Below, one piece after another: positions 1 through 64,000 of a stretch of DNA of 64,000 nt. A program made the position numbers and the translations under genes. The stretch covers positions 352,001 through 416,000 of the forward strand of contig CBDCWC010000003.1 in assembly GCA_965223295.1 (NCBI GenBank), read 5' to 3'. This stretch comes from Nitrospirales bacterium (GTDB taxonomy: Bacteria > Nitrospirota > Nitrospiria > Nitrospirales > UBA8639). The notes under the pieces are model-generated. The model did not search any database, had not been told where the DNA came from, and worked only from the letters and a program-made list of their open reading frames with translations. Numbering within the stretch: the stretch's first letter is position 1; every line of letters begins with the position of its first letter.

Positions 1-386
1 TCTAACAACGTACATAGCTCAACAGATAGTGGCCCATGTTTTCGTAAGTTAGAAACCAAGAAGTCTGCCGTAAGACCTGAATCAACGATATCTTCTATCA
101 GCAAGACATGCCTATCAGAAATCTTCTCGGTCAATTCCGTCCATAATTTGACCATTTTTGGTGGATGCCCAACTTTCTGTGTGCCTTTGGCAATGAGAAA
201 ATCAATATGGATGGGCAATTGAATAACTCGAACCAAATCGGCGAAAAAGACATAGGCCCCTTTGAGAACCCCCACCACAACGAGATCTTTGCCCTGATAA
301 TCTTGCGAAATCTGGTGTCCTAATTCCTGAATACGCGTACACATGGCTTCCTGGGTCACAAAGGGTTTTCCAAAAATTTCCGGCAT
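1..386 (-). CDS. hpt: Hypoxanthine phosphoribosyltransferase (runs off window edge)
   Basis: Manual translation from ATG 386: MPEIFGKPFVTQEAM...VVGVLKGAYVFFADL...VLLIEDIVDSGLT (PRPP-binding motif); follows tilS. Confidence 0.9.
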   Translation of the reverse strand, partial: MPEIFGKPFVTQEAMCTRIQELGHQISQDYQGKDLVVVGVLKGAYVFFADLVRVIQLPIHIDFLIAKGTQKVGHPPKMVKLWTELTEKISDRHVLLIEDIVDSGLTADFLVSNLRKHGPLSVELCTLL

Positions 387-398
387 CAAATAATCCGC

Positions 399-1826
399 TC
401 AGTCGTCAATGGTCGCAACAACAATTGATGATGTTGCGGATGTCACTCGAAACCGTTCATCCGCTCGCAAACCCCCAACCCAAAGAATACCTTCTGGGGC
501 AACCAACAACGGTACTTTTTTGCGTTGCGAACGGGGGAGCTTAATATCCGAAAAAAAATCTTGGAGCTTCTTCCTCTTCCCACCCATGCCTGTCGGGCAA
601 AAGACATCTCCTGGCTTATAGTTACGGAGAGTCAATTTAGGGGTAAACGTGTCAACATCAAGACGCAGCGACAACTTCTGTGGGTGGCTAGAAGTTTTTA
701 AATCCTGTTTCAAGGAAACAGCCATCGATTGACCTGTCAACGGCCACGCAGCGGCTCCTGGAATCTCGAGGTCGACTTCTGTCGATAGATCATTATCCAT
801 CTGATGCGTCCCAACTTCTTTGATTTGAGAAAAAATGAGTCGATCATATTCCTGAGTCACCTGAACGTTCTTCGTAGCCAAGGTCCAGCCAGATTGCCGA
901 TGCTGCAAGCAAGAGAGCAACTCTTGAACGATATCAAAGCGAGGCCCTTGGGTATGTCCCATGATCTCCTGAAAACTCTGGCGAACCACGCGCCGTCGAA
1001 TCGATACTGGCAATGTCAGTAATCCGGTTCGTGTTAACGTAATTGTTCCCACACCTTGAGCTAAGATGTTTTTTTGAAACGCTTCGGCTGCGACTTCTTC
1101 AAGATACGCATGGTCCTCAGAAAGAATCTCAGCTTGCCGCGCCAGGACCTTTACGATTCCAGGCGAGATATCTTTGAGTTGAGGCAGCAGGTCCTGACGA
1201 AGACGATTTCGGAAATATACGGGCTGGCTATTTGAAGAGTCGATTCGCCATTTCAACTTCTGTTTCTTCAAATAGGACATAATGTCACTCCGGGGAATAC
1301 CAAGAAGTGGACGAACAATGCGTTCTCCCCGTCTCATGGGGATACCACTCAACCCTCCAGTGCCACTGCCCCGGAGCATCCACATCACAACAGTTTCGGC
1401 TTGATCATCAGCAGTATGCCCAGTCACAATTTTTGTGGCACGACGCTCTTCGAAAATATTCACCAGTGCTTGATACCGAACCTCCCTCGCATATGCTTGG
1501 AAGGACTGTTTAGAAAGTTTCGCATTCTGCTTATTGAGTGGAACCTCACAAATACTGACGGGGATACCAAAATGAGCCCCAAGCTCTTTCACAAAGACTG
1601 CGTCCTCTTCACTTTCACGTCCCCGAAGGCCATGGTTGACATGCCCAATACTAAGAGCCCAATTCCATCGTGCTGACAAGGCCGTTAAGCAAGCCAACAG
1701 AGCAACGGAATCTGGTCCTCCAGATACCGCCACTACAAGATGCTCACCCGCACTCAAGAGGTCACGGGTCTTGATCATTTGATGGACTCTTTCTTCCATT
1801 TTTAACAGAGGAGTTAACTTGCCCAT
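399..1826 (-). CDS. tilS: tRNA(Ile)-lysidine synthetase
   Basis: AVSGGPDS PP-loop, HVNHGLRG, GHTADDQAET, RNRLR motifs. Confidence 0.95.
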   Translation of the reverse strand: MGKLTPLLKMEERVHQMIKTRDLLSAGEHLVVAVSGGPDSVALLACLTALSARWNWALSIGHVNHGLRGRESEEDAVFVKELGAHFGIPVSICEVPLNKQNAKLSKQSFQAYAREVRYQALVNIFEERRATKIVTGHTADDQAETVVMWMLRGSGTGGLSGIPMRRGERIVRPLLGIPRSDIMSYLKKQKLKWRIDSSNSQPVYFRNRLRQDLLPQLKDISPGIVKVLARQAEILSEDHAYLEEVAAEAFQKNILAQGVGTITLTRTGLLTLPVSIRRRVVRQSFQEIMGHTQGPRFDIVQELLSCLQHRQSGWTLATKNVQVTQEYDRLIFSQIKEVGTHQMDNDLSTEVDLEIPGAAAWPLTGQSMAVSLKQDLKTSSHPQKLSLRLDVDTFTPKLTLRNYKPGDVFCPTGMGGKRKKLQDFFSDIKLPRSQRKKVPLLVAPEGILWVGGLRADERFRVTSATSSIVVATIDD

Positions 1827-1839
1827 TTTGCGACTATCA

Positions 1840-2787
1840 TCAGATATGTGCGGAATTGTCTTGGTACTTCTTTAAAATTTCTCTGGCCTGGATTCCATCT
1901 TGATCCATTTGCTTCAGCAAATCTCTGACGCTAGGAAAAGTCTTATCTTCCCTGATCTGCTCAATAAATAGGACCGACAGAATTTTGCCGTACAATTGCG
2001 GCATTTGATCAAAAATGTGGACCTCTAAGAAACGTTCCCCTTCTTGAAATGTAGGCCGCGTGCCAATATACGCTACAGAAGGAAAAAGGACGCCATCAAC
2101 CTCAGCCAACGTGGCATAGATGCCATCGGCAGGATGCACACGGTGAGAGGGAATACGAATGTTGGCCGTCGGCCACCCTATTTCACGTCCACGCTTTTCT
2201 CCCTCAACCACCGGACCTGCTAGCCGATAGGGCCGGCCCAAGCATGCCCGCCCATCCACCACATTGCCGGAGGTCACCCCCTTTCTAATACGGGTGGAGC
2301 TCACCACGTCACCGTTCAACATCACAGGCTCCACAGGTTGAACCTCAAAATGAGCCTGTTCCCCTAACCGTACTAAATCTTGGATCGTCCCATTGCGTTC
2401 TTTTCCAAAAACAAAGTTTTCACCAACCAGTAATTGTCGAACTCCCAATCCATCATGTAAGACCTGCTGCACAAATAGATCCGGCGTAAGCCTGGCCAAC
2501 TCGAGGGTAAAAGGAAGCATGATCAGCTCAGCGATCCCCAATTGCTTAAAAAAATGGCACTTGTCTTGGGGGTCAGATAAGAACTTAGGATGGGTCCCTG
2601 GTCGCAAGACTTCGATAGGGTGCGGATCAAACGTCAGCACCATGGGAACACCATGATGACGCCGGGCTTGTTCAATGACCGCGTCGATTAAGGCACGATG
2701 GCCGATGTGCGGACCATCGAAATTTCCAATGGTCAAGACAGGGAACGTAGCAAGCGGGGCTGACGGCAAACCTCTTGTAATATTCAT
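1840..2787 (-). CDS. ribF: Bifunctional riboflavin kinase/FAD synthetase
   Basis: [33 protein letters not shown] motifs. Confidence 0.95.
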
Positions 2788-3767
2788 AGGTCATGTTGAT
2801 TGAGAAGCTGAGCAGCTTCCTTCGCAAAATACGTGAGGATAAGATCCGCTCCTGCACGTTTAATGGAGAGGAGGCTTTCCATCATGACCGAAGATTCATC
2901 AATCCAGTTTTGCTGGGCAGCTGCTTTAATCATGCTGTACTCACCACTGACCTGATAGGCTGCCACTGGCACACAAGCCATTTCACGCACCTGCTGAAGA
3001 ATATCCAAATACAGTAGAGCAGGCTTCACCATCACAATATCAGCCCCTTCGTCCATATCTAATTGGACTTCCCTTATCGCTTCCCGGGCATTCGCCGCAT
3101 CCATCTGATACGAACGCCGATCACCAAAAGACGGGCAAGAAAACGCTGCGTCACGGAATGGAGCGTATAAGGCCGACGCAAATTTTGCGGAATAAGACAT
3201 GATCGGCATATCCACAAAACCCTGCTGATCTAACGCCCCACGAAGAGCTTGAACTCGTCCATCCATCATATCCGATGGCGCGACCATATCAACTCCTGCC
3301 TCAGCATGACTTAGCGCCATGGCTTGCAGACACTCCAAAGTCTCATCGTTCAGAATGCGGCCATCCCGGACAATACCGCAATGGCCATGGGAAGTGTATT
3401 CATCAATACAGACATCAGTAATGACCATTAAATCAGGGAGATGATTCTTCAGCTCGCGAATCGCACACTGCACCACGCCATCTTTGTCCAACGCGGAAGT
3501 TCCCCGTTCATCTTTGTGCTCCGGAATCCCAAAGAGAATGACTGCTGGCACACCAAGATCCCAAACCTCTCGAGATTTTTGAATCAGTTGATCTACGGAC
3601 CAGCGAAATTGGCCCGGCATGGAAACAATCGGTTCTTGTTTATTTTTCCCAAACGTGACAAACAGAGGGAAAATCAAGTCAGCAGGGGTCAATCGGGTTT
3701 CCTGCACCATGCGCCTCAAAGAAGCATGTTGGCGAAGCCGCCGCATTCGATGAATTGGAAATCCCAT
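2784..3767 (-). CDS. hemB: Porphobilinogen synthase
   Basis: [37 protein letters not shown]. Confidence 0.97.
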
Positions 3768-3881
3768 TTCTGCTCCTACTTGTACTCTAGTGGCTTATCT
3801 CAGATGCATTGCTCTCAATACGCATGATTCCATCATGCAGACATAAAATACCGCTAATCATGGAATCTGAAATTGTGGATG

Positions 3882-4274
3882 TTATTTTCGAGGAAGATTG
3901 GTTAAAAAAACGACAAGGTCTCGAACGGAAATCATCCCGACCATCGCTCCGTCTTTAGTAATCCCCAAATGCCGAATATGTTGTTGGGCCATTAAATCAT
4001 TGGCATCCAACAGCGTCCGATTTCCTTCAATGGATGCAATGGGAGCAGACATGATCTGTTCAACCGTTGTCGTCCGAGGATCAGATCCGGCTGCAACAAC
4101 TCGCCGGACTAAATCCGTATCCGTCACAATCCCAATAATTTCACCGCCACTCATGACAAAGATACTGCCAATCCCGCTGTCGCGCATCATTTCCGCAGCA
4201 GTTTTAACCGACACATCCCGGTCAACTTTGACAATTTTTTCTATTGGGACCATACATGACTTGACTGGAACCAT
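3882..4274 (-). CDS. Tandem CBS-domain protein
   Basis: GIVTDTDLV and GMISVRDLV CBS motifs; GGAG RBS. Confidence 0.9.
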   Translation of the reverse strand: MVPVKSCMVPIEKIVKVDRDVSVKTAAEMMRDSGIGSIFVMSGGEIIGIVTDTDLVRRVVAAGSDPRTTTVEQIMSAPIASIEGNRTLLDANDLMAQQHIRHLGITKDGAMVGMISVRDLVVFLTNLPRK

Positions 4275-4310
4275 GGCTCTACTCCTCCCATCAATCGGTT
4301 AACAAGACAT

Positions 4311-4452
4311 GGGCACCTCTAAAAACTGTCCTTTTCCCTGATGGCGACGTCAGCGTCGTGCTCAAATCCTCATGTATTCCCATTATACACTCCGGTTCTC
4401 CGCGCGCCGCTTCCTTGCCTTCAGAAAAAATCATCAGTTTTTAGAGGTGCCC
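4311..4452. mobile_element. 142-bp MITE-like element
   Basis: Perfect terminal inverted repeats GGGCACCTCTAAAAACTG / CAGTTTTTAGAGGTGCCC, flanked on both sides by ACAT. Confidence 0.75.
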
Positions 4453-4495
4453 ACATGATGCTGACAGAGTCGTCTACGATTCTTCATGACCATTC

Positions 4496-6055
4496 TCATG
4501 ATAAGTGCGCAGGACGAGAACTCTGCCTGGCATGCGCCACAATAGCATCAACCAACGCCGGCACGGTATTTTTCTGTGCCACAATATCAACTGGCAAGCC
4601 TACATCTCGAACTGTTTGGGCCGTAATCGGGCCTATGCATGCAACCACCGCATCCTGAATCAACGTCCGAACCGCCTGATGATTGCCAAACAACTGACAA
4701 AAGTTTTTCACCGTCGATGAACTGGTAAAGGTCAGATACTGAATATCTCGATTATGGAAACGGTCAAAAATTGGCTCCCGTTCCGCTTCAGGTGGCACAG
4801 CCTGATATCCATGCACCACTCGAACATCCGCACCCATCTCCGCCAATTGTTCTGGAAGAATCTCACGAGCAATTGTCGCTCGAGGAATCAATATTCTTTT
4901 TCCTTTGATATCTGATTTTCCTAAACCTTCCAAAATTCCTTCAGCTTGAAATTCTTTGGGAATGAGGTCAGCCACAAGTCCCCAATGGCTCGCTTCTTCG
5001 GCCGTCCGAGGCCCAATGCAACAAAGTTTTGCATTCGCAAAACTTCGGGCATCTTTTTGACGAAATCTCACACGCTGCATAAATGATTGGACGCCATTCA
5101 CACTCGTAAAAATTACCCAATCGTAAGTGGAAAGTTGATCGATCGCCTCATCAACTGGACGCCAGCTCTCAGGGGGACAAATTTCCAATGTGGGACATTC
5201 AATAGGCTCAGCCCCATGCGCAGCCAACAAATTTGACAGAGCCGGTGCTTGTGCACGTGGTCGTGTAACTAACACGCCTTTTCCGAATAACGGTTGTATT
5301 TCGCACCAATTGAGACGGTCACGTAATCGGACAACCTCCCCTACAACAATCACCGTTGGCGGACTAAGATCAGCTTTTCTGACTTGTTCCACAATATCCC
5401 CTAACGTCCCAACAACCGTTTTCTGACGAGCATAGGTGCCCCATCGAATAGCAGCAATAGGCGTTGTCGCAGACTTTCCCTGCTCAAGTAACTGATCCAC
5501 GATATGCGGAAGATTCTTGGTGCCCATTAAAAACACAAGCGTCCCTTCGGCAGATGCAAGACGAGGCCATTCCATGGCGCTTGAGGATTTCGTCGGATCT
5601 TCGTGACCTGCCACAAAGGCTACAGTCGACGCGAAAGTTCTGTGGGTCACCGGAATTCCTGCATAAGCTGGAACTGCAACAGCAGCCGTGACTCCAGGAA
5701 CGACCGTAAATGGAATTCCAGCCTCAGCCATAGCTTCAGCTTCTTCACCGCCCCGCCCAAATACGAATGGATCCCCGCCCTTCAACCGCACGACGCAACG
5801 ACCGTCTTGAGCCTTAGTCACCAGTAACTGGTTAATGTCAGCTTGGTCTCGATAGGACCCGCGTCCTTTCCGGCCAACATATATCCGCTCGGCTTGGGTT
5901 GGTGCATGTTTTAATATTTCTGGATTGGCTAAATGGTCATACAGCACCACATCGGCCATCTCTAGACATTCTCGTCCACGCAACGTTAGGAGTTTGGCAT
6001 CGCCTGGACCTGCCCCCACAAGATAGACCTGCCCGAGAGTTTGAGAAATTGCCAT
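4496..6055 (-). CDS. cobA: Uroporphyrinogen-III C-methyltransferase/synthase fusion (CobA-HemD)
   Basis: VYLVGAGPGD, RLKGGDPFVFGRGGEE, then HemD half (VLVTRP, FTSVNGV, CIGP); start moved to ATG 6055 next to hemC stop. Confidence 0.93.
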   Translation of the reverse strand: MAISQTLGQVYLVGAGPGDAKLLTLRGRECLEMADVVLYDHLANPEILKHAPTQAERIYVGRKGRGSYRDQADINQLLVTKAQDGRCVVRLKGGDPFVFGRGGEEAEAMAEAGIPFTVVPGVTAAVAVPAYAGIPVTHRTFASTVAFVAGHEDPTKSSSAMEWPRLASAEGTLVFLMGTKNLPHIVDQLLEQGKSATTPIAAIRWGTYARQKTVVGTLGDIVEQVRKADLSPPTVIVVGEVVRLRDRLNWCEIQPLFGKGVLVTRPRAQAPALSNLLAAHGAEPIECPTLEICPPESWRPVDEAIDQLSTYDWVIFTSVNGVQSFMQRVRFRQKDARSFANAKLCCIGPRTAEEASHWGLVADLIPKEFQAEGILEGLGKSDIKGKRILIPRATIAREILPEQLAEMGADVRVVHGYQAVPPEAEREPIFDRFHNRDIQYLTFTSSSTVKNFCQLFGNHQAVRTLIQDAVVACIGPITAQTVRDVGLPVDIVAQKNTVPALVDAIVAHARQSSRPAHLS

Positions 6056-6056
6056 G

Positions 6057-7004
6057 TCAGGCTGCACCATAAATTTCCTGAAGAATAGATTCTGCTCCAC
6101 GGCTTAATAGTTCTTCCGCGACATGTGTCCCAAGAGAATCAGCGTCATCCGGAGATCCTGTCTTTGAAATACGCACATATTGCTTACCATCTAAACTCGC
6201 CACTAAGCCATCTAATGTGAGGATCGCATCTTGAAGAGTAGCATGACCAGCAATTGGCACCTGGCATCCTCCTTCCAGACGTTTTAACAACGCACGCTCA
6301 GCCATTACGGTGATACGAGTTGGATGATGCTCAAGCTTCGCCACCAAGTTTTCGACAAAATCATCGTCTTCCCGGCCCTCAATTCCTAGAGCTCCCTGTC
6401 CAATTGCGGGGAGACTAACCATGACAGGGAGATATTCGGTAACATGTTCATCCCACCCCAAGCGCTTGAGCCCGGAGGCCGCCAGAACAATGGCATCGAA
6501 CTGCTCGTCTTTTAGCTTACGCAATCGGGTATCAACATTCCCTCGCAACATCTCAATCTTGAGATCTGGCCGCGCATGTAGCAATTGCGACTGCCGACGT
6601 AAGCTACTTGTTCCCACTCGTGCACCAACCGGCAATGCATCTAGGCTTTTTACTTCACGAGCAATCAACGCATCCCTGGGATCTTCTCGTTCAGGGATAC
6701 AATTAATATGCAAGCCACTGGGCAGCTCAGCGGGCACATCTTTCATGCTATGGACGGCTAGATCAATATCTTTTCGCAACAACGCTTCTTCAATTTCCTT
6801 CACAAACAGTCCTTTACCGCCAACTTTGGCCAAAGGCACATCCTGAATTTTATCTCCGCTTGTCTGAATTCGCTTAAGAACAATTGAGAGATCCGGAGCA
6901 ATGAGTTTGAGCTGACGTTGCACCCATTCAGCCTGCCAAAGAGCCAACTGACTACTGCGGGTTCCAATAACAAGGGTGGAACGTGCGTCCGTAGCCAAAC
7001 TCAC
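6057..7004 (-). CDS. hemC: Hydroxymethylbilane synthase
   Basis: IGTRSSQLALWQA, GKGLFVKEIE, VHSMKD, GTSSLRR, GGCQVP. Confidence 0.97.
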   Translation of the reverse strand: MSLATDARSTLVIGTRSSQLALWQAEWVQRQLKLIAPDLSIVLKRIQTSGDKIQDVPLAKVGGKGLFVKEIEEALLRKDIDLAVHSMKDVPAELPSGLHINCIPEREDPRDALIAREVKSLDALPVGARVGTSSLRRQSQLLHARPDLKIEMLRGNVDTRLRKLKDEQFDAIVLAASGLKRLGWDEHVTEYLPVMVSLPAIGQGALGIEGREDDDFVENLVAKLEHHPTRITVMAERALLKRLEGGCQVPIAGHATLQDAILTLDGLVASLDGKQYVRISKTGSPDDADSLGTHVAEELLSRGAESILQEIYGAA

Positions 7005-8359
7005 AGCACATCTTTCCGAGATAGTGAGCTTTCCGGAGCCTCATCGTGCTTCTCAGGCTCTATGGACTGAGACTCTATCGAATGCAGTTCTCGTTCCCGA
7101 AGCTCGAAAAACCGCCTGGCCGCTTCAATGAAAGCAAATCCATTTTGTGACTGGGCTTCCGCTTTTAATGTCACCAATGGCCCATGAAGCAGCTTATTCA
7201 CAATCGCCGATGCCAACCCTTCGATGGCCACACGGTCTTTTTCACAGACATCGCCTAACCGACTATAGGCTTTTTCTAATTCACTATTCTTAATATCTTC
7301 CGCTTTTTTCCTGAGGGCGACAATTGTGGGCGTCGCCTCTAACCCTCGAACCCAGGCCACCATACTTTCCACTTCTTCTTTCACTAATTTTTCAGCCATC
7401 TCAGCTTCTTTCAACCGTTCACCTTGATTCTGTCCCACATGAGCTTTCAGGTCATCAATGTCAAAGACAAAAGCGTTATCCACATCCTTCACCGCAGGAT
7501 CGATATTTCTAGGTACACTGATATCAATCAAAAAGATAGGCCGATTCATTCGTTGTTGAACCGCTCCCTCAACATCTGATTGAGAAATGACAAAGTGAGG
7601 CGCTCCCGTTGCACAAATCACAATGTCGGCTTTCGGTAAGGTACTACGAAGTTGTTCATAGGGAACGGCATGCCCTTGAAAACGCTCGGCCAACGTCAAC
7701 GCTCGGTGTTGGTTACGCGTCGTCAATAACACTTCCTTGACGCCATGATTCACCAAATGTTGAGCGGCCAGTTTTCCCATTTCCCCCGCTCCAACCAATA
7801 GCACCACCCGTTCCTGAAGATTAGAAAAAACTTTCTTGGCTAACTCGACTGCGGCATAACTGATAGAGACCGCATATTCACCAATCCGAGTATTCGTTCG
7901 GACATTCTTCCCAACGGAAATAGCTTTCTTGACAACTTTATTAAGAATGACCCCAGAGGAACGATGCGTTAGCGCACACTCATAGGCTTCCTTCACCTGC
8001 CCAAGAATTTGGGGTTCACCCACGACCATGGAATCTAAACTGGCCGACACTCGAAAGAGATGCGCGATTGCTTCATCATCACTGTAGCGGTATAAATGCG
8101 GCAACAAATCTTGAGATGATAGAGACAAATGCGTCGAGACGAGAAAATCTTCCAGCTTTCGAAATCCCCATTCGCCTTTTTCAACAACGGCATAGACCTC
8201 AACCCGGTTACAGGTACCTAAATACATGGCCTCCTTCACTCCGGGATACGCCCGCAACCGACCTAACGCTTCCCCCATACGACTATCGGGAATCGACAAC
8301 AATTCTCGAAGTTCCACCGGGGCTGTTCGGTGACTGAGTCCTAATGCGATGATATTCAT
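7001..8359 (-). CDS. hemA: Glutamyl-tRNA reductase
   Basis: GLSHRTAP, TCNRVE, GEPQILGQ, GAGEMG, DISVPRNID; likely start ATG 8359 overlapping the ccsA stop. Confidence 0.95.
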   Translation of the reverse strand: MNIIALGLSHRTAPVELRELLSIPDSRMGEALGRLRAYPGVKEAMYLGTCNRVEVYAVVEKGEWGFRKLEDFLVSTHLSLSSQDLLPHLYRYSDDEAIAHLFRVSASLDSMVVGEPQILGQVKEAYECALTHRSSGVILNKVVKKAISVGKNVRTNTRIGEYAVSISYAAVELAKKVFSNLQERVVLLVGAGEMGKLAAQHLVNHGVKEVLLTTRNQHRALTLAERFQGHAVPYEQLRSTLPKADIVICATGAPHFVISQSDVEGAVQQRMNRPIFLIDISVPRNIDPAVKDVDNAFVFDIDDLKAHVGQNQGERLKEAEMAEKLVKEEVESMVAWVRGLEATPTIVALRKKAEDIKNSELEKAYSRLGDVCEKDRVAIEGLASAIVNKLLHGPLVTLKAEAQSQNGFAFIEAARRFFELRERELHSIESQSIEPEKHDEAPESSLSRKDVL

Positions 8360-9165
8360 AAATGTGCAATGCCTTGAGGACTTTTTAAGAGAATCCCCAC
8401 AAACGTTAGGATCACCCCTGCAAACCCGACAATGGTCAAATAGGCGGCCCGTTTTGCTCGCCAACCCGCAGTGACCCTTCCCATGAGCACCACAAAATAA
8501 AAGACCCAGGTAATCAGGGCCCACACTTGCTCAGGATTCCAACTCAGATACGAACCAATGGTTAACTGAGCAGAAACCGCTCCTGTCAAAATTCCTAACG
8601 TTAAGAGAGGAAATCCGAAAAGAATAGAACGTTGATTGAGCATATCCAAAAAATCCAAGGGCGGGAGTTTGAAATTTAAGACATTAAATTGCTTAGATTT
8701 CAACAAGTGTTCCTGCATCAGATACATCAACCCAGCCACAAATGCCACAGCAAATCCGATAGTGCCAAGGATGCTTAAAGTGACATGAACCCAAACTGCT
8801 TGAAACACAGGAACCACCGTCCCAGCCTCCACTGGAGCCAATGTCGCAGAGACCATTGAGAGGAAGGCCAGAGGAAGTATAAAGGCCCCTAATACCTGCA
8901 ACCCACGTTTTAATCCAACTACCAAAAAGACCAAAACTAACCCCCAGGCAAAAAAGGACATGGCCCCCCGAAAAGTCATGATCGGCACCTGTCCCATCGC
9001 CACCATGGCTAAACCCAAGGCAACCGTGTGGGCCAAAAACCCTGCACCCGCCACAACAACAGACACTCGAGACAGCCCTTCCGAGCGATGAAGAAGGAAT
9101 GCAAGAAAAAGCAGCGTTCCTACAAAATACAGGCCCATTGTCAGAAAGGACAATGTTTCAGACAT
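8356..9165 (-). CDS. ccsA: Cytochrome c biogenesis/haem export membrane protein (CcsA/HemX family)
   Basis: Multiple hydrophobic segments, conserved His (WVHV), W-rich WNPEQVWALITW motif; upstream of hemA. Confidence 0.8.
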   Translation of the reverse strand: MSETLSFLTMGLYFVGTLLFLAFLLHRSEGLSRVSVVVAGAGFLAHTVALGLAMVAMGQVPIMTFRGAMSFFAWGLVLVFLVVGLKRGLQVLGAFILPLAFLSMVSATLAPVEAGTVVPVFQAVWVHVTLSILGTIGFAVAFVAGLMYLMQEHLLKSKQFNVLNFKLPPLDFLDMLNQRSILFGFPLLTLGILTGAVSAQLTIGSYLSWNPEQVWALITWVFYFVVLMGRVTAGWRAKRAAYLTIVGFAGVILTFVGILLKSPQGIAHL

Positions 9166-9367
9166 AGGATCCCCTCTCACTCAGACAGGTAAAAATACCC
9201 AAAATCGAGTATAGATCTGCTTCCAGAGAAGGTCAAGAAAATCAACAGGTTACTAGAGGGTACACGGAATGATAGGCATGCAATCTTTCCTAGACAATCT
9301 CCCACTGACGCAGTACCATGCCAAACTTTTTACAACTCCTAAAATCTCACAATTTGAGTCATCCATA

Positions 9368-10105
9368 ATGAGCGGCCAACTCTACATCGTCAGTACACCA
9401 ATTGGAAATTTGGAGGACATGTCATTCCGAGCAATACGAATTCTCAAAGAAGTGAGTGTTATCGCTGCAGAAGATACCCGCAGAACCCAAAAACTCTGTA
9501 ACTACTATCAAATCAGGACGCCGCTCACAAGCTACCATGATTTCAATAAAGAGGAAAAGACCGATATCCTGTTACATAGACTGCAAGAAGGTAGTCCAAT
9601 TGCCTTAGTGTGTGATTCTGGCACTCCATTGGTTTCTGACCCTGGATACTATCTAGTCAGTCGAGCGGTGAAAGCCAATATTCCCCTTGTTCCCATTCCT
9701 GGCCCCTCGTCCGTATTCGCCGCACTGTGCGTTTCTGGCCTCCCGACTGATCGATTTATCTTTGAAGGATTTGTGCCTAGAAAGTCAGGCGCACGAGAAA
9801 AGTTCTTTGAACAGCTTCAGAAAGAAATGGGAACAATTATCGTCTTTGAAACTCAACATCGAATCATTAAAACCTTACAGGCTATTCACAAGATGATGGG
9901 AAACCGTCAAATAGTCCTGACACGAGAACTGACAAAACTCAATGAGGAAATCATGCGCGGAGACGTGGAGGAAATATGCGCAATCTTAGGAAGGAAATCG
10001 ATTAAAGGAGAAATTACATTAGTCATTCAGGGCCTCCCTCAAAGAAAAACCAAACAAGGAACGTTCACCGATTCTAAGCGTCTTAAGAGTCCTCCTTTTG
10101 AATGA
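9368..10105 (+). CDS. rsmI: 16S rRNA C1402 2'-O-methyltransferase
   Basis: LYIVSTPIGNLEDM, AAEDTR, DSGTPLVSDPG, RELTK, KGE. Confidence 0.95.
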   Translation: MSGQLYIVSTPIGNLEDMSFRAIRILKEVSVIAAEDTRRTQKLCNYYQIRTPLTSYHDFNKEEKTDILLHRLQEGSPIALVCDSGTPLVSDPGYYLVSRAVKANIPLVPIPGPSSVFAALCVSGLPTDRFIFEGFVPRKSGAREKFFEQLQKEMGTIIVFETQHRIIKTLQAIHKMMGNRQIVLTRELTKLNEEIMRGDVEEICAILGRKSIKGEITLVIQGLPQRKTKQGTFTDSKRLKSPPFE

Positions 10106-10307
10106 CAATTCGATAATGGTCATCAACTTTTTCTTTGGAGACTACTTGATGGCCTTCATTCTTGAGACTTTGGGGAACATTGTGAATCGGCTCTCCTTCA
10201 TCTAACAACACGGCTAATTGTGATCCTATTGCTAAAGTATCCAACTTTAGTTTCGTTTTCACAAAATTGTATGGACAAATCACGCCACGTAAATCTAGTT
10301 CTTCCAT
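10083..10307 (-). CDS. TusA/SirA-family sulfur carrier
   Basis: LDLRGVICPYN motif, 74 aa. Confidence 0.88.
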   Translation of the reverse strand: MEELDLRGVICPYNFVKTKLKLDTLAIGSQLAVLLDEGEPIHNVPQSLKNEGHQVVSKEKVDDHYRIVIQKEDS

Positions 10308-10345
10308 CGTTCTCTTAACCTATTTCTCTTGCTTAGAACTATTTT

Positions 10346-10531
10346 GGGTCTGTTGAAAAAAGCCACCAGCAGCGTTCCGTGCCTTCGCCGAGCCTGCTTC
10401 GCCACAGTGGTTACGAAGGCTGAAAGCGAATTCGCGCAGGCGAGCGAACTTTTTCGAACCGACCCTACGCTGTTGATCGCCAAGGGCTTCCTGGCGAAAT
10501 ATGGCCTTTGTTATCTCCATTATTCAATACT
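10346..10531 (+). repeat. ~190-bp dispersed MITE-like repeat, family B (chimeric middle)
   Basis: Ends GGGTCTGTTGAAAAAAGCC and GATCGCCAAGGGC...ATTATTCAA shared with copies at 46662, 47742, 58002. Confidence 0.75.
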
Positions 10532-10561
10532 ATTATTTTCTTGAAAAATAAACGGCCCATA

Positions 10562-10603
10562 ACAAAAGAGCGTGCCGGTTATAAAACCGACACGCTCTTT
10601 TGT
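10562..10603. terminator. Intrinsic terminator, possibly bidirectional
   Basis: ACAAAAGAGCGTG-cggttataaaaccg-CACGCTCTTTTGT hairpin downstream of the 10632-11387 gene. Confidence 0.75.
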
Positions 10604-10631
10604 AAGGTCTAGCTAGAATAAAAGTTATAGC

Positions 10632-11387
10632 TTACTGAACGGTACCTTTATTGAAGTTCTTTCGATCATCGCCATAATCGGTGGCAATGGTTTTATCGGT
10701 TCGTTCATTAACAGTATCCGGTTGAGGAGCACATTGCCAGCATGGAGCAGCACCCGTCACAGTACCAATTTGGCTAATAATGCCAGAACCCACAGCACCC
10801 TCCTGCATCCCACCTTCAGGGACGCCCGTATAACCGGCGGTTCTGGTGTTAATTCCACGATATTTGTAAGGATTTGGACGTTGGCCTAGCCCACCACCAA
10901 AATCTTCATTGTCAGCTCCACCCAATGTTTGAGCTCCTTCCAATACATAAACCGTTCGGACCATTTTCTTACCGGTACCGAACTTTTGACGGTCATTAGT
11001 TTCATTCACAGCCTGGATAGAGACATAGTCTCCCTTTTTAACGGCCTTGAGGTTTTGCATGTTTGTCTTGCCATCAAACCACAATTCTTTCATGTTCAAG
11101 GATCCAGTTAAAGATTGACGCTCATCATGGGAACTTCCGCCCATATCGATGTATAACTTTCCTGATGGATAGTCAATCGCTACAATCTCGCCCATAATCG
11201 TCTCAGGTGCAGAGAGGTACCGTAACATGTCATCTTGATCCATAACCCTCGATCTGTCTCCAACACCCTGGGAGTCCCCGACTCCAGTGCCAAACCCGAC
11301 GTTTTGAGGCGCACGTTCTTGCGCACCTGCCACGCTCACAGAACCTGCAAGAATAATTGCTAATCCAAAATACCCTACCTTCCGCAT
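10632..11387 (-). CDS. Exported hypothetical protein
   Basis: Signal-peptide-like N-terminus (MRKVGYFGLAIILAGSVSVAGA), AGGAGG RBS, own terminator, CWQC near C-terminus. Confidence 0.75.
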   Translation of the reverse strand: MRKVGYFGLAIILAGSVSVAGAQERAPQNVGFGTGVGDSQGVGDRSRVMDQDDMLRYLSAPETIMGEIVAIDYPSGKLYIDMGGSSHDERQSLTGSLNMKELWFDGKTNMQNLKAVKKGDYVSIQAVNETNDRQKFGTGKKMVRTVYVLEGAQTLGGADNEDFGGGLGQRPNPYKYRGINTRTAGYTGVPEGGMQEGAVGSGIISQIGTVTGAAPCWQCAPQPDTVNERTDKTIATDYGDDRKNFNKGTVQ

Positions 11388-11586
11388 GTGGCTCCTCCTT
11401 GGAAGTGTGAGTGAATAATCAAAAAAACGATTTTAATATTTAAAAAATTTTCAGAGCTTTGTTCAGGGCGTTCACTATAGTCAAGGCCGATGCCCCTGTC
11501 AAGTCAGTTTCATCACTCTGACATTCCTTAAACCAACGAATTTTATCTTAAGTGAATAATCTTATTTTTTGCACCTAACCACCACC

Positions 11587-11673
11587 TGGTGCCCGGAGGG
11601 AGGGTCGAACTCCCACTCTCTTGCGAGAACCGGATTTTGAGTCCGGCGCGTCTGCCAGTTCCGCCATCCGGGC
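11587..11673 (-). tRNA. tRNA-Leu (CAA)
   Basis: Minus strand GCCCGGATGGCGGAACTGGCAGACGCGCCGGACT-CAA-AATCCGG...GTTCGACCC...CCGGGCACCA; long variable arm, CCA end. Confidence 0.95.
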
Positions 11674-11814
11674 AAAAAATATTGAAAGTCTACTTATATT
11701 TATCTTACTTGAGAGAACCAGTTTCTAACATGAACCTCAAAACAGGTCAAACAGCTGCCGCTCAGTTGCAACACCCTCTTTACCTTAGAGCGGTACATTC
11801 TATATGCATGCACC

Positions 11815-14052
11815 TTACCCGATGTTTCCCAGCGCTAATTTCTCACCCCATTTTCGAAAAAGTGTTGCTTTGAGATCCTGATGTTCCGGAGCGGCCAAAT
11901 CAGGATCACGTTGTAACAATTCGGCTGCACATTGCCTGGCTTCCATTAACAAAGACACATCCCGCGCCAAATCTGCAACACGGAAGGCGATTTCTCCCCA
12001 TTGCTTCACCCCTAAGACTTGCCCCGGCCCGCGAATTTTCAAATCTTCTTCTGCCAAGGCAAACCCGTCGCCACAATGTGCAAAGACGGCCAGCCTCCGC
12101 TTGGCCGTAGATGGAGAAACTGACTCCAAAACCATGGAAGAAGGCCGAGAGCCTATGCTCTGACGATCACTTCTTGAACGTTGCTCTACCGCCATCCGCA
12201 TTTGTTGGGTATAAGCAGGAATCCTGCCCAGTGAATGAATCAGCAAACAATGGCCTTGATGGCACCCCCGCCCCACCCTGCCTCGCAATTGATGGAGTTG
12301 AGCCAACCCAAAGCGTTCCGCATGTTCAATGAGCATCACCGTCGCATTGTGAACATCCAGTCCAACTTCAACTACCGTTGTAGCCACTAACACGTCAATG
12401 TCTTTTTGATGAAATTGCCCCATGACTGCCTGTTTTTCCCGGGAAGGAAGACGCCCATGCAACAACCCGACTCGAAAGGGAGAAAATTGCTCACGCAGAT
12501 CATCCACAGCTTCCATCGCGGCTTGCAAATCCACTTTTTCCGATGGCTCAACCAAAGGATACACCACAAAAGCTTGCCGCCCAGCTTCTAATTCGGTGCG
12601 CAATATGTGATGAGCTCGGCTGCGGTTTTTCGACTCAAACAACGTGGTCTGTACGGGTTTTTTCCCCGGAGGAAACTCATCGATCACAGAGACGTCCAAA
12701 TCCCCATACCACGTCATGGCTAATGTTCGAGGAATTGGCGTAGCCGTCATCACTAAAACATCGGGGCGCCACGAGGCTTTTTCTCGCAAACTCGCACGCT
12801 GCAGTACACCAAACTTATGTTGTTCATCCACAATCACTAACCCTAACTTGGCAAATTGAACATCCGGCTGTAACAACGCGTGGGTCCCCACGACCACATC
12901 CACAGCCCCGGACTGGATAGCCGCCAATGCTTCCGCCCGTTCCCCACTTGCTTGCCCGCCTTTCACAAGCACACCGGTGAGATTCAGGGCCTCAAAAAAG
13001 GGCTTCAAAGATAAAAAATGCTGTTCACTTAAGACTTCGGTAGGTGCCATCAACACGGCTTGGTAGCCGGATCCACATGCCATGACCATGGCATGCAATG
13101 CCACAATTGTCTTGCCACATCCCACATCCCCTTGCAGCAAACGATTCATGCACGTTCCACGACCCATATCTTGTGTAATCTCATCTATAACCCGACTCTG
13201 TGCCTCAGTTAAGAAAAAAGGCAAGATGTTCTTGAGTCGTTCGGTCAACGCATTTTGTCCTGAAAACGCTATGCCAGGTGCGCTGGTCACTTGACGATGC
13301 CGTTTCAACATGAGAGCCAGCTGCAGCAAGAGCAGTTCCTCAAAGGCCAAGCGCTTGTGCTCCATAGTCGCCTGCTGATTCAACAGAGTAATTAAACGGC
13401 TGGAATCAGGACCATGCAAGATGGGCAGAGCATCACATAAAGTCGGGAACCCCAGTCTTTGCCTCAGATCATCTGGCAGAATTTCTTCAATTTGGTTACG
13501 ATAATGATCAAATATTGATTGCATAATCCGACGAATTTGCTTCGAGCTCAATCCGTGTGTTTCATGATAGATCGGAACGATTTTGCCTCCCGCATTTCCT
13601 CCTATAGAATCTCCCTCATCGACATCCAAAATTTCATACTGGGGTCCTTTCATAAGCAATGGGATACTCTCCGTTGGATTCGAAACAACCGCACCGGTCA
13701 ATAACACAAAGACGCCTTCTCGAAAGGTATTTTCCAAATATGGCTGATTAAAAAACACACATTCCATATGGCCCGTCTCATCATGAACTCTCATCGTCAC
13801 CACAACGAGACGGCGGCGGGAGGTCATACTCACTCGACAATGTTCGACTCGCCCCCGAATAGTCGCCGTCATCCCTGGCAGTAAATTTCCAATAGGAAGA
13901 ACTTCCAGTCGATCATCGTAACGCCAGGGGACAAACCAACAGGCATCCTCCACAGTGAAAATGCCTAGTTTTTCCAATAAGCGAGCCCTTCGTGGACCCA
14001 CTCCTTTTGCAAATTGAATCGGGATATTCCAAAGAGGAGGCAGGGTCACCAT
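11815..14052 (-). CDS. recG: ATP-dependent DNA helicase RecG
   Basis: LLQGDVGCGKT, DEQH, MTATPIPRTL, QLRGRVGRG, DLKIRGPG. Confidence 0.96.
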   Translation of the reverse strand: MVTLPPLWNIPIQFAKGVGPRRARLLEKLGIFTVEDACWFVPWRYDDRLEVLPIGNLLPGMTATIRGRVEHCRVSMTSRRRLVVVTMRVHDETGHMECVFFNQPYLENTFREGVFVLLTGAVVSNPTESIPLLMKGPQYEILDVDEGDSIGGNAGGKIVPIYHETHGLSSKQIRRIMQSIFDHYRNQIEEILPDDLRQRLGFPTLCDALPILHGPDSSRLITLLNQQATMEHKRLAFEELLLLQLALMLKRHRQVTSAPGIAFSGQNALTERLKNILPFFLTEAQSRVIDEITQDMGRGTCMNRLLQGDVGCGKTIVALHAMVMACGSGYQAVLMAPTEVLSEQHFLSLKPFFEALNLTGVLVKGGQASGERAEALAAIQSGAVDVVVGTHALLQPDVQFAKLGLVIVDEQHKFGVLQRASLREKASWRPDVLVMTATPIPRTLAMTWYGDLDVSVIDEFPPGKKPVQTTLFESKNRSRAHHILRTELEAGRQAFVVYPLVEPSEKVDLQAAMEAVDDLREQFSPFRVGLLHGRLPSREKQAVMGQFHQKDIDVLVATTVVEVGLDVHNATVMLIEHAERFGLAQLHQLRGRVGRGCHQGHCLLIHSLGRIPAYTQQMRMAVEQRSRSDRQSIGSRPSSMVLESVSPSTAKRRLAVFAHCGDGFALAEEDLKIRGPGQVLGVKQWGEIAFRVADLARDVSLLMEARQCAAELLQRDPDLAAPEHQDLKATLFRKWGEKLALGNIG

Positions 14053-14291
14053 GACCAAAAAGGAAGGCGCTTACTCGATAAAATAGAAGTATTGACGTAT
14101 TTCATTTGTCTCAGTATCTCTTCCAGGATCTCTTCCCGACTATCTTCTCGATATGAATTCATCAAAAAATATAGAGGATTATCATCAAAGTTCTTTAATA
14201 TAGGGCACCTTGAGTGTACAATACCACTTGTGGTACGACAGTAAGGAATCTGACCGTCTATCCTTCCAGAAAATTTGTTAGGGAGTCTGTT

Positions 14292-14483
14292 ATGGCCTTT
14301 TCATGTGAAGTCTGTGGAAAAAATCGTCTTGTTGGAAACAATGTCAGTCATGCCAATAACCGCACGAAACGGATCTTTCGGCCAAATTTACGAACCGTTC
14401 GGGCGTTAGTTAAAGGTGTCGCCAAACGCATCAAAGTCTGCACTCGCTGTTTACGTTCAGGATTGGTGCAAAAAGCTGTCTAA
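14292..14483 (+). CDS. rpmB: 50S ribosomal protein L28
   Basis: [10 protein letters not shown]...[19 protein letters not shown]...CTRCLRSG. Confidence 0.96.
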
Positions 14484-14839
14484 TCAGGTGTAAACCCAGG
14501 GGTTAGTTAGTCAGTCGTTCAGCTTGATGAATGCTCCCACTTCTCCAACCTCTTCCCCTTCTTTTCCGCGACGCTATTTTTTACTGTATCATCATACTTT
14601 GAGCAGAACCCTTCTCCATTACCCACTGAACCGAACAAGCTGAATTTTCCATCATTCTTCTGGCCTTGTTTAATCCTTTTTCGACCCATTAAATACGCAT
14701 TGAAAAGGCTTTGTCTTTAGTGGAACCATGTGCTAGAGTATTTTTTTCAGTGGTACTCTCTGAGTATTTGCAACAAGTAAAAGTTTTCGCAGGATGCGGA
14801 AGAATTGATTATTCATGAGATGCAAAAGGAGTTGCGGCT

Positions 14840-15562
14840 ATGAACATCTCAAGCATTCCAAAGAATTCCCTAGCGATTGCTCTGGCAGCCGCTTTCTTGA
14901 CGGCTCCAACCTTCTCCTTCGCCATAACAGTTACTGATGTTGATGGAAGTTGGCAAAATCCGAATGGCGGAACTGCCATAACATTCAACCCTACTGGCGA
15001 TCAAATTCGATGGGGCACACCAGCTACAGCTGCTGGAAAAAGCGGCTTTAATTTTAACGCGGCATCGGGCGACCTAGTTGTCGATCCTAATGAACAATTT
15101 GTTCTCGGCACGTTTGACCATGTTAATAATCCTGTTTTTGGTAGCGGCCCAAGCCAGGTGGACCTTGAGGTGAACTTCAATATTGTTGGAGCTGATTCTT
15201 CCCCTAATACAGCATTGTTCCAGTTCGAATTCACCGAGACCCTCAATGGTGCCAATCCTTGCGCAATCCCAGGCACAGTAAGTCCTTGCCCGGACTTGGT
15301 TGGATTTTCGAACAATGGAGTATCCGAGAGCGTGGTCAACATTGGTGGCACGAATTTTGACCTTCAAATTCTTGGTTTTCAAGTAGATGGAAATCTGGTA
15401 GAAGAGTTTGTTACCGCTGAAAATGCAACCAACACTGCGCCTTTGCTAGCGCGATTTGTCCAATCTCAATCAACAATTCCTGAACCCGGTACCGTCATAT
15501 TATTTGGAACGGGTTTAGCTGGATTGGCAATCTGGCGTATACGACAAACAAAGAAAACATAA
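14840..15562 (+). CDS. PEP-CTERM exosortase substrate (THxN/choice-of-anchor-K-like surface protein)
   Basis: Signal peptide; FDHVNNPV; C-terminal IPEPGTVILFGTGLAGLAIWRIRQ. Confidence 0.85.
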   Translation: MNISSIPKNSLAIALAAAFLTAPTFSFAITVTDVDGSWQNPNGGTAITFNPTGDQIRWGTPATAAGKSGFNFNAASGDLVVDPNEQFVLGTFDHVNNPVFGSGPSQVDLEVNFNIVGADSSPNTALFQFEFTETLNGANPCAIPGTVSPCPDLVGFSNNGVSESVVNIGGTNFDLQILGFQVDGNLVEEFVTAENATNTAPLLARFVQSQSTIPEPGTVILFGTGLAGLAIWRIRQTKKT

Positions 15563-15586
15563 GCCACTTTCAGATTTTTGGCACCC

Positions 15587-15628
15587 AAAACCCTGGTGCC
15601 CCTTCATGGGGTCCAGGGTTTTGTTTTA
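15587..15628 (+). terminator. Intrinsic terminator
   Basis: AAAACCCTGG...CCAGGGTTTTGTTTT hairpin plus T tract. Confidence 0.7.
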
Positions 15629-15670
15629 TCGGCTTGCCTCTAAACATCGGTTCATTTATATCCTCTAGTT

Positions 15671-17242
15671 GTGCGATCAAACTATCTTATACGTCTTTTT
15701 GCGGTCTGCCTCACCGGATTATTGCATCCACTCTGTTTCCCACATTTTGATCTAGAATGGCTGGCCTGGATCGTTCTGGTTCCACTCCATTTGGGACTAA
15801 CCGGATTACCCTCAGGAAAATCCTTTCAGTATGGCTGGCTGGCTGGCACAATTGCGTTTACCGGAACTATCTCATGGGTCATCACCGCCATGAACCAATT
15901 TGGACAGGTACCTTGGGTGATCAGCGCTCTATTGATGCTGCTGTTGGCAACCTATCTTGGAATTTTTATTGGCGTCTATGCCTGGGGTTACCAGCAATTG
16001 CACAAAGACTATTCAAGGTGGATCTGGCTAAGCGCACCTTCCTTGTGGGTTTCCCTGGAATATGCACGAACATATGTCCTAAGCGGGTTCCCATGGACTC
16101 TCCTGGGCTATTCACAATATCAATGGCTTCCGGTCATTCAATTCTCAGACCTGACCGGAGTCTATGGCGTCTCATTTTTACTCGTCATGGGTAATGTCGC
16201 AGTCACATCAATGGCCAAGTGGATGTGGAGCCAAAAATCAGGGCATTCAGCTTCCTTTCCCTGGCAAGCAACCCTGGGATTTCTCGTAATCCTGAGTGCC
16301 GCGTTTGGCTATGGACATTGGCAGATAAATCAGCAAGCCATCATAGATCAATCAGTCAAATCGTTAGCCATGGGACTCATCCAGCCCAATATTTTACAAG
16401 ATAAAAAATGGGATACCGCCTACATCGACGAAACCTTGACACGTTATACCTCCTTGAGCCTACAGGCAGGACAACAGCTTGATCTCCTCATTTGGCCGGA
16501 AGCCGCAACCCCATTTTTCTTTGAAAAAGAAAAAGGCTATCAACAGACGATTCTGTCTCTTCTTCAACAAACACAAAGCCCGTTGTTATTCGGTAGTCCC
16601 ACCCTTCGGTTTGAATCAGACGGTACCCCTTACCTGCTCAATAGTGCATACGTGTTATCTCCAGACAAAATGATGATCGGACGATACGACAAGCGTCATC
16701 TTGTTCCATTTGGCGAATATATTCCATTCAAGTCGTTGTTATTTTTCTTGGAGAAGCTCGTCGTGGGCATTGGCGATTTCAAGCCTGGCCAAGGTTCGAT
16801 GACCCTTTCCTTTTCTGATTCATCCGAAAATACCCAACCGTTATTCGCTGTTCCCATTTGCTACGAAATCATTTTTCCCGATCTCGTACGGCAGATGGCT
16901 CAGGAAGGCGCCAACTTCCTCGTCACCATCACTAACGATGCGTGGTTCGGCGACTCCGCCGCACCCTACCAACATTTTTCGATGGCCGTTTTTCGTGCCG
17001 TGGAAAATCATCTTGCCGTGGCACGCGCAGCCAACACCGGCATTTCCGGATTCATTGGCACAGATGGCCGCATTCTGGCAAAGACCCCGATCTTCACGCA
17101 GCAGGCCATCACAGGCTCCATTCCACTTCGTTCGTCAGGACCCACATTTTATACGCAGTATGGTGATGTCTTTAGTTGGGGTTGTGTTATACTGGTGGGA
17201 TTCTTGTTACTCAGGTGCTATAGGTCAAACATCACTTCCTAG
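15671..17242 (+). CDS. lnt: Apolipoprotein N-acyltransferase
   Basis: GFPW, WPEAA, YDKRHLVPFGEYIP, ICYE, TNDAWFG, RAANTGIS. Confidence 0.95.
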   Translation: MRSNYLIRLFAVCLTGLLHPLCFPHFDLEWLAWIVLVPLHLGLTGLPSGKSFQYGWLAGTIAFTGTISWVITAMNQFGQVPWVISALLMLLLATYLGIFIGVYAWGYQQLHKDYSRWIWLSAPSLWVSLEYARTYVLSGFPWTLLGYSQYQWLPVIQFSDLTGVYGVSFLLVMGNVAVTSMAKWMWSQKSGHSASFPWQATLGFLVILSAAFGYGHWQINQQAIIDQSVKSLAMGLIQPNILQDKKWDTAYIDETLTRYTSLSLQAGQQLDLLIWPEAATPFFFEKEKGYQQTILSLLQQTQSPLLFGSPTLRFESDGTPYLLNSAYVLSPDKMMIGRYDKRHLVPFGEYIPFKSLLFFLEKLVVGIGDFKPGQGSMTLSFSDSSENTQPLFAVPICYEIIFPDLVRQMAQEGANFLVTITNDAWFGDSAAPYQHFSMAVFRAVENHLAVARAANTGISGFIGTDGRILAKTPIFTQQAITGSIPLRSSGPTFYTQYGDVFSWGCVILVGFLLLRCYRSNITS

Positions 17243-17289
17243 ACCCACAAAGCGACAAGTCGCTAAACATAACGAGAGGAACACCACAG

Positions 17290-18403
17290 ATGCTCGAAGA
17301 CATTCGAAACCGTATGGATAAGATTAATGCGCACATCCTCGACTTTCGGAGGTATCTTTGACCTCCCTCGCCTGACAACCGAACTCGACGAAATTCAGCA
17401 AGAGACCTCCCAACCGGAGTTTTGGAATGACCCTCAACATGCCGCCAAGATCGGCCGCCGTCAAGCTGAACTAGAAAGTCAGATCCATCGACTTGAGAAA
17501 CTTGAACAACAACGCGACGATCTTCTGGCTATTCAAGAGTTGATTGGGCAACAAGGCGACCCAGAACTTGAAGCTGAGTGGACACTGGGAATTGAAGCAA
17601 TTGAAGGCTCACTCGAAACCTGGCGTCTTGAAAAGCTCTTATCGGAAAAGCATGATCGCAACAATGCTATTCTTTCCATTAACCCTGGGGCTGGTGGAAC
17701 TGAATCTCAAGATTGGGCACAGATGCTCATGCGCATGTATATGCGGTGGGCACAAGAACGAGAGTTCAAAGTGGACACCATCGATTTACAGCCTGGCGAT
17801 GAGGCCGGGATCAAAAGTGCGACGCTTGGTATCGCTGGACCACTCGCGTATGGGTATTTACGTGCAGAGGCAGGGGTTCATCGCCTCGTCCGCATTTCGC
17901 CTTTTGATGCGAATAAACGCCGACATACCTCCTTTGCTGCCGTCGGAGTATACCCGGAATTAGATGATGACATCGAGATTGCCATCGATGATAAAGATTT
18001 ACGAATTGACACGTTCCGCGCCGGCGGCGCCGGTGGTCAAAACGTCAATAAAGTTGAAACAGCCATTCGCATGACTCATATTCCTACAGGTATCGTCGTT
18101 CAATGCCAAAATCAACGGTCCCAGTTACAAAACCGAATTGGCGCCATGCGGGTGATGAAAGCAAAGCTCTATGAAGTCGAGCAACAAAAAAAGGATGAGG
18201 AATTCCAAAATATTGTGGGCGAAAAGAAAGATATCGCCTGGGGTAGTCAGATTCGATCTTATGTCTTTCAGCCTTATCAAATGGTAAAGGATCATCGCAC
18301 GAATCATGAATCAGGCAATTTGGCAGCTGTCATGGATGGCGGCCTTGATCCGTTTATTGAAGCCTATCTCACCATGAAAGCTTCGAATACTCCCCAACAA
18401 TGA
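17290..18403 (+). CDS. prfB: Peptide chain release factor 2 with programmed +1 frameshift
   Basis: ATG 17290, 23 codons, then CTT TGA C at 17356-17362 preceded by GGAGGT; second frame has SPF and GGQ motifs. Confidence 0.96.
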
Positions 18404-18481
18404 CCTTCATAAGCACAACTTTTATTCGGACAACCCCACTCTCCCATATCCAGACGAGAACGACGAGAACTTTGGTGCGCC

Positions 18482-19969
18482 ATGGATGAAATCAACGAAC
18501 AACAGCAACAACGGCTGGACAAATTGCGCCTTCTTCAAGAAAAGGGGGTCCGGCCTTTCGGGACAAGTTTTTCTACGACCCATACCGTGGAAATGATTGT
18601 GCAGACCTATTCATCCTTACCCAAAGAAGAATTGGAGGCCACGCCAGTTTCATGTACCATTGCTGGACGCATTACAGCCATGCGCCGTTTCGGCAAAGCG
18701 GCATTTATGGGAATTCAGGAGGAAGGACATCGTCTACAAATCTATCTCAAAAAAGATGTCCTAGGAGATCAGGCTTATGAACTCTGCCAACATTTGGACT
18801 TAGGCGATTGGATTGGGACTGAAGGCCAACTCTTCCGAACAAAAACTGACGAACTCACCGTTGAAGTACGTACTCTCACTTTTCTTACAAAAGGCTTACG
18901 CCCACTTCCAGAGAAATGGCATGGACTGACTGATATTGAAACCCGTTACCGCCAACGCTATGTCGATCTGATTGCCAATCCTACTGTGCATCAGGTCTTT
19001 CGAACACGCAGTCGTATCATTTCGACCATACGGGCATTTCTGACAGATCGAGGATTTCTGGAAGTGGAAACACCGATGATGCATCCTATTCCAGGAGGCG
19101 CAACAGCTCGTCCCTTTGTCACACACCATAATACCCTTGATGTTGACCTCTATCTGCGCGTCGCTCCAGAACTGTACCTCAAACGTCTCATTGTGGGTGG
19201 ATTTCGTCGGGTGTTCGAAATCAATCGAAATTTCCGCAATGAAGGCATATCCACTATTCACAATCCTGAATTTACGATGTTGGAATTTTATCAGGCCTAT
19301 GCAGATTTTCATGACCTAATGGACCTCACAGAACAACTCTTTCATCAATTAGCCATGAATGTCCGTGGAAACTTAACTCTTGATTACCAAGGACAAGCGA
19401 TAAATCTGGAGCCTCCGTGGTCGCGCCTCTCCTATTTCGATTCCATTGTAAAAGTTAATAACTTGGATACGGCTGTCCTCTCGAATCATGACGCAGCACG
19501 GGACGCTGCCAAAACTTTGGGCGTCACGGTCCAACCCAAATCCAGTCACGTTGATCTTCTCATCTACCTCTTTGAAGAAACCGTAGAACCAACTCTCATT
19601 CAACCAACATTTATTACAGATTTCCCAATCGAAATTTCTCCATTGGCACGCCAGAACGAATCAAATCCTTCGCTGACTGACCGCTTTGAACTCTTCATTG
19701 GTGGACGAGAACTGGCCAACGGCTTCTCAGAGTTAAATGACCCGATCGATCAACGGAAACGATTTGAAGCACAGGTGGCCCTTCGTGATGCGGGTGATGA
19801 AGAAGCACAGTTTTTTGATGAAGACTTCGTCCGCGCGCTGGAATATGGTATGCCGCCCACAGCGGGCGAAGGTATTGGAATTGACCGGCTCGTTATGCTG
19901 CTAACCAACCAAGCCTCTATCCGGGATGTCATTCTCTTTCCTCAATTGCGGCCGGACCATACCTCGTGA
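18482..19969 (+). CDS. lysS: Lysyl-tRNA synthetase (class II)
   Basis: YRQRYVDL, GGATARPF, HNPEFTMLEFY, GMPPTAGEGIGIDRL. Confidence 0.97.
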   Translation: MDEINEQQQQRLDKLRLLQEKGVRPFGTSFSTTHTVEMIVQTYSSLPKEELEATPVSCTIAGRITAMRRFGKAAFMGIQEEGHRLQIYLKKDVLGDQAYELCQHLDLGDWIGTEGQLFRTKTDELTVEVRTLTFLTKGLRPLPEKWHGLTDIETRYRQRYVDLIANPTVHQVFRTRSRIISTIRAFLTDRGFLEVETPMMHPIPGGATARPFVTHHNTLDVDLYLRVAPELYLKRLIVGGFRRVFEINRNFRNEGISTIHNPEFTMLEFYQAYADFHDLMDLTEQLFHQLAMNVRGNLTLDYQGQAINLEPPWSRLSYFDSIVKVNNLDTAVLSNHDAARDAAKTLGVTVQPKSSHVDLLIYLFEETVEPTLIQPTFITDFPIEISPLARQNESNPSLTDRFELFIGGRELANGFSELNDPIDQRKRFEAQVALRDAGDEEAQFFDEDFVRALEYGMPPTAGEGIGIDRLVMLLTNQASIRDVILFPQLRPDHTS

Positions 19970-21249
19970 CCTTGCCCTATGAAATGATGATCGGCCTGCG
20001 ATACCTGAGGGCCAAGCGGCGGCAGCGCACAATTTCACTTAACACATTTATCTCTATCGCCGGAATTACCTTAGGCGTGGCCGCACTCATTGGCACCTTG
20101 GGCATTATGACCGGATTCAAAGAAGATCTCCAATCAAAAATTCTTGGCACAACCGCTCATATCATCGTACAAGAGCGCGGCATCAATGCGATGAAAGACT
20201 ATCTAACCCTCATACAACAAATCGAAGAGACCCCAGACGTGGTCGCTGCCGCCCCCTTCATTTTCAAACAAGTCCTGATCTCTTCCAAAAACAGCGTACA
20301 AGGCGTTATCCTACGCGGCATTCAACCTGATCGAGAAATTCACGTCACCGATCTGCAAGCCAATATGAAGTTTGGCGATTTAGCGGGCTTGGAAGATCCA
20401 TCACTCGTTCCACCTGAACGTGGTCGTTCTTTGTCAGGGCAAGACCCAACACCTCCCAAAAATCGTCCAGGCATCATTCTGGGCAAAGAATTGTCGCTCC
20501 GGCTGGGTGTGTTTATCGGAGACCCCATTAATGTCGTTTCTCCAGTCGGGCCCATCAAATCATTTACCATGACACCTAAGATTCGACCCTTTACGGTGGT
20601 GGGCATCTTCGAATCAGGCATGTTTGAGTATGACTCATCTCTTTCCTACATCAGTTTAGAAGAAGCACAGAAATTTTTCGGTCTTGGAAAGTCGGTGACC
20701 GGCATTCAAGTGAAGGTCAATGATGTCTTCAAGGCAGAGAAAATTGGGCATCGTTTGGAAGCCACACTCGGCATGGATTTTATGGCACGCGATTGGATGC
20801 AACTGAATCGTAATTTATTTTCAGCCCTAAAACTCGAAAAGACTATGATGTTCCTCCTCTTGGTGCTCATTACCCTCGTGGCATCATTTAATATCGTGGG
20901 CACATTGACGATGATCGTCAACGAGAAACAACGGGAGATTGCCATCCTCAAGGCCATGGGCGCGACACCTCAATCCATTATGCGAATTTTCATGGTCAAT
21001 GGATTGGTCATAGGATTGGTCGGAACCGGAATCGGTGTTCCGCTTGGCTATTCCTTTTTATGGCTGATACAAAACTATTGGACCTTCGATGCCTCGGTCT
21101 ATTACATTTCTCGCATTCCAGTTCATATCCTTCCCTTGGATGTGATTTTGGTCGCTGCCTCGGCTATTCTCATCAGTTTTGCCGCCACATTTTACCCCTC
21201 ATGGCAAGCCGCCAAACTCGATCCCGTCAGCGCACTGCGTTATGAATAA
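19966..21249 (+). CDS. lolE: Lipoprotein-releasing ABC permease LolC/E
   Basis: IGLRYLRAKR, GITLGVAALI, REIAILKAMGA, DPVSALRYE. Confidence 0.88.
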   Translation: MTLPYEMMIGLRYLRAKRRQRTISLNTFISIAGITLGVAALIGTLGIMTGFKEDLQSKILGTTAHIIVQERGINAMKDYLTLIQQIEETPDVVAAAPFIFKQVLISSKNSVQGVILRGIQPDREIHVTDLQANMKFGDLAGLEDPSLVPPERGRSLSGQDPTPPKNRPGIILGKELSLRLGVFIGDPINVVSPVGPIKSFTMTPKIRPFTVVGIFESGMFEYDSSLSYISLEEAQKFFGLGKSVTGIQVKVNDVFKAEKIGHRLEATLGMDFMARDWMQLNRNLFSALKLEKTMMFLLLVLITLVASFNIVGTLTMIVNEKQREIAILKAMGATPQSIMRIFMVNGLVIGLVGTGIGVPLGYSFLWLIQNYWTFDASVYYISRIPVHILPLDVILVAASAILISFAATFYPSWQAAKLDPVSALRYE

Positions 21250-21964
21250 TACTGAATCTTCTCCAACAGATGCACCAGCACCCCTCGTTTTGGTCGACAA
21301 CCTTCAACGATCCTTCACCATGGGACAACAAACCGTGCATGTCCTCAATGGCATCACGATGACTATTCAACGGGGAGAAATGGCCGCCATTATCGGCGCA
21401 TCCGGAGCAGGAAAAAGTACGCTGCTCCATATTCTGGGCACACTGGATCACCCGACCGAAGGAACGGTGTTGTTTGAAGGGAAAGACATGTTTCGGGTCA
21501 GCGAAACAGCGTTAGCCAATTTTCGCAATCAACGAATTGGATTTGTGTTTCAATTTCATCACCTGCTCCCAGAATTTACAGCCCTTGAAAACACCTATCT
21601 CCCTGCCTTGATTCAAAAAATACCTCAACAGACAGCCATGGAAGCCGCTGAAGCTCTTCTAGCGGAGGTGGGGTTATCTCATCGCTTACATCATAAACCC
21701 GGTGAACTATCAGGTGGGGAACAACAACGCGTGGCGGTGGCACGTGCGCTCATGAGACAACCCGACTTGGTCCTCGCCGACGAACCGACCGGAAATTTAG
21801 ACACGCATACCGGCGAGGAACTCTTCGAATTGTTACAAAAGTTAAATGAGACACACGGAACCGCGTTTATCATCGTGACCCACAATGAAAAACTCTCCCA
21901 GCAAACCCATCGCTTGATCCATCTCCAGGACGGCCAAATTCTCGAAGACCGCTACCGCTCTTGA
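21242..21964 (+). CDS. lolD: Lipoprotein-releasing ABC ATPase
   Basis: GASGAGKST, GFVFQFHHLLPEF, LSGGEQQR, ADEPTGNLD. Confidence 0.93.
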   Translation: MNNTESSPTDAPAPLVLVDNLQRSFTMGQQTVHVLNGITMTIQRGEMAAIIGASGAGKSTLLHILGTLDHPTEGTVLFEGKDMFRVSETALANFRNQRIGFVFQFHHLLPEFTALENTYLPALIQKIPQQTAMEAAEALLAEVGLSHRLHHKPGELSGGEQQRVAVARALMRQPDLVLADEPTGNLDTHTGEELFELLQKLNETHGTAFIIVTHNEKLSQQTHRLIHLQDGQILEDRYRS

Positions 21965-23097
21965 CTGAATCATATGCTTGAATGTAGCAATTCATAAAAT
22001 AACGCTCGATAGATGTCGGGCTCAGGTGTAAGCTTCCCCGTCAAGCGGACAGGCTAAACTAATTAACTAACCTATGTTTTATTTTTTTTATCTTGTTTAT
22101 AGTATTTGGACCAAAGAGTTTACATATTAATAATAGTATTTTTTTATCTAAACCAGAATTAATAAACTTCGTAACAACATTAGCATCACAGAAGAATTCA
22201 ATTTCCCCAGTACTCCATACAAAAGCATCACCCTGGGTACATTTTTCTGTAAAACTTGGAAATATTTGTTTTTTGTTTCTAAAATGCTTTTCTAAAATTT
22301 CTCGATGGTCTATCATTCCTGAATATCTACAATCAAGGTTTTGTTCAAATAATATGCCTTTACCTCCAAGCATTGAAACCATCCCTCTTGAATAGTTGTC
22401 CACTTGCTCAATAGATAACTCTGGAAACGATAGCGTGTTGATTGCCAGGTCAAGTTTCATTGTCTTTGAAAAATCATCGAAATAATAGTTCGGTACAAAA
22501 CAGAAGTTTTTACTCTTTTGAGGCTGAGCCTTATCAAAAATGATAACTTCATCAAAAACTTTGTTTACATACAAATACACTGCTGAAAAAAGCATTGATT
22601 CAGGTAGATCACAAATACAATAATTTACAAATGGGAAGATTTGCTTGATATACCGCGCTACCCCCCCATACCCTGCACCAATTTCTAAAACATTAACTTC
22701 TTCTCCCTGCTTGTTTTTCTCTTCAATTTTCTCAAAAATTCCAGCTTTATACATTAAATAGATACGTTCAGAGGTGGCATAAAAATCATGACTAACGGGA
22801 AAACCATTTACTTCCCACCCAATTTCACCTAAAGACTTACTATTCTCTATTTGATAAACATCAGGAATATAGTTAATAATTTTATTATATTTGTTGAGCC
22901 ATTTTTTAGATTTAACAATATTCTTCCTAATAATTTCATCAATGTCATCTCCAATCGAATTAACTGATGATTTTCCGAATGCATTAGAAAATGACAAAAG
23001 TTGGTATCCAGAAAAGGCTTGAGAGAACAATCTTAACTTATCAATTGTCGATCTATTTCCATTAACGATCCTATAATATGCTTCGTAGAAATCATTA

Positions 23098-24481
23098 GAG
23101 CTATTGTCAAATCTGGTGTCTGGATGATTGATTACGCGGCGACGGGTTCCTGTATTTCTAGGCCATCGGTAAATTGAATGCCCTTGATCACTTGAGCCAA
23201 CTGTTTGAAGCCCCGGAGCCGTCGCCAGGTCTTCTCCGCACAGCGTCCCAACTTGAACATCATGTGTAACATCCCATCTCGCGTCAGACAGCCTTTGGTG
23301 CGCTTGGTTCGGTGGCGAATCGTGGCAAAGGTCGATTCAATGGGATTCGTGGTTCGTAGACTTTGCCAATGGGCTGCGGGAAACGCATAGAACGTTAGCA
23401 AGGCCTCCCGATCTTTCTCCAAACAGGCCGTGGCCTTCGGGTACTTGGCTTCATAGGTCGTCAGAAACACGTCGAAGGCTCGGATGGCATCGGCTTTGGT
23501 CTCCGCTTGCCAGATTTCGTGCAAGGCCTGTTTCGCTTTGGGCTGCACACTCTTGGGCAAGGCATTGAGGACATTCCGCGTCTTGTGCACCCAGCACCGT
23601 TGCTGCTGCGTGGTGGGATAAATTTCCTCCAAGGCGCCCCAGAAGCCCAAGGCCCCATCGCCAATGGCGACGCGGGGCGCCTTCATGCCACGGGCCTTTA
23701 GCTGGAGCAGCACTTCTCGCCAACTCTGCGTCGACTCCCGCACCCCATCTTCGATGGCTACCAGCTGTTTCTCGCCCGTGCTGGTCACCCCGATGACCAC
23801 CAGGGCGCAGAGCCGCTGCTGCTCAGCCCGGAGCCCACTGTAAATCCCATCCACCCAGAGATAGACCCACTCCTCTTTATCCAGCCGTTGCTGGCGCCAG
23901 GTGTGGTACTCCTCCCGCCAGGTTTGTTTGAGCCGTGCGACGGTACTCGCGGAGAGCCCTTGGGCCTCAGGGCCCACTAACGCTTCCAAGGCCGCCTGCA
24001 TCTCCCCTGTCGAGATCCCTTTCAAGTAGAGCCACGGAATTGCGGCATCCAGTGTGGCCGATTTCCGGACATACGGCGGCACCAACGCCGAGTGAAAGCT
24101 GATTGGTGCCCCCTGACGACTCCGCACCTTCGGCACTTTGACGGACACTGGCCCGAGGCCGGTTTGGATGTCTCGTTCCGGCTGATGCCCATTGCCGACG
24201 ACGATTGCTCGCCCTTGCTCATCCTGTTGATCCGCATAGTGAGCCAATAATTCGGCTCGCTCGGCCTCCAAGGCCTGGGCCAGAAGTTGCCGAGCCCCGG
24301 TTCGAAGCAACTCGGTTAACATATCCCGGCTCACTGGTTCTTCTGCTGGTACTTTGCTACGCTCTGGCATCGTGGCGTCTCTCCTTTTAGTGGTTGATCT
24401 GAGGATGTCTTGCAACACCCATTTCAACCCGAGACGCCGCGTCTTTTCAACTCACCCAAACACCACTTTCAATCTTAACTC
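23098..24481 (-). mobile_element. IS256-family insertion sequence (1384 bp)
   Basis: Imperfect 26-bp IRs (GAGCTATTGTCAAATCTGGTGTCTGG / GAGTTAAGATTGAAAGTGGTGTTTGG); 9-bp target duplication AAATCATTA at 23089-23097 and 24482-24490. Confidence 0.92.
23132..24370 (-). CDS. IS256 (Mutator-type) transposase
   Basis: YLWVDG, IGDGALGFW, QRCWVHK, RTTNPIES. Confidence 0.93.
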   Translation of the reverse strand: MPERSKVPAEEPVSRDMLTELLRTGARQLLAQALEAERAELLAHYADQQDEQGRAIVVGNGHQPERDIQTGLGPVSVKVPKVRSRQGAPISFHSALVPPYVRKSATLDAAIPWLYLKGISTGEMQAALEALVGPEAQGLSASTVARLKQTWREEYHTWRQQRLDKEEWVYLWVDGIYSGLRAEQQRLCALVVIGVTSTGEKQLVAIEDGVRESTQSWREVLLQLKARGMKAPRVAIGDGALGFWGALEEIYPTTQQQRCWVHKTRNVLNALPKSVQPKAKQALHEIWQAETKADAIRAFDVFLTTYEAKYPKATACLEKDREALLTFYAFPAAHWQSLRTTNPIESTFATIRHRTKRTKGCLTRDGMLHMMFKLGRCAEKTWRRLRGFKQLAQVIKGIQFTDGLEIQEPVAA

Positions 24482-24899
24482 AAATCATTATCGGTATTAT
24501 TCATAGCCCAGTTATTAGCGGGGACATTTGTTCCTTTTAATTTCTCTCCACATCTCAATCTTTCTATTTTGGGAATTATCTCATTTTTTATATAGTCGTA
24601 CTCACCATCAGATATAGGCCTATTACTTGATGTATCAAATATACGAGCATTCATACTTATCGAATAAATAAGGGGCAAGGCGCTTTTTAAGATGTAAAAT
24701 TCAAGACTTCATCTGACAGTCGGTGACTCTTACTCGGTGTCAGTTTTCTCATAGTGTCAATGATCTCCTAAGCGGCCACGTGCTTCTCTTTGGCAAGTGG
24801 CACATGAAATGTTTGTGTGGGCCTTTTCCCGTAACAACACCGACCCAACTCAACCAGGAGTGATCCACTTATCTGCGACCAATAAGTCGTTCAACAAAA

Positions 24900-25761
24900 C
24901 GGGGCCACCTCTGATTCAAACCCTGCGCACCAGGTATTACTCGCTAAAACAAAAGCCCCATCGATCCTAAAATTGGATCTTTATCACTAAAGACCGTTAG
25001 AAAAGGCTTCTCAAAGGTCGTGAGTTGCTCAAAAGTCTCAGCGCATTCTTTTCTTTGTGTAGGCACTAAACGAGGGAACACTTTCGCACCTGCTTTGTAG
25101 GTATTGTCGGGAAAAGGTGCATCATAGGCACGAATGACCTCTCGACTTAGCTTGGTCGTGGTGGCCATATTGATAAGCTGCCCGATTTTCATTTCTGGGA
25201 TTACCTGAGAAAAAACATACCAGCCGCTAAAACCTACAAAGGTTTTTAGCATTGGCACGACCAAATCCTTCGCTGGTAAATTTTTATGTTTAGGGGGCTT
25301 ACCGGGCAAACCGGTGTTACCGGCTACAACTCGAGAAAACCAATCGGGATGTTTGGCGACGATTCTTAAACCAATGAGACCACCCCAATCCTGACAAAAT
25401 AAATTAATATTTTTTAAGGCTAAGGTTTCCATAAAGTTTTCCATAATATCCAAGTGGAACTGAAAACTGTAATCGCTCTGCTTTACAAACTTATCGGACT
25501 TACCAAAACCGATTAAGTCTGGCGCAATTGCACGAAAGCCTGCATCGGCAAAAATAGGAATCATTTTTCGATATAAATACGACCAACTGGGTTCGCCATG
25601 CAACATTAAAACGATCTCACCATCCTTGGGTCCTTCATCAACATAGTGCATACGCAGGCCATCGATATCTACGTATTGTTAGGCTGGAAGGGATAATCCT
25701 CTAGATTTTCGAAACGCTCTTCTGGAGTGCGAATGACTTCCTTATATGAATACGTAGCCAT
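24900..25761 (-). pseudogene. Haloalkane dehalogenase pseudogene
   Basis: IRTPEERFENL, frameshift near 25675, then MHYVDEG, HGEPSWSYLYRKMI, QDWGG; TAG at 24944 followed in frame by RVIPGAQG; no C-terminal His motif seen. Confidence 0.8.
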
Positions 25762-25886
25762 AAGCTTTCTTTTTAGCTCATGGAATCTTTTTAAAGACTC
25801 TTCCGCATCCAGTTTTCGTTACTGACACTACATGGAATCTTTTTAAAGATGGTTTTCACTGACACTACAACAGAAGATCCAGTCGA

Positions 25887-26294
25887 TTAGCTCATCGGCA
25901 AGGGTGCTTCGTCCATTAGATGTAATATGCCTCGAACAATACGATAAAGCACCCAAAGCCCCGTGAAAATAATAATCACGATTGCGACAGGGATGCCCAC
26001 AACGGTAACAAACATCAAACCCGCAAGCACAATGGCGAAAGCCGCATACCAGAACGTTGTTATCATCCAAGAGAAGTGAGACTCAAGATACGTACCTCTA
26101 GCGTCACCTCGCTTAGCGTAACTTAAAATAACCGCAATAATAGAAGGCCAGCCCGTGAGAAAAGCAGTCACCACAAAGGCCTGAGTCATGACACCAGTCA
26201 AGGCACTAAAGCCATGCAAGGCATAAATAATATAAGCCACGCCCACCAAACCCGCACTAGGGGCCCCATCAATAAACAACTGTTTATCTGGCAT
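25887..26294 (-). CDS. Small membrane protein (DUF4870-like)
   Basis: IIAVILSYAKR...YLESHFSWMITTFW...WVLYRIVRG; AGGAG RBS. Confidence 0.75.
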   Translation of the reverse strand: MPDKQLFIDGAPSAGLVGVAYIIYALHGFSALTGVMTQAFVVTAFLTGWPSIIAVILSYAKRGDARGTYLESHFSWMITTFWYAAFAIVLAGLMFVTVVGIPVAIVIIIFTGLWVLYRIVRGILHLMDEAPLPMS

Positions 26295-26621
26295 TTTACT
26301 TACTCCTGTTCTTTAAAGGTCGCCTAACTCACAGCAATTCTACGTGTCCTTTGGGGTAACTCACAATCATCAAAGCCGGCGCCAACCAAAAATCAGCTTG
26401 GTCGTCGCACTGTAGATCAATTAAGGCTCGTGGACGGCTCAGCTGAAGAGGCAGAGCAGTCAGACGGGAAGCAGCTTTTCGAAGTCCTGTTTGTTCGTCT
26501 TGTAATTTTCTTATTCTCCAAATCCTTGCAAACCGGATACAGCTTGAGCCAGTAAGTTTCTTCTGTAGGTGTTATATAGGTTACTGCACTGGTAGTCTTT
26601 GAGCTATACATTAATCTGTAT

Positions 26622-26639
26622 ATATACATTAATGTATAT
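26622..26639. promoter_or_regulatory. Palindromic operator upstream of TA operon
   Basis: Perfect palindrome ATATACATTAATGTATAT 2 nt before the toxin ATG; a related imperfect site lies just upstream. Confidence 0.55.
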
Positions 26640-26641
26640 TA

Positions 26642-26914
26642 ATGTGGGTAGTTTATGAGAAGAGACCGGTCTTAAAAATTCTTGATCGGCTTCCTTCTGA
26701 TGTTTTATTAAAGTATGAAGCTTGGAAAAGGATCGTCGAGTTAGAGGGTCCGATAGGTCTTCGGTCTATTAAGGGGTTTCACGATGAAGCCTTAAAGGGG
26801 AATTGGAAAGGCTATCGATCATCCAGATTAGGCAAGAAATGGCGCGTGATTTACCATATTGCGAAAGGGCAACTCGAAGTGTACGTCGTTGAAGTCATGG
26901 CACACACGTATTAA
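26642..26914 (+). CDS. RelE/HigB-family toxin
   Basis: GFHDEALKGNWKGYRSSRL...WRVIY; toxin-first arrangement. Confidence 0.85.
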   Translation: MWVVYEKRPVLKILDRLPSDVLLKYEAWKRIVELEGPIGLRSIKGFHDEALKGNWKGYRSSRLGKKWRVIYHIAKGQLEVYVVEVMAHTY

Positions 26915-26929
26915 CCTGGGAGAATCCAT

Positions 26930-27196
26930 ATGGCGATGAATAAAAAGGAATTCGTGCGAGCCAAAGTGAATCGTAAGATTACACCTGGCGAAATGCTACG
27001 GACCCTAAGGGAATTACAAGAATTCACACAAAAAGAACTTGCGAGTGCAACAGGAATCTCGCAATCCAATATCTCGGCTATGGAAAATGATAGGAGTCAA
27101 ATAGGCCGAGAACGGGCTTTGGTCTTAGCGAATGTGCTCAAAGTTCATCCCGCTGTGATTCTTTTCCCCGACTTTGACATTGCCCAATTTGCCTAG
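26930..27196 (+). CDS. Xre-HTH antitoxin (HigA-like)
   Basis: TPGEMLRTLRELQEFTQKELASATGISQSNISAMEN. Confidence 0.85.
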   Translation: MAMNKKEFVRAKVNRKITPGEMLRTLRELQEFTQKELASATGISQSNISAMENDRSQIGRERALVLANVLKVHPAVILFPDFDIAQFA

Positions 27197-27412
27197 GGCA
27201 AGAGCAAAAAGACCCCACAGTTCTTAAAGACCCCTAATCCCGCCGGGTTCACAAGCTTCCCTCTAGATTCCGGTTCAAGTTGTGAGTCGACTCTCCCTCT
27301 GTGCCCCGCGCCTACCCACATATACCACAATGCCCCCCGACGGGCCCAATCCAAGAACAATGAGCCGGTCAGCCCTCACTCACAGGAGATACGCCCGCCG
27401 GTCGCACAACCA

Positions 27413-27493
27413 CATCTGGGGATGGAATCCCCGATGAAGTTTTTGGTCCTTGGCGATTCTCTCAAAAAGGCCGTCTAAAATTCCTATTCCCAA
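27413..27493 (+). repeat. Module-boundary direct repeat, copy 1
   Basis: Exact 22-mer TGGCGATTCTCTCAAAAAGGCC at 27451, 34814 and 40268, with similar flanks. Confidence 0.8.
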
Positions 27494-27908
27494 AAGGACC
27501 ACAGGACATTAGTCAGTTTGCTGGAGTTCGCATCACTGGAAATATTCCTTTTGGACCATCTTTGCTCTAGCTTCCTGTTCAATCGCTACTTAGTCTGTAT
27601 CTTTTTAGAAAAAAATTTATCTGAAATGATACAGGATGATTAGTCTTTTCCTGATTTTTACGAACGCATCCATCAAGACCCCGCCTACCTAAGATTAGTG
27701 CTCTCACTAGAAATTTCACCCCATGGACTTTAGATAGACCAAATCTAGGCGCTGATGCCTTAACGAGACTTTTTCCCTTTTGAATCTCAGCCTAGATCTT
27801 GTGATCCAACCTAGAATTTTCACCCATTCCTGATTTATATTGCAGCCTTTGGCCTAGGTGAAAGAATCCTACTCTTCTCCGCTCAGGAGTAAAAACAAGG
27901 AGGTTCCC

Positions 27909-28118
27909 ATGGCAACAGGTCCTTGTGATTTCTTCATCAATGCTGCACACCGCGGAAACCCTGCTACCGAGGTCTTCGATCTTGACGTAGATGCACTCAA
28001 AGGTGTCTCAACCGAGGACAAGCAGAACCTGAAAGACCCCTTTGGCGTGATGACTATTAACGATCTTGGCCGAAACCACTTCTCGCGCACAACCGTGCAA
28101 TCCTTGAAAATAGTGTAG
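27909..28118 (+). CDS. Small hypothetical protein
   Basis: AAGGAGG RBS then ATG; ALKGVS...LKDPFGVMTINDLGRN resembles small conserved HhH-like proteins. Confidence 0.55.
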   Translation: MATGPCDFFINAAHRGNPATEVFDLDVDALKGVSTEDKQNLKDPFGVMTINDLGRNHFSRTTVQSLKIV

Positions 28119-28569
28119 ACATCGGTCATAACCTAAGTTCTGTCGCGAGTACACCATCGATTTTTAAAAGCTCTGACCGATTGCTGGCATTCCAAGGTGA
28201 GGGCCAAAAACATTTTTGCAGGAGATTGATTGCCTCACACCAATATCTTTATCTGCCCTTCCTTGATTGTGCCCTTCACTTCAAAACCGGCTAATATTCA
28301 TTGAGTCCCATGCGCACAAAGAATGAATGCTTCGGTAAATCATCAAATACGTGCCATTTTATTTACAGAAAATAAAGCTTACATATCTAATAATATCGTG
28401 TTTGAAATAATGGCCATTGTTATATTTCAAAGAATCCGATACGGTGCACATGGACGTTCCAAGACGAGGCATTACCTTGGGCCAACACTTTCTTATTGGA
28501 TGTCTGAATAAAGAATTTTTATAGAAAGCATTATTCATTATCAAATTTCATCAAATTACGGAGGGGAAC

Positions 28570-31497
28570 ATGAGTCGTCTTTCACTTGCGTTATCAAAAA
28601 CCACTTTTCGCAGCCGAAAGAATGTTGAACGTACTCTGAAGAAGATCAATTACGATCCTGTAGAATTGGCCCCTGCTTTCCTAAATATATGTAATGAAAG
28701 TCAAGAGAATGGTGTAAAGCTAGCTGAAGCCTACGCCGTTGGACTAAAAGATTCCGAGCAGCATCGTGAAGTGTTTCAGCAGGTTTCATTAATGCCAAAA
28801 ACAGTACGCAAATCCTTCATCAAAGGGTATTGCAATGTGGGACAGGGTCGAGGCGTCGTGCATGCCATCAGTCAATTACCTCGGACACAGGGGCGCACAC
28901 TTATGGAAGATTTTGTAATAAAAGAGGACAAATCGAAGAATGAAGCTGCTATTGAGGAAGTTTTGTATTGGTTACGTGATGCGGGCAGAGAAATGCGAAG
29001 ACTTGAAGCGGACCATGCCCAATCAATACCGCTTGCCGGAAGTGATTCTGCTGTAATTGAATTCTTTGAGGATGTTGCTGATGCAATTTCTGATGCCGTA
29101 ACTGCAGTGGTTGATGCAATTGTGAGCGTTGCGGAAACGCTAGCCGAAGCAATCGTTGACGTTGTCAACTGGGTGGCTGAAGAAGTGGCCGATCTTGTTC
29201 GAGCCTTAATAGAAGCTGGCAAGACTATCTTCGATCTATTAGAAGCAGCTGTTCAGACTGGTTATCAACTTGCGAAGAAGATAATAAAGGCTTTGGAGGA
29301 CGTTGGAAAGGCAATGCGGGAGATTCTTGAATCAGCATTCAATTTAGCTAAGGATGCTCTCGTTACTGTATTGAAAGCAATTGACCAGTTGGGACGTACG
29401 TTGGGTGAACTTCTCGCGGAGCTTGCGACGAAGACATTTGATATTGTCAGAAAGGGTATCGAGGCATTGTTGGAAATTGGAAAATCAATTGGAAATATTC
29501 TGCAGCAGGCGCTGGAATTTGGTGCAACATTAATCACAAATACCGTCAGAACGCTCTTAGAAGTAGGGAAAACAGCGCTAGAAATACTGGTGGCTGCAGT
29601 CACCCGCCCTGGTCAATTATTCGATCAAGTCGTCGCGTCGCTCAAAAATCTTGGTAAAACCGTCACGGAACTTTTTGATGATGTAGTGAACGCTGGCGCT
29701 GACCTTATCCGCGAGGTTGCTGAAGCAGCAGCCAATGTAGGAACGGCCATTGCAGAGTTTACATCGTATATAGCCCAAGCCACTATTGAGGTTGCAACCA
29801 AGATTGTAGAAGGGTTACTAAAAGCAGGGAAAACACTAGTAGACATGGTAGCTTCCATCGCCCAACACGGATTTGAGGCAATAAGGAAGGTTGTTGATTC
29901 TGTCTTCAAGCTAGGAAAAAGCTTTATCGGTCTGCTTCGTGATGTGGCAAAACTTGCTTTTGATTCGCTTAAAGATGTTGTGCGTGCCGCTTTTGATCTA
30001 GGGAAGACGATAGCAGAGTTCACACTTTCGATGGTGGAATTCACCTATCGCACGGCCGCGAGGTTCATCCAAGCTGCTCTGGAGGTTGGTGCAACTGTGG
30101 CTGAAGTGCTCGAGAGCGTGGTCTCGAAGACATATTATGTGCTGCGTAAGATTGTAAATGGGGTACTGCAGGCTTTGGGGCCTGTCGGAGATATTTTTCA
30201 GTGGTTAATAGATCGTGGAGAGGAGCTAGCTTCGAAATTATGGCGTGAAACAGTTCTTGCAATCCGCTTTGTAAAGAAAAGTGTTACCGAGGTGTTGGAT
30301 TGGGCTTTTGCCAAGGGTCAAATTTTTTTAGATCGAATGATAGAAATTGTTGAAGATATCGGTGAAGCAATAATTGACATAATCGAGTGGGCGCAAGCTA
30401 CTGGTGATGCAGCTCTTGAGGCGCTAGGGGAGGCAACCGTTCGAGCGCGCAACTCGGTAAATTACGTTCTCAGCTATCTTGAAAAGGATCTTATCCCTGG
30501 TATAGCCAAGTTTGTGAAGGGTGTTCTTCAAGCCGGCTATGAAATTGGACGACTGGTTGCCTGGATGGCAAGCCGTAGCCTTCAGATCGTTACCGAGGTT
30601 GTTAAGGCGTCTCTTGAGGCGGGAGTTACCTTGGCGGTACTAATTACAGAAACAGTAGCGCATCCTGACCAAGCATTAGAGAATCTTTTGAGAGCTGCCC
30701 GCACTCTGGGGCAAACACTTGAGGATATCTATCAGGCCGTTATTGTAGAAACAGAAGAGCAATTTCTGGAACAAGTGACGCTGACCTTAAACAACCTAGA
30801 AGAGCCAGTCAGAGATATAATTGAAGCAGTTGCTGAAACAGCCACGGGAGCAATAAGTGCCACTATTAGTATTCTCCTGAACGAATTAGCTACTTATAGA
30901 CCGCTGACAGAAAATGAGAAAATGGACGCTAGAGTTGTCTATGGTGATACCATTGACCTCGAAAACACCTATATTTCTGCTGAGAGTTTAGTAAACAAAA
31001 TCATTTTCGGCATCCAAGACTGGGCCACAGGTAATCCTACCTCACGTGCATTTGTCACGAATAACCTCATTAATTTTGATGTTAATGAGGCAATTGATAT
31101 TGATGGCCAAGGCACTTTAGGAGTTAAGAGATCTACATTCATTCATGAATTGAGTCACGTATGGCAATCCGAAGTTGAAGGACCTTTTTATATGTCAGAA
31201 GCCATTCATGCACAAGCTGTAGGTGGTGGCTATAACTATGGATATAACGAATCTCTGGGGAATATCGCTGTGCCCATAGACTATATTGGAACTACAGAAA
31301 TGCTAAATAATGGTTTTTCGACAGGAGAAGGAGGCCAGGATGCACTCAATACAGCCGCTGGAGATTTCGATGAATTCAATCGTGAGCAGCAAGGGCAGAT
31401 TGCCATGCACTACTTTGTCAGGAGAGTGCTACTTAATCAAACTCCAACAGAGTATGAACCTTGGCAACCCTATGTTAATGCTATACAAGCAGCATAA
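28570..31497 (+). CDS. 975-aa protein: about 18 tandem 29-aa helical repeats plus C-terminal HExxH (DUF4157-like) metallopeptidase domain
   Basis: Repeats of type ALxxxGKTIxELL at 29-aa spacing; RPLTENEK...FIHELSHVWQ...FNREQQG. Confidence 0.75.
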   Translation: MSRLSLALSKTTFRSRKNVERTLKKINYDPVELAPAFLNICNESQENGVKLAEAYAVGLKDSEQHREVFQQVSLMPKTVRKSFIKGYCNVGQGRGVVHAISQLPRTQGRTLMEDFVIKEDKSKNEAAIEEVLYWLRDAGREMRRLEADHAQSIPLAGSDSAVIEFFEDVADAISDAVTAVVDAIVSVAETLAEAIVDVVNWVAEEVADLVRALIEAGKTIFDLLEAAVQTGYQLAKKIIKALEDVGKAMREILESAFNLAKDALVTVLKAIDQLGRTLGELLAELATKTFDIVRKGIEALLEIGKSIGNILQQALEFGATLITNTVRTLLEVGKTALEILVAAVTRPGQLFDQVVASLKNLGKTVTELFDDVVNAGADLIREVAEAAANVGTAIAEFTSYIAQATIEVATKIVEGLLKAGKTLVDMVASIAQHGFEAIRKVVDSVFKLGKSFIGLLRDVAKLAFDSLKDVVRAAFDLGKTIAEFTLSMVEFTYRTAARFIQAALEVGATVAEVLESVVSKTYYVLRKIVNGVLQALGPVGDIFQWLIDRGEELASKLWRETVLAIRFVKKSVTEVLDWAFAKGQIFLDRMIEIVEDIGEAIIDIIEWAQATGDAALEALGEATVRARNSVNYVLSYLEKDLIPGIAKFVKGVLQAGYEIGRLVAWMASRSLQIVTEVVKASLEAGVTLAVLITETVAHPDQALENLLRAARTLGQTLEDIYQAVIVETEEQFLEQVTLTLNNLEEPVRDIIEAVAETATGAISATISILLNELATYRPLTENEKMDARVVYGDTIDLENTYISAESLVNKIIFGIQDWATGNPTSRAFVTNNLINFDVNEAIDIDGQGTLGVKRSTFIHELSHVWQSEVEGPFYMSEAIHAQAVGGGYNYGYNESLGNIAVPIDYIGTTEMLNNGFSTGEGGQDALNTAAGDFDEFNREQQGQIAMHYFVRRVLLNQTPTEYEPWQPYVNAIQAA

Positions 31498-31511
31498 CAT
31501 CTTAACTCCTC

Positions 31512-32426
31512 ATGGTCATAACAATTGTCACTCCAGCTTCGGCCATAAGGCCACTGGAACCACTACTGCAAGCATACCGCCGAAAGAACTATTCCGTATG
31601 CTTTGAGATAGCAAAAGATTTCTCAATGTTGCCTCAGTTTTTACAGAGGATTACAGAAAAAACGGATGCCACATTAGTTATTGGCCCACGAAAACGATCC
31701 CCCAGGACAGCCATACGTGGGCCTGTATTAAGGTGTGGTGGGGGAAAGTTGATCCCTGTTGGATATGTTCCCGATATGGGAGGGAAAGCCCTAAATGTTT
31801 TTGCTCAAACAGCAGCCCATATTCATCAACGAGTACCCGCATTACAACCTATTGCTATTCTTTCTCAATGGAATCCGCAATATCTGAGACTCGCAACCCG
31901 AATAGAAGACCTTCTCCGAATACAAAAAAACCCTGTATTTCGTTGGACAAGTGATTTAATCCTTCGGGAAGACATGGTTCCTGGCCTAAGATCGGGGTTA
32001 GCTGCTGCTGTGTATGTTGGACATGGTCGTCCTGTTGGCTGGGTGGGATATCGGGGAACCCGCATTCATCATCTTGCAGGGAGTGTTGGGGAACCTTTAG
32101 GAGCACTCATATCTCTTTGTTGTCGTACGGCCAGTCGAAAACGTGTAGGTCTATCGTTCTCAGAAGCAGTACCGATGCAGGGTATTGCTGGTTCTGCTTT
32201 TGGCTCAGTCACAGACACGCTGCATATAAATAATACTCGCTGGGCAGTACGAATCTGTGCAGCTCTTAAACGCGGTGCAACGCATATAGGGGAATTAATA
32301 GTAAATGCACTACCTTTTGACTCAGAAGTAGTTAATGAATACCGTCTCTTAGGTGACCCTGTGGCTCCACTTTTCGGAGCTTCGCAGGCGGTTCAACGGG
32401 CGCAGACAATTAAAGTTGCTCACTAA
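31512..32426 (+). CDS. C25/gingipain-like (clan CD) cysteine peptidase
   Basis: YVGHG and SLCCRT His/Cys dyad contexts; terminal YRLLGDP as in C25 peptidases; no signal peptide. Confidence 0.65.
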   Translation: MVITIVTPASAIRPLEPLLQAYRRKNYSVCFEIAKDFSMLPQFLQRITEKTDATLVIGPRKRSPRTAIRGPVLRCGGGKLIPVGYVPDMGGKALNVFAQTAAHIHQRVPALQPIAILSQWNPQYLRLATRIEDLLRIQKNPVFRWTSDLILREDMVPGLRSGLAAAVYVGHGRPVGWVGYRGTRIHHLAGSVGEPLGALISLCCRTASRKRVGLSFSEAVPMQGIAGSAFGSVTDTLHINNTRWAVRICAALKRGATHIGELIVNALPFDSEVVNEYRLLGDPVAPLFGASQAVQRAQTIKVAH

Positions 32427-32461
32427 AATGCTGCTATGAGACAACCTGGTATGCCGACACT

Positions 32462-32725
32462 ATGAATTCTCTAAATTGTAGAGACCGTGAGGAAGTTCTT
32501 GCTCTATTGGTGCGTGAAATGAGAGAAGTGAAAAGTGAATTACCCGAAACAATCGAAATGGACATGAATTTCGTCATAGATCTTGGGCTTGATTCTATTG
32601 ATCTAGCCGAATATGTGGCCAGAATCGAACAGACTTTTGGGATACAGGTCTCAGATGATGAATGGAAGAGCCTAGCTTCTCTAAGAATTGTGGTCGAATA
32701 CGTCGAGAAACGGCTGTCTGAGTGA
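32462..32725 (+). CDS. Acyl carrier protein
   Basis: DLGLDSIDL phosphopantetheine Ser motif; acidic, 87 aa. Confidence 0.92.
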   Translation: MNSLNCRDREEVLALLVREMREVKSELPETIEMDMNFVIDLGLDSIDLAEYVARIEQTFGIQVSDDEWKSLASLRIVVEYVEKRLSE

Positions 32726-33855
32726 ATGTAGTGATTACAGGCCTGGGTGCCATAACTCCACTTGGGGACACTCCAAATGTCCTTTGGGAATCTTTGCTAG
32801 CGAAGAAATGTGCAACACGCGAATGGCCAGATTTAAAACAAGAAGGGTTTCGCAGTACTGCTGCCTGTCGAATTCAAAGTCTAGAGGAAAAAATACAAGG
32901 CCGTGGTCGGCAGATGGCCATTTTGGCAGCCATGCAAGCAATCAACCATTCAAAACTGAAGCTCCGAGAAGATGTTGGAATATTTATTGGAAGCACGATG
33001 GGTGAAAGCGAAGCATTTGAGAAAGCAGCTGAAGGGCACTCTCTGGTTCTGGAAGATGCTGTTGCCAGCGCTTTCCCAAAAGCAGTTCAGGCCGCACTAC
33101 AGATTAAAGGTCCACTCCGGGCATATGGAACAGGATGTGCCGCTGGCAATTATGCCATAGGAGCTGCAGCCGACGCAGTCAGACACGGAATGGTTAAGGC
33201 TGCAATAGCAGGTGGAGTCGAACCTTTTTCACGGATCGCAATGGTAGGCTTCAGCCGATCCCGGGCGATGTCAGACGACTTTTGCCGTCCCTTTGATCAC
33301 CAGCGTCGAGGTATGCAGTTGGGAGAGGCTGCTGCGTTTGTTGTTCTAGAGTTGGAAGACGAGGCAAGGCAACGCAATGCGCTTCCCTTAGCTACGGTCC
33401 AATCCTTGGGTCTATCATGTGATGCATACCATCCTACTGCTCCCAAACCTGATGGAGCAGGGATGGCAACAGCGATGTACCAAGCATGTCACTTGGGCGG
33501 AATAGATCCGCGAGAGGTAGATTGGATCTGCGCTCATGGGAGTGGAACCCAAACTTCTGATTCAGCAGAAGCTCGAGCGATAGAGACCGTCTTTTCTCAT
33601 AAACCCGCCGTTTCAGCTATCAAAGGTGCCCTTGGCCATTCACTTGGCGCATCGACGGCTGTGGAGACTATTGTTACTGCGCTGGCCTTGCGCTACAGAA
33701 TCCTCCCTCCAACAGTCAATCTCCAAAAGATTGATCCAGAGATGAATCTAAATATTATTCAAGAAACCTGCTTAGCTTCAGATTTGAAATGGGCACTTAA
33801 TTGCGGCTATGCCTTTGGTGGAATAAATTCTGCTCTCTTGATGGGGCAAGCATGA
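32722..33855 (+). CDS. Beta-ketoacyl-ACP synthase (FabF-like)
   Basis: VVITGLG, catalytic GCAAG, AHGSGT, KGALGHSLGA, AFGG; GTGA overlap with ACP. Confidence 0.9.
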   Translation: MNVVITGLGAITPLGDTPNVLWESLLAKKCATREWPDLKQEGFRSTAACRIQSLEEKIQGRGRQMAILAAMQAINHSKLKLREDVGIFIGSTMGESEAFEKAAEGHSLVLEDAVASAFPKAVQAALQIKGPLRAYGTGCAAGNYAIGAAADAVRHGMVKAAIAGGVEPFSRIAMVGFSRSRAMSDDFCRPFDHQRRGMQLGEAAAFVVLELEDEARQRNALPLATVQSLGLSCDAYHPTAPKPDGAGMATAMYQACHLGGIDPREVDWICAHGSGTQTSDSAEARAIETVFSHKPAVSAIKGALGHSLGASTAVETIVTALALRYRILPPTVNLQKIDPEMNLNIIQETCLASDLKWALNCGYAFGGINSALLMGQA

Positions 33856-34475
33856 TGCAAGCTTGGATTGCAAATTGGGGCAAAAATAATTGCGAAAAGA
33901 TGCATTTCCCAAAGGCAGCTGATTGGATAGTGGAACAAGTAAAACTCTTGCTACCCAAGCCCCATATCCCAACTCGAACAGGTATTTATGTTGCTACTGA
34001 AGATGTTGGCGCGGAAGCTTCCCAAGGAATGTGGGCCGAATGTTTACAACAAGGAGCTGGTTTCGCAAATCCACGAACTTTCCCTTGGACACTTTCCAGC
34101 AGCATAGCTAGTCATATAGCTATCAATTTGAATATTCAAGGAGCAAGTTACACGATCATAGGGAAAAGTCGTGTAGTAGGCGATATTCTTCAACATGCCT
34201 TGCACGATTTATCCTTCAGAGGTATAGATTGTGCATTACTTGTTGGTTTGGAAATACTTAATAGGACATGTTTCGCAGGAATTTGTTTAACACAATCAAC
34301 TACCCGTCAATCACCTTTACAATTTGAATGGCATAATGAATGTAAGAGTGCTTTTCAAGAAAACGAATCAGCTGCAGAATTATTTGCCAATATATGTTTA
34401 TCGTTAGACAAGAATTGTCCACTTCATTTTGTTAATCCAGAATTAGGATGTATCTTGATCAACCAACGCACTTAA
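33852..34475 (+). CDS. Truncated ketosynthase-like (chain-length-factor-like) protein
   Basis: NPRTFPWTLSSSIASHIAINLNIQG matches KS N-domain pattern; no catalytic Cys motif; ATGA overlap with KS. Confidence 0.6.
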   Translation: MMQAWIANWGKNNCEKMHFPKAADWIVEQVKLLLPKPHIPTRTGIYVATEDVGAEASQGMWAECLQQGAGFANPRTFPWTLSSSIASHIAINLNIQGASYTIIGKSRVVGDILQHALHDLSFRGIDCALLVGLEILNRTCFAGICLTQSTTRQSPLQFEWHNECKSAFQENESAAELFANICLSLDKNCPLHFVNPELGCILINQRT

Positions 34476-34776
34476 GCAAACTCGAATCTGGAGGAATTGG
34501 TCCGAATTTTTCTGTTCTAGACCAATGTCAATCATTCACTCGCTAGCTGAATTCTTTAAAATACGTGGAAGCCTATGATTTCAATCAAGACGCTATTCTC
34601 GCTCCGCGAATGCGGGATTAGATGAGATAGCAGGTTGGGAACCGACTCTCCCTTTTTGTCCCGTGTGCCCATCCACTCGCACACACCATCATGAAACAAG
34701 AGGCTGACCCGATCCGCGACCAAGGGGCCGGGCATACCGCCGCCGGCAAGGTCAACGCTCGCTTGTCGGACAGCAA

Positions 34777-34856
34777 CATCTGGGGATGAATCCTCAAAGA
34801 GGTCTTTGATATGTGGCGATTCTCTCAAAAAGGCCGTGTAAAATTCCTATTCCCAA
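34777..34856 (+). repeat. Module-boundary direct repeat, copy 2
   Basis: CATCTGGGGATGAATCC...TGGCGATTCTCTCAAAAAGGCCGTGTAAAATTCCTATTCCCAA. Confidence 0.8.
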
Positions 34857-34936
34857 CCCCTTTCCATTTTTTGTGGGAGAACATCGGGCTCCCCCACCAC
34901 CTTCGAAAACCACGCCAGCTCATCAAGACTAACTTT

Positions 34937-35300
34937 GGTTGTGTCGCAACAAGTGCTCGAAGACGACGCAATAGCTATTAACCATCGATGTCCCACTACA
35001 AAATGCGTAGAACGGTTCAGTGAGAGTTGGCTTCTTTGTCCCTAGTGTGTACATCTCCACATTCTTAATCATCACCATGACTTCCATTCCCGCTAATGTT
35101 CGTTGGGCTGCATAACAGTCCTCAAATCTCAACATCGTCCGAGTGAGCCGTTTTCTAGGTCAGTAGTTTTGTTCGACAATATTGTTCAGGTATTCGCATT
35201 GGGGGATTCTTATCCGGTTTTAATAGTCTCTATTAACCTGCCGAAGGCCCACATAGATTGGGCTCACATTGATCAATTTCGACCAGCCTTATGATGTCAT
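34937..35300 (-). pseudogene. IS6-family transposase remnant (3' part)
   Basis: QCEYLNNIVEQNY*...TMLRFED...RTLAGMEVM resembles IS6 KYLNNxVEQDHR region; end GGTTGTGTCGCAAC resembles IS6 IR. Confidence 0.7.
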
Positions 35301-35407
35301 TTTACTAAATCGATTTCCTAAAAAAGTGTAAGTCGGCCTTGGCATCTCTTATCGCATCATTATCGAACCCTCCACCAGACGCCCGACTTGCTACCTGAAG
35401 ATCAATT

Positions 35408-35446
35408 TGTATCTGAATAGATAAAAATTGTATCTAAAAAGATACG
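35408..35446. promoter_or_regulatory. Tandem palindromic activator sites (candidate bEBP enhancer)
   Basis: TGTATC-N6-GATAAA and TGTATC-N6-GATACG, 21 bp apart. Confidence 0.5.
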
Positions 35447-35551
35447 AATTTATGGTGCACATTTTGCTTTTCGTCTTCTTCTAGTTACCCGTGTTCCAAT
35501 ATTTTCAAGGCCATGAAACATTCTGAATACAGTTTTTCATTGTTCGCCGGC

Positions 35552-35568
35552 TTGGTATAAGTTCTGCA
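35552..35568 (+). promoter_or_regulatory. Putative sigma-54 (-24/-12) promoter
   Basis: TTGGTATAAGTTCTGCA = GG-N10-GC. Confidence 0.55.
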
Positions 35569-35741
35569 CGTTAAAAGGATCATCTGTTTCCTTCTTTATG
35601 CAAAAGAAAGAAGGGTTCGTGCAAATAGCCCGAAGTATTGTTTCTGATTTTCTAACCTAATTTCCTTTCCAAGACATAATATTTTGTAAATTTTCTCAAA
35701 AAACAATTTTTACATTACCACTTCACTAAAAGGAGGGAGTC

Positions 35742-36272
35742 ATGGACAAAGAATCACAAGAAATCCTAAAGCGAGTCGAGGAGCGATTGACGCGATTAGA
35801 GGCAAGCGCCACAGCGGGCCCAGCGGCAGGCGGATTCGGAGCACCTGGTGGTACGGTAGTTGATCCTGCCCCATGGGGGCCGGGCGGTGGGTTTGTTCCA
35901 CGATGGCCAGTTCCCAATCCAATAGCCGATCCTGCCCCTTGGTGGCCGGGTGGTGGGTTTATTCCACCGCGATGGCCAGTTCCCAATCCAGTAGCCGATC
36001 CCGCCCCATGGCCTCCTGGTGGGTTTGTCCCACGGTGGCCAGTTCCCCCTATTGTGGCTGATCCCGCACCATGGGGTGGCGGCTTTGGCGGCGGCACAAT
36101 TACTCGTCCGCCGATCGGTTCAATCGGTGATCCTCCCCCCATGGACTTGGGCCGGTTAAATCTTGCACAACTTGAATCATCCATGCATTCGATTAATGCT
36201 GAAAAAGCCCGTCTCGACTCCTTGGAGAAACTAATTAACAATCAAATCGGGAAACTCAAGAATCCAGGCTAA
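35742..36272 (+). CDS. Putative multi-core RiPP precursor (DPAPW repeats between two coiled-coil-like segments)
   Basis: AAGGAGG RBS; 4x DPAPW plus DPPPM; 3x PRWPVP; directly upstream of two radical SAM genes. Confidence 0.8.
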   Translation: MDKESQEILKRVEERLTRLEASATAGPAAGGFGAPGGTVVDPAPWGPGGGFVPRWPVPNPIADPAPWWPGGGFIPPRWPVPNPVADPAPWPPGGFVPRWPVPPIVADPAPWGGGFGGGTITRPPIGSIGDPPPMDLGRLNLAQLESSMHSINAEKARLDSLEKLINNQIGKLKNPG

Positions 36273-36449
36273 CATCCACACGGAGATTCGGCTCAGGGCT
36301 CTATCTTCTTGATAGAGCCTGATCCAACATTGCAACTGGAGAGACTCGAGTAAATCTTTCACATACGCACGCTAGAGACACATGTTCATGTGAAACCGCC
36401 GTATACTTAAGTGATTTGATGACCTGTAAGGGAAAGGGATAGGTGTGCT

Positions 36450-38129
36450 ATGCCAACTATGGCGCAAAATCATACGACTAAATCGCGAAAAGTGCTTCTC
36501 ATCGGCTTCCAGGACCAAGACAATCTCGGGTTGCGTTATCTGATGTCTAACATCAATGCTTCGCATCATCAGGCCAGCATCATGACCTACGGTTCCGACC
36601 CTGATCGGATCCTAGAACGAATCCGCCAAGATGAGCCCGATGTCGTCGGATTCTCGCTTATCTTTCAGTATATGGCGCCAGACTTTAGTCAGGTGATCAA
36701 AGCGTTGCGGGAAAAGGGCGTCACTGCACATATCACCATAGGCGGGCACTACGCCAGCTTCGAGCCCAAGGAGATTCTCCGGCAGACTCCTGAACTCAAT
36801 TCCGTGGTCCGATTCGATGGTGAGACCACCCTTGTCAAACTGTTGGATAGCTTGGCCGTTGGCACAGATTGGCGAACCCTTCCGGGGATCGCATTTCGTT
36901 CGGACAACGGCGAAATCACGACTACCCCTCTCGCTCAACCCGTTGAGGACTTGGATACCCTACCCTGGCCAGATCGACAGTCGATAAATTATGAAGGGCA
37001 TTGCATGCCCACGGCTTCAATTCTCGGAAGCCGGGGATGCCCATGGGACTGCTCGTTTTGCAGTATCCGCCCTTTTTACGAGGAACAAGGAGGGAAGCTC
37101 CGTCGTCTACGCAAACCCAGAGCTGTGGTTGACGAAATGATTGATCTCCATAAAAATCGAGGAGTCCCGATTTTCTTATTTCAGGACGATGATTTCCTCG
37201 CAGGAGGAAAGCGAGCGAAACAATGGGCAGTAGACATTGCAGACATCCTCGCAGCCGAGGGTCTAAACGGGGAGATCGCGTTCAAAATCAGTTGCCGCTC
37301 GGACGAAATCGACGAATCGATCATCGAGCAATTAATGAAAGGTGGGCTCACGCACGTGTATATGGGTGTGGAGTCGGGAGACGAACAAGGCCTCCTCAAC
37401 ATGAGCAAGCGGCTAAAACCAGAAGCGCATTTAGAAGCTGGTCGAATCCTAAAGCGTTTGGGGCTATCCTACGACTTCGGCTTCATGTTGATCGATCCCT
37501 ACACAACCTTCGACAGCATTCGCACGAACATCGATTTCTTAGAGGCCTTCATTGGGGACGGCTGGTCGGTCGCGCCATTCTGCCGGATGCTGCCCTATGC
37601 CGGAACACCAATCAAGCGTAAGCTTGAGCAAGAAGGCCGATTGACAGGTACACCATTTGAGCCGGACTACAAACTTCTCGATCCAAAGCTAGATCTGTTT
37701 TACGATTGGATGGTCGAGGCATTTTACGAACGTAATTTCACCAACCAGGGATTGTGCCACATTCTCCGTGGATTACTATTTGAGGCACACCTGCGATTGT
37801 CGACCCGGAACCGAGTGAACGACGCGCAACGCGCCTACATTCACCACCTGACAGCCGTCTGCAACCGGGTTGCATGCTACACACTTCGTTCAGCCATAGA
37901 TTATATTGAGGCCACACCTCTGTCGGAGCTTAAACAGGATCGCCACTATCTAGACGGTTTGGCCGTGCATGAGAAAGAACAGGAAATGAGGCTAAATAAC
38001 GAAGTGGCACAGTACTATGAGTGGGTCCACCAAGATTTCAGCCAGGTACCGGGCCCAGTAGGCAGCTTCGAAAACTCCTGGACGTTTCACAATAATGACC
38101 GTGAAGCGGAAGGAGTGGGAGCAGCCTAA
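36450..38129 (+). CDS. Cobalamin-dependent radical SAM enzyme
   Basis: B12-binding N-domain (NLGLRYL...VGFS...IGGHYAS), SRGCPWDCSFC, MGVESG. Confidence 0.9.
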   Translation: MPTMAQNHTTKSRKVLLIGFQDQDNLGLRYLMSNINASHHQASIMTYGSDPDRILERIRQDEPDVVGFSLIFQYMAPDFSQVIKALREKGVTAHITIGGHYASFEPKEILRQTPELNSVVRFDGETTLVKLLDSLAVGTDWRTLPGIAFRSDNGEITTTPLAQPVEDLDTLPWPDRQSINYEGHCMPTASILGSRGCPWDCSFCSIRPFYEEQGGKLRRLRKPRAVVDEMIDLHKNRGVPIFLFQDDDFLAGGKRAKQWAVDIADILAAEGLNGEIAFKISCRSDEIDESIIEQLMKGGLTHVYMGVESGDEQGLLNMSKRLKPEAHLEAGRILKRLGLSYDFGFMLIDPYTTFDSIRTNIDFLEAFIGDGWSVAPFCRMLPYAGTPIKRKLEQEGRLTGTPFEPDYKLLDPKLDLFYDWMVEAFYERNFTNQGLCHILRGLLFEAHLRLSTRNRVNDAQRAYIHHLTAVCNRVACYTLRSAIDYIEATPLSELKQDRHYLDGLAVHEKEQEMRLNNEVAQYYEWVHQDFSQVPGPVGSFENSWTFHNNDREAEGVGAA

Positions 38130-38210
38130 TGATTCACAATCGTAACCTTCACAGCCGTAACCATATCCACACCAGTAGTTGTCTCATATACTGAGAAATA
38201 CTCACTATCG

Positions 38211-40193
38211 ATGGACGTCCTTCTTGTTTCAATGCCTTTTGCTGAAGTCCAACGGCCTTCCATCGCCTTGGGCTTGCTGCAAGCAACACTGAAGGGATCA
38301 ACTATCACAAGCGAAGTGGTATACGGCAATATCAGATTTGCCGAGTCGATTGGTATAGTGGCGTACCAGGCCATGCAATCGACCCCTACTGATCATCTGC
38401 TCGGGGAATGGTGTTTCGCGGGTGAACTGTTTCGTGAATGCTGGGAACGAGACGAGGAGTACTTAGACCTTGTCCTCAATGTGCGATGCTTCGGTTTTCC
38501 GGCTGAGCTCGAACAACGAAAGGACCTGATACGCTGGGTGCGTGTCCAGAGTACCTCCTACATCGACTCTCTGGCCATGGACATCGTCGCTCGCGAACCC
38601 CGGATCGTTGGATGCAGCTCCGTGTTCCAGCAGCATTGCGCCTCCCTGGCATTACTTAAGCGAATTCGCGAATTGAGCCCAAAAACAGTCACCTTGATGG
38701 GAGGTGCCAATTGTGAAGATGAAATGGGTATCGAAACGCTGAAAATGTTCCCCTGGATAGATTGCGTTGTCTCGGGCGAAAGCGACCACATTTTCTCAGA
38801 GTTATGTCATTTCTTGCTAAATCATGGCCGTAACGTAGACCCTACCGCCCTCCCTTATGGTGCAATACTCCAATCACAGTACAAGCAAAATGGAGAATAC
38901 ACACCAAACACAGGGCCAATACCACGCCCTGTTATCAGTAATCTGGACAGCTTGCCAATACCAGACTACGAATCCTACTTCGCGACCCTCCGTGCGTCAA
39001 CGATTTCGGGAATGGTCAAGCCCGGCTTACTAGCCGAGAGCTCACGCGGTTGTTGGTGGGGTGAAAGATCCCATTGTACATTTTGTGGGTTAAACGGTAC
39101 AGGGATGGGTTTCCGCTCGAAATCACCAAAGCGAATACTCAGCGAGTTGGCCGAACTCACCAGGCGTTATGAAATACACAATGTCCAGTTCGTGGACAAC
39201 ATTCTCGATATGTCCTATCTCAAAACAGTACTGCCATCGTTGGCCGAACTAGATAACCCTTATTCGTTGTTCTACGAGACTAAAGCGAATCTTAAGAGGG
39301 ACCATGTTCAGCTTCTAGCAGACGCAGGCGTGCGATGGATTCAACCTGGCATTGAAAGTCTCAATGATGATCTCCTACGCCTCATTGGAAAAGGTAATTC
39401 TTCTGCCATGAACCTTCAACTCTTGAAGTGGTCCCGTGAGTATGGCATCGACGCATCTTGGAACATGCTTAGCGATATCCCAGGCGGATCAGATATCTGG
39501 TATAAAGAGATGGCAGAATGGTTGCCGGCAATCTTCCATCTACAACCACCAACTGGATTAATTCGAATACGATACGACCGTTTTAGTCCATACCACAAAA
39601 CTCCCCAAGCGTACGGATTGACACTCGTACCAAGTCGTGCCTATCAGTATGTCTACCCATTTCCCCCCGATACATTGATGCGACTGGCGTACTCATTCGA
39701 AAACCACAACCAGGCCGAACATATTCACCGTAGCGTACAAAACCAGCCTGGCCAACAAAAACTTCAGACTGTCATTGAAGAATGGAACGCAAATTGGAAT
39801 TCTTCTCGACCAATACTCCATGTCCATGACGAAGGCACGAAGCTTCGGGTCATTGACACACGCTCCTCTACCCGTGATACCTATTGGACCGCAGGAGAGA
39901 TGGAGGCGTCAGTGTATCGCTTGTGCGACACAGCCCAAACATCCCAAACATTGCTAAAGCAACTGTCCATGCAGTATGAAAGTGAGGTCTCATTCAACGA
40001 CATACAACCAGCAATCGACACCTTATGCAGGGCCCGAGTATTATTGCCCATCAGCGGAAAACTACTGGGTATCGGAATCAACCAACAACAGGTGAAAACG
40101 CAGCCCACATCATCGACGAGAAGTTCGGATGCGCAAACCGTGTATAACTCACAAACACAGCCATTGGTGAGAATCGAACCTGTTACTACGTAA
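38211..40193 (+). CDS. RiPP-maturation cobalamin-dependent radical SAM (TIGR03975-like C-methyltransferase)
   Basis: SMPFA..RPSIALGLL, GGANCE, SRGCWWGERSHCTFCGLNG (CX7CX2C), IQPGIES, DRFSPY. Confidence 0.88.
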   Translation: MDVLLVSMPFAEVQRPSIALGLLQATLKGSTITSEVVYGNIRFAESIGIVAYQAMQSTPTDHLLGEWCFAGELFRECWERDEEYLDLVLNVRCFGFPAELEQRKDLIRWVRVQSTSYIDSLAMDIVAREPRIVGCSSVFQQHCASLALLKRIRELSPKTVTLMGGANCEDEMGIETLKMFPWIDCVVSGESDHIFSELCHFLLNHGRNVDPTALPYGAILQSQYKQNGEYTPNTGPIPRPVISNLDSLPIPDYESYFATLRASTISGMVKPGLLAESSRGCWWGERSHCTFCGLNGTGMGFRSKSPKRILSELAELTRRYEIHNVQFVDNILDMSYLKTVLPSLAELDNPYSLFYETKANLKRDHVQLLADAGVRWIQPGIESLNDDLLRLIGKGNSSAMNLQLLKWSREYGIDASWNMLSDIPGGSDIWYKEMAEWLPAIFHLQPPTGLIRIRYDRFSPYHKTPQAYGLTLVPSRAYQYVYPFPPDTLMRLAYSFENHNQAEHIHRSVQNQPGQQKLQTVIEEWNANWNSSRPILHVHDEGTKLRVIDTRSSTRDTYWTAGEMEASVYRLCDTAQTSQTLLKQLSMQYESEVSFNDIQPAIDTLCRARVLLPISGKLLGIGINQQQVKTQPTSSTRSSDAQTVYNSQTQPLVRIEPVTT

Positions 40194-40240
40194 AGTTGAA
40201 AAACAAAGATCCCCTGGCAAGACCACGGGGAATCGCAAGT

Positions 40241-40307
40241 TGAATCCTCGATGAGGTCTTTGGTCCTTGGCGATTCTCTCAAAAAGGCCTTTTACAACTC
40301 CCATTCC
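40241..40307 (+). repeat. Module-boundary direct repeat, copy 3
   Basis: TGAATCCTCGATGAGGTCTTTGGTCCTTGGCGATTCTCTCAAAAAGGCC. Confidence 0.8.
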
Positions 40308-40529
40308 TGGATGACAAAGGCAGGAAAATCGAATGAGGAGGAAAAACATCAAGACAAAAGAGGCCGCAGACTATCGTTGGTTATCACCCACCGCTCTCAC
40401 GCTTTACTATCCCCTAAAAGAGCCGGTGAATAATTTGTGCGGATTGCCTAAAATGGTCTTCAGAAGACTATCATCAACAGGAGAGAACTGGTCAAAATTG
40501 CATCCAGTAAAGCCGCACCTATTTTGATG

Positions 40530-40633
40530 AGCGGAGCATAAGCTGAGCACGGGAAAATAGCGAGAACGCTACTGGCGGCCTTTGTAGCTTATCGAGTTAC
40601 TCGGGCGGAGTAGGCAACGGCTTTTTTCAACAT
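40530..40633 (-). repeat. Degenerate partial copy of family-B repeat
   Basis: GCGGAGC...TGAGCACGGGAAAATAGCGAGAACGCTACTGGCGGC...GGCTTTTTTCAACA. Confidence 0.5.
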
Positions 40634-40637
40634 TTCT

Positions 40638-41405
40638 TTATGGAGAGGCGGTAATGCGGCTTTTGATCTCATCAAAGGTGGCTTTGGGAATGACATTTTT
40701 AGCCACAAGTTCTCCGCGCAAGCGATAAGGGCGATTCGACACCACTTCTTCAGCCACTTCACGGCTCAATCCTAGTGATAACACCAAATCACTGACGGAA
40801 GCCTGATTGATATTCACTAAATTTGTCGCCACTTTCGGTAGTTTAGGTAAAGTAGCCACCTTTGGTGCTTTGGGTTTAGAAGGTAAGGCAACCTTTGAGG
40901 AGACAGGTGATGAGAGTTTTGGCTTCGAAGCTACAGCATTACGCTTCGTTGACCCAGAGGATGAGGACAGCCCTTCTCTACCCGTAGGATTATTGGACTC
41001 TTTGAGTTCCTTTTTATAGCGCAAGACGGTCTTTTTCAGAGCTGCATTTTGTGACTTCACCTTCTGGTATTGGGCGGTGATCACGCGCAACTTCGCGCTG
41101 AGTTGGGATTTTTCCTGATCTATTTCCCTTTCTCGTGTCTCAAGAAGAGTCTGCTCATTACTCCGCCCCTCTTTTACGCGTTGCAATTCCGCGGTCATCA
41201 TTTCCAAATCTGTAGAAATTTTTTCGTTCAAACCCTTGAGATTTCGGACTTGTTCTTCAAGTGCTTCCTGATGCATCCGCCCCTTTTCTAACTCGGCTTT
41301 AGCCGATTCCATATCAGCCACTGAAGCCTCATAGGTACTTTTCGACACCATACACCCGGGCAGTCCAAGAATCAGCATGATGGCTATCGCAACCCACCTT
41401 GTCAT
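40638..41405 (-). CDS. Putative lipoprotein, coiled coil plus C-terminal helix-hairpin-helix-like domain
   Basis: LGLPGC lipobox-like, heptad region, VNINQAS...NRPY ComEA-like tail. Confidence 0.7.
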   Translation of the reverse strand: MTRWVAIAIMLILGLPGCMVSKSTYEASVADMESAKAELEKGRMHQEALEEQVRNLKGLNEKISTDLEMMTAELQRVKEGRSNEQTLLETREREIDQEKSQLSAKLRVITAQYQKVKSQNAALKKTVLRYKKELKESNNPTGREGLSSSSGSTKRNAVASKPKLSSPVSSKVALPSKPKAPKVATLPKLPKVATNLVNINQASVSDLVLSLGLSREVAEEVVSNRPYRLRGELVAKNVIPKATFDEIKSRITASP

Positions 41406-41605
41406 ATCGACCTCCTCATATCTCTGAACACAGAATAGTCATCCATGAGCATTCAACCTACTTTCAGGTCAGGACTTCGAAACGTCACCTATAACATAAT
41501 GATGTATTGTATCTAGAAGGTTATGTCAAGCCAACAGTTATCAAGAAGCGTGAGGCACTACAAACACGTCTTTCTCTTCCATCCTTACTTCTTACTTTTC
41601 ACGTT

Positions 41606-42400
41606 TTACCCCTCGACATACCATTGAGGCTGTCGATCCCTGAGTAAATCATTATATGGATTGATGTGTTTATTACGAGCCTCATCCACCACGATTTCAC
41701 ATGTATACAATTCCTGTTCGGTTCGCGAGGCCCGATGCACAATTTGACCATTCGGAGCCACAATTTCACTCCATCCAATAAATGACAAGGCTTCTTTGTT
41801 CCCTCGCTGTTCTTTACCGACTCGGTTGGCGGTAATTGCAAACACCCGATTTTCTAAGCATCGGGTGACCATGGCATCGGGACAATGGGGTAACACAAGA
41901 TTACTGGGATGGCAAAGAATATCGGCCCCTTTGAGAGCTAAGGTTCGAGCTGCCTCGGGATAAAACCAATCAAAACAGACCAAGAGCCCGACTTTTGCCT
42001 GACCAATGTCCCACACATGAAATCCCGTATTGCCAGGAGCAAACCAGAGGGTCTCTTCAAAAAATAGGTGGGTTTTTCGATAGGTTCCCAGATACCCTTT
42101 TGGACCAATTAACACTGCCGAATTATACACACAGTCTTGCCCCCGCTCAGCCAGCCCTACAACAACATGCAGCGCCCGGCTCCCGATCGCCTGCTCAAGA
42201 CGTTGACAGATGGAGCCAGAAGGAACATCTTCCGCCAATTCCCAGGCTTCTTCGTGAGAAACAAATTGGTATCCTGACAGTGCCAGTTCAGGAAGGACCA
42301 AGAGATCCCCTTGGAATGAATGGATAGCCTCGACTATTAATTCCAGATTCTGCTGAATCTCGCCAAACTGCGGAGCAAATTGGAAAAATCCTACTTTCAT
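41606..42400 (-). CDS. Carbon-nitrogen hydrolase (nitrilase superfamily)
   Basis: LVLPEL, YRKTHLF, VCFDW catalytic E-K-C. Confidence 0.9.
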   Translation of the reverse strand: MKVGFFQFAPQFGEIQQNLELIVEAIHSFQGDLLVLPELALSGYQFVSHEEAWELAEDVPSGSICQRLEQAIGSRALHVVVGLAERGQDCVYNSAVLIGPKGYLGTYRKTHLFFEETLWFAPGNTGFHVWDIGQAKVGLLVCFDWFYPEAARTLALKGADILCHPSNLVLPHCPDAMVTRCLENRVFAITANRVGKEQRGNKEALSFIGWSEIVAPNGQIVHRASRTEQELYTCEIVVDEARNKHINPYNDLLRDRQPQWYVEG

Positions 42401-42427
42401 AGTTGCAACAGATTCACATTCACTCAC

Positions 42428-42461
42428 AAAAAAAGCGGGTAGAGTTTCCCCTACCCGCCTT
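42428..42461 (-). terminator. Intrinsic terminator after smbP
   Basis: GCGGGTAG-loop-CTACCCGC followed by T tract on the minus strand. Confidence 0.7.
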
Positions 42462-42487
42462 TCCAGCAATATTCAAAGTTTAACCAA

Positions 42488-42844
42488 TCAATGAACCTCT
42501 TTCATATGCATCACGGCACTCTGAGCGTGCTTTGTTCCAACTTCTGCATGCCCTGCCTTACCATGAGTCACGGCTTCCATCAGCTCATGCACCCCTTCAT
42601 CCAAATGAGGATTCTTCACCTCTTTTTGTGCCGCTTGCGCATGGGTTAAGGCTTCTTGCGCATGCTCCACCAAGGCATCGGCATGCCCCTGTCCTCCATG
42701 TTCTGCCGCGCCTTCGGCATGGGCAATGGCTTCAGCTACATGAGGATTTCCATCAGCAAAGGCCGCGCTCCCCCATGTTCCGACCGTGAGTAATGCCAAC
42801 ATGCCCAACAAACCAATACTTTTCACCAATACTTCAATACGCAT
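42488..42844 (-). CDS. smbP: Small metal-binding protein (SmbP family)
   Basis: Signal peptide and periodic His helices (HGGQGHADALVEHAQEALTHA). Confidence 0.8.
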   Translation of the reverse strand: MRIEVLVKSIGLLGMLALLTVGTWGSAAFADGNPHVAEAIAHAEGAAEHGGQGHADALVEHAQEALTHAQAAQKEVKNPHLDEGVHELMEAVTHGKAGHAEVGTKHAQSAVMHMKEVH

Positions 42845-42924
42845 CTCTAACCTCCTTTTATGTTATAAAAAACCCTAAGAACACTCGTACCCCTTTTCTA
42901 TCCTCTCATGCAGTCTGAATACTT

Positions 42925-43809
42925 TCAAGATGCTTTCATCGGCTCAGCATTGTTCACTTTATGGAGAAGCTTCACATCTTTCTCTGCTGGAGCCGCAAAA
43001 TCTCTCGACCATTCCCACCAAGAACCAGGATAGGTTTTGACCTGGTCAAACCCCACATAGCGCAAGAGACAATAGACCCACGCAGCCCTCACTCCCCCAA
43101 GACAATAGGTAATGATTTCTTGATCTTCTCGCAAACCATGTTCTTCAAAAATTTGTCGAACCTGTTCGGCAGGTTTGACGGTTGCATCTCGTTGAAGAAA
43201 TTGATTCCAGGAAATATTGATAGCCGATGGAATATGTCCGGCCCGCGGCAACCCATCAATCTCTTTCCCAGCATATTCTTCAACGCTGCGGGCATCAAGA
43301 ATCACCGTATTGAGATGTTGCCCCTTCACAATTTTTTTTAAGGCATCCTTATTGATAATAAGCTCTGGATTTGGATTGGCTGTAAAATCCCCCACGGACT
43401 TTTTCATCACATCATGCTCAAAGGGCCGTTGTTCCGCAATCCATTTTACCCAGCCACCATCTAAAATTCGAACGCTCGGATGCCCCAAATACTGCAACAT
43501 CCAAAACATTCGCCCTTCATCTCCCCAGTTATCAAAGGGGTTCGAATAGATCACAACATCACTATCCTGATTAATACCCAGATTCCGAAGCCGTTGTTCC
43601 AGTTGTGATACATCCGGATTCAACACACCTTTGGCCACAGACGAAGGATCGCTGTACTCATGCCACGTACTATGCACCGCTCCTGGAATATGCGAAGAAT
43701 AGGCCGCCCGACCTCGGACATCAATGAGCACTAACCCCTCACGTCCTAAATTTTGAGATAATGTTTCGGAATCAATGAAAAAATTTTGTGTCGCGATCAT
43801 AACCGTCAT
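42925..43809 (-). CDS. Tandem-domain rhodanese/sulfurtransferase
   Basis: HIPGA, LDGG, GHIPSA, YCLGGVRA, YPGSWWEW. Confidence 0.92.
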   Translation of the reverse strand: MTVMIATQNFFIDSETLSQNLGREGLVLIDVRGRAAYSSHIPGAVHSTWHEYSDPSSVAKGVLNPDVSQLEQRLRNLGINQDSDVVIYSNPFDNWGDEGRMFWMLQYLGHPSVRILDGGWVKWIAEQRPFEHDVMKKSVGDFTANPNPELIINKDALKKIVKGQHLNTVILDARSVEEYAGKEIDGLPRAGHIPSAINISWNQFLQRDATVKPAEQVRQIFEEHGLREDQEIITYCLGGVRAAWVYCLLRYVGFDQVKTYPGSWWEWSRDFAAPAEKDVKLLHKVNNAEPMKAS

Positions 43810-43816
43810 ATACCTT

Positions 43817-45139
43817 TTATGAATGAAGTGAAGACATCCGTATCAGATTTTCGGAGGAACTATCCTCGGGAGACACCGCACAACCCACCCGCGGATCAAC
43901 CTCTTGATCCTCTAACGTAGCGGATAACGCCGGACCTAGTGGAAACTCTCGTTCATACACCGTAAACACATAGGGATCATCGGCGGTTAGACTATATTGA
44001 TCCTCCAGCATCTGATGTTGATCATCCGTCAAAATATGATACCGGATTCTAGCCTGTACGCTCCACCCTTTCTCACCTTTAGGCACTTTATAGGCAAAGG
44101 TATAGTCTCGACTGGCTAACGGGAGAAGACGGTTATCATACACCTCGACGATGACTGGTTGCCAGAGGATCCAACGACCCATCGTATCTGCCTGTTGATG
44201 GACGACAGTCCCCTGTGGATTACGGACCATAAATTCAACAGTAAAATGCCGATCCGGATCACCGGTCGGGATCTTATGTCCCGCACCTGCGTTGATAAGA
44301 GTCAGCGTAAAACTGACCTCTTCCCCGGGATTCGGCGCCGGAGGATCAGCCTGCACCTGAACCGCCACAGCCCGCTTGACCATGTCAGGATCGTGCCCAC
44401 CTCGCCAAAGATGCCGTCGGCCAAATCGAATAGGGCTGCCCTTAGCCACCGGACGTTTCACCTCAGGCATATGACAATTCTGACAAATCAACCCTTTCTC
44501 CTTCATAAAAAACGTCCCCTCATATTCGGAGAACGTCCCGCAAGGACCTACGGCATAAAACTGTGTCGGACCAGAAACCACGCTATGGCATCGATAACAG
44601 ACCTGTGTCGTTCGGAAAGACGGATCAAATTGCGTGGGGTGGGGAGCTGCCGAATCATCATAGGGACCCAGGATTTTCCCATCTCGAACATGACAGGCCG
44701 CACAAGTCACCCCTTCCTGTTGATATTCCGGATCGTAGCGATAGTTAGGAATTTCAAAGGCCTTTTCCACACGATCATTGGGAATATCCTGTATCAGCGT
44801 CGGCTGTTGGTTTTCCAAGGGAGTATGACAATTCAAACAGACCCAAATATTGTTATCTTTCTTCCAATAGGCCTGAAAAAATGGATCCTTATAGGCTTGG
44901 GCATGAATGCTAGACTTCCACTCCTGATAAATTTCTTCATGACATTCTCCACATTCTTCCGCTTTGAGACTTTGCAGGCCGATAGGCACCTGCTGATAGG
45001 GAATGGCATGAGCATAATCATCACGTAAGCCAAAAATCACAACGGGGCGCACTTCCGTGTAAAAATAATAGCCCCCAATTCCTACAACCAGAAAGAGGAA
45101 CAGCCACATCCTCACGCGCCAGGATCGTTTAGGCTTCAT
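43817..45139 (-). CDS. Membrane-anchored multihaem cytochrome c (5 CxxCH)
   Basis: CGECH, CLNCH, CAACH, CYRCH, CQNCH; N-terminal TM; GHKIPTG. Confidence 0.88.
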   Translation of the reverse strand: MKPKRSWRVRMWLFLFLVVGIGGYYFYTEVRPVVIFGLRDDYAHAIPYQQVPIGLQSLKAEECGECHEEIYQEWKSSIHAQAYKDPFFQAYWKKDNNIWVCLNCHTPLENQQPTLIQDIPNDRVEKAFEIPNYRYDPEYQQEGVTCAACHVRDGKILGPYDDSAAPHPTQFDPSFRTTQVCYRCHSVVSGPTQFYAVGPCGTFSEYEGTFFMKEKGLICQNCHMPEVKRPVAKGSPIRFGRRHLWRGGHDPDMVKRAVAVQVQADPPAPNPGEEVSFTLTLINAGAGHKIPTGDPDRHFTVEFMVRNPQGTVVHQQADTMGRWILWQPVIVEVYDNRLLPLASRDYTFAYKVPKGEKGWSVQARIRYHILTDDQHQMLEDQYSLTADDPYVFTVYEREFPLGPALSATLEDQEVDPRVGCAVSPEDSSSENLIRMSSLHS

Positions 45140-45144
45140 GGGCC

Positions 45145-46089
45145 TCAAATCTCAAGCAACTCCTGAATGTGCTGATCGACCGATCCGGCCAAAGCTTGTA
45201 AATGATAGCCTCCCTCTAAACAAGCCAAAAGACGTCCCCCAGAGAAATTCTTGGCAATCGAAGCCACAATCGTTGTGAGATCTTTATAGCCCTGTCTTGT
45301 CAGATTCATACTGGCAAGGGGATCATCCCGATGAGCGTCAAACCCAGCTGAAATCACCACGAATTCAGGCTGAAATGCCTCGGCCGCTGGGACCAACACG
45401 TTCTGAAACACTGCGCCATACTCCTCATTTCCCTGTCCTCCTGAGAGAGGCACATTAATGGTGAAGCCTTTGCCCTTTCCATGACCAGTTTCCTTGGCAT
45501 ACCCAGTTCCAGGATAAAAGGGAAATTGATGTGTGCTAAAAAACAAAACCGTCTCATCATTGTAGAAAGCATGTTGTGTCCCATTTCCATGATGCACATC
45601 CCAATCCACAATTAAGATGCGCTGCAGACCATGTTGTTGCTGTATATACCGGGCCGCAACCGCCACCGTGTTCAAAAAACAAAATCCCATCGCACGATCA
45701 GCCTCGGCATGATGCCCGGGCGGGCGGGCTGCACAAAACGCTTGATCAATCTCGTGGTTCATTATGGCATCAACCGCAGCCAGCGCACCGCCAGTCGCCA
45801 GATACGCCGCGTCCAAGGTGCCTGGAGACATCGTCGTGTCCGGATCTAAGGACGTATAGCCATCATGAGGAGAACGTCTTTCTAGACTATCGAGATAGGA
45901 CGGAGCATGAATGTGTTCAATCCACTGCCGTTCAGCTCGGCGAGGTGTTAGTTGATATAAACGAGACCAAGTCCCGGAGGATTGTAACTGAGCACAAATG
46001 GCGCGAAGCCGCTCGGGCGCCTCAGGATGGCCACGCCCCATTTCGTGGCCCAAATACCGAGGATCATACACAAAACCGACACGTCCCAT
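45145..46089 (-). CDS. Histone deacetylase-family amidohydrolase
   Basis: HPEAPERL, RPPGHHA, DWDVHHGNGTQ, SAGFDAH, LEGGY. Confidence 0.93.
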   Translation of the reverse strand: MGRVGFVYDPRYLGHEMGRGHPEAPERLRAICAQLQSSGTWSRLYQLTPRRAERQWIEHIHAPSYLDSLERRSPHDGYTSLDPDTTMSPGTLDAAYLATGGALAAVDAIMNHEIDQAFCAARPPGHHAEADRAMGFCFLNTVAVAARYIQQQHGLQRILIVDWDVHHGNGTQHAFYNDETVLFFSTHQFPFYPGTGYAKETGHGKGKGFTINVPLSGGQGNEEYGAVFQNVLVPAAEAFQPEFVVISAGFDAHRDDPLASMNLTRQGYKDLTTIVASIAKNFSGGRLLACLEGGYHLQALAGSVDQHIQELLEI

Positions 46090-46289
46090 GGCTACGAAAT
46101 CTGAAGGTTCACAATCACAACATGAATGGGGAAACAATCAACACATGCCCGATTTTTGACTGGACTTTAGGAAGGAAAATCGTGCTGAATCCTACCATAG
46201 CCTCTGTTCTTAGACAACGCATTCAGGGACATGATAGGGTGATGGTTCTTCATCAAAACTAGAGGTATTCTGTCAGAAAACAATCCGTT

Positions 46290-46607
46290 ATGGCGAATCC
46301 CAAAATCGAACAATTCAAGAAAGTTTTGCAGCTTGACCCCAAGGACGAAACTCTTTGGTTTGGATTAGGGAAAGCCTATATGAGCGAAAAAAATTGGGGA
46401 GAAGCCATTCCCGCCCTGGAACAATGCATTCAGGTCAGATCTGACTATTCCGCAGCATTCTATGCTTTGGCCCAGTCACTCCAACAACAAAACGAGTATG
46501 AGAAATGTCGGTCCGTATGCACCGACGGTATCGCCGTCGCGACAACCAATGGCGACTTGCTTGTTATTAAAAATTTGGAAGAACTGCGAAACTCGCTTCC
46601 CTCCTGA
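46290..46607 (+). CDS. TPR protein
   Basis: DPKDETLWFGLGKAY, DYSAAFYALAQ. Confidence 0.85.
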   Translation: MANPKIEQFKKVLQLDPKDETLWFGLGKAYMSEKNWGEAIPALEQCIQVRSDYSAAFYALAQSLQQQNEYEKCRSVCTDGIAVATTNGDLLVIKNLEELRNSLPS

Positions 46608-46661
46608 TCACTGCTCGAAAGAGTTTCCAGTCCAAAGAGAACAGCTTCCATCTCATCTAAA

Positions 46662-46851
46662 GCGAGCGTTGAATAATGAGGTATCAAAGGCCATGGTTCG
46701 TCAGATAGCCCTTGGCGATCAACAACGTCGGGTCGGCTCAAAAAATTCCGTCCAGCAAGGCCACAGCCATTTTTGCGCGCGGAGCGTACTGGCACGACGT
46801 GAGCACGGAAAAATGGCGAGAACGCCACTGACGGCTTTTTTCAACAGACCC
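46662..46851 (-). repeat. Family-B MITE-like repeat
   Basis: Highly similar to 47742-47932 and, inverted, to 58002-58188. Confidence 0.8.
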
Positions 46852-47613
46852 CTAAAGCATATTCTCGATCATTTGAATTTCTCTTGCCGGCATCTTAAAC
46901 CGCGCAAATGCATTGTGAGCAAGGAGCCGCACCCGAGGATACCTGGGTGTTCCTGAGGAACGCGTGACATAGGAGACTTGGTGAATTCGTATGGCATTCT
47001 GGGCAATCTGCGCCGGAGCATTCCACAGAGTTAACAACACTGCGCTCAATTGCGGCACTTCGGCTAATACTCCAACCAGCATGCCGGTTAAACGCTGAAG
47101 ATCCAAAGAACAAATATCTCGCCTGGAAACAGCCTTCTCCATAATATCTGGAACACTCACAGCCAAGAGGACTGGTGCACAATATTTTTCCAATTGTTTC
47201 GCCTTTTCACTCATACGAGCTACCAAACGTTTCACCAAGGCCTGCTCAAAGAACTCATCGAATTCATCATCTTTTTCGTCACGCAGAATAGCCTGAGATC
47301 TCTTCACTGAACCCTGCGTCGATTGAATAACCGTCACTTCTACAAAGAGTCGGTGTCCATCGACATAGCATTCTAAATCAGCGGTCCTGCCACTTGATGC
47401 TTTTAAAAAAGACAATGAAAATCCCGCCTCAGCCAGGAAAGAGGCGGTTTGAATTTCTGCCTGCGCCGATGTACTCTGCCCTGAGGGGAACTGACTGATT
47501 TGCGCCCACAAGTCAGCGAGCCGATTCTGGCTATCTCCATCAGGACAACATCCCATCAATCTCTGCCACTGGTCATGAACAGGCAAAAGATAGCCTGAAA
47601 GGTTTTCGTTCAT
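46852..47613 (-). CDS. Hypothetical protein (possible PD-(D/E)xK-like fold)
   Basis: AAGGAGG RBS; AEIQTASFL...TADLECYVDGHRLFVEVT. Confidence 0.65.
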   Translation of the reverse strand: MNENLSGYLLPVHDQWQRLMGCCPDGDSQNRLADLWAQISQFPSGQSTSAQAEIQTASFLAEAGFSLSFLKASSGRTADLECYVDGHRLFVEVTVIQSTQGSVKRSQAILRDEKDDEFDEFFEQALVKRLVARMSEKAKQLEKYCAPVLLAVSVPDIMEKAVSRRDICSLDLQRLTGMLVGVLAEVPQLSAVLLTLWNAPAQIAQNAIRIHQVSYVTRSSGTPRYPRVRLLAHNAFARFKMPAREIQMIENML

Positions 47614-47741
47614 GAAAGAGAGTCCTCCTTGATTACCTGTACAAGCATACCAAGAACTGAAAAAACCTGGCTATCTTCAAAGCAGAATGAGAGGAAACAA
47701 AGAATGGACGCAGAATGGGAGAAACAGATTCTGTTGACAAA

Positions 47742-47932
47742 GGGAGTGTTGAATAATGATGATATCAAGAGTCATATTTCGCCAGGAAGCCCTTGGCGAT
47801 CAACCGCGTCGGGTCGGTTCAAAAAAATCCGTCCAGCAAGGCCACAGCCATGTTTGCGCGCGGAACGTACTGGTATGACGTGAGCACGGAAAAAGGGGGA
47901 GAACGCCGCTGACGGCTTTTTTCAACAGACCC
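47742..47932 (-). repeat. Family-B MITE-like repeat
   Basis: Ends GGGAGTGTTGAATAA ... TTTTTCAACAGACCC form an imperfect terminal IR. Confidence 0.8.
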
Positions 47933-48040
47933 ACAAAATAAGAAACCCGTCTTTATGGCAACGGCCTACTAGTTCTCTGACTCGAGTTTTGTCATACGAG
48001 GCCTGCGAAGATGGCCAGCCACAGGCTTGAGCAGTTTTTC

Positions 48041-48472
48041 CTAGTCGCGTGAGCGCTGAATGGTCTGATAAATCACTTCCAATAATTTTTCCAGCTCTAC
48101 GCTCTTCGTAAACACCTGACAGACTCCTTCGCGTTGAACTTCATCAACATTGAACGCACCAGTATAGGCCGTCAACAAAATGATCGGCACGGAAGGACGC
48201 CGTTGGCGAATATGTTTCGCCGTCTCTACGCCATTGAGACCCGACATTTTATAATCCAAAATGACGACGTCGGCCAAAACCATTGTATGGGCTTGTTCAA
48301 TGATTGACTCCCCTGATTCAAACTCATGAACCTCGAACCCTTTTCGCCGCAAACGCCTCGCCAAACTGGTCCGCACAACCTGGTCATCATCGACAATACA
48401 GAGATGATGCCGGGACTGTTGATTACGGCCCAGCTTACCGGAAAGATGCTCGGGATTATTGCTCACAGACAC
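48041..48472 (-). CDS. Single-domain response regulator receiver
   Basis: IVDDD, ILDYKM (phospho-Asp), LLTAY, FTK. Confidence 0.88.
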   Translation of the reverse strand: MSVSNNPEHLSGKLGRNQQSRHHLCIVDDDQVVRTSLARRLRRKGFEVHEFESGESIIEQAHTMVLADVVILDYKMSGLNGVETAKHIRQRRPSVPIILLTAYTGAFNVDEVQREGVCQVFTKSVELEKLLEVIYQTIQRSRD

Positions 48473-48552
48473 CGATGTAGAGTGAAGAAAAAAAGAAAGG
48501 CAGAGACCACCTTGAAAGCACGCATTACATTCACGACTAGAATGTAACTTTA

Positions 48553-50109
48553 TTAGCGTTCTCGCTTGATTCCCAGCTTTTTTAAACGGCTCCTGAGAGT
48601 GCTAGGATTCAAGCCAAGCTGCTTGGCGGCTCCTAACGGTCCATCAATACGCCATTCACAGACTTTCAGGGCTTCTTGTATCCGAGACCGTTCCATGTCC
48701 TTCAAGTTGGTCGACGTACTGCTTACTACACGAGAGGAATGGCTCGGGAAAAAGGCATCATCAATCGTGAGCAAGTCTGAATTCGAAAGGATCATGGCCC
48801 GTTCAATAATATTTTTTAACTCCCTAATATTACCCGGCCAATGATACTCCAACAATTTTTGTAAGGAAGCGTCATCAATATCCTGGCAAGGGCGCTTGAA
48901 TTCCAGCCGGTTTTTTTCCATGAAATGTCGAACCAGTAAAGGAATATCTTGCGGCCGCTCACGAAGCGGTGGGACTTCAATGGGAAAAACGTGCAGTCGG
49001 TAAAATAAATCTGAACGAAATCGCCCTTCTTCCATGGCTTTACTCAATTCAGCGTTCGTCGCAGCAATAATTCTGACATCCACTTCCAAACTCTGAACAC
49101 TTCCCACCCGTTCAATAATTCCATCCTGCAGCACCCGCAATAATTTGGCCTGAGCTTCTAGAGGCATTTCTCCAATTTCATCTAAAAATAAGGCTCCCCC
49201 ATTGGCCAGTTCAAATTTCCCTGGTCTTAGCTGTTCCGCTCCAGTAAATGCTCCCTTTTCATGCCCAAACAATTCACTTTCCACCAATCCAGAGGGGAGT
49301 GACGCACAGTTAACCCGAACAAAAGGCTTTTCATGTCTCGGGCTTAACTCGTGGATGAACCGGGCTAGTAATTCTTTACCCGTTCCCGTTTCACCGGTGA
49401 TGAGAACCGAAGTATTGGTCGGAGCTACGGCTTGTGCTAACTCTATGATATTTTTAACCTTTTGGCTCTTTCCAATCATCGCCCCAAAATCATGCGAAAT
49501 TTTTATCTCTTCAAGTAAATAGGCATTTTCGCGGGCAAGCTTATCTCGTAAACGGCGAATTTCTTCATAGGCTTGCACATGATCAATTGCTAGTGCGATT
49601 TGTTTGGCTACCTGAGCCAAAAATTCCACGTTCTCTGGATCTGGCTTTCCAGACTCAACACTGCCGATGTTCAGAGAACCAAGACAGCTGTCACCAACCA
49701 TCAGTGGAAGGTTGATCATGCGCCCTAAGCCTTCTTCCCGATAATATGCATCCTCTAAAAACATTTGTTCTTGTTGAATATGGGGACGGATGTGTATTTG
49801 GCGATTGGCATACACCCAACCCATCGCACTACCTTCACGTGGAATGACCGCATCGCACTTCAAACGTACGATAGGCATGCTGGTCTCAACGGCATAAAAT
49901 CGAAAGGCATCAATATCTGCATGATAGAGAGTGATCCCTGCGCGCTCCCAGGAAACTATTTGTTTAATATGACCGGCAATAGCTTTCCAGAGACTTTCCG
50001 TGTCTTGCTGAAAATTGAGGACATTCGTGACCTCAAGTAGCGTTCGATAAAAGGTTTGTTTGTGAGGATTAATGGACTTGCCTGATAAGGAAGGAATATT
50101 CAATGACAC
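48553..50109 (-). CDS. GAF-domain sigma-54-dependent activator (FhlA/NifA-like)
   Basis: GAF, GETGTGKE, ELFGHEKGAFTGA, FLDEIGE, WPGNIREL, C-terminal HTH. Confidence 0.93.
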   Translation of the reverse strand: MSLNIPSLSGKSINPHKQTFYRTLLEVTNVLNFQQDTESLWKAIAGHIKQIVSWERAGITLYHADIDAFRFYAVETSMPIVRLKCDAVIPREGSAMGWVYANRQIHIRPHIQQEQMFLEDAYYREEGLGRMINLPLMVGDSCLGSLNIGSVESGKPDPENVEFLAQVAKQIALAIDHVQAYEEIRRLRDKLARENAYLLEEIKISHDFGAMIGKSQKVKNIIELAQAVAPTNTSVLITGETGTGKELLARFIHELSPRHEKPFVRVNCASLPSGLVESELFGHEKGAFTGAEQLRPGKFELANGGALFLDEIGEMPLEAQAKLLRVLQDGIIERVGSVQSLEVDVRIIAATNAELSKAMEEGRFRSDLFYRLHVFPIEVPPLRERPQDIPLLVRHFMEKNRLEFKRPCQDIDDASLQKLLEYHWPGNIRELKNIIERAMILSNSDLLTIDDAFFPSHSSRVVSSTSTNLKDMERSRIQEALKVCEWRIDGPLGAAKQLGLNPSTLRSRLKKLGIKRER

Positions 50110-50402
50110 CTACTCTTTCCCGGCCAAAATTTGATAATCATCATGCTTGGATTCCACCGCAAAACAAAAGCAAAATTGATACCGTTACTAATTTATAGTT
50201 TTTCTTCTAAATTTTGGTATCAACAATACACTTTAAGTTGATTGTCGCGGTTTTATGTATTTTTCCTTGATATTTCCATAGTATTCACTTAAATATCACA
50301 CAATTCTTTATATATAGATTTCTAGAAAATTGTCTACGTGTGAAATTGCACATTAAGATATGTGTGAATTCGCACTTCTTGTTTCTTGAATATTCTTTAG
50401 AC

Positions 50403-50439
50403 AAAAAAGCAGGGGGCGACGGGTGTCGCCCCCTGCTTT
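50403..50439 (-). terminator. nxrB terminator
   Basis: GCAGGGGGCGAC-loop-GTCGCCCCCTGC with T tract on the minus strand. Confidence 0.85.
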
Positions 50440-50466
50440 CTCCTCAACGGTGCCCGTCGGCTCCGC

Positions 50467-51756
50467 TTACAGCCAGTTCACCCGTTCGGCCGGACGGATG
50501 TAAATCGGCTCTTCCACTTGCTGCCGCACCGCTTCCTTGCCCGACTTGTTGAAGCCCAATACCGTGTCGTTATACATCTCAAACTTCCGACCGTGAATTT
50601 GGGTCTCAAACACTTTCGGCCCCGGAATGACGTCATACCGGAAGATGATCTGTTGGCTCGCTCGCCATAACTGCAGCACCGCCAACAATTCCCGGCTCGG
50701 CACCAAATACTTCTCAATGGCATTGTCCACCCCCGGCCCAAACATCTGCCGGATGTAGCCCCGCGGCGCTTGCCGCGGCGGAATGTAATACCCATTGGGC
50801 TCCGTGCCCCATTGCGGGTACAACGGCAACGCCACTTGTTCCACCCGAATCGCATAATACAATGGATTCCAGCGGTCTTCCGCCCATAACCCGTCATCGC
50901 CCACTTTGACGAGCCCTTGCAGACGGATCTTGCCCACGCACGCCGCCATACACCGCGTTTCCATCGGCTCCCCACCCGTCAGCGGATCTTTGCCCTCTAC
51001 CCGCGGATAGCAGGCAATACACTTCTCACTGACCCGGGTGGTCCCCCGATACATCGGCTTTTTGAACGGACATTGCTCCACACATTTTTTGTACCCCCGG
51101 CACCGGTTTTGGTCAATTAAGACAATCCCGTCCTCCGGCCGCTTGTAGATGGCCTTTCTTGGACAGGCCGCCAAACAGCCCGGATAGGTACAGTGGTTAC
51201 AGATGCGTTGCAGATAGAAGAAGTACGTTTCATGCTCCGGCAAGCTGCTGCCGGTCATTTTCCAGGGTTCTTCTTTCGTGAACCCCGTCTTATCCACGCC
51301 TTCGACAATGGCCCGCATCGACGTCGCCGTGTCTTCGTAGATGTTCACGAAGCGCCATTCTTGGTCCGTCGGGATGTACCCAATGGCCGCTTGGCCGATT
51401 TTGGCCCCCGCGTCAAAGATCGTCATCCCTTCAAACACCCCATACGGCGCATGGTGCTTGCGGCCCACCCGCACATTCCACACCTGCCCGCCAGGATTGA
51501 CTTGCTCAATCAACTGCGTGATTTTCACATCATAGAACTGTGGGTAGCCCCCATAGGGCTTCGTTTCCACATTGTTCCACCACATGTATTCCTGCCCTTT
51601 GCTGAATAGCCACGTCGACTTATCCGCCATCGAACAGGTTTGACACGCTAAACACCGATTGATGTTGAACACAAATGCAAATTGCCATTTCGGATGCCGC
51701 TCCTCATACGGATACAGCATCTTCCGGCCTAAGTGCCAATTATAGACTTCTGGCAT
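50467..51756 (-). CDS. nxrB: Nitrite oxidoreductase beta subunit (Nitrospira type)
   Basis: MPEVYNWHLGR..., NINRCLACQTC, CNHCTYPGCLAACP, 429 aa. Confidence 0.96.
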   Translation of the reverse strand: MPEVYNWHLGRKMLYPYEERHPKWQFAFVFNINRCLACQTCSMADKSTWLFSKGQEYMWWNNVETKPYGGYPQFYDVKITQLIEQVNPGGQVWNVRVGRKHHAPYGVFEGMTIFDAGAKIGQAAIGYIPTDQEWRFVNIYEDTATSMRAIVEGVDKTGFTKEEPWKMTGSSLPEHETYFFYLQRICNHCTYPGCLAACPRKAIYKRPEDGIVLIDQNRCRGYKKCVEQCPFKKPMYRGTTRVSEKCIACYPRVEGKDPLTGGEPMETRCMAACVGKIRLQGLVKVGDDGLWAEDRWNPLYYAIRVEQVALPLYPQWGTEPNGYYIPPRQAPRGYIRQMFGPGVDNAIEKYLVPSRELLAVLQLWRASQQIIFRYDVIPGPKVFETQIHGRKFEMYNDTVLGFNKSGKEAVRQQVEEPIYIRPAERVNWL

Positions 51757-51836
51757 GGTAGTGATTCCTCCATTTGGTTATAGATGCATTCAGCATAATT
51801 AATTTGGTTACCAGATAATTCATTTTAAGATTAAAG

Positions 51837-51905
51837 GGAGGCTGGGGGGAGGTGTAAGCAATGTTTCTTTCCAGACGTCAATCAAGAAAAGAACCCCCAG
51901 CCTCC
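51837..51905 (-). ncRNA. Candidate structured antisense RNA element in the nxrA-nxrB spacer
   Basis: 12-bp perfect stem whose loop is the reverse complement of GGAGGTGTAAGCA-ATGTTTCTTTCCAGACGTCAA (an nxrA-type RBS plus MFLSRRQ codons). Confidence 0.55.
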
Positions 51906-51918
51906 AAATCATGATAAT

Positions 51919-54900
51919 TTACACTTTAATCTTAATGTGGTCGCCTTTGAGCCATTTCACCATGAACTCATTTTCCTGCCCCGGCGTAAACCCGGTCCGG
52001 ACCGGCTCCCACGGACCCCGGCCGCCAATGCCGCCGTCTTCCGCCTTGGTAATCCGGATGAGACATTCTTTCGGCACCGTATTGACCGCATGGTTGTCCA
52101 CTTGGTACCCAAATTTAAATTTCCACGCCACCGCATGTTTGCCTGGCAGCGAGTCGAGTTGCTGAATTGGCATCAGCCAGTCCCGCGTAAAGGCCTGTTG
52201 CGCCCCATACCGGAAGTTCGATTGATACCCCGTGTCCATGGCAATCGCCCGCCCGTCCGGCCGCGTTTCATGCCCTTTCACGGATTTGGCCGTGGCCACA
52301 TAGGGCGCATGTTTGGCCATCGTCACATGGTACGGATAGGCCGGGTTGTACTTCGCCCGGATCATCAACCGCGCCACCTTGTAATACGGGTCACTGGGCT
52401 TCCACCCCCGATACGGCCGATCCACCGGGTTCCCATCCACGTAGACATAGTCCCCGTCGTTGATGCCCCGATCTTTGGCCGCTTGCGGGTTGATATGGAT
52501 TTGATGTTCCCCGACCCCTGGCGTCCGCTTATCCATCCGATACGCATCCCCAAAGTTCGACTCATACATCTGCACCCAGTCATTCACCGACCATTGACTA
52601 TGCACCCGATGCCGCGTCTTCGGCGTGACACAATAGAACTGATACCCCTTCTCCCATAACGGATTGGAGTAGCGCTTGATTTCCTGCCACGGCAACTTGA
52701 TGTTCCGAATGGTCTTATCATCATGATGTTGCGCCGTGATCGGCACCCCATAGTCATCCGGCCGCACATACGGATTCGACGACATGATCGCATTGGGCAA
52801 GTACGGCGTCGCTTCCGTCCCTTCCCGATGCGAAATGAGGTTTTCCCCGTACTCAATGGCTTCCGGCTCCACCCGGTAATTCTCATACCGGCCCGTCCGC
52901 GTCCATTGCGGCTTCGACTCGTTGGTTTCTTCCCAGAACGGATGGCGCGGATACGTCCGGCACATCACCATCCAGCCCTTCTCTGACTTCAACATCGTGT
53001 CCACACTGTAGCCATACCCCGTGGTGCTGGCATCCAACAACCGCTGCACATACACATCCACCCGGTTGTCATAGACAAACTTGAAGTAATCCCGGAACCG
53101 CCCGTCGCCCGTCATTTCGGTCAACTTGGCCGCCACCCCGGCTACCGTATCCAGATCGTTCCGCGTGTCATATAAGGGCCGGATGCCCCCCTTCCACACT
53201 TGGAACCAGGGATTCGACACCGTCGCCGTATGCTCTGGATAGGTGAACTCCATCCACGTATTCACCCCAAACGCCACGTCATTATGATTGACGTCCGAGG
53301 TCATTTCCACATCTTGCGTCACCAACGTTTCAATGTGCGGATCCACGTTCTTCACCATGTCATAATGGTGTTTGGCGTTGTTCAACACATTCACATTGGC
53401 CACCCACCGGAATTTACTGGGGGTGGGCATATGCGTCTTCCCCGTAAACACCCGCCGGCCATACTTCGGCGTATTGACAATCAACGCCGTATCCCCATGG
53501 TTCCAATAGGCCACTTCTTCGCCATAATAGTAGCCTTTGACATGGATCTCTTTGCCATGCACCGTTGGATCCGTGGTGATCTTAAAGGGGTTCTCCCCCG
53601 TATGCGTCCCGAGCCCGCCGCCGCCCCATGGCGTGGCGTTCCAGATCCCCGCTTTATAGTTACCGGCCCAGGTATGCTGCCCCGTGCCGAATTTCCCCAC
53701 ATTCCCCGTCACAATCAACACCATCGCCGCGCCACGCGCGATAATGGTTTGATGGAAATAGTGGTTGGTGCCTTCCCCGTTGTGAATGGCCGCCGGCTTG
53801 ATCGTCCCCGAATCCCGCGCCCACCGCACAATCAGGTCCTTCGGCGCCCGATTGATTTGATGCACCGTATCCAAGTCATAGTCCTGCAGATGCACCTGAT
53901 ACATTTGCATCACCGGCATCACGTCCACCTCCCGGTTGTTCAACAACTTCACCCGGTAGGTCCCCGTCAACGCTGAGTCAATGCCGCTCTTGCGATAATG
54001 CCAGCCCACCAATTCCCGATGAATCGGCACCGCCTGATTCTTGTTCAGATCCCACACCATAAAGCCCCCCAACCGGGCCAGCTTCGCAGGATCCAACGTT
54101 TGCATTTTCCCTGAATAACTCTTACTGAAGTCCGGGAGTTGATAGTCTTTGATCACTTCCCGGGGGTCCAAGTACTGCAACGTATCCGTCCGCACCAACA
54201 ACGGCATGTCCGTGTACGCTTGACAAAAATCATGGTCATACATGTTTTCATCAAAGATGATTTTACAGGCCCCTAAAAACAAGGCCCCGTCTGTCTGTGG
54301 CCGCACTGGAATCCAGTAGTCTGCCCGATAGGCCGTCGGGTTATATTCCGGCGTGATCACCACCACCCGGGCCCCCCGCTCAATGCTCTCGAGCTTCCAA
54401 TGCGCCTCCGGCATCTTGTTTTCCACGAAGTTCTTCCCCCAGCTGGTGTTCAGCTTCGAGAACCGCATGTCATTCATGTCCACATCCGAGGCTTGCACGC
54501 CGTTCCAGAACGGATGCGCGGGGTTTTGATCCCCATGCCACGTATAATTCGACCAATACCGGCCCCCTTGCGCTTGGTCCGGCTTGACTTTGCGAATGTA
54601 GGTATCCAGCAACGCCCCGCAGCCCCCATTCATCCGGGTGATCCCCATTTTCCCAATCACCCCCAAAATGGGCATCCCCGCCCGGAACTTAAAGCAGCGC
54701 GTGGCCGCCCCTTTGCTCATCTCAATCATTTCCGGTGGATAGCCTTGCTCCCGCATCCGACGGGCTCCCGCTTCCCCCGAATACCGCTCGGCGATGATGA
54801 TCATCGCTTTGGCCAGGTACGTAAACGCCGTATCCCAGCTCACCCGCAACATGTCATCCAAGTACCGCGCGTTAAACTTATATTTCGTCATCACCGCCGG

Positions 54901-55356
54901 CGTAAACTCCGGACTGCCGGCATCCATCCAGGCCTTCCAGCCCCGCCGCATCAACGGCCCTTTCAGCCGATACGGCCCATACACCCGCCGATGCATCGTG
55001 AACCCCTTCAGACACATCCGCGGATTATGCGCAAACGTCCCCCGGTTGCCGTAGAGATCTTCGTAGGTTTGATGGTCGTAGTTTTGCTCCACCCGCATGA
55101 CCACCCCGTTGCGCACAAACGCCCGGATTCGGCAGGCATGCGTGTCATTCGGGGAACAACACCACGTAAACGAGCTGTCATAGCGATATTGATCGTGATA
55201 CACCCGCTCCCAGGACCGGTCGGGATACTCCCCCAGGGGATTGCCCACTTCGATGACCGGCTGCAGCGCCGTCAAGGCCAGCGCCTTGTCCGCTAAGGCC
55301 ACCGCCGCTACCGTGCCGGCGGAGACCTTTAAAAATTGCCGTCTAGAAAGAAACAT
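51919..55356 (-). CDS. nxrA: Nitrite oxidoreductase alpha subunit (periplasmic, Tat-exported molybdoenzyme)
   Basis: MFLSRRQFLK twin-Arg signal, CSPNDTHAC Fe-S motif, 1145 aa, upstream of nxrB. Confidence 0.96.
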   Translation of the reverse strand: MFLSRRQFLKVSAGTVAAVALADKALALTALQPVIEVGNPLGEYPDRSWERVYHDQYRYDSSFTWCCSPNDTHACRIRAFVRNGVVMRVEQNYDHQTYEDLYGNRGTFAHNPRMCLKGFTMHRRVYGPYRLKGPLMRRGWKAWMDAGSPEFTPAVMTKYKFNARYLDDMLRVSWDTAFTYLAKAMIIIAERYSGEAGARRMREQGYPPEMIEMSKGAATRCFKFRAGMPILGVIGKMGITRMNGGCGALLDTYIRKVKPDQAQGGRYWSNYTWHGDQNPAHPFWNGVQASDVDMNDMRFSKLNTSWGKNFVENKMPEAHWKLESIERGARVVVITPEYNPTAYRADYWIPVRPQTDGALFLGACKIIFDENMYDHDFCQAYTDMPLLVRTDTLQYLDPREVIKDYQLPDFSKSYSGKMQTLDPAKLARLGGFMVWDLNKNQAVPIHRELVGWHYRKSGIDSALTGTYRVKLLNNREVDVMPVMQMYQVHLQDYDLDTVHQINRAPKDLIVRWARDSGTIKPAAIHNGEGTNHYFHQTIIARGAAMVLIVTGNVGKFGTGQHTWAGNYKAGIWNATPWGGGGLGTHTGENPFKITTDPTVHGKEIHVKGYYYGEEVAYWNHGDTALIVNTPKYGRRVFTGKTHMPTPSKFRWVANVNVLNNAKHHYDMVKNVDPHIETLVTQDVEMTSDVNHNDVAFGVNTWMEFTYPEHTATVSNPWFQVWKGGIRPLYDTRNDLDTVAGVAAKLTEMTGDGRFRDYFKFVYDNRVDVYVQRLLDASTTGYGYSVDTMLKSEKGWMVMCRTYPRHPFWEETNESKPQWTRTGRYENYRVEPEAIEYGENLISHREGTEATPYLPNAIMSSNPYVRPDDYGVPITAQHHDDKTIRNIKLPWQEIKRYSNPLWEKGYQFYCVTPKTRHRVHSQWSVNDWVQMYESNFGDAYRMDKRTPGVGEHQIHINPQAAKDRGINDGDYVYVDGNPVDRPYRGWKPSDPYYKVARLMIRAKYNPAYPYHVTMAKHAPYVATAKSVKGHETRPDGRAIAMDTGYQSNFRYGAQQAFTRDWLMPIQQLDSLPGKHAVAWKFKFGYQVDNHAVNTVPKECLIRITKAEDGGIGGRGPWEPVRTGFTPGQENEFMVKWLKGDHIKIKV

Positions 55357-55705
55357 TGAGAATACCTCCTTTTAAAAAATTCTCACATGAGAAAATAAAA
55401 GACCATCTCTCATTGCGACAGGCTCCCCCTGTCGTGCTTCTTCAACCTCCCTCCATCCTTAATGGACGATAAAAGTGAACAATTTATAAAAACGAGACAC
55501 ATATCCTATCTAGGCAAAAAATTCCCATGGAACATTGTGCAATCCGTATTCCCCAAAAACATAAACATGGAAAATACTTGTATGTTATTGATATTTCATA
55601 GAATTTAATGCACGTACCTGAACGTTCCTCCATATAGCGAAACATAGAAACATCGAAATTTCGAGGATGCCGGCAAGGTGTCATTGGAATTTCAAGGCCT
55701 ATAAA

Positions 55706-55722
55706 TTAGGGGTCAGACTCGA
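55706..55722 (+). repeat. REP half-site upstream of RAYT
   Basis: TTAGGGGTCAGACTCGA, identical to the arm of the downstream palindrome. Confidence 0.75.
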
Positions 55723-55784
55723 CTTTATTTCAGGTTCTTGATATATTCCAGCCACAAAACTCTAGTTTACAAGAAAGAGCTTCT

Positions 55785-56477
55785 ATGGCCCGCTTACCCC
55801 GTTTTTTTGTGCCCGGCATTCCCCTTCATATCATTCAACGGGGAAATAATCGCGGAGCGCTGTTTCATCACATTAATGACTACAATGTCTATCGTGAATG
55901 GCTGCAAGAAGCAGCTCAATCACATGGTTGCGCCATTCATGCCTATGTCTTAATGACCAATCATGTGCATCTCCTACTTACGCCAACACATCAAGATAGT
56001 TTGCCAAAGACTTTTCAGTCGTTAGGCCGCCGCTACGTTCAGTATTTCAACGCCACGCACCAACGCACAGGAACGCTTTGGGAAGGACGCTATCGGGCCA
56101 CGTTAATTGAAAGTGAGGCCTATCTTTTAACCTGCTGCCGGTACATTGAGCTCAATCCCGTTCGGGCCGAAATGGTCAGACGTCCTCGTGACTATCGATG
56201 GTCCAGCTATCATTATCATGCTGAAGGAAAACCAGATCCCCTTCTCACCCCTCACAGCCTCTACCAACGCCTCGGCAGCACAACGACTGCGCGACAACAA
56301 GCCTATCGAGCCCTCTTTCGCCAGCATTTAAGCGGAGAAACGTTAGACACCATTCGAGAGGCCACCAACAAGGCCTGGGTATTGGGGACTGAAAAATTCA
56401 AAGATCGCCTGGCCAAGAAACTTGATCGCCGCGTGGCACCTTTGCCGCGAGGCCGGCCCTCATTAGAAAAAGATTAA
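55785..56477 (+). CDS. REP-associated tyrosine (Y1/HUH) transposase, RAYT
   Basis: HIIQRGNNR, MTNHVHLL (HUH), GTLWEGRY, YIELNPVRA, YRWSSY. Confidence 0.9.
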   Translation: MARLPRFFVPGIPLHIIQRGNNRGALFHHINDYNVYREWLQEAAQSHGCAIHAYVLMTNHVHLLLTPTHQDSLPKTFQSLGRRYVQYFNATHQRTGTLWEGRYRATLIESEAYLLTCCRYIELNPVRAEMVRRPRDYRWSSYHYHAEGKPDPLLTPHSLYQRLGSTTTARQQAYRALFRQHLSGETLDTIREATNKAWVLGTEKFKDRLAKKLDRRVAPLPRGRPSLEKD

Positions 56478-56493
56478 TCCCCCTGACTTAACA

Positions 56494-56534
56494 TTAGGGG
56501 TCAGACTCGAATTTAATTCGAGTCTGACCCCTAA
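56494..56534. repeat. REP/REPIN-like perfect palindrome
   Basis: TTAGGGGTCAGACTCGAATT-T-AATTCGAGTCTGACCCCTAA. Confidence 0.85.
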
Positions 56535-56559
56535 AATGCCCCTAAAGGATTCTTCCTGT

Positions 56560-57264
56560 TTAGGTTTCAGGGGAGCCTGCAGGACGTTTGAGCTCCTCCA
56601 GTGTGACATGTTTCGGGAGAAGGACCGGGAAGACGATGCCGATAGGGTCACCTCGATGAATCGTGATCGGTTCTTGGGAGGGAATCTCTAATTGCAGCAG
56701 GAAGTTTGTCACAAATGCATCATAGTCAGGAAGAAAGTCATAGAGATTGGGAGTGGTTTTATACTCTTGCGTTTTGATGCCTTCCCAAATAGAAAATGGA
56801 CGCTGAGGGAGATGATAGAAATGATTGGGAATATCTTTCATCATCATACCCAACTGTTTCGGGTAATAAAACCGAAGACCGCAGCATAACTTGGGAAATC
56901 CGCTGTTGAGAATACTATCCACATACATTCCAGAAAAGGATTTGTACCCCAACAGCCGTTCTTCAGGAAGAATAGGAGGCGATTGCCATTCAAACCCTTT
57001 TCCCGCACGGCGAATCCGGCAATCCGCTGGTGAGCGAATAAGCCAACCATACTGCCCGATAAATCGCACAGGGCCACAGTCATCAGGAATGACCTTGTAC
57101 CCACTGCCAGCGAGCTGACGTTGCTCGTCAAGAGACATCCCCGTCATCATAGGTCGATGCGGATGAAAATCTAGCTTTAATCGTTCAGGAGCAAAGGCCG
57201 TGGAATATTCCCGCTCCCAATACATCGTCCACTTCATCTCTGTATTTCCAGGTCGTTCGTTCAT
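56560..57264 (-). CDS. Hypothetical protein (weak DUF6065/dUTPase-like resemblance)
   Basis: Long ORF; CGPV...YGWLIRSP and IHRGDPIG; start uncertain. Confidence 0.55.
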   Translation of the reverse strand: MNERPGNTEMKWTMYWEREYSTAFAPERLKLDFHPHRPMMTGMSLDEQRQLAGSGYKVIPDDCGPVRFIGQYGWLIRSPADCRIRRAGKGFEWQSPPILPEERLLGYKSFSGMYVDSILNSGFPKLCCGLRFYYPKQLGMMMKDIPNHFYHLPQRPFSIWEGIKTQEYKTTPNLYDFLPDYDAFVTNFLLQLEIPSQEPITIHRGDPIGIVFPVLLPKHVTLEELKRPAGSPET

Positions 57265-57302
57265 AAAAATGCCCATCCCATTAAGGGGAAGCACATCTCT
57301 TG

Positions 57303-57926
57303 TCATTGAGCCGCAGAGACTTCGCCTCGCTTTATCATCCAAGCCACCTCAGCCACACGCTTGCCCAGGGCCCAGGCCTCCGCTTTTTCCGTATCGTTAA
57401 TGCCTGGGCTTTCACCTTCAGTAGTCGCGGAGGCCCCGAACGCTCCACCATCACTTACCACAATCATCTGATTCCCCAACATTGCGGCTAAAATGGTTAA
57501 CATCGTGACTTCTTTGCCACTGGAAACTTGCCCTCCGGTGGCAAACGCCGCCCCGACCTTATTTCGCATTTTAAATTCGGGAAACACACCAAACTCAAAT
57601 TGCCAGCGATCAAAAAAACTTTTCACCTCACCAGACATATTGGACCAATACACCGGCGACCCGACCACTACGGCATCACTACCGAATAACAGATCTGCCG
57701 TGACATTTCCTACCGCATGTAGCAACACGCGCGTACCAGGAACAGCCTCGGCTCCAGCCACCACACTCTGAGCCATCGTTTGAGTATTGCCCGACAAGGA
57801 ATGATACGCGACGAGAACCTGAAGAGTGTCCGACTGAGACTGGACTTGGGCTGAAACCTGTGAACATCCAAGGCTCAGGACAATCAACCCTAGAAACAAC
57901 CACAGAACTGGTGGAGTGCGCATCAA
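57303..57926 (-). CDS. Exported flavodoxin-like (WrbA-family) NAD(P)H:quinone oxidoreductase
   Basis: YHSLSGNT, GSPVY, GAAFATGG; N-terminal signal-like sequence. Confidence 0.85.
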   Translation of the reverse strand: MMRTPPVLWLFLGLIVLSLGCSQVSAQVQSQSDTLQVLVAYHSLSGNTQTMAQSVVAGAEAVPGTRVLLHAVGNVTADLLFGSDAVVVGSPVYWSNMSGEVKSFFDRWQFEFGVFPEFKMRNKVGAAFATGGQVSSGKEVTMLTILAAMLGNQMIVVSDGGAFGASATTEGESPGINDTEKAEAWALGKRVAEVAWMIKRGEVSAAQ

Positions 57927-58001
57927 AATTCAGAAGAGCCAGAAGAAGGAACCACACGAAGACTCATGGCACAAGGAAGGATGGACAAAAAAATACTGAA
58001 T

Positions 58002-58188
58002 GGCCCTGTTGAAAAAAGCCGCCAGCGGCGTTCTCGCCATTGTTCTGTGCTCACGTACTGCCAGGACGCTCCGTACGCAAAAATGGCTGTGGCCTTGCTG
58101 GACGACATTTTTGAACAGCCCTGAGGCTGATGATGGCAACCCGCTTCGGGGCGAAATATGGCCCTTGTCTTCATTAATCAACACTCCC
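58002..58188 (+). repeat. Family-B MITE-like repeat
   Basis: CTGTTGAAAAAAGCCGCCAGCGGCGTTCTCGCC...CTCACGTAC...TCAACACTCCC. Confidence 0.8.
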
Positions 58189-58202
58189 TGAATAACAAAA
58201 TG

Positions 58203-58391
58203 TTACTGCCGTCCCACTTCTTCATCAATATGTTCTTCTACGGAAACATGTGTTAACGCCCCGCGATAATCACACTTATGACACCGCACACGAAACTCTT
58301 CCAACCACCGCTCCTGCACAAAATGTTGGTGGCACTTCGGGCACGCAAAGACCCCCTTCACATAATGCACTTGCTTCTTATATTTCATCAC
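58203..58391 (-). CDS. Small zinc-ribbon protein
   Basis: CPKC...CHKC; GAGGGGG RBS. Confidence 0.6.
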   Translation of the reverse strand: MMKYKKQVHYVKGVFACPKCHQHFVQERWLEEFRVRCHKCDYRGALTHVSVEEHIDEEVGRQ

Positions 58392-58874
58392 CCAACCCCC
58401 TCAAAAAATAGAATGAATACCAACAGTTAGCCTGCCATACCCCTTTTCTCAATTGCAACTTCTACTATCTTGAACATACCCAAAACGAGTTCGATAGGCT
58501 GATAACTCTGCATTTCCTCTCAATAATACTGGATACTCAATCTCGTAGATCGCCAACTTGAAGTCCATCGCCAACCCAATGCTGAACCGCCATCGCCCCC
58601 TTCCTATCAAAACCATGCGGTAAAAGCTATCTCAGAGACCATCAATCCTCTTCTACGTCCCGAACAACCAATAGCCATAGTCGATTTACCTCCCTAATCC
58701 TCTCTCAGATGAACCCATCAAAAACAACTCCTATCAAGACCGTCATAATAGGTTCCTGATACCTTATTACGCATATGCTGACTCCTGATCTCGAAGCCAG
58801 GTGCCGGTAAATGACCCAAGAACGGGATAAGGGGGCTCTCGAATGGTCAAAAGCCACGGTCAAAGAAACTTTAG

Positions 58875-59200
58875 ATGAATCGCGGTGAAATGTGGTGAGT
58901 GAATTTTGAGCCAATTATCGGTGGCCAAATTTGAAAAAAACGACCTGCCATCATTCATAGTAACGATATCTCGAATAAATACCTCAACCGAGTTCAAGTT
59001 GCTCCAGTGACAAGTAACATTGAACGTGTCTATCCAAGTGAAGCGTATATCACCGTCCAAGGTCACCAGAGCAAAGCGATGGGTGACCAATTGACAACAT
59101 TCAGCAAACTACGGTTAACGAGTCTAATCGGACGATTGTCCGAACATGATCGCCGAACTGTCGAACGAGTGGCCAAATTCACCTGGGGTTTTGGAGCGAG
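58875..59200 (+). pseudogene. PemK/MazF toxin pseudogene (antitoxin remnant upstream)
   Basis: MNRGEMW*VNFEPIIGGQI*KKRPAII.SND...RVQVAPVTSN, two in-frame TGA. Confidence 0.8.
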
Positions 59201-59559
59201 GCATAGACGCCTTATCTATTCAATCATGGGGCAATCACAAACACTTACCGAAAAGCCATGTGCAATCCAAAATCAGTAATGCTTCCTCATGACATTCTAG
59301 GACCTGTTGAATATTTATGGGAAAAGGTATTCTGTTAATGTCATGTATGTAAAATTTAATAAATACTAATAGCTAGACTAATTTGCCCAATTGTACCTCA
59401 AAACGCTTTAGCTTTGAGCCCAAGATCAATACCTCCACCCAAAAACAAAAAGAGCCTCGCACAGAATATGCGAAGTTCTTCACTCATATAGAAATCTCAT
59501 AGATTCAGACCCAGATAATCACAGAAAACCTTGCCGAATTCAAACCAGGTTTTTCCCTA

Positions 59560-61067
59560 TCAGCATCCATGCCGACAAAAGGCATTCATAAGGAGTCTAC
59601 GGACACTCCAAGCCCAGCGCATACGTCCCGAACTCGTTAGGTCATTCGCTCTCACCTTGATGACATAGGTCCCACTCTCCGGCAAGGTAACCTCCCGCTG
59701 CGTCGGGCCAAACGACGAGGTCACTTGCACTCCGGTGGGAGAGAAAACAAAAGCCTGTGGGAAAGGAGCCCCAGCGAACCCCGTATCTGCCAGCGTGATC
59801 GCCACCACCTGACCCGCCTGCCCACTGAAGGTAAACTCTTCCTCTTCACCAGCTATATCAATGGACCCTGACACTAAATCCCCACATTGCAGACTGGCGC
59901 CCGTGGGGGTATTAATCACAATAGTATCTGGGACACTATCAATCGTCCCATCATTGACGATGAGTTGCACCACGTACGTTCCCGGTAGATCCGCCACAAA
60001 GGTGAGATTCACAAGCGTCGGATCCGAAAGGGTGGCATTGCTCCCTGCTGGTTTCGTGGTCAGCGACCAGGCAAAGGTGAGCGGATCATTGTCCGCATCG
60101 CTTGAGCTGCTCCCATCCAATTGCACCGTATCGTCTACTTGTACGTTTTGATTCGACCCTGCCTCAGCCACTGGACGTAAGTTTTCGGTATCTATTACGA
60201 CCGTATCGGGCAGACTGTCCTCCGTCCCGTCATTGACGATCAGTTGCGCCACATACATCCCTGGCAGATCCGCCACAAACGTTGGCATCACCGCCGTCGG
60301 GTCAGACAAGGTGGCCGCGCTCCCCGCCGGGACCGTGGTCAGAGACCATTGAAACGTCAACGGATCGCCATCTACATCACTCGACCCACTCCCATCCAAC
60401 GTCACTGTGTTGCCCACATCTACCATGGACTGATCTGGACCGGCATCGGCCACAGGCGCCGTGTTGCCGGTCGTGATGACAACTTCCTCCGGCAAACTAT
60501 CTTCCTGGCTATCATTCACAATCAGCTGGAACTTATATTCTCCTGGAACATTGGCGAAAAACGTTGGCATAACAGTGGACTGATCCGACAGCACTGCGGC
60601 GCCTCCAGAAGGCTGAGAGGTAATCTGCCATTTAAATGTCAAGGGGTCCCCATCCGGATCGTTCGACCCACTCCCATCCAACGCCACCGTGTCACCAACT
60701 CCCACGGTCTGATCTGGGCCCGCATTGGCAATGGGTTTTCTATTGGAGGCTTCACAGGCGTTCGGTCAACCGGGAATCCAGACTGCCCGAAAGCTTCCGT
60801 GACAAAATTGACGTCGGTCATATCAATAATGCCACTGTCATCCGTGTCCGCACAAAGACATAGAGGATTGGCAGATAGGTCAGCACCAAAACAACTTCCG
60901 ACAATAGACGTATCCAATATATTCACAGTTCCGTCATTATTCAGGTCAGGATCAGGGGCAAGGGCAAGCAATGTCGAGGGCCAGACCACCACCAGTAAGA
61001 CCAGGAAAAGACTGGCAAAAGCTTTACTCAGCGTTTTCAAAGAATCCTGATTTACATTTCTGACCAT
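59560..61067 (-). pseudogene. Secreted dockerin plus 3x PKD/REJ-like plus PPC-like domain protein, frameshifted
   Basis: Signal peptide; DLNNDGTVNILD and DTDDSGIIDMTD loops; frameshift near 60750 into PIANAGPDQ; three AGxDQ..LDGSGSxDxDGDPLTF units; second frameshift near 59628 (GTYALGLECP*). Confidence 0.75.
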
Positions 61068-61322
61068 GGTGCACCCCCCAATATCGAAGAAGACGGTTAC
61101 CCAATACGATATGAAAAAAGTTTAATAAGTACTACTTTTCTTCTGAAAACACCAAGGGCCATTTCTCAATAACTTTTACTGAAGAAATGGCCCTCGGGCG
61201 CTCTTGGCGCAAATAGGCTCGAGAATTGGTTGAGTCTTAATTAGACCTCCGATAAGTCAAATAGCTAGCACGGTCATTCCCTTGTTATTTTGAACTCTCT
61301 TTTGCTTGGCTAAGATCTGCGT

Positions 61323-61967
61323 TTATTTACTGCCCATTGGACGGAAGGGCGTCCCCTTCATAAAGCGTCGCCCCACCAGCAATCCCCCGAGCCCAGTGGC
61401 CAACAACACAATCGTTCCGGGTTCTGGAACTACTGGTTGCCCATCTTGCCCATCTGTCACGATAATTTTTCCATTTTGCAGTGTGTCTGGGACAACTTCA
61501 AATACCTCCCCAGGTCCAGTTGTTCCAGCTAAAACGACATCATTTAATGTGAGGTCCGACATGCCCAAACCCTCTGCAGTGAATATAATACTGGCTAAGG
61601 GGAGCATGTCATCATTAGAAGGGGTAGACAAGGCCGTCAAATCAAATTCAACATCTGGCGGAATTGTATTCACCGTTGCAGTCGAGAATTCCCCAAACTG
61701 GCCAGTTAAGAACCCTCCAGAAGCCACACTGTTGGCATTCACAATAGTCGAGACAAAATCTAGATCGAATTCAAAGCCTTGAAGCGTATCTGTCAGTTCG
61801 GACACCACAACATTTGCAGTAATAGAATCTCCATTCACTATTGTCGCTGCGGGTTGGATCCCCGGTGCTCCTAGATCAAAATCAACCGATACTGAAACCG
61901 CCTCCGCCTCCAGACTTGCCCCGAAAAATACAGAAGCAACCACCAGACTCATCATCAATTTTTTCAT
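61323..61967 (-). CDS. PEP-CTERM protein with cohesin-like domain
   Basis: Signal peptide, LQGFEFDLDF...LASIIFTAEGLGMSDLTL, VPEPGTIVLLATGLGGLLVGRR. Confidence 0.8.
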   Translation of the reverse strand: MKKLMMSLVVASVFFGASLEAEAVSVSVDFDLGAPGIQPAATIVNGDSITANVVVSELTDTLQGFEFDLDFVSTIVNANSVASGGFLTGQFGEFSTATVNTIPPDVEFDLTALSTPSNDDMLPLASIIFTAEGLGMSDLTLNDVVLAGTTGPGEVFEVVPDTLQNGKIIVTDGQDGQPVVPEPGTIVLLATGLGGLLVGRRFMKGTPFRPMGSK

Positions 61968-62013
61968 AAGACCCTCCATCATCACTTGTATGACTCGTTA
62001 GGTGGACTCGTTA

Positions 62014-62193
62014 TCACACCCCCAATGATTGTTCCCCATCCAAATTTCTGAAAATAAGATTTCCCTCTTTAGATTTCACTTCAAATCGCAACTTGCATTT
62101 TTCGCATTTCATTTCTAGAACCACAAATTCTCCGCATCCTTTAAACCGGCCACATCGTGGGCATCGAATATCGTGGGTAAAGAGATTTTGCAT
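62014..62193 (-). CDS. Com-like zinc-ribbon protein
   Basis: DIRCPRCGR...LEMKCEKCK. Confidence 0.55.
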   Translation of the reverse strand: MQNLFTHDIRCPRCGRFKGCGEFVVLEMKCEKCKLRFEVKSKEGNLIFRNLDGEQSLGV

Positions 62194-62439
62194 AGTCCTT
62201 ACAGACCATACCCCTAGCACTTTCTTATAAAGCGGGACAAGGTGACTATGTTCCGTTTTCCTTCTAATAGTTGAGATATTTTAACTAACAGACCCCACTG
62301 TCCTTGATAGCTTCATGTAGGGAAAATCCTACCCTCCTAAAATTCATGAAAAATGTCGAGCCATTTCTAATGGAACGTCGTAAAAGGAGAAATTTCTCAT
62401 ACACAAACAGCTGTACTCCAAACCTCGGCGAACTTCAGT

Positions 62440-62825
62440 ATAGTCCTCATTGATACATCGGCATGGATTGTTTTTTTTCAAACCAGGGCATTCTCCAGCG
62501 AAATCTTCGGTCACCAGTCTTCTGGATGAACAAAGGGGTATATTAGTCGGAGTTGTTTTGAGCGAACTGATCCAAGGCGCCGGGTCATCTCAAGGGCGAA
62601 AGGACCTTCAAGATACGTTAATTGCCTTGCCATATTTGGAAATGACACCACATACTTGGCTGCTGACCGGTGAAATGGAAGTCAGTTGCGAAGGAAAGGG
62701 ATGACTGTGGGCATGCCTGATTTAATTGTTGCAACCTTACTCAAGAATACGATTGCCAGGTATATGGTTCGGATTCCGACTTTCGACGAATCCCTAACCT
62801 CTCGTTGTACTCCCCTTCAAAATAA
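62440..62825 (+). pseudogene. PIN-domain (VapC-like) toxin pseudogene
   Basis: VLIDTSAWI, frameshift in T run, VLSELIQG, second shift to LRRKGMTVGMPDLIVA...DSDF. Confidence 0.75.
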
Positions 62826-62881
62826 CCTATGGACCAGAGGTTTCTAGGATGAATGCCTACCAATACTAATTTATTTCTGAT

Positions 62882-62939
62882 TCCGCTGTTTGCGGGGGAA
62901 ATAGGCGTCGTGGACTTTTTTGAGACGGGTGTATTCGAC
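62882..62939 (-). repeat. Duplicated 3' end of xerD (att-like)
   Basis: 54/58 identical to 63788-63845. Confidence 0.85.
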
Positions 62940-62962
62940 AGAAATCTCTGATTGAATTGCTG

Positions 62963-63292
62963 TCATGAGACAGTGCTGCGAGGACGGCGTGCGTTGGACC
63001 GCGAGAGTCGGTTGGTTCTTGCTGGTGGAGCAGGCTCAGCTTTCTCACCTAACCACACTTTGATCAAAGACTGGTAGGGAACATCACGCCGATTGGCTTC
63101 GACTTTAATTTTCTCTAGCAACGAGAGTGGGAGGCGCAAAGAAATGGCCTGGGTGGACGGCTTCAGGTTGGGGAACCTCACATTCTTCGCCTGCGTCCAA
63201 TCAAGATATTCTGCTGAATTGTGGCTCTCCCAAAATACCCGCTCTTCAGCTTCGGTTTTAAACTTCGGAATTGTTTTGCGTTTTTTCTTCAT
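62963..63292 (-). CDS. BrnA/CopG-like antitoxin
   Basis: IPKFKTEAEERVFW...ISLRLP...DVPYQSLIK. Confidence 0.85.
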   Translation of the reverse strand: MKKKRKTIPKFKTEAEERVFWESHNSAEYLDWTQAKNVRFPNLKPSTQAISLRLPLSLLEKIKVEANRRDVPYQSLIKVWLGEKAEPAPPARTNRLSRSNARRPRSTVS

Positions 63293-63575
63293 AGATCCTC
63301 CGTTCCGTTCGGTGCATCGCACGCGCCGAGATCACTCGAATTTTTCGCCCTCCAAACCTCAATGTGAACGTGATATGCAGCAAACGGCCCTCATTGGTTT
63401 TACCAAGGATGTGAAATCGTAGCTCTGCCTCACTGTGCTTGACATCTGGGACTTGGATAACCGGCACATTAAAGAATACTTGCTCAGCCTCAACTTGTGT
63501 CACTCCATGTTTATCCTCACTCTTTCGGGCATTGGCCGCATCCCAATCGAAGCCATCAACATTCCGAAAATCCAT
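63258..63575 (-). CDS. BrnT-family toxin
   Basis: FDWDAANARK..KHGV..EAEQVF...IRVISAR. Confidence 0.88.
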   Translation of the reverse strand: MDFRNVDGFDWDAANARKSEDKHGVTQVEAEQVFFNVPVIQVPDVKHSEAELRFHILGKTNEGRLLHITFTLRFGGRKIRVISARAMHRTERRIYEEKTQNNSEV

Positions 63576-63581
63576 TATTTT

Positions 63582-63602
63582 TGTATATTACTATAATATA
63601 CA
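63582..63602. promoter_or_regulatory. Operator-like inverted repeat upstream of brnT
   Basis: TGTATATTA-CTA-TAATATACA. Confidence 0.55.
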
Positions 63603-63767
63603 TATTCAATCAAGATTGTCATAACTAACCTTTTTTAAAGACTAGGCTGGGAAACTTACCCTCTCCAAGACGAGGACATCAGCAACCCCGCGCTCTCCAT
63701 TAGATACAAGACTCAAGGACCTACAGAGTTTCGATAAACTTTCTGCAGATTCAGGAATGCCTATTTC

Positions 63768-64000
63768 CTATTTATTTTCGATTCTACTCCGCTGTTTGCG
63801 GGGGAAATAGGCGTTGTGGACTTTTTTGAGACGGGCATGTTCGACGTGGGTATAGATTTGGGTAGTGGCAATGCTGGCATGGCCTAGCATGGTTTGCACG
63901 GATCGAAGATCTGCCCCATGATCCAACAAATGCGTGGCAAACGAATGGCGTAGCATATGGGGTGAAATGGGTTTCGTGATACCGGCGCGAGCAGCACGGG
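63768..64000 (-). CDS. xerD: Tyrosine recombinase XerD/XerC, 3' end only
   Basis: [42 protein letters not shown]. Confidence 0.85.

Follow-up and report, generated by a model that had tools for sequence, protein, structure and literature searches.

The window, by which we mean the whole 64,000-nucleotide stretch analyzed here, carries a five-gene cassette with an obligatory core of only two genes, one for a 975-residue giant protein and one for a gingipain-like (C25-like) enzyme. The three genes that follow, for an acyl carrier protein (ACP), a ketosynthase (KS) and a short KS-like partner, are a clade-specific add-on. The cassette is a self-contained, horizontally transferred module, and no described system shares its make-up. 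We propose, tentatively, that the gingipain-like enzyme matures the giant protein, by cleaving it, by transferring an ACP-borne acyl chain to it, or both.

Linkage, spread and mobility of the cassette

The five ORFs (28,570–34,475) all lie on the + strand with intergenic distances of 14, 35, −4 and −4 bp, exactly the co-orientation and gap sizes, including two 4-bp overlaps, given in a previous reading of the DNA letters alone (the sequence-only reading). The cassette is rare: a search with the C25-like protein across 185,579 species genomes located 54 loci. The five-gene order was identical in 45 of the 54, from at least eight phyla, which is far beyond chance; five others were truncated where a contig or locus ended, in one no partner gene was detectable, and three held the giant protein and C25-like genes only. 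The co-occurrence elsewhere that the sequence-only reading had proposed as a check thus took the form of strict synteny across phyla. In 53 of the 54 loci the gene immediately 5′ of the C25-like gene encodes the giant protein; the remaining locus begins at a contig end. The pairing also held in 9 of 12 divergent loci from metagenomes, and three were truncated at the start. No gene besides those of the cassette was conserved in the flanks of the loci.

The sequence-only reading had treated the five genes as one unit. They are indeed widely co-conserved, but only the first two are obligatory: ACP, KS and partner were found in none of these 12 metagenome loci, which form a deep sister clade (clade B) and of which six extend 1.8 kb or more downstream, and they were lost at least twice within the five-gene clade, in L009 and in L038/L043 (three loci), where a partner-profile search of the genomes detected no KS partner. 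Since the pair persists without these genes, lipidation cannot be the core function, and because the genes are clade-specific, any lipidation must be either optional or able to use housekeeping acyl-ACP.

In the window, the cassette resides in an 18.7-kb genomic island (21,953–40,625). The island flanks were syntenic in five of five complete genomes of the same genus, all of which lacked the interior; in one of them (G034) the flanks are 156 bp apart. The cassette was missing from all 60 relatives searched. The island also carries an IS256/Mutator transposase, an alpha/beta hydrolase, a toxin–antitoxin-like pair and two radical SAM genes. A direct repeat of ≈270 bp (repeat families D1, D4 and D5) brackets the cassette, with an upstream copy at 27,230–27,530 aligning to a downstream copy at 34,585–34,890 and a third, partial copy near the island end (40,242–40,310). 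Aligned together, the three copies had 69% identity per column on average. The repeat had 8 matches in the genome including the query, all on the + strand and mostly in pairs or triads; it showed no stable fold and matched no Rfam family.

The gingipain-like enzyme and the giant protein

The second gene (31,512–32,426, + strand) encodes a 304-residue Cys–His enzyme of the gingipain fold (clan CD, C25-like), with His171 at 32,022–32,024 and Cys204 at 32,121–32,123. Pfam Peptidase_C25 matched it just below the 23-bit cut-off (21.8 bits, E 1.2e-4). The predicted structure (pLDDT 92) matched RgpB in Foldseek with E 4e-12, and VIA-align superposed 289 of the 304 residues on RgpB with a Z of 30.2 and an rmsd of 2.9 Å. 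Judging by this model, the protein holds a complete gingipain-type catalytic domain. Its profile aligned with PorU and RgpB at the catalytic His-Gly and Cys motifs, and the invariant His171 and Cys204 were kept in both clades, in agreement with the clan CD fold that had been assigned to this ORF. As the genes co-occur elsewhere and this fold is present, the computational analysis returned nothing that refutes the sequence-only reading, which overall is partly supported.

The fold match to the gingipains RgpB/Kgp and to PorU (MEROPS C25, clan CD) covers the whole domain (Z 30.2 and 28.3), although identity is only 13–15%. Unlike these proteins, the enzyme has no signal peptide, prodomain, Ig-like domain or T9SS C-terminal domain, and is therefore predicted to be cytoplasmic; it also occurs far outside Bacteroidota, always paired with the giant protein. 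Among the best 150 of its 347 representative clusters, nearly all members were stand-alone proteins of ≈300 residues, and the longest had 460. PorU is described in the cited passages (PMC8545088, PMC4560394) as a C25-type T9SS sortase that cleaves its cargo and attaches A-LPS, so that members of the C25 family can act as transpeptidases joining a protein to a lipid-linked acceptor.

The giant protein (28,570–31,497, + strand, preceded by a ggagggg ribosome-binding site) consists of an N-terminal domain, 29-residue helical repeats and a C-terminal zinc metallopeptidase domain, and was conserved from end to end in an alignment with 48 relatives. The basic N-terminal domain (residues 1–150; 28,570–29,019, + strand) has a near-invariant motif, GVVHAISQLPR (R105), in an alignment covering both clades; it had no sequence relative in the PDB and no Atlas match. 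Many Bacteroidota and Betaproteobacteria copies have an additional K/S/T/P-rich N-terminal extension. At least 11 tandem repeats follow (residues ≈197–515; 29,158–30,114, + strand), and the register table places an invariant Gly at position 21 of each repeat (G217...G507), spaced 29 residues apart and mostly within G-K-T/S. The period is perfect in the window's protein and common to all relatives. The Lys of the repeated G-K turns was not invariant, and no clear acyl acceptor site was found there.

The C-terminal domain (residues 776–975; 30,895–31,494, + strand) is a VgrG2b/Tpe1/DUF4157-type zinc metallopeptidase domain with H859-E860-x-x-H863 and E939. The motif reads HELSH in the window, and HE[LM]xH was kept in 53 of 53 relatives; the repeat-containing HExxH protein seen in the first reading is thus present as described. 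A profile search of the PDB matched 6h56, the VgrG2b effector domain (E 1.2e-11), spanning the R-x-L-x-x-E, HExxHVWQ and F-N-x-E-Q-Q-G motifs. Pfam eCIS_core (PF13699, equivalent to DUF4157) matched 22 of 31 members of the family; the window's own protein had no match. According to the cited part of Wood 2019 (PMC6899460), the VgrG2b domain is toxic in the periplasm, depends on its HExxH motif for this and may release lipoproteins. In contrast to the T6SS metallopeptidase effectors VgrG2b and Tpe1, the domain here is joined to a repeat region of ≈600 residues rather than to VgrG, does not occur in T6SS or eCIS loci, and has no conserved adjacent gene for a periplasmic immunity protein. Its similarity to these toxins and to tape-measure proteins also replaces the loose analogy to gasdermins made earlier, which has no sequence basis.

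The helical region (residues ≈155–780) matched phage tape-measure PHROGs at 4.9e-18, and four such families matched 28 of 28 members. Pairwise similarity was weak (24% identity, E 3e-7, gappy), and the composition of helical repeats may account for part of the resemblance. Phage tape-measure proteins that end in a lytic domain, such as T5 pb2, likewise combine a helical part with a C-terminal zinc peptidase; pb2 is cut between a hydrophobic stretch and its muralytic metallopeptidase motif, as stated in the cited excerpt (10.1101/2022.09.20.507954). The giant protein differs in having no tail genes nearby, in being essentially absent from viral contigs, and in having a VgrG2b-type peptidase with a dedicated clan CD enzyme encoded next to it. 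Given the tape-measure resemblance, one could take the cassette for a decaying phage-tail or tailocin remnant, or else suppose that the gingipain-like protein inhibits, chaperones or confers immunity to the giant protein's peptidase as its cognate factor, since an immunity gene usually comes after its toxin gene (in the cited portion of PMC6899460). This has the slimmest chance of the explanations considered: the catalytic dyad, retained in the two deep clades, favors enzymatic activity, no other tail gene lay beside the pair in the 54 and 12 loci, viral contigs gave one weak match only, and each of the five ORFs is intact, with conservation across phyla.

The helical region also matched Pfam Phasin_2 (E 1.6e-8, 35.1 bits against a threshold of 24.9), with weak apolipophorin- and BAR-type Pfam matches, and its Atlas neighbors carry Phasin_2. 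A Kyte–Doolittle scan found no hydrophobic N-terminal signal or transmembrane segment in the giant protein, the C25-like protein or the KS partner, consistent with the absence of signal peptides noted before, and the giant protein is predicted to be cytoplasmic. An amphipathic-helical cytoplasmic protein could, in the manner of a phasin or apolipoprotein, coat a membrane domain or hydrophobic inclusion built with the dedicated lipid, and the enzyme would trim or anchor it. Such a role is quite improbable, however, because it leaves unexplained both the invariant toxin-type HExxH domain and the two-gene systems without lipid genes, and a storage function would not typically show so rare an HGT-driven spread (54 loci in 185,579 species genomes).

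A defense or cell-death role had also been raised, in which infection would trigger the protease and the giant protein, once unleashed, would kill its host cell. In favor of this, the cassette is accessory, with a patchy distribution, its island carries an IS and a toxin–antitoxin-like pair, and CHAT and caspase-like clan CD proteases, which serve several defense systems, are structural neighbors of the enzyme model; at one locus, L017, the neighboring genes include caspase-like and viperin-like ones. We nevertheless consider abortive infection improbable. The gene neighborhoods gave it no consistent support: defense-type matches among 150 flank ORFs of 17 loci were scattered and mostly generic, and many loci lie between housekeeping genes such as miaA. 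PADLOC assigned no defense family to the C25-like protein, ACP, KS or partner, and only a helical ZorA-tail-like match to the giant protein. A sensor domain is absent, and VgrG2b-type domains are non-toxic in the cytoplasm, going by the cited part of PMC6899460.

ACP, ketosynthase and half-ketosynthase partner

The dedicated ACP (87 residues; 32,462–32,725, + strand) has Ser45 (32,594–32,596) in a DSID motif and matched Pfam PP-binding at 2.7e-10, with every NCBIfam ACP model below its equivalog cut-off; D44 and S45 were invariant in 32 of 32 sequences. The FabF-like KS (377 residues, GTG start; 32,722–33,855, + strand) matched both ketoacyl-synthase domains in Pfam/NCBIfam, and its Cys139/His272/His306 triad and Lys301 were invariant in 50 of 50 sequences. 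It reached 273 bits against the FabF equivalog cut-off of 494, showing that it is not the housekeeping FabF, and matched NCBIfam AmcF at 229 bits, also below cut-off. The partner (207 residues from an ATG overlapping the KS stop; 33,852–34,475, + strand) corresponds to the N-terminal half of a KS fold, with a weak match to the KS N-terminal domain and no catalytic Cys at the aligned position. Its relatives, of 130–233 residues, share the core FANPxxFPWTLAN...GPN.T. All three proteins are therefore what the first reading had taken them to be.

The closest solved chain to the KS was 9s5h_B (2.1e-74), followed by Iga11 (6kxd, 7.5e-55), and the partner profile matched the Cys-less chain 9s5h_C at 2e-8, with FabFs weaker; the best solved relatives are thus both chains of one entry, which may be the anammox KS/partner structure. 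The cassette shares an active KS, a Cys-less partner and its own ACP with KS/CLF-like heterodimers from outside aromatic PKS, such as anammox amxFabF2/amxFabFmut and ishigamide Iga11/Iga12; aryl-polyene ApeO/ApeC and cispentacin AmcF/AmcG are further examples with a dedicated ACP. Compared with these, the partner here is only an N-terminal half, a cyclase is lacking, and none of them is tied in a similar way to a protease and a giant protein. As noted before, Pfam and NCBIfam searches of the cassette found no ketoreductase (KR), dehydratase (DH), acyltransferase, thioesterase (TE) or exporter. The anammox heterodimer decarboxylates malonyl-ACP, thereby self-priming, and makes acetoacetyl-ACP, as given in the cited part of a preprint (10.64898/2026.05.19.726425).

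In five-gene loci the ACP gene was always directly 3′ of the C25-like gene, often with overlapping stop and start codons, and one sequence (P0118) is a single read-through C25–ACP ORF. Another apparent fusion, P0249, resembles a frameshifted gene call. Just past its catalytic Cys, the enzyme has a cluster of residues that mark the five-gene clade (C203, S208, R209 and R211).

The enzyme might only cleave and activate the giant protein, as in zymogen-type control, while ACP, KS and partner make a separate lipid or polyketide that is never attached, for example a membrane component, a cofactor or a protective lipid. Here the pair exists and persists without the lipid genes, every characterized relative of the enzyme fold is a peptidase or transpeptidase, and the usual products of KS/CLF-like pairs are free or lipid-bound. 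We regard this as rather unlikely, if far from negligible: the C25–ACP–KS–partner order is fixed across phyla in the five-gene clade, with overlapping genes; the cassette has no release enzyme (TE), reductase or transferase that could serve a free product, and none is conserved nearby; and the clade-specific residues adjoin the catalytic Cys.

Proposed maturation of the giant protein

In the proposal that we tentatively prefer, a minimal gingipain-fold Cys–His enzyme would act on the cytoplasmic giant protein, most likely maturing it through a Cys204 acyl-enzyme intermediate. By one route it would cut the giant protein, for instance so as to release the peptidase domain from the helical region, much like the cut in T5 pb2. 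By the other, in the five-gene clade, it would pass on an acyl chain, for which the dedicated ACP and the KS/half-KS pair would build their own acyl-ACP as donor; the pair would prime itself by decarboxylating malonyl-ACP and would borrow FabD/G/Z/I. NodF/NodE are likewise a dedicated ACP and KS that rely on housekeeping fatty acid synthesis, and similar donor logic holds for HlyC/HlyA (RTX) and class IV CdiC/CdiA, in which an operon enzyme lipidates a large effector from acyl-ACP. The cassette has no protein of the HlyC/TAAT family or like NodA; the candidate transferase has a protease fold, and the cassette itself would make the acyl donor. CdiC acylates CdiA, which raises the membrane affinity of the large effector, in the cited section of PMC8510554. 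We infer that the product here would be a matured, possibly lipidated, membrane-seeking effector that attacks the envelope.

Maturation is supported by the linkage of the two core genes, the lack of any other conserved flank gene, the whole-domain match to RgpB, the His/Cys dyad kept in both clades and, as precedents, PorU in the same fold family, the cleavage of T5 pb2 and the acylation of CdiA by CdiC; an effector role by the VgrG2b toxin domain and tape-measure matches; a real lipid module by the invariant KS triad and ACP Ser and the match to both 9s5h chains; and a link between enzyme and ACP by their fixed adjacency, the P0118 read-through and the clade-specific residues. Against this, ACP, KS and partner are dispensable for the pair, and an ACP thioester would be an unusual clan CD substrate, no such activity being known to us. 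The window's proteins fall under Pfam thresholds (C25 21.8 against 23 bits; no eCIS_core match), the pairwise tape-measure similarity is weak, and the G-K Lys varies. An effector would also need delivery, yet the giant protein showed no signal peptide or transmembrane segment in the Kyte–Doolittle scan, the host genome contained no contractile injection system (T6SS sheath, phage-type sheath or PF13699 match), and no immunity-like gene was conserved in the flanks. Since its make-up is without a described counterpart, the cassette may nonetheless represent a new route by which bacteria mature or lipidate a protein weapon.

The cassette and its genomic setting

The cassette occupies positions 28570–34475 on the + strand and consists of five ORFs. 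The first, with a ggagggg ribosome-binding site ahead of it, encodes GIANT, a 975-residue protein with sequence repeats and an HExxH motif. ORF2 encodes a gingipain-like Cys–His enzyme of 304 residues, here called C25-like, and is followed by genes for an ACP (87 residues), a KS (377 residues, GTG start) and a KS-like partner, or half-KS (207 residues, counted from the ATG overlapping the KS stop codon), all on the + strand. The gaps between the ORFs are, in order, 14, 35, −4 and −4 bp. The five-gene array, gaps and overlaps described in the sequence-only reading were thus all present in the sequence. Scans for promoters and terminators gave signals no better than shuffles.

Comparison with five complete same-genus genomes placed the cassette in an 18.7-kb island (≈21953–40625) that is absent from all five; in one of these, G034, the flanks of the island lie 156 bp apart. 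A search of 60 relatives, 36 of them from the same genus, did not find the C25-like gene. The island is bordered by an ABC transporter ATPase gene and a ComEA-like (HHH_3) gene and also contains an IS256/Mutator transposase (23132–24427), which is multi-copy and has many copies in relatives, an alpha/beta hydrolase, a YafQ-like/HTH pair (26642–27196), a radical SAM gene with a B12-binding domain (36450–38129) and a second radical SAM gene (38211–40193). The Pfam scan of ORFs of at least 120 residues, which covered four on the left side of the island (22059–26294), gave no integrase match.

The cassette is bracketed by a direct repeat of ≈270 bp (27230–27530 and 34585–34890), a third, partial copy of which lies near the right end of the island (40242–40310). 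The repeat has eight matches in the genome, including the query, all on the + strand and mostly in pairs or triads 1.4–7 kb apart. From this arrangement, cassettes may have accumulated in modular fashion at a repeated site. The repeats did not fold better than shuffles (z of −0.84, 1.0 and 0.06), and no Rfam family was found between 21000 and 50000 in the window, repeats included. An integron gene cassette was considered and rejected, since the bracketing repeats do not fold as attC sites would and no integrase was matched among the scanned ORFs of at least 120 residues.

Several other features of the window were recorded. Tandem repeats of 63–69 bp (D2 and D3, three to four copies each) lie at 35857–36100, between the cassette and the radical SAM genes, inside two overlapping ORFs at 35726–36241 (−) and 35742–36272 (+). 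A repeat peptide rich in Pro, Trp and Gly may be encoded here, which could serve as a radical SAM substrate. Two elements of ≈190 bp (≈46664–46852 and ≈47739–47937) have dozens of copies in same-genus genomes at 75–91% identity and look like MITE-type dispersed repeats. Four of the five same-genus genomes searched each contain two places that match the stretch at ≈50400–54400 and beyond with 87–90% identity, and the fifth contains one; this stretch, in which the GC content rises to 0.57, probably corresponds to a ribosomal RNA operon. A gene at 43817–45148 (−), within the conserved portion of the window, encodes a multi-haem cytochrome with an MtrC/MtrF-like domain and paired CXXCH motifs; it adjoins a rhodanese gene and a histone-deacetylase-family gene.

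Distribution and gene content of the family

A profile built from 27 relatives identified 347 representative clusters of the C25-like family among 1.84 billion representatives, and 274 relatives were found at E ≤ 0.001 in a 90%-clustered collection. Nearly all of the best 150 of the 347 clusters were stand-alone proteins of ≈300 residues. A pattern scan of 185,579 species genomes yielded 54 loci from Bacteroidota, Pseudomonadota (several classes), Acidobacteriota, Chloroflexota, Campylobacterota, Fibrobacterota, Gemmatimonadota and Actinomycetota. ORFs were called in these loci and searched with the five window proteins. The order GIANT–C25–ACP–KS–partner was found in 45 of the 54, confirming the co-occurrence that the sequence-only reading had proposed to look for in gene neighborhoods. 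Five loci were truncated by a contig or locus end (L010, L020, L033, L040 and L049), one had no detectable partner gene (L032) and three contained GIANT and C25 alone (L009, L038 and L043). Clustering of 1053 flanking ORFs revealed no further conserved gene beyond lineage-level synteny, which argues that the cassette is the whole unit.

A metagenome scan that used 11 divergent C25-like sequences added 12 loci. A GIANT homolog lay directly upstream of the C25-like gene in nine of these, and the other three loci start at the contig start. The GIANT proteins from these loci retain the motifs IHELxHVWQ and FNREQQ. ACP, KS and partner had no match at E ≤ 0.01 in any of the 12 loci, in six of which the sequence extends at least 1.8 kb downstream.

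A quick maximum-likelihood tree of 66 C25-like sequences (one of the original 67 was too short and was dropped) resolved two clades, A and B, at an SH-aLRT support of 100%. Clade A (55 rows) comprises 50 five-gene loci, two that are cut and three two-gene loci nested inside the clade, whereas its deep sister branch, clade B (11 rows), comprises six two-gene loci and five that are cut. Searched with the partner profile, the genomes of the three nested loci gave only one ordinary, distant KS frame of 368 residues. One of these loci, L009, has an IS integrase following C25. Because ACP, KS and partner are absent from clade B and from the nested two-gene loci, they are an addition to clade A that was lost at least twice. 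The five-gene unit of the sequence-only reading therefore held as a fixed gene order in clade A, but not as an obligatory set, since GIANT and the C25-like enzyme are the invariant module. This pair defines a compact family of 347 clusters. The tree is at odds with taxonomy and therefore indicates horizontal transfer, which points to spread of the family by this route across at least eight phyla.

Within clade A, the ACP gene always lies directly after the enzyme gene, often overlapping it, and in one case (P0118) the two form a single read-through C25–ACP ORF. A second apparent fusion (P0249) was discarded, as it looks like a frameshifted gene call.

Two divergent two-gene loci, L056 (7921–10530) and L057 (1687–2790), have a subtilase (Peptidase_S8) gene after the C25-like gene; in L056, the subtilase is followed by an autotransporter beta-domain gene, and a HipA kinase gene lies upstream. 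These neighbors may be an alternative group of accessory genes for the core pair.

Properties of the cassette proteins

The C25-like protein was modeled by AlphaFold from a 27-sequence alignment with high confidence (pLDDT 92, pTM 0.92). Foldseek matched the model to RgpB with an E-value of 4e-12, and VIA-align superimposed 289 of the 304 residues on RgpB with a Z-score of 30.2 and an rmsd of 2.9 Å. Lower scores were obtained with Kgp (Z 28.3), separase (16.5), CHAT (15.7), legumain (11.5) and caspases (≈11). The model has a caspase–hemoglobinase fold with the two-subdomain catalytic domain of the gingipain type, in agreement with the clan CD fold that had been proposed for this ORF. By sequence profile, the only PDB matches were PorU (E = 0.0056) and RgpB (0.0061), in alignments that bring the GHG and Cys motifs together. 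The Pfam Peptidase_C25 model (PF01364) scored 21.8 bits on the window protein, against a gathering threshold of 23; most C25-like homologs carry a precomputed PF01364 match.

The putative catalytic residues His171, in the GHG motif, and Cys204 are 33 residues apart, invariant in the family alignment and retained in the divergent subfamilies. The core common to both clades consists of Y168, G170, H171, G172, G176, Y180, H187, C204, T206, R278, G281 and P283; clade A proteins have in addition a second cysteine (C203) and S208, R209 and R211 directly after the nucleophile, so that clade-A-specific basic residues flank it. Gingipains and PorU are secreted or surface enzymes, whereas the C25-like protein has no signal peptide, prodomain or T9SS C-terminal domain: the catalytic domain spans all 304 residues and the N-terminus is not hydrophobic. 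It is a bare catalytic domain of the gingipain type, presumably cytoplasmic. A gingipain-like S1 pocket specific for Arg or Lys was set aside, as no acidic residue equivalent to theirs could be assigned from sequence.

The ACP matched Pfam PP-binding (2.7e-10) and ACP models of NCBIfam, and its Asp44–Ser45 pair is invariant (32/32). The KS matched both Pfam KS domains (1.4e-29 and 1.5e-28). Its Cys–His–His set, as originally described, is intact, with Cys139, His272, His306 and also Lys301 invariant in 50 of 50 sequences. On the NCBIfam FabF equivalog TIGR03150 it scored 273 bits, below the cut-off of 494, and it is therefore not the housekeeping FabF. The partner is a fast-evolving protein of 130–233 residues that corresponds only to the N-terminal half of a KS, with a faint match to the Pfam KS N-terminal domain. 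It retains the KS segment FANPxxFPWTLAN...GPN.T, and the alignment has neither a Cys nor a Gln column at the active-site position, which bears out the claim that it lacks the catalytic cysteine. KS/CLF heterodimers have a full-length thiolase-fold partner, whereas the cassette partner, which may pair with the KS, is only half of one.

The closest solved relative of the KS was chain 9s5h_B (2.1e-74) and that of the partner the Cys-less chain 9s5h_C (2e-8), with ishigamide Iga11 next. 9s5h may be the structure of the anammox FabF2/FabFmut heterodimer; no paper naming this PDB code was found in the full-text literature. FabF2/FabFmut is described as a KS/CLF-like heterodimer that decarboxylates malonyl-ACP and makes acetoacetyl-ACP (10.64898/2026.05.19.726425). 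The KS and half-KS, with their own ACP, could start and extend a chain using only the housekeeping FabD, FabG, FabZ and FabI, which would explain the absence of AT, KR, DH and ER genes. A dedicated ACP and KS working on housekeeping enzymes is the logic of NodF/NodE.

GIANT is conserved from end to end. Its basic N-terminal domain (residues 1–150), with the near-invariant motif GVVHAISQLPR, is common to both clades and had only chance-level profile matches in the PDB (E ≈ 0.5) and no match in the ESM Atlas. Many homologs carry a strongly basic, Lys/Ser/Thr/Pro-rich N-terminal extension of 30–100 residues, which the window copy lacks (loci L015, L016, L018, L022, L027, L029, L030, L035, L038, L041, L044, L046, L052 and L056); part of these extensions may be over-long ORF calls. 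Residues ≈197–515 contain at least 11 perfect 29-residue repeats, with an invariant Gly at position 21 (G217 to G507), usually followed by K-T/S, and a second G/T/P at position 6. The 29-residue period was found in every GIANT relative. Acylation at multiple lysines in the G-K turns was considered and rejected, since the Gly is structural and invariant and the Lys variable, one relative having only two GK.

The helical region of GIANT (residues ≈155–780) matched PHROGs of phage tail tape-measure proteins (TMPs), among them phrog_1272 (4.9e-18) and phrog_5493 (3.8e-17), and four such families were matched by all 28 GIANT relatives. Pairwise likeness to a genuine TMP was weak (24% identity, E = 3e-7), and one true TMP found in viral contigs was unrelated. 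No tail genes (chaperones, tube or distal tail protein) were found near GIANT in the 54 genome or 12 metagenome loci, and we regard it as highly improbable that the cassette is a phage-tail remnant, or that the C25-like protein is an inhibitor or immunity factor. Pfam Phasin_2 also matched the helical region, and the only ESM Atlas matches were Phasin_2 clusters of ≈1000 residues, apparently of the same family; a phasin-like structural role, for a protein that also carries a zincin domain, appears very unlikely.

The C-terminal ≈200 residues of GIANT include the invariant residues H859, E860, H863, VWQ, G871, Y874, E939, Q941 and R951, and HE[LM]xH is present in all 53 GIANT proteins of clade A and all 9 of clade B. 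A profile of this domain matched 6h56, the effector domain of Pseudomonas aeruginosa VgrG2b, in two stretches (E = 1.2e-11). The Pfam eCIS_core domain (PF13699, formerly DUF4157) matched 22 of 31 members at E-values up to 1 (best 1.9e-6), the window copy being unmatched. The VgrG2b domain is described as an HExxH-dependent toxin that is active only in the periplasm, has a periplasmic immunity protein and may free lipoproteins from membranes (Wood et al., PMC6899460), and DUF4157 as a toxin-linked core domain of eCIS (Geller et al., PMC8213781). Effectors of the VgrG2b/Tpe1 type are delivered by T6SS or eCIS, being fused to VgrG or encoded in loci of these systems, and have an adjacent envelope immunity gene, whereas neither was found for GIANT and no neighboring gene is conserved. 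Neither the T6SS sheath TssC (VipB) nor a phage-type sheath nor PF13699 was matched in the 100% complete host genome, and cargo of a contractile injection system was rejected for GIANT, as the host lacks sheath genes. GIANT itself is an acidic protein without TM segments.

The analogy to gasdermins drawn in the sequence-only reading was not borne out: no gasdermin-fold match was found for GIANT in Pfam or PADLOC, and its domains are TMP-like and zincin. A role in defense or abortive infection appears improbable. PADLOC gave a helical, ZorA-tail-like match (2e-8) for GIANT and none for the other four proteins, and defense matches were scattered among 150 flanking ORFs from 17 loci. Caspase-like, SduA-like and viperin-like (radical SAM) genes follow the cassette in a Campylobacteraceae locus (L017, 12462–16073; PADLOC), the only examined locus with the flavor of a defense island.

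Proposed function and significance

We infer that the C25-like enzyme acts on GIANT. The reading we favor, tentatively, is that the enzyme would cleave GIANT and/or transfer to it a chain carried on the ACP, and that the matured GIANT would be an envelope-attacking effector. In RTX toxin activation (HlyC/TAAT), the operon-encoded acyltransferase HlyC lipidates a large effector using acyl-ACP. For the cassette this is an analogy only, and no Pfam or NCBIfam match to the HlyC family was found among the five proteins. Further precedents are the T5 tape-measure protein pb2, reported to be cut between a hydrophobic stretch and a muralytic metallopeptidase motif (10.1101/2022.09.20.507954), PorU, of the same fold family, described as cleaving proteins and joining them to a lipid-linked acceptor (PMC8545088, PMC4560394), and CdiC/CdiA, where an operon-encoded acyltransferase is reported to use acyl-ACP to lipidate a large effector (PMC8510554). 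Maturation of GIANT is favored because of these precedents, the position of the ACP gene after that of the enzyme, the read-through ORF and the clade A residues at the nucleophile.

Several points speak against maturation of GIANT in this way. The lipid genes are dispensable. The enzyme might instead be a protease only, with the ACP, KS and partner making an independent product, which we consider somewhat unlikely given that ACP follows the enzyme throughout clade A. No acceptor residue for acylation stands out on GIANT, and no export route or immunity gene was visible.

A bolder form of the maturation reading, which we think unlikely, is that the gingipain-fold enzyme is a cytoplasmic lipid-transferase and maturase and GIANT a lipid-anchored, self-inserting zinc-peptidase weapon. 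An acyl chain built by the KS and half-KS on the cassette ACP would pass to a thioester on Cys204 and be loaded onto the tape-measure-like GIANT during or after clipping, and the product would breach the envelopes of neighboring cells without a dedicated secretion or injection machine. If true, this would be a form of enzymology new to clan CD and a new way in which bacteria lipidate proteins, and the product would represent a new class of effector that acts autonomously.

The component families, gingipain/PorU, the VgrG2b-type toxin domain, tape-measure helices and KS/CLF/ACP, are well studied. Searches of the full-text literature for the fixed combination (C25, ACP, ketosynthase and DUF4157) returned no description, consistent with the original statement that no pathway of this composition is known. 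The families are known and the system itself appears to be new, with a function that is proposed here. If the enzyme cleaves or lipidates GIANT, known clan CD chemistry would be extended, the deployment of a periplasm-acting peptidase without T6SS or eCIS would be explained, and a small, tractable system of two to five genes would become available for acyl transfer by a protease fold. Should the enzyme be no more than a protease dedicated to maturing a new type of effector, this conservative outcome would still add a widespread toxin family.

Follow-up and report, generated by a model that had tools for sequence, protein, structure and literature searches.

A proline- and tryptophan-rich repeat protein next to B12-radical SAM enzymes in many soil bacteria: evidence for an undescribed system that modifies peptides or proteins

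Introduction

The reactions catalyzed by B12-radical SAM enzymes rank among the hardest in biology, and to our knowledge, a substrate is known for only a handful of these enzymes. In the window, i.e., the whole stretch of 64,000 nucleotides from a Nitrospirales bacterium analyzed here, a small gene for a repeat protein is followed by two genes for such enzymes, termed rSAM1 and rSAM2. An earlier note, made from the letters only, had proposed these three genes as a new system for modified peptides or proteins. The question raised by the locus is whether the small protein is the substrate of the two enzymes and, if so, what kind of product is made from it.

Results and Discussion

The small protein and its family

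The small gene occurs as a single copy in the genome, and its open reading frame and strong ribosome-binding site were confirmed as the earlier note had described them (Table 1). Its product has a helix at each terminus, between which lie four [VI]xDPAPW repeats and one GDPPPMD motif. Both terminal helices, also claimed earlier, were predicted by AlphaFold2 using a 30-sequence alignment; nothing confident was modeled between them (mean pLDDT 57.3, up to 86 in the C-terminal helix block), and the central region was predicted to be disordered.

Table 1. Positions of the cassette genes, their parts, and neighboring elements within the window
Feature	Position	Strand	Basis or remark
Repeated element of ~100 nt, copy left of the cassette	34755..34856	.	
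Ribosome-binding site AGGAGG	35731..35736	+	read from the sequence; ATG 5 nt further on
176-aa substrate protein ("precursor")	35742..36272	+	ORF; unnamed family
N-terminal amphipathic helix, residues 3-24, EERLTRLEA core	35748..35813	+	AlphaFold2
Residues 39-111: four [VI]xDPAPW repeats separated by Gly/Pro/Trp-rich spacers	35856..36074	+	translation
IGDPPPMD, a DPxPxD motif	36123..36146	+	strongest conservation within the family
C-terminal amphipathic helix, residues 141-173, QLE..LHSINAE.ARLDSLE	36162..36260	+	AlphaFold2
Stem-loop within the 177 nt that separate the small gene from rSAM1	36290..36325	+	MFE -28.2 kcal/mol, z = -3.66 vs shuffles
rSAM1, B12-binding radical SAM enzyme, 559 aa	36450..38129	+	Pfam; CX3CX2C at C197/C201/C204
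rSAM2, TIGR03975 B12-radical SAM enzyme, 660 aa	38211..40193	+	CX7CX2C at C281/C289/C292; optional partner
Same ~100-nt repeated element, copy right of the cassette	40241..40307	.	84% identity over 67 nt

The family to which the small protein belongs is real but has no name so far. A search gave 213 homologues (E ≤ 0.01), clustering of the family at 50% identity gave 146 clusters, and no family in either Pfam or NCBIfam matched the protein. The earlier remark that the protein resembles no known class of precursor was thereby upheld, and no NHLP or Nif11-type leader was found among the models of these two collections (0 NCBIfam and 0 Pfam families). Members of 95-230 aa share an architecture in which DPxP units, variable in number (1 to 6 repeats), lie between an N-terminal and a C-terminal helix, and minimal forms of ~95 aa carry only one or two motifs. 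The DPAPW motif singled out earlier is indeed present, but it is one variant of the family-wide motif, which is DPxP followed by W or xD. Conservation was highest in the terminal helices, also among very divergent members, and lower in the repeats. In the N-terminal helix, R15, L16, and E20 were invariant across 30 family sequences; the family alignment also had invariant D130, P131, P133, and D135 in the DPxPxD motif and Q143, L144, H149, A153, R157, L158, and E162 in the C-terminal helix, which was present in all 22 divergent members fetched. No conserved cleavage motif was seen at the unit boundaries in the family alignment, and spacer lengths were variable.

Linkage and distribution of the cassette

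No other gene lies between or within the three cassette genes. In 14 of 14 genome loci, which were found via the small protein, rSAM1 (57-79% identical) was located directly downstream of it. Moreover, rSAM1 was confirmed in 311 metagenome stretches, and in the best 80 of these 311, which were kept, its identity was 71-79%. Among a total of 94 rSAM1 loci, the small protein was found upstream in 88 (87 by HMM and L082 by inspection), and the remaining six had at most 329 nt of upstream DNA. The arrangement that belongs to the general definition of RiPPs, with a small ribosomal precursor gene adjoining its modifying enzyme(s), was found in both sets, and the hypothesis survived the co-occurrence test that had been set in advance to refute it.

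Only three gene families, namely, the small protein, rSAM1, and rSAM2, were common to the 14 genome loci and the window. As the earlier note had stated for the three-gene module, no conserved protease, exporter, transporter, or cyclase was found near the cassette in these loci; unlinked ones may still exist. Conserved lipid or tetrapyrrole genes were likewise not found beside it in the same set. Pyrinomonadaceae loci were the only ones with an ABC-2 permease and an S51-like ORF, the latter weak, near the cassette. The two enzymes had been put forward together as partners of the small protein, which was correct for rSAM1, whereas rSAM2 was present in 61 loci and absent from 18, i.e., present in 61 of 79 decidable loci, the other 15 being cut by contig ends. 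The two are therefore unequal partners: rSAM1 is universal and much more strongly conserved, and rSAM2 is optional.

The pair of small protein and rSAM1 was found in at least 311 metagenome stretches, in Acidobacteriota, in a Caulobacteraceae MAG, and in the window's own phylum. In this phylum, a family member also precedes a distant rSAM1 relative (L106; hhalign probability 89%, E 2e-6), and the motif look-alikes beside more distant relatives (L103-L105 and L107-L109) had no statistical support (E 0.058 and 0.047). rSAM1 was found in none of three same-genus and none of 24 same-family genomes searched, and synteny with congeners restarts only at position 40633. The cassette, flanked by two copies of the repeated element, lies within a strain-specific island in this genome and was probably acquired horizontally.

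The spacer stem-loop was not general across loci (median z -0.23 over 88 loci), and the terminator scan did not call it because it has no T run. A C25-peptidase-like ORF at 31512-32426, 3.3 kb upstream of the cassette, matched weakly (21.8 bits, cut-off 23) and showed no conserved association with the cassette among the 14 genome loci.

The two enzymes

The earlier assignment of two cobalamin-dependent radical SAM genes, one of them a CX7CX2C enzyme of TIGR03975, was sustained. rSAM1 matched the Pfam B12-binding (PF02310, 62.3 bits) and Radical_SAM (PF04055, 66.4 bits) domains above their cut-offs, and with its CX3CX2C motif, it is a class B, i.e., cobalamin-dependent, radical SAM enzyme. The three cysteines were invariant in 11 of 11 sequences, over which the mean column identity was 82%. 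The predicted fold (model pLDDT 69) resembled OxsB, TsrM, CysS, TokK, and MgmA as top structural matches, and residues 412-526 of the C-terminal part were predicted to be all-helical. No curated B12-radical SAM subfamily accommodated rSAM1: 22 NCBIfam families, including BchE, HpnR, ApyD, HpnJ, and PhpK, were matched, all below cut-off. The best partial matches were BchE (125.4 bits, cut-off 481.35) and the hopanoid methylase HpnR (120 bits, cut-off 650), followed by ApyD (103 bits, cut-off 750).

rSAM2 matched TIGR03975 (rSAM_ocin_1), named "RiPP maturation radical SAM C-methyltransferase" by NCBI, with 697.6 bits against a cut-off of 281.85, residues 3-621 covering model positions 1-604 of 606. 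Its putative N-terminal B12-binding region scored 19.1 bits in Pfam (cut-off 32.1), and the same region was aligned within the full-length TIGR03975 match. The cluster cysteines were invariant in 8 of 8 aligned orthologues. An RRE in the C-termini of the enzymes, for which the earlier note had suggested a search, did not materialize: at E ≤ 0.01, Pfam and NCBIfam, HMMs of a kind that miss some RREs, gave neither an RRE nor a PqqD-like match in rSAM1 or rSAM2.

The precursors differed with the enzymes beside them. Exactly one DPxPxD was counted in each of 51 distinct precursors from loci with rSAM2, and one to four in 17 distinct precursors from loci with rSAM1 only, seven of which had two to four. 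In a Caulobacteraceae locus, which has rSAM1 only, the precursor lacks a DPAPW unit and retains RGDPPPIDVSRL and the C-terminal helix. Valine at position -2 of the repeats had a frequency of 57% where rSAM2 was present and 2% where it was absent. Mapped onto the rSAM1 tree, this difference came down to only five independent contrasts, of which two ran the same way, none the opposite way, and three showed no difference (sign test p 0.5), and L061-L063 have IVDP-type repeats despite lacking rSAM2. A link of rSAM2 to particular residues is thus weak.

Comparison with known systems

That such enzymes C-methylate peptides, as the earlier note had stated, agrees with the available descriptions of two of them. 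In PoyC, which C-beta-methylates Val and Ile, the cluster motif is the unusual Cx7Cx2C (PMC11285071), and MpcB, another CX7CX2C B12-radical SAM enzyme, introduces multiple C-beta-methylations into a peptide (PMC10849626). As with PoyB/PoyC of the proteusin polytheonamide (PMC11285071), two B12-radical SAM enzymes accompany one ribosomal precursor, and rSAM2 is likened to PoyC by its motif. Unlike in the proteusin system, the precursor here has no NHLP/Nif11-type leader; no epimerase, dehydratase, or protease is present; and the proposed core enzyme, rSAM1, is a different, uncurated B12-radical SAM enzyme with the standard CX3CX2C.

The clavusporin system (mpc) of Streptomyces is similar in that the hydrophobic, Val/Ile/Thr/Pro-rich MpcA, with leader and follower, is multiply C-methylated by MpcB, and its product is described as having a physiological role as a surfactant rather than as an antibiotic (PMC10849626). 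However, mpc is described as including a partner, MpcC, a leader peptidase, MpcP, and a transporter, MpcT (PMC10849626), of which the cassette, with its three shared gene families only, has no conserved counterparts, and the cassette has a 95-230-aa substrate with DPxP repeats and a second, different B12-radical SAM enzyme. TvgA (poly-cyclopropylglycine) is likewise a precursor of short repeats, each modified by a radical SAM enzyme, but TvgB is described as a multi-cluster (SPASM-type) rather than B12-dependent enzyme, acting on a TVGG motif by Val cyclopropanation (PMC9062424). Finally, ApyD (aminopyruvatide) is a B12-radical SAM enzyme reported to C-beta-methylate a residue adjoining Asp in a RiPP; unlike rSAM1, in which no RRE was detected and which scored far below the ApyD cut-off, it is described as RRE-containing (10.1101/2023.10.30.564719). 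Its assay, E. coli co-expression with a btu uptake plasmid (10.1101/2023.10.30.564719), is directly transferable to the cassette.

Proposed function and alternatives

We consider it likely that the cassette is self-contained, the 176-aa protein being the ribosomally made substrate of both B12-radical SAM enzymes. rSAM1 would be the core enzyme, recognizing the conserved C-terminal "follower" helix and modifying Asp-Pro-x-Pro in the invariant DPxPxD and probably also in the DPAPW repeats. Judging from family names and relatives, its reaction would most likely be radical C-methylation of an unactivated carbon; other B12-radical SAM enzymes cyclize their substrates, contract rings, or form C-P or C-S bonds (10.1101/2023.10.30.564719). 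By analogy with PoyC and MpcB on Val/Ile/Pro-rich peptides, rSAM2 may be an add-on C-methyltransferase that places more C-methyl groups in the repeat region. Since no protease, exporter, or signal peptide is linked and conservation is higher in both terminal helices than in the repeats, what results is most likely a polypeptide that remains large, with a modified Pro/Trp-rich segment between two amphipathic helices, instead of yielding small excised peptides.

A classical multi-core RiPP, in which the N-terminal helix is the leader, the C-terminal helix the follower, and the units are excised by an unlinked protease or at acid-labile Asp-Pro bonds and exported as small bioactive peptides, would account for near-identical units each holding a conserved motif, for an rSAM2 family named after RiPP maturation, and for a sporadic, island-borne distribution typical of secondary metabolism. 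It also has precedents in the repeats of TvgA (PMC9062424) and in the leader and follower of MpcA (PMC10849626). However, it accords poorly with the finding that neither a protease nor a transporter is conserved across the window and the 14 genome loci, with unit boundaries that show neither a conserved cleavage motif nor a fixed spacing, with terminal helices that stay best conserved in very divergent members, and with minimal forms of one or two motifs; it was therefore regarded as rather unlikely. Alternatively, the substrate of rSAM1 could be a small molecule, e.g., a tetrapyrrole or a lipid such as a hopanoid, and the small protein could serve the enzyme as a coiled-coil adaptor, scaffold, or regulator. 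The partial matches to BchE and HpnR, the action of OxsB and AprD4, the closest solved relatives of rSAM1, on small molecules, and a conservation of rSAM1 unusual for a RiPP enzyme are in line with this, but the family scores lie far below cut-off, rSAM2 belongs to a peptide-modifying family, and lipid or tetrapyrrole genes are not conserved alongside. A disordered center with one to six motif copies is also odd for a fixed adaptor; a repeat number that varies while rSAM1 stays 71-79% identical is the behavior expected of serial substrate sites, not of a folded partner. An adaptor was thus judged improbable.

The DNA itself invites a more trivial explanation, namely, a chance ORF over a DNA repeat or a chance neighborhood, because the region is a tandem repeat with a 66-nt periodicity (3-4 copies, 60-87% identity) and an equally long antisense ORF (35726-36241, minus strand), which was rejected as a shadow of the repeat. 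Nevertheless, the four DPAPW units differ in synonymous codons (GAT CCT GCC CCA / GAT CCT GCC CCT / GAT CCC GCC CCA / GAT CCC GCA CCA), which fits the protein-level selection argued for in the earlier note. Together with hundreds of protein-level homologues whose non-repeat ends are conserved, the linkage counts refute an artefact, to which we assign practically no probability.

Beyond the likely substrate relationship, we tentatively suggest, at less than even chance, that rSAM1 founds a new, very strongly conserved B12-radical SAM subfamily with an undescribed, follower-helix-guided Asp-Pro-x-Pro modification, whose chemistry need not be methylation. It may act on whole proteins instead of excised peptides. 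The cassette would then be no natural-product pathway but a system dedicated to the post-translational modification of proteins, and its outcome would be a modified polyproline/tryptophan segment set between two coiled-coil helices.

Significance

As far as can be judged from sequence, many soil bacteria pair a Pro/Trp-rich repeat protein with a B12-radical SAM enzyme in what looks like an undescribed system for modifying peptides or proteins. The cassette offers a defined, easily expressed candidate substrate together with an uncurated and unusually conserved enzyme. With its two or three genes, it is a clean test bed in which novel chemistry at Asp-Pro-x-Pro could be studied, and it may further reveal how a substrate is read via a C-terminal helix without a recognizable RRE. 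If the product is left uncleaved, radical-SAM "RiPP" chemistry would be extended to protein-sized substrates in abundant soil bacteria.

The small protein and its family

The first of the three consecutive genes encodes a 176-aa protein and is preceded by a strong ribosome-binding site, as the earlier note had described. Translation returned the layout given there as well, namely, an N-terminal helix segment, four [VI]xDPAPW units with Gly/Pro/Trp-rich stretches as spacers, an IGDPPPMD motif, and a C-terminal heptad-like helix. The DNA of this ORF showed a 66-nt periodicity, and synonymous codon differences were found among all four DPAPW units, in agreement with the same note. In an AlphaFold2 model built from a 30-sequence alignment (mean pLDDT 57.3), helices were predicted at residues 3–24 and 141–173, with no confident structure between them. 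No Pfam or NCBIfam model matched the protein, and its profile found no solved relative by sequence in the PDB (best E only 0.21), which fits the previous remark that the precursor resembles no known class. In the Protein Atlas, the only match was its own cluster of hypothetical proteins (score 0.87, 80 members, Acidobacteriota).

A total of 213 homologues at E ≤ 0.01 were obtained among 1791 candidates, all unnamed or annotated as hypothetical, and the few source names given were Nitrospiraceae and Pyrinomonadaceae. When the profile was compared with 1.84 billion cluster representatives, 146 clusters were matched at E ≤ 1e-3, of which 76 reached E ≤ 1e-10 and 16 reached E ≤ 1e-30. These comparisons place the small protein in a real, unnamed family. 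Its alignment contained 17 invariant columns, comprising three in the N helix (R15, L16, and E20), three within the repeats (D41, P44, and P108), and 11 in the C-terminal 47 residues (D130, P131, P133, D135, Q143, L144, H149, A153, R157, L158, and E162). In divergent members, both helices were kept while the unit took other forms, such as GGGFTDPAPDDIVNLKLGELLER in five copies. Thus, the family-wide motif is read from the alignment as D-P-x-P followed by W/F/Y or by x-D, of which DPAPW is one variant.

Several long matches to the family profile were inspected. Proteins P0223, P0253, P0263, and P0233 were rejected as long members because they are unrelated repeat proteins of the VVDxPAWTET type. 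The tandem ETVVDxPAWTET repeats of P0223, P0263, and P0233 score on the profile through the VVDxxAW string alone, and such proteins will yield false positives in any motif search. Another long match, P0183, looks frameshifted. Fused or longer versions of the C-terminal region were also sought, and none of the 52 candidates was significant; an enzyme–substrate fusion was not found.

The two radical SAM enzymes

Two B12-radical SAM genes, rSAM1 and rSAM2, follow the small ORF, and the earlier assignment of one of them to the TIGR03975 type was upheld: rSAM2 matched this family over its full length at 697.6 bits against a cut-off of 281.85, and its CX7CX2C signature was invariant in eight of eight orthologues. 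rSAM1 stayed below the curated cut-off in all 22 NCBIfam families matched, the best being BchE (125 bits vs a cut-off of 481), HpnR (120 vs 650), and ApyD (103 vs 750). The rSAM1 model (pLDDT 69, pTM 0.71) matched the solved B12-radical SAM enzymes OxsB (E 2.7e-17), TsrM, CysS, TokK, the MCR glutamine methylase MgmA, and AprD4. By sequence, the PDB returned generic B12-radical SAM enzymes for rSAM1 and no match for rSAM2. The last ~150 residues of rSAM1 were predicted to be all-helical (412–526). Detection of an RRE, which the earlier note had proposed as a check, gave a PqqD/RRE-type domain in neither enzyme with Pfam and NCBIfam. A predicted complex of rSAM1 with the 176-aa protein, run without controls, had a score of 0.00 and a mark of 0.32 and was given no weight for or against the pairing.

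Precedents for enzymes of the CX7CX2C type are documented. According to a review, PoyC methylates the beta carbons of Ile and Val in polytheonamide (PMC11285071), and MpcB with MpcC is described as beta-methylating, up to eight times, a Val/Ile/Thr/Pro-rich peptide with leader and follower (PMC10849626); PoyC and MpcB share the CX7CX2C type with rSAM2. ApyD, a weak relative of rSAM1, is reported to form beta-methyltyrosine adjacent to Asp, and the discussion of the same paper attributes the formation of C–S and C–P bonds, the contraction of rings, and cyclisation to B12-radical SAM enzymes too (10.1101/2023.10.30.564719). Because of this breadth, methylation would be the likeliest of several possible reactions of rSAM1, by analogy with these enzymes, but not the sole one.

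Positions of the features in the window and in other loci
Feature	Position	Strand	Remarks
AGGAGG	5 nt 5' of the ATG of the small ORF	+	read from sequence
Small ORF	35742–36272	+	176 aa
rSAM1	36450–38129	+	559 aa; Pfam B12-binding and Radical_SAM, both above threshold; CX3CX2C
rSAM2	38211–40193	+	660 aa; TIGR03975, CX7CX2C
Upstream module	28570–34475	+	bracketed by ~100-nt element copies
~100-nt repeated intergenic element	27391–27493, 34755–34856, 40241–40307		conserved core GCGATTCTCTCAAAAAGGCC
~100-nt element, further copies	genome G000, C3:1184553–1184652, C3:1185938–1186035
Second short repeat	~40494–40583
Haem-binding-motif protein	43817–45148	-	443 aa
Sigma-54 activator	48553–50109
Molybdoenzyme subunits	50467–55356	-	1145 aa and 429 aa
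rSAM2 remnant, locus L011	10165–10842		C-terminal 225-aa ORF
Long protein preceding the rSAM1 relative, locus L104	455–1519
Short ORF of the L107–L109 type, locus L108	2967–3200	-

Linkage and distribution

With the small protein as the starting point, a scan covering one genome for each prokaryotic species confirmed at least 14 loci, belonging to Pyrinomonadaceae (six), Ca. Angelobacter (three), Bryobacterales (one), other Acidobacteriota (two), a MAG labelled Clostridia (one), and Caulobacteraceae (one). The earlier note had named unlinked precursor homologues as evidence against its proposal; instead, rSAM1 (57–79% identity) lay directly 3' of the small protein in all 14 genome loci listed. 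rSAM2 was present in 12 of these 14, cut by a contig end in three (L002, L005, and L009), and absent from L012 and L014. At L011, from a Bryobacterales MAG, it was reduced to an ORF equivalent to residues 405–634 of the window's enzyme (60% identity), and the precursor there had a single VVDPPPW unit.

In the opposite direction, metagenomes were scanned for rSAM1; 311 of 459 pattern stretches were confirmed, and the 80 best of these 311 (71–79% identity) were combined with the 14 genome loci to give 94 loci. An HMM detected the small protein upstream of rSAM1 in 87 of them; at L082, it was present and cut by the contig end, and the remaining six loci had only 76–329 nt of upstream DNA. rSAM2 was found downstream in 61 loci and was absent from 18 in which the downstream DNA extended for at least 800 nt, with 15 not judgeable. 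No TIGR03975 member above the cut-off was detected in the whole genomes behind L011 and L014, and the sole member in the genome behind L012 lay at another locus (514 bits). The genomes of L001 and L003 had a second copy at another locus (544 and 538 bits) beside the 706-bit cassette copy. These absences of rSAM2 are provisional because the genomes are MAGs.

In an all-versus-all ORF comparison of the 14 genome loci and the window, only the three families of the cassette were common across phyla. The other recurrent clusters were shadow ORFs within the three genes or Pyrinomonadaceae-specific synteny, with neighbours such as an ECF sigma factor, an ABC-2 permease, a phosphatase-family protein, a weak S51-like ORF, and a beta-propeller protein. 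Co-occurrence, which the earlier note had proposed to check for both enzymes, was found for rSAM1 in 14 of 14 and 88 of 94 loci and for rSAM2 in 61 loci, with 18 lacking it. From gene neighbourhoods, rSAM1 and the small protein thus form the obligate pair, with rSAM2 as an add-on.

Precursor variants and putative target motifs

Each of the 51 distinct precursors from rSAM2-containing loci, the window included, had exactly one DPxPxD, together with one to six other DP units (mode five; consensus P-[VI]-V-D-P-A-P-[WFY]-P). The 17 distinct precursors from rSAM1-only loci were mainly of three types. Type A, seen for instance at L012, is minimal (~95 aa), with the N helix, one IVDPAGPW, GDPAPIDVSRF, and the C helix; in type B, PIGDPAPIDYSR itself is repeated two to four times in alternation with YADPGPW; and type C (L061–L063) has IVDP-type repeats. 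Outside these types were L014, L084, and L095. At L014 (Caulobacteraceae; rSAM1 57% identical), the precursor had no DPAPW unit and kept RGDPPPIDVSRL and the C helix. This covariation suggests that rSAM1 needs the DPxPxD motif together with the C helix.

Val occupied position -2 of the repeats in 57% of cases with rSAM2 vs 2% without it, and position -1 in 65% vs 35%. On a FastTree phylogeny of rSAM1 (95 rows), rSAM2 presence changed at least five times, and of five independent contrasts for the Val trait, approximately two went the same way, none the opposite way, and approximately three showed no difference (p 0.5). A target of rSAM2 read from these motif statistics was suggestive but was not accepted, since the Val trend lacks phylogenetic independence, and no residues were assigned to rSAM2.

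Cleaved peptide or modified protein

A substrate–enzyme cassette whose product is large or never cleaved is the probable reading. No protease or exporter was conserved across the 14 genome loci and the window, which extends the earlier observation that the module has no protease or transporter; the N-terminus of the small protein is not signal-peptide-like; the unit borders lack a conserved cleavage motif, and the spacers are variable; and conservation is highest in the terminal helices, the most divergent members included. These four observations weigh against a RiPP precursor from which several cores are cut out, although the repetition of identical units, the name of the family to which rSAM2 belongs, and the sporadic, island-borne distribution all speak for it, and such a precursor is rather unlikely. 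That the small protein accompanies the enzymes as a partner without being their substrate appears more doubtful still. An uncleaved or large product is accordingly the preferred outcome.

Genomic setting

The cassette is single-copy in its genome, and rSAM1 was found in none of the three same-genus and none of the 24 same-family genomes searched. Synteny with three congeners resumes only at 40633, and the 13.4 kb at ~27200–40630 had no counterpart at the syntenic site in all three; this region is a strain-specific island with two unrelated-looking modules. The nearest rSAM1 was from a Bryobacterales MAG (79%), and G+C was mildly higher over the cassette (0.49–0.51) than next to it (0.44–0.46). 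Horizontal acquisition of the cassette is the simplest reading.

Copies of the ~100-nt element bracket the upstream module and the cassette (35742–40193). The element had many copies in one same-genus genome and matched no Rfam family; it may be a MITE, a REP-like sequence, or a regulatory element. The second short repeat was present in dozens of copies across all three congeners searched. The upstream module was rejected as a cassette part because it adjoins the cassette in none of the 14 genome loci listed. It encodes a 975-aa helical-repeat protein with weak phasin-like matches and a C-terminal HExxH (FIHELSHVWQ), a 304-aa C25-peptidase-like ORF (21.8 bits vs a cut-off of 23), an acyl carrier protein, a FabF-like ketosynthase that did not reach the cut-off, and an ORF of 224 aa without a family. 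Transposase remnants at 34556–35294 were dismissed for want of Pfam support.

A conserved attenuator hairpin in the spacer between the small gene and rSAM1 was likewise rejected: the window had a z of -3.66, but the median over 88 loci was -0.23, with 22% below -2. Near the cassette, no riboswitch or other RNA matched Rfam above chance, no tRNA was found, and promoter and terminator consensus counts were not above shuffles. Elsewhere in the window, a sigma-54 activator gene adjoins the genes of two type II DMSO-reductase-family molybdoenzyme subunits, which fell below all equivalog cut-offs and whose sizes we take to resemble those of periplasmic nitrite oxidoreductase NxrA/NxrB. Several CxxCH haem-binding motifs occur in the 443-aa protein, whose N-terminal segment is membrane anchor-like.

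Novelty and distant relatives

No description of the cassette family was found in the literature searched, and supplements of gene-cluster surveys may list it without comment; searches for DPAPW gave irrelevant matches only, those for TIGR03975 gave gene-cluster surveys only, and broader ones on B12-radical SAM enzymes, RiPPs, and repeats brought up no paper on it, judged from titles and the opening lines of abstracts. The logic of a ribosomal substrate with B12-radical SAM enzymes is known. What is new is the substrate family, for which Pfam and NCBIfam hold no model, and the subfamily of the core enzyme, as rSAM1 belongs to no curated family; the putative DPxP target motif is new too, as is the apparent guidance by a C-terminal helix with no RRE detected.

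Within the window's phylum, a relative of rSAM1 at E ≤ 1e-100 occurred in eight of 301 sampled genomes (G000 included). The ORF that precedes it at L106 encodes 111 aa, with three [VI]ADPxxP units and a C helix, and matched the family profile with an hhalign probability of 89% (E 2e-6). At L107–L109, the preceding ORF has 77–103 aa with INWDPVPWWF and a C helix, and at L103–L105, a 354–410-aa protein precedes the rSAM1 relative; this protein belongs to no known family and carries KGDPSPEDIIRLKL and a terminal helix in its C-terminal part. Neither the L103–L105 nor the L107–L109 proteins matched the family profile significantly (E 0.058 and 0.047), and their likeness to the family, at motif level only, provides leads and no evidence. 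If real, the 354-aa case would place the motif on a protein-sized substrate.

Follow-up and report, generated by a model that had tools for sequence, protein, structure and literature searches.

Nitrite-oxidising bacteria depend for their energy on nitrite oxidoreductase as the key enzyme. It accounts for about 4% of the peptide spectral counts of N. marina (PMC8115632), and the roles of nxr paralogues are called speculative in a passage of another study (PMC12342949). The window analysed here, a stretch of 64,000 nucleotides from a Nitrospirales bacterium (G000:C3:352001-416000), carries an nxrAB operon with a hairpin between its two genes, and this hairpin contains an inverted copy of an nxrA translation start. 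The question is whether such an element acts on its own operon, on a sister copy of it or on neither.

An inverted nxrA start region in the spacer of one nxrAB copy

The genome contains two nxrAB copies, copy 1 in the window and copy 2 at G000:C3:1466510. Their NxrA proteins are 99.65% identical and their NxrB proteins 100%, and the DNA agrees to 99.6% over the 3.45 kb from the SD to the nxrA stop and to 99.85% from just upstream of nxrB to a common putative terminator behind nxrB, which is absent from the list returned by the terminator scan. The promoter regions of the two copies are unrelated, as are the nxrA-nxrB spacers with lengths of 162 nt in copy 1 and 46 nt in copy 2. Features of the copy 1 locus are collected in Table 1.

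The first-pass annotation had described a hairpin beginning 13 nt past the nxrA stop with 12-nt arms GGAGGCTGGGGG (51837-48) and CCCCCAGCCTCC (51894-905), enclosing on the + strand an inverted copy of an SD followed by ATG TTT CTT TCC AGA CGT CAA (51848-81). This description holds on the sequence: the arms are perfect complements at the distance given, and the inverted copy consists of an SD, a 7-nt spacer, ATG and six further codons, matching the operon's own nxrA start (55336-69) at 28/34 positions with both coding differences synonymous. The same relationship was returned by a repeat finder as an inverted pair, I4, of 35 nt and 83% identity, and the window has exactly two occurrences of a 21-nt degenerate start pattern, for which 100 shuffles give an expectation of 0. 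In the mRNA the order is thus the nxrA stop, 13 nt, GGAGGCUGGGGG, 45 nt and CCCCCAGCCUCC.

Table 1 Features of the copy 1 nxrAB locus (positions counted from the first nucleotide of the window)
Feature	Position	Strand	Remarks
nxrA copy 1 (hairpin-bearing paralogue)	51919..55356	-	1145 aa, DMSO-reductase type II alpha, Tat-type start MFLSRRQFLK
nxrB copy 1	50467..51756	-	429 aa, type II DMSO-reductase beta; protein 100% identical to copy 2
nxrA-nxrB intergenic spacer, copy 1	51757..51918	-	162 nt
Own translation-initiation region of copy 1 nxrA, GGAGGTATTCTCA-ATG...	55336..55369	-	28/34 identical to the loop copy
GC-rich hairpin and T-run after nxrB, likely operon terminator	50403..50436 (approximate)	-	read from the sequence
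Conserved 69-nt hairpin element	51837..51905	-	predicted -32.8 kcal/mol alone; covariance model R1 95.5 bits
Outer stem, 5' arm, GGAGGCUGGGGG in mRNA	51894..51905	-	
Outer stem, 3' arm, CCCCCAGCCUCC in mRNA	51837..51848	-	
Inner stem, 5' strand UUCUUUUC	51886..51893	-	U-rich, partly imitates codons 2-4, predicted to mask part of the antisense stretch
Inner stem, 3' strand GGAAAGAA	51865..51872	-	antisense to nxrA codons 2-4
Predicted unpaired 16-nt internal loop ACAUUGCUUACACCUC	51849..51864	-	antisense to copy 2 nxrA SD..AUG
Full 34-nt antisense stretch	51848..51881	-	putative target G000:C3:1466497-1466530, outside the window
Sigma-54-dependent activator gene (GAF + Sigma54_activat + HTH_8), adjoins copy 1	48553..50109	-	
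Stand-alone response-regulator receiver gene	48041..48472	-	
Sigma-54-like -24/-12 element (GG-N10-GC)	55539..55553 (hand-converted)	-	197 nt upstream of the copy 1 nxrA ATG

Predicted fold and accessibility of the hairpin

The whole nxrA-nxrB spacer including the hairpin has a predicted folding energy of -42.1 kcal/mol (z = -2.92), with 3/200 shuffles equally stable. The antisense stretch had been called an exposed loop and this is borne out for one half of it only. When folded within 361 nt of mRNA, the 16-mer antisense to the SD..AUG region (51849-51864) has a mean unpaired probability of 0.91, whereas the part antisense to codons 2-7 lies mostly inside the inner stem with an unpaired probability of 0.37.

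A single design was recovered in 21/21 variants from 20 genomes when each was folded singly. It comprises outer and inner stems of 11-13 and 8-12 bp, the inner one with a small apical loop, and a 3'-side internal loop of 13-16 nt made up of anti-AUG, anti-spacer and anti-SD sequence, which is predicted to be single-stranded in all 21. The stretch antisense to codons 2-4 is covered by the U-rich 5' strand of the inner stem. If pairing began at an antisense seed and went on by strand displacement, an open loop next to a masked remainder is the layout one would expect, and in these models the internal loop at 51849-51864 is the likely seed for pairing with the start of copy 2. The predicted stability of the hairpin and the masking of half of its antisense stretch mean that full pairing would require strand invasion.

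G·U pairs in the stems are confined to the nxr-sense strand, as in the G063 variant, where a C-to-U change in the 3' arm leaves a G·U pair on that strand alone, and the nxr-sense strand folds better than its complement in 15/20 distinct variants with a mean gain of 1.9 kcal/mol. A consensus structure from RNAalifold on a plain MAFFT alignment (A1) was set aside, since a misaligned C-run led it to pair the 5' arm with an inner CCUCC, and per-sequence folds, a hand-given structure and a model-fitted alignment were used instead. Another alignment (A4) was left out because it included reverse-strand and start-region matches.

Distribution and conservation of the element

A search with the stem pattern recovered the element in 19/50 genomes of the genus (14/30 of the high-quality ones), sometimes twice in a genome, and one variant added by eye (G063) brings this to 20/50. 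It starts 7-13 nt from the nxrA stop in every case. We also ran the covariance model R1 over 151 genomes of the order, 13 of which contain the element: G000, where the one match makes it single-copy, 10/16 further genomes of genus g1 and 2/4 of a second genus, g11. The model found none in the sister genus g8 (0/34), in the remaining genera of the family or in three other families of the order (0/88). Many draft genomes break at nxr genes, and a missing match in these does not equal absence. All five complete g8 genomes that were checked have a single nxrA with a short plain spacer and lack the element. A one-off inversion scar, which the first-pass annotation had named as a way for the idea to fail, is excluded by this distribution.

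In the genomes read, the hairpin always sits on accessory loci, namely copy 1 and its counterparts of types a (g1) and x (g11) and the divergent types b and y. It is never found on the c2 type, to which copy 2 belongs, or on its g11 counterpart z, the spacers of which have ordinary hairpins with the start-region copy absent. No Rfam 15 family overlaps positions 51837-51905 even at E <= 1, and searches of the literature for antisense, small-RNA or hairpin elements at nxr genes turned up no description of it.

Conservation was measured over five genomes in which the hairpin-bearing nxrA has at least 96% protein identity to that of the window. Over the 10 pairs the element is 82-97% identical, against 56-88% for the four-fold degenerate sites of nxrA, 58-82% for the rest of the spacer and 58-93% for the 5' leader. 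Judged from these comparisons the hairpin is under purifying selection, being far more conserved than four-fold degenerate sites. With the hand-given structure, 96.1% of the cells pair in a MAFFT alignment that had not been fitted to that structure. In the model-fitted alignment of 21 sequences, which leans towards structure, 94.7% pair against 58-75% with the 3' partner slid, 7/20 pairs show two-sided changes and the covariation score was reached by 0/500 shuffles. The outer stem of the g11 variants is GGGAAGUCGGG/CCCGGCUUCCC at x, replacing GGAGGCUGGGGG/CCCCCAGCCUCC, and GGGGCCAGGG/CCCUGGCCCC at y, so that on the sequences the stem is fully replaced in this genus by compensatory changes. Taken as a selected RNA structure that carries anti-start-site sequence, the element is in our view very probably real.

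Pairing with the sister start and with the operon's own

A paralogue that matches the loop better than the operon's own nxrA had been predicted, and a search of the genome for such a start located it at copy 2. The copy 2 start reads GGAGGTGTAAGCA-ATG TTT CTT TCT AGA CGT CAA and agrees with the loop copy at 33/34 positions as against 28/34 for the own start. The sole difference, TCC versus TCT, becomes a G·U pair in an RNA duplex. When the 16-nt target of the open loop was sought in the 3.78-Mb genome with at most one mismatch, only the copy 2 start and the element's own DNA were found. At two mismatches there is one site, at C2:1436056, which heads a frame of 5 codons, is not a gene and was discarded.

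Co-folding of the G000 hairpin with the copy 2 start yields a continuous intermolecular helix of 36 bp and a predicted net energy of -27.1 kcal/mol after both partners have unfolded. The corresponding net value for the own start is -7.3 kcal/mol (duplex -40.0 kcal/mol), and for 200 shuffled targets the net gain is 0.0. This ranking recurs in all 12 g1 genomes where both starts are known: duplexes with c2 have energies of -51.3 to -60.3 and net energies of -18.3 to -28.5 kcal/mol, and those with the own start -37.5 to -41.4 and -3.1 to -11.4 kcal/mol. The two g11 genomes with both starts known agree, the x hairpin reaching a net -22.2 to -25.8 kcal/mol with z and -4.5 to -5.4 with its own start. 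The paralogue is thus the better predicted partner by 8-20 kcal/mol net in 12/12 g1 and 2/2 g11 genomes, which are kin so that these counts overstate their independence. The hairpins of the b and y types gain only 0.0 to -0.9 kcal/mol with their own divergent starts and -6 to -14 with other copies, and in a matrix of swapped partners each hairpin prefers the c2 or z start of its own genus over that of the other genus.

These energies bear on an alternative to action on a sister, namely that the element folds onto the start of its own mRNA and thereby limits initiation on copy 1 nxrA or couples its translation to decay. A partner in cis has a large advantage in local concentration, and the own start has the SD and the 19 nt from CAAUG onward in common with the target, enough for the predicted duplex given above. 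The open 16-nt loop has four non-wobble mismatches to the own spacer, however, the net energies favour the paralogue in every genome compared, the own starts of the b and y types do not pair, and in g11 the loop tracks the spacer of the paralogue and not its own. Feedback on the own start therefore looks, in these models, much weaker than action in trans in every genome with both starts known, and we consider it improbable in spite of a hint of ancestral self-matching which is described below.

Covariation between the loop and its putative target

The first-pass annotation had also proposed that related nxrA-nxrB spacers be inspected for loops that covary with their targets, and the spacers that contain the element do show this. 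The c2-type start (GGAGGTGTAAGCA-ATG...) makes up 38/59 of the starts listed, from 36 g1 genomes and with one GTATGCA variant, and the starts of the hairpin-bearing g1 loci have seven different spacers between them. In g1 the loop and the c2 start both read GTAAGCA. In g11 the loop of the x locus reads GCATGCA, as does the start spacer of the hairpin-less paralogue z, and the own start of x has ATCTTC or GTTTTC. Read from these sequences, the difference between GCATGCA and GTAAGCA is a case of two compensated changes between two molecules. Codon 6 follows the same pattern, being CGT in loop and c2 and CGG in the own start in group A, and CGG in loop and c2 and CGT in the own start in group B. 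The match between the loop and a paralogue and the presence of the element in related spacers are both points at which the idea could have failed, and it failed at neither.

The correspondence is not perfect throughout. Group B loops match c2 at 31/34 positions with two transversions in the SD-AUG spacer, and match the copy 1-type start of group A at 33/34, for which the predicted energies are -21.2 and -23.9 kcal/mol against -18.8 and -21.5 with c2. When a start that fits the group B loops (GGAGGTATTNNCA...) was sought in 50 genomes of the genus, the matches were confined to those loops and to group A's copy 1 starts, and none of the group B genomes searched has such a start. Genomes with an a-type NxrA 85-88% identical to that of the window have loop spacers ATTCGCA or ATTAGCA, which differ from c2 at two or three positions and are one step from ATTCTCA, the copy 1 start spacer of the window's group. 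The likeness of the group B loops to the copy 1 start of group A means that the loop may sometimes be templated by, or aimed at, the start of its own operon.

Gene conversion at the DNA level between starts and loop could be an alternative source of the covariation. Transitions that keep a pair as G·U outnumber those that break one by about 10 to 2 (p ~0.07, hand-calculated under a simple site-count null), a wobble bias which is not significant and whose direction is also expected from a mutation bias of the transcribed strand. The c2 start is invariant in 11/11 g1 genomes where four-fold sites are near-saturated (median identity 0.49), as against four spacers among five genomes of the single-copy genus g8 at a median identity of 0.83. 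Since g1 genomes in which no element was found, G016 and G012 among them, also have the invariant start, the constraint need not stem from the hairpin.

Structural, coding and DNA-level explanations

The conserved stem invites a purely structural reading in which the hairpin would set the nxrA:nxrB ratio as a partial terminator, a barrier to RNases or a processing site. Its loop content would then be a passenger that arose long ago when a start region was duplicated in inverted orientation, and that gene conversion has from time to time kept similar. A long GC-rich stem placed 7-13 nt past a stop codon is what such a role would look like, about 8/20 variants have at least five T directly after the stem (G003, G060, G061, G045 and the b types, read by eye), and exchange of DNA is real at these loci as seen in the nxrA copies homogenised by conversion over 3.45 kb. 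The variant in the window has only CUUUAAUCUU as its tail, however, and is not called as a terminator. A passenger loop should moreover decay in the manner of four-fold sites, yet it lies in an element that is 82-97% conserved, its anti-SD..AUG part is predicted to be single-stranded in 21/21 variants, and it follows the spacer of the paralogue across two genera despite complete turnover of the stem. Spacers of the c2 type make do with ordinary hairpins without a start-region copy. On this evidence we regard a structural role with a passenger loop as unlikely.

Two further readings place the function elsewhere than in the nxr transcript. With its perfect SD, spacer and ATG and a frame of 18 codons, the + strand could act as a small gene (SD + MFLSRRQSRKEPPASKS) or, when transcribed from an antisense promoter, as a decoy start region. 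The frame is however not conserved among the variants, ranging from 7 to >22 aa with an ATA start in three b-type variants, a frameshift in G045b and an S-to-P change in G014, G009 and G063, and the scan for sigma-70-like promoters found none near the spacer on either strand, while the G·U pairs of the stem would become A×C mismatches in the complementary RNA. Equally the inverted pair I4 brackets nxrA and a REP-associated tyrosine transposase is encoded just upstream (55785-56477), as might be expected of inverted repeats enabling inversion of nxrA or of a REP-like mobile palindrome. Yet the repeat is closer to the distant paralogue (33/34) than to its partner across the gene (28/34), every locus read out in full has the same orientation with none inverted, and the element is present once in the genome, its stems bearing no relation to the two REP palindromes nearby (55706-55731 and 56494-56534). 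The small gene or decoy is in our judgement very improbable and a DNA-level element more improbable still, and the mini-ORF, the invertible segment and the REP element were rejected as candidates on these grounds.

Regulatory context and RNA data

Copy 1 is followed by the genes for a sigma-54-dependent activator and a response-regulator receiver (Table 1), and a GG-N10-GC element, which resembles the sigma-54 -24/-12 consensus, lies 193-203 nt before the ATG in 6/6 copy 1 or a-type loci examined. No such element was found in the 420 nt before copy 2, whose neighbours are pntAB and endonuclease III genes with no regulator beside it. The one promoter type scanned for around the spacer was the sigma-70-like one mentioned above. 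The genome encodes RNase III (238 bits), and a search with PF17209 found no Hfq although the genome is 100% complete, which fits an antisense RNA acting through a long duplex.

Public RNA runs contain 0.10-0.18 of the words of the locus, with contigs from relatives covering the coding parts of nxrA and nxrB. Runs X1, X2, X5 and X3 have no cover at 51774-51807 and are uninformative on transcription of the hairpin. Cover at 51842-51909 derives at least partly from the c2-type 5' leaders of relatives, the loose ends in X2 resembling a c2 leader, and one X2 contig that extends from the end of nxrA to the start of nxrB over a 92-nt spacer represents the c2-type locus of a relative.

Proposed mechanism

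The reading that we favour, with a probability of roughly 0.55, is that an antisense element embedded in the nxrAB mRNA, and possibly processed from it, represses the translation of sister nxrA in trans. What the analysis shows is the sequence with its predicted fold, the closer match of the loop to the paralogue, the conservation and the covariation of loop and target, and from these we infer that the element is transcribed, pairs in the cell and represses, and that RNase III is involved. The element would be a selected structured RNA within the transcript of the regulated copy 1 paralogue, with its sigma-54-type promoter and GAF-domain activator, and its two-tier hairpin would offer a single-stranded internal loop of 13-16 nt antisense to the SD, spacer and AUG of copy 2. 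Upon transcription of copy 1 this loop would nucleate on the copy 2 start region, and strand displacement would then extend the pairing to about 34-36 bp over the SD and start codon. Since such a duplex would block binding of the 30S subunit and provide a substrate for RNase III, the synthesis of copy 2 NxrA would fall as copy 1 is expressed. Either the operon mRNA in full or a 3' fragment arising from it by processing or termination could be the acting RNA.

The outcome would be dosage compensation for near-identical paralogues such as those of this genome, and a switch of isoenzymes for paralogues of 85-88% identity. Isoenzyme switching would make little sense in G000 because its NxrA proteins are 99.65% identical, and dosage control would be the purpose instead. 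Repression in trans thus provides a concrete hypothesis for the choice among near-identical or divergent nxrAB copies in Nitrospira-type genomes and, if true, describes a regulator born of an inverted duplication of the ribosome-binding site of its target, with covariation between two molecules across two genera.

Relation to known systems

In mechanism the closest known analogue is s-SodF/sodN (PMC3919588). There too the antisense stretch has no promoter of its own and follows a coding region on the sense strand. Its target is the start of the mRNA encoding another enzyme with the same function, and the two enzymes are made reciprocally (PMC3919588). The nxr element shares this placement and an extended, covarying complementarity to the start of another mRNA. 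According to the same report s-SodF has 19 nt of complementarity, a demonstrated processed RNA of ~90 nt and two non-homologous isoenzymes (PMC3919588); the nxr element, in contrast, is known from sequence only, has 34 nt which form an inverted copy of the SD and first codons of the target, lies between two cistrons with its seed in the internal loop of a two-tier hairpin, and is directed at a true paralogue.

Other comparisons are more distant. In icaR of Staphylococcus aureus a downstream anti-SD motif pairs with the SD, blocks translation and invites RNase III (PMC3868564). The icaR contact is made with its own mRNA, whereas the best predicted partner of the nxr element is a sister mRNA, the SD of the same transcript ranking second in G000, in 12/12 g1 and in 2/2 g11 genomes. 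The hly 5'UTR-prsA2 3'UTR pair of Listeria (PMC8722363) and sRNAs derived from 3' ends (PMC9438474) resemble it in that a protein-coding transcript also regulates another mRNA by base pairing, and differ in having short contacts between mostly functionally coupled but non-paralogous genes. Intrinsic terminators and intercistronic stabilisers likewise have a GC-rich stem after a stop, and some relatives of the window's element have a T-run, but a 45-nt structured loop with conserved, start-complementary content sets the nxr element apart, and neither the window's variant nor most variants of group A and the a type have a T-run. The nxr element is not homologous to s-SodF or icaR. The pairing motif of icaR is reportedly a short UCCCCUG, and the hly-prsA2 contact is said to be activating or stabilising rather than SD-occluding. 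The present case differs from s-SodF and icaR in its operon-internal position, its inverted copy of the target's start, its conserved two-tier hairpin and a true paralogue as the putative target.

A possible hierarchy of paralogues and the N. marina proteome

A wider reading, possible though we hold it to be doubtful, is that in this marine Nitrospira-like family a hierarchy of antisense contacts between nxrAB mRNAs selects which nitrite-oxidoreductase isoenzyme is made. The module on each accessory paralogue would be an 'anti-start', an inverted copy of the SD and first codons of its target, with a- and x-type modules addressing the conserved c2 or z paralogue and b-type modules addressing the a type. 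Codon 6 of the b-type loop is CGT as in the a-type start, and the predicted net energies of b-type hairpins are -11 to -14 kcal/mol for the a-type start, -7.5 to -9 for that of c2 and 0 for their own. The y-type modules of g11 likewise show no pairing with their own start, and x and z are about equal as their partners. Loops and targets would co-evolve by compensatory changes, and expression of one operon would stoichiometrically remove the mRNA of the next via RNase III.

Published protein counts from N. marina can be set against the model of repression in trans. Three NxrA copies are reported there, of which NxrA_3 is the most abundant, and when oxygen is low the number of NxrA_1 copies per cell increases about 2.3-fold, from 845 to 1924, with NxrA_3 dropping from 4860 to 3741 and NxrA_2 from 1154 to 851 (PMC8115632). 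We assigned the paralogues by mapping the published copy-specific peptides onto the loci. The NxrA_3 peptides map to the hairpin-bearing a type, the NxrA_2 peptide to the hairpin-bearing b type and the NxrA_1 peptides to the targeted c2 type. This reciprocity fits the prediction of the model as a correlation from one experiment, and repression of c2 by the hairpin-bearing transcripts would, if true, explain the reciprocal changes of NxrA_1 and NxrA_3 at low oxygen.

Constraint on the nxrA start and the leader of the targeted paralogue

The first codons of nxrA (ATG TTT CTT TCT AGA CG) are unvarying at synonymous sites in the window's genus (g1), its sister genus (g8) and the second genus carrying the element (g11), a pattern that extends to genomes with one nxrA copy and no hairpin. 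The start of the nxrA coding sequence is therefore constrained in its own right, separately from the hairpin element. In leaders of the hairpin-less paralogue type (c2, or z in g11), a small conserved hairpin lies ~10-15 nt upstream of the SD, both in copy 2 and in relatives, with sequences such as GGAC..GTCC or GGCCGA..TCGGTC; CTTAGGAGGTG in these leaders shows no variation across g1.

Variants of the hairpin locus in relatives

Genomes with three nxrAB loci carry a receiver-domain gene inserted between the hairpin and nxrB (L016 of G020, with L037 similar), and there the nxrA-nxrB spacer measures 650-658 nt. An additional loop copy in genome G061, which the stem-pattern search of the genus genomes failed to pick up, combines features of both hairpin types and hints at exchange between a-type and b-type hairpins.

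Repeats and mobile elements around the nxr locus

The transposase gene directly adjoins the copy-1 nxrA promoter region on its upstream side and is flanked by nearly identical palindromic units, with which the nxr hairpin has no sequence kinship. Two direct copies of a further repeat family are 88% identical to each other, and an inverted copy, 83-84% alike, lies 10-11 kb off across the nxr locus; the family overlaps ORFs without a family match (46852-47613 and near 57923-58174). The 237-nt tandem units are 71% alike at a spacing of 279 nt, and the product of their ORF is an internally repeated protein.

Features in the window and in related loci
Feature	Location	Strand	Details
Repeat family	window 46682-46856, 47763-47937, 57981-58112		~110-175 nt per copy
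REP-like units	window 55706-55731 and 56494-56534		TTAGGGGTCAGACTCGAATT / AATTCGAGTCTGACCCCTAA
REP-associated tyrosine transposase gene	window 55785-56477	+	NF047646, 81.8 bits
Tandem pair of 237-nt units	window 59908-60423		within ORF 59560-60705 (-)
Copy-2 5' leader (with small hairpin)	L003:1430-1500		
Stand-alone receiver-domain gene	L016:5112-5528 (G020, a-type locus)		138 aa; PF00072, 69 bits
Additional loop copy	G061:C9:44933-44973		tail b-type (…CAATATAGAA), SD-ATG spacer a-type (ATTCGCA)
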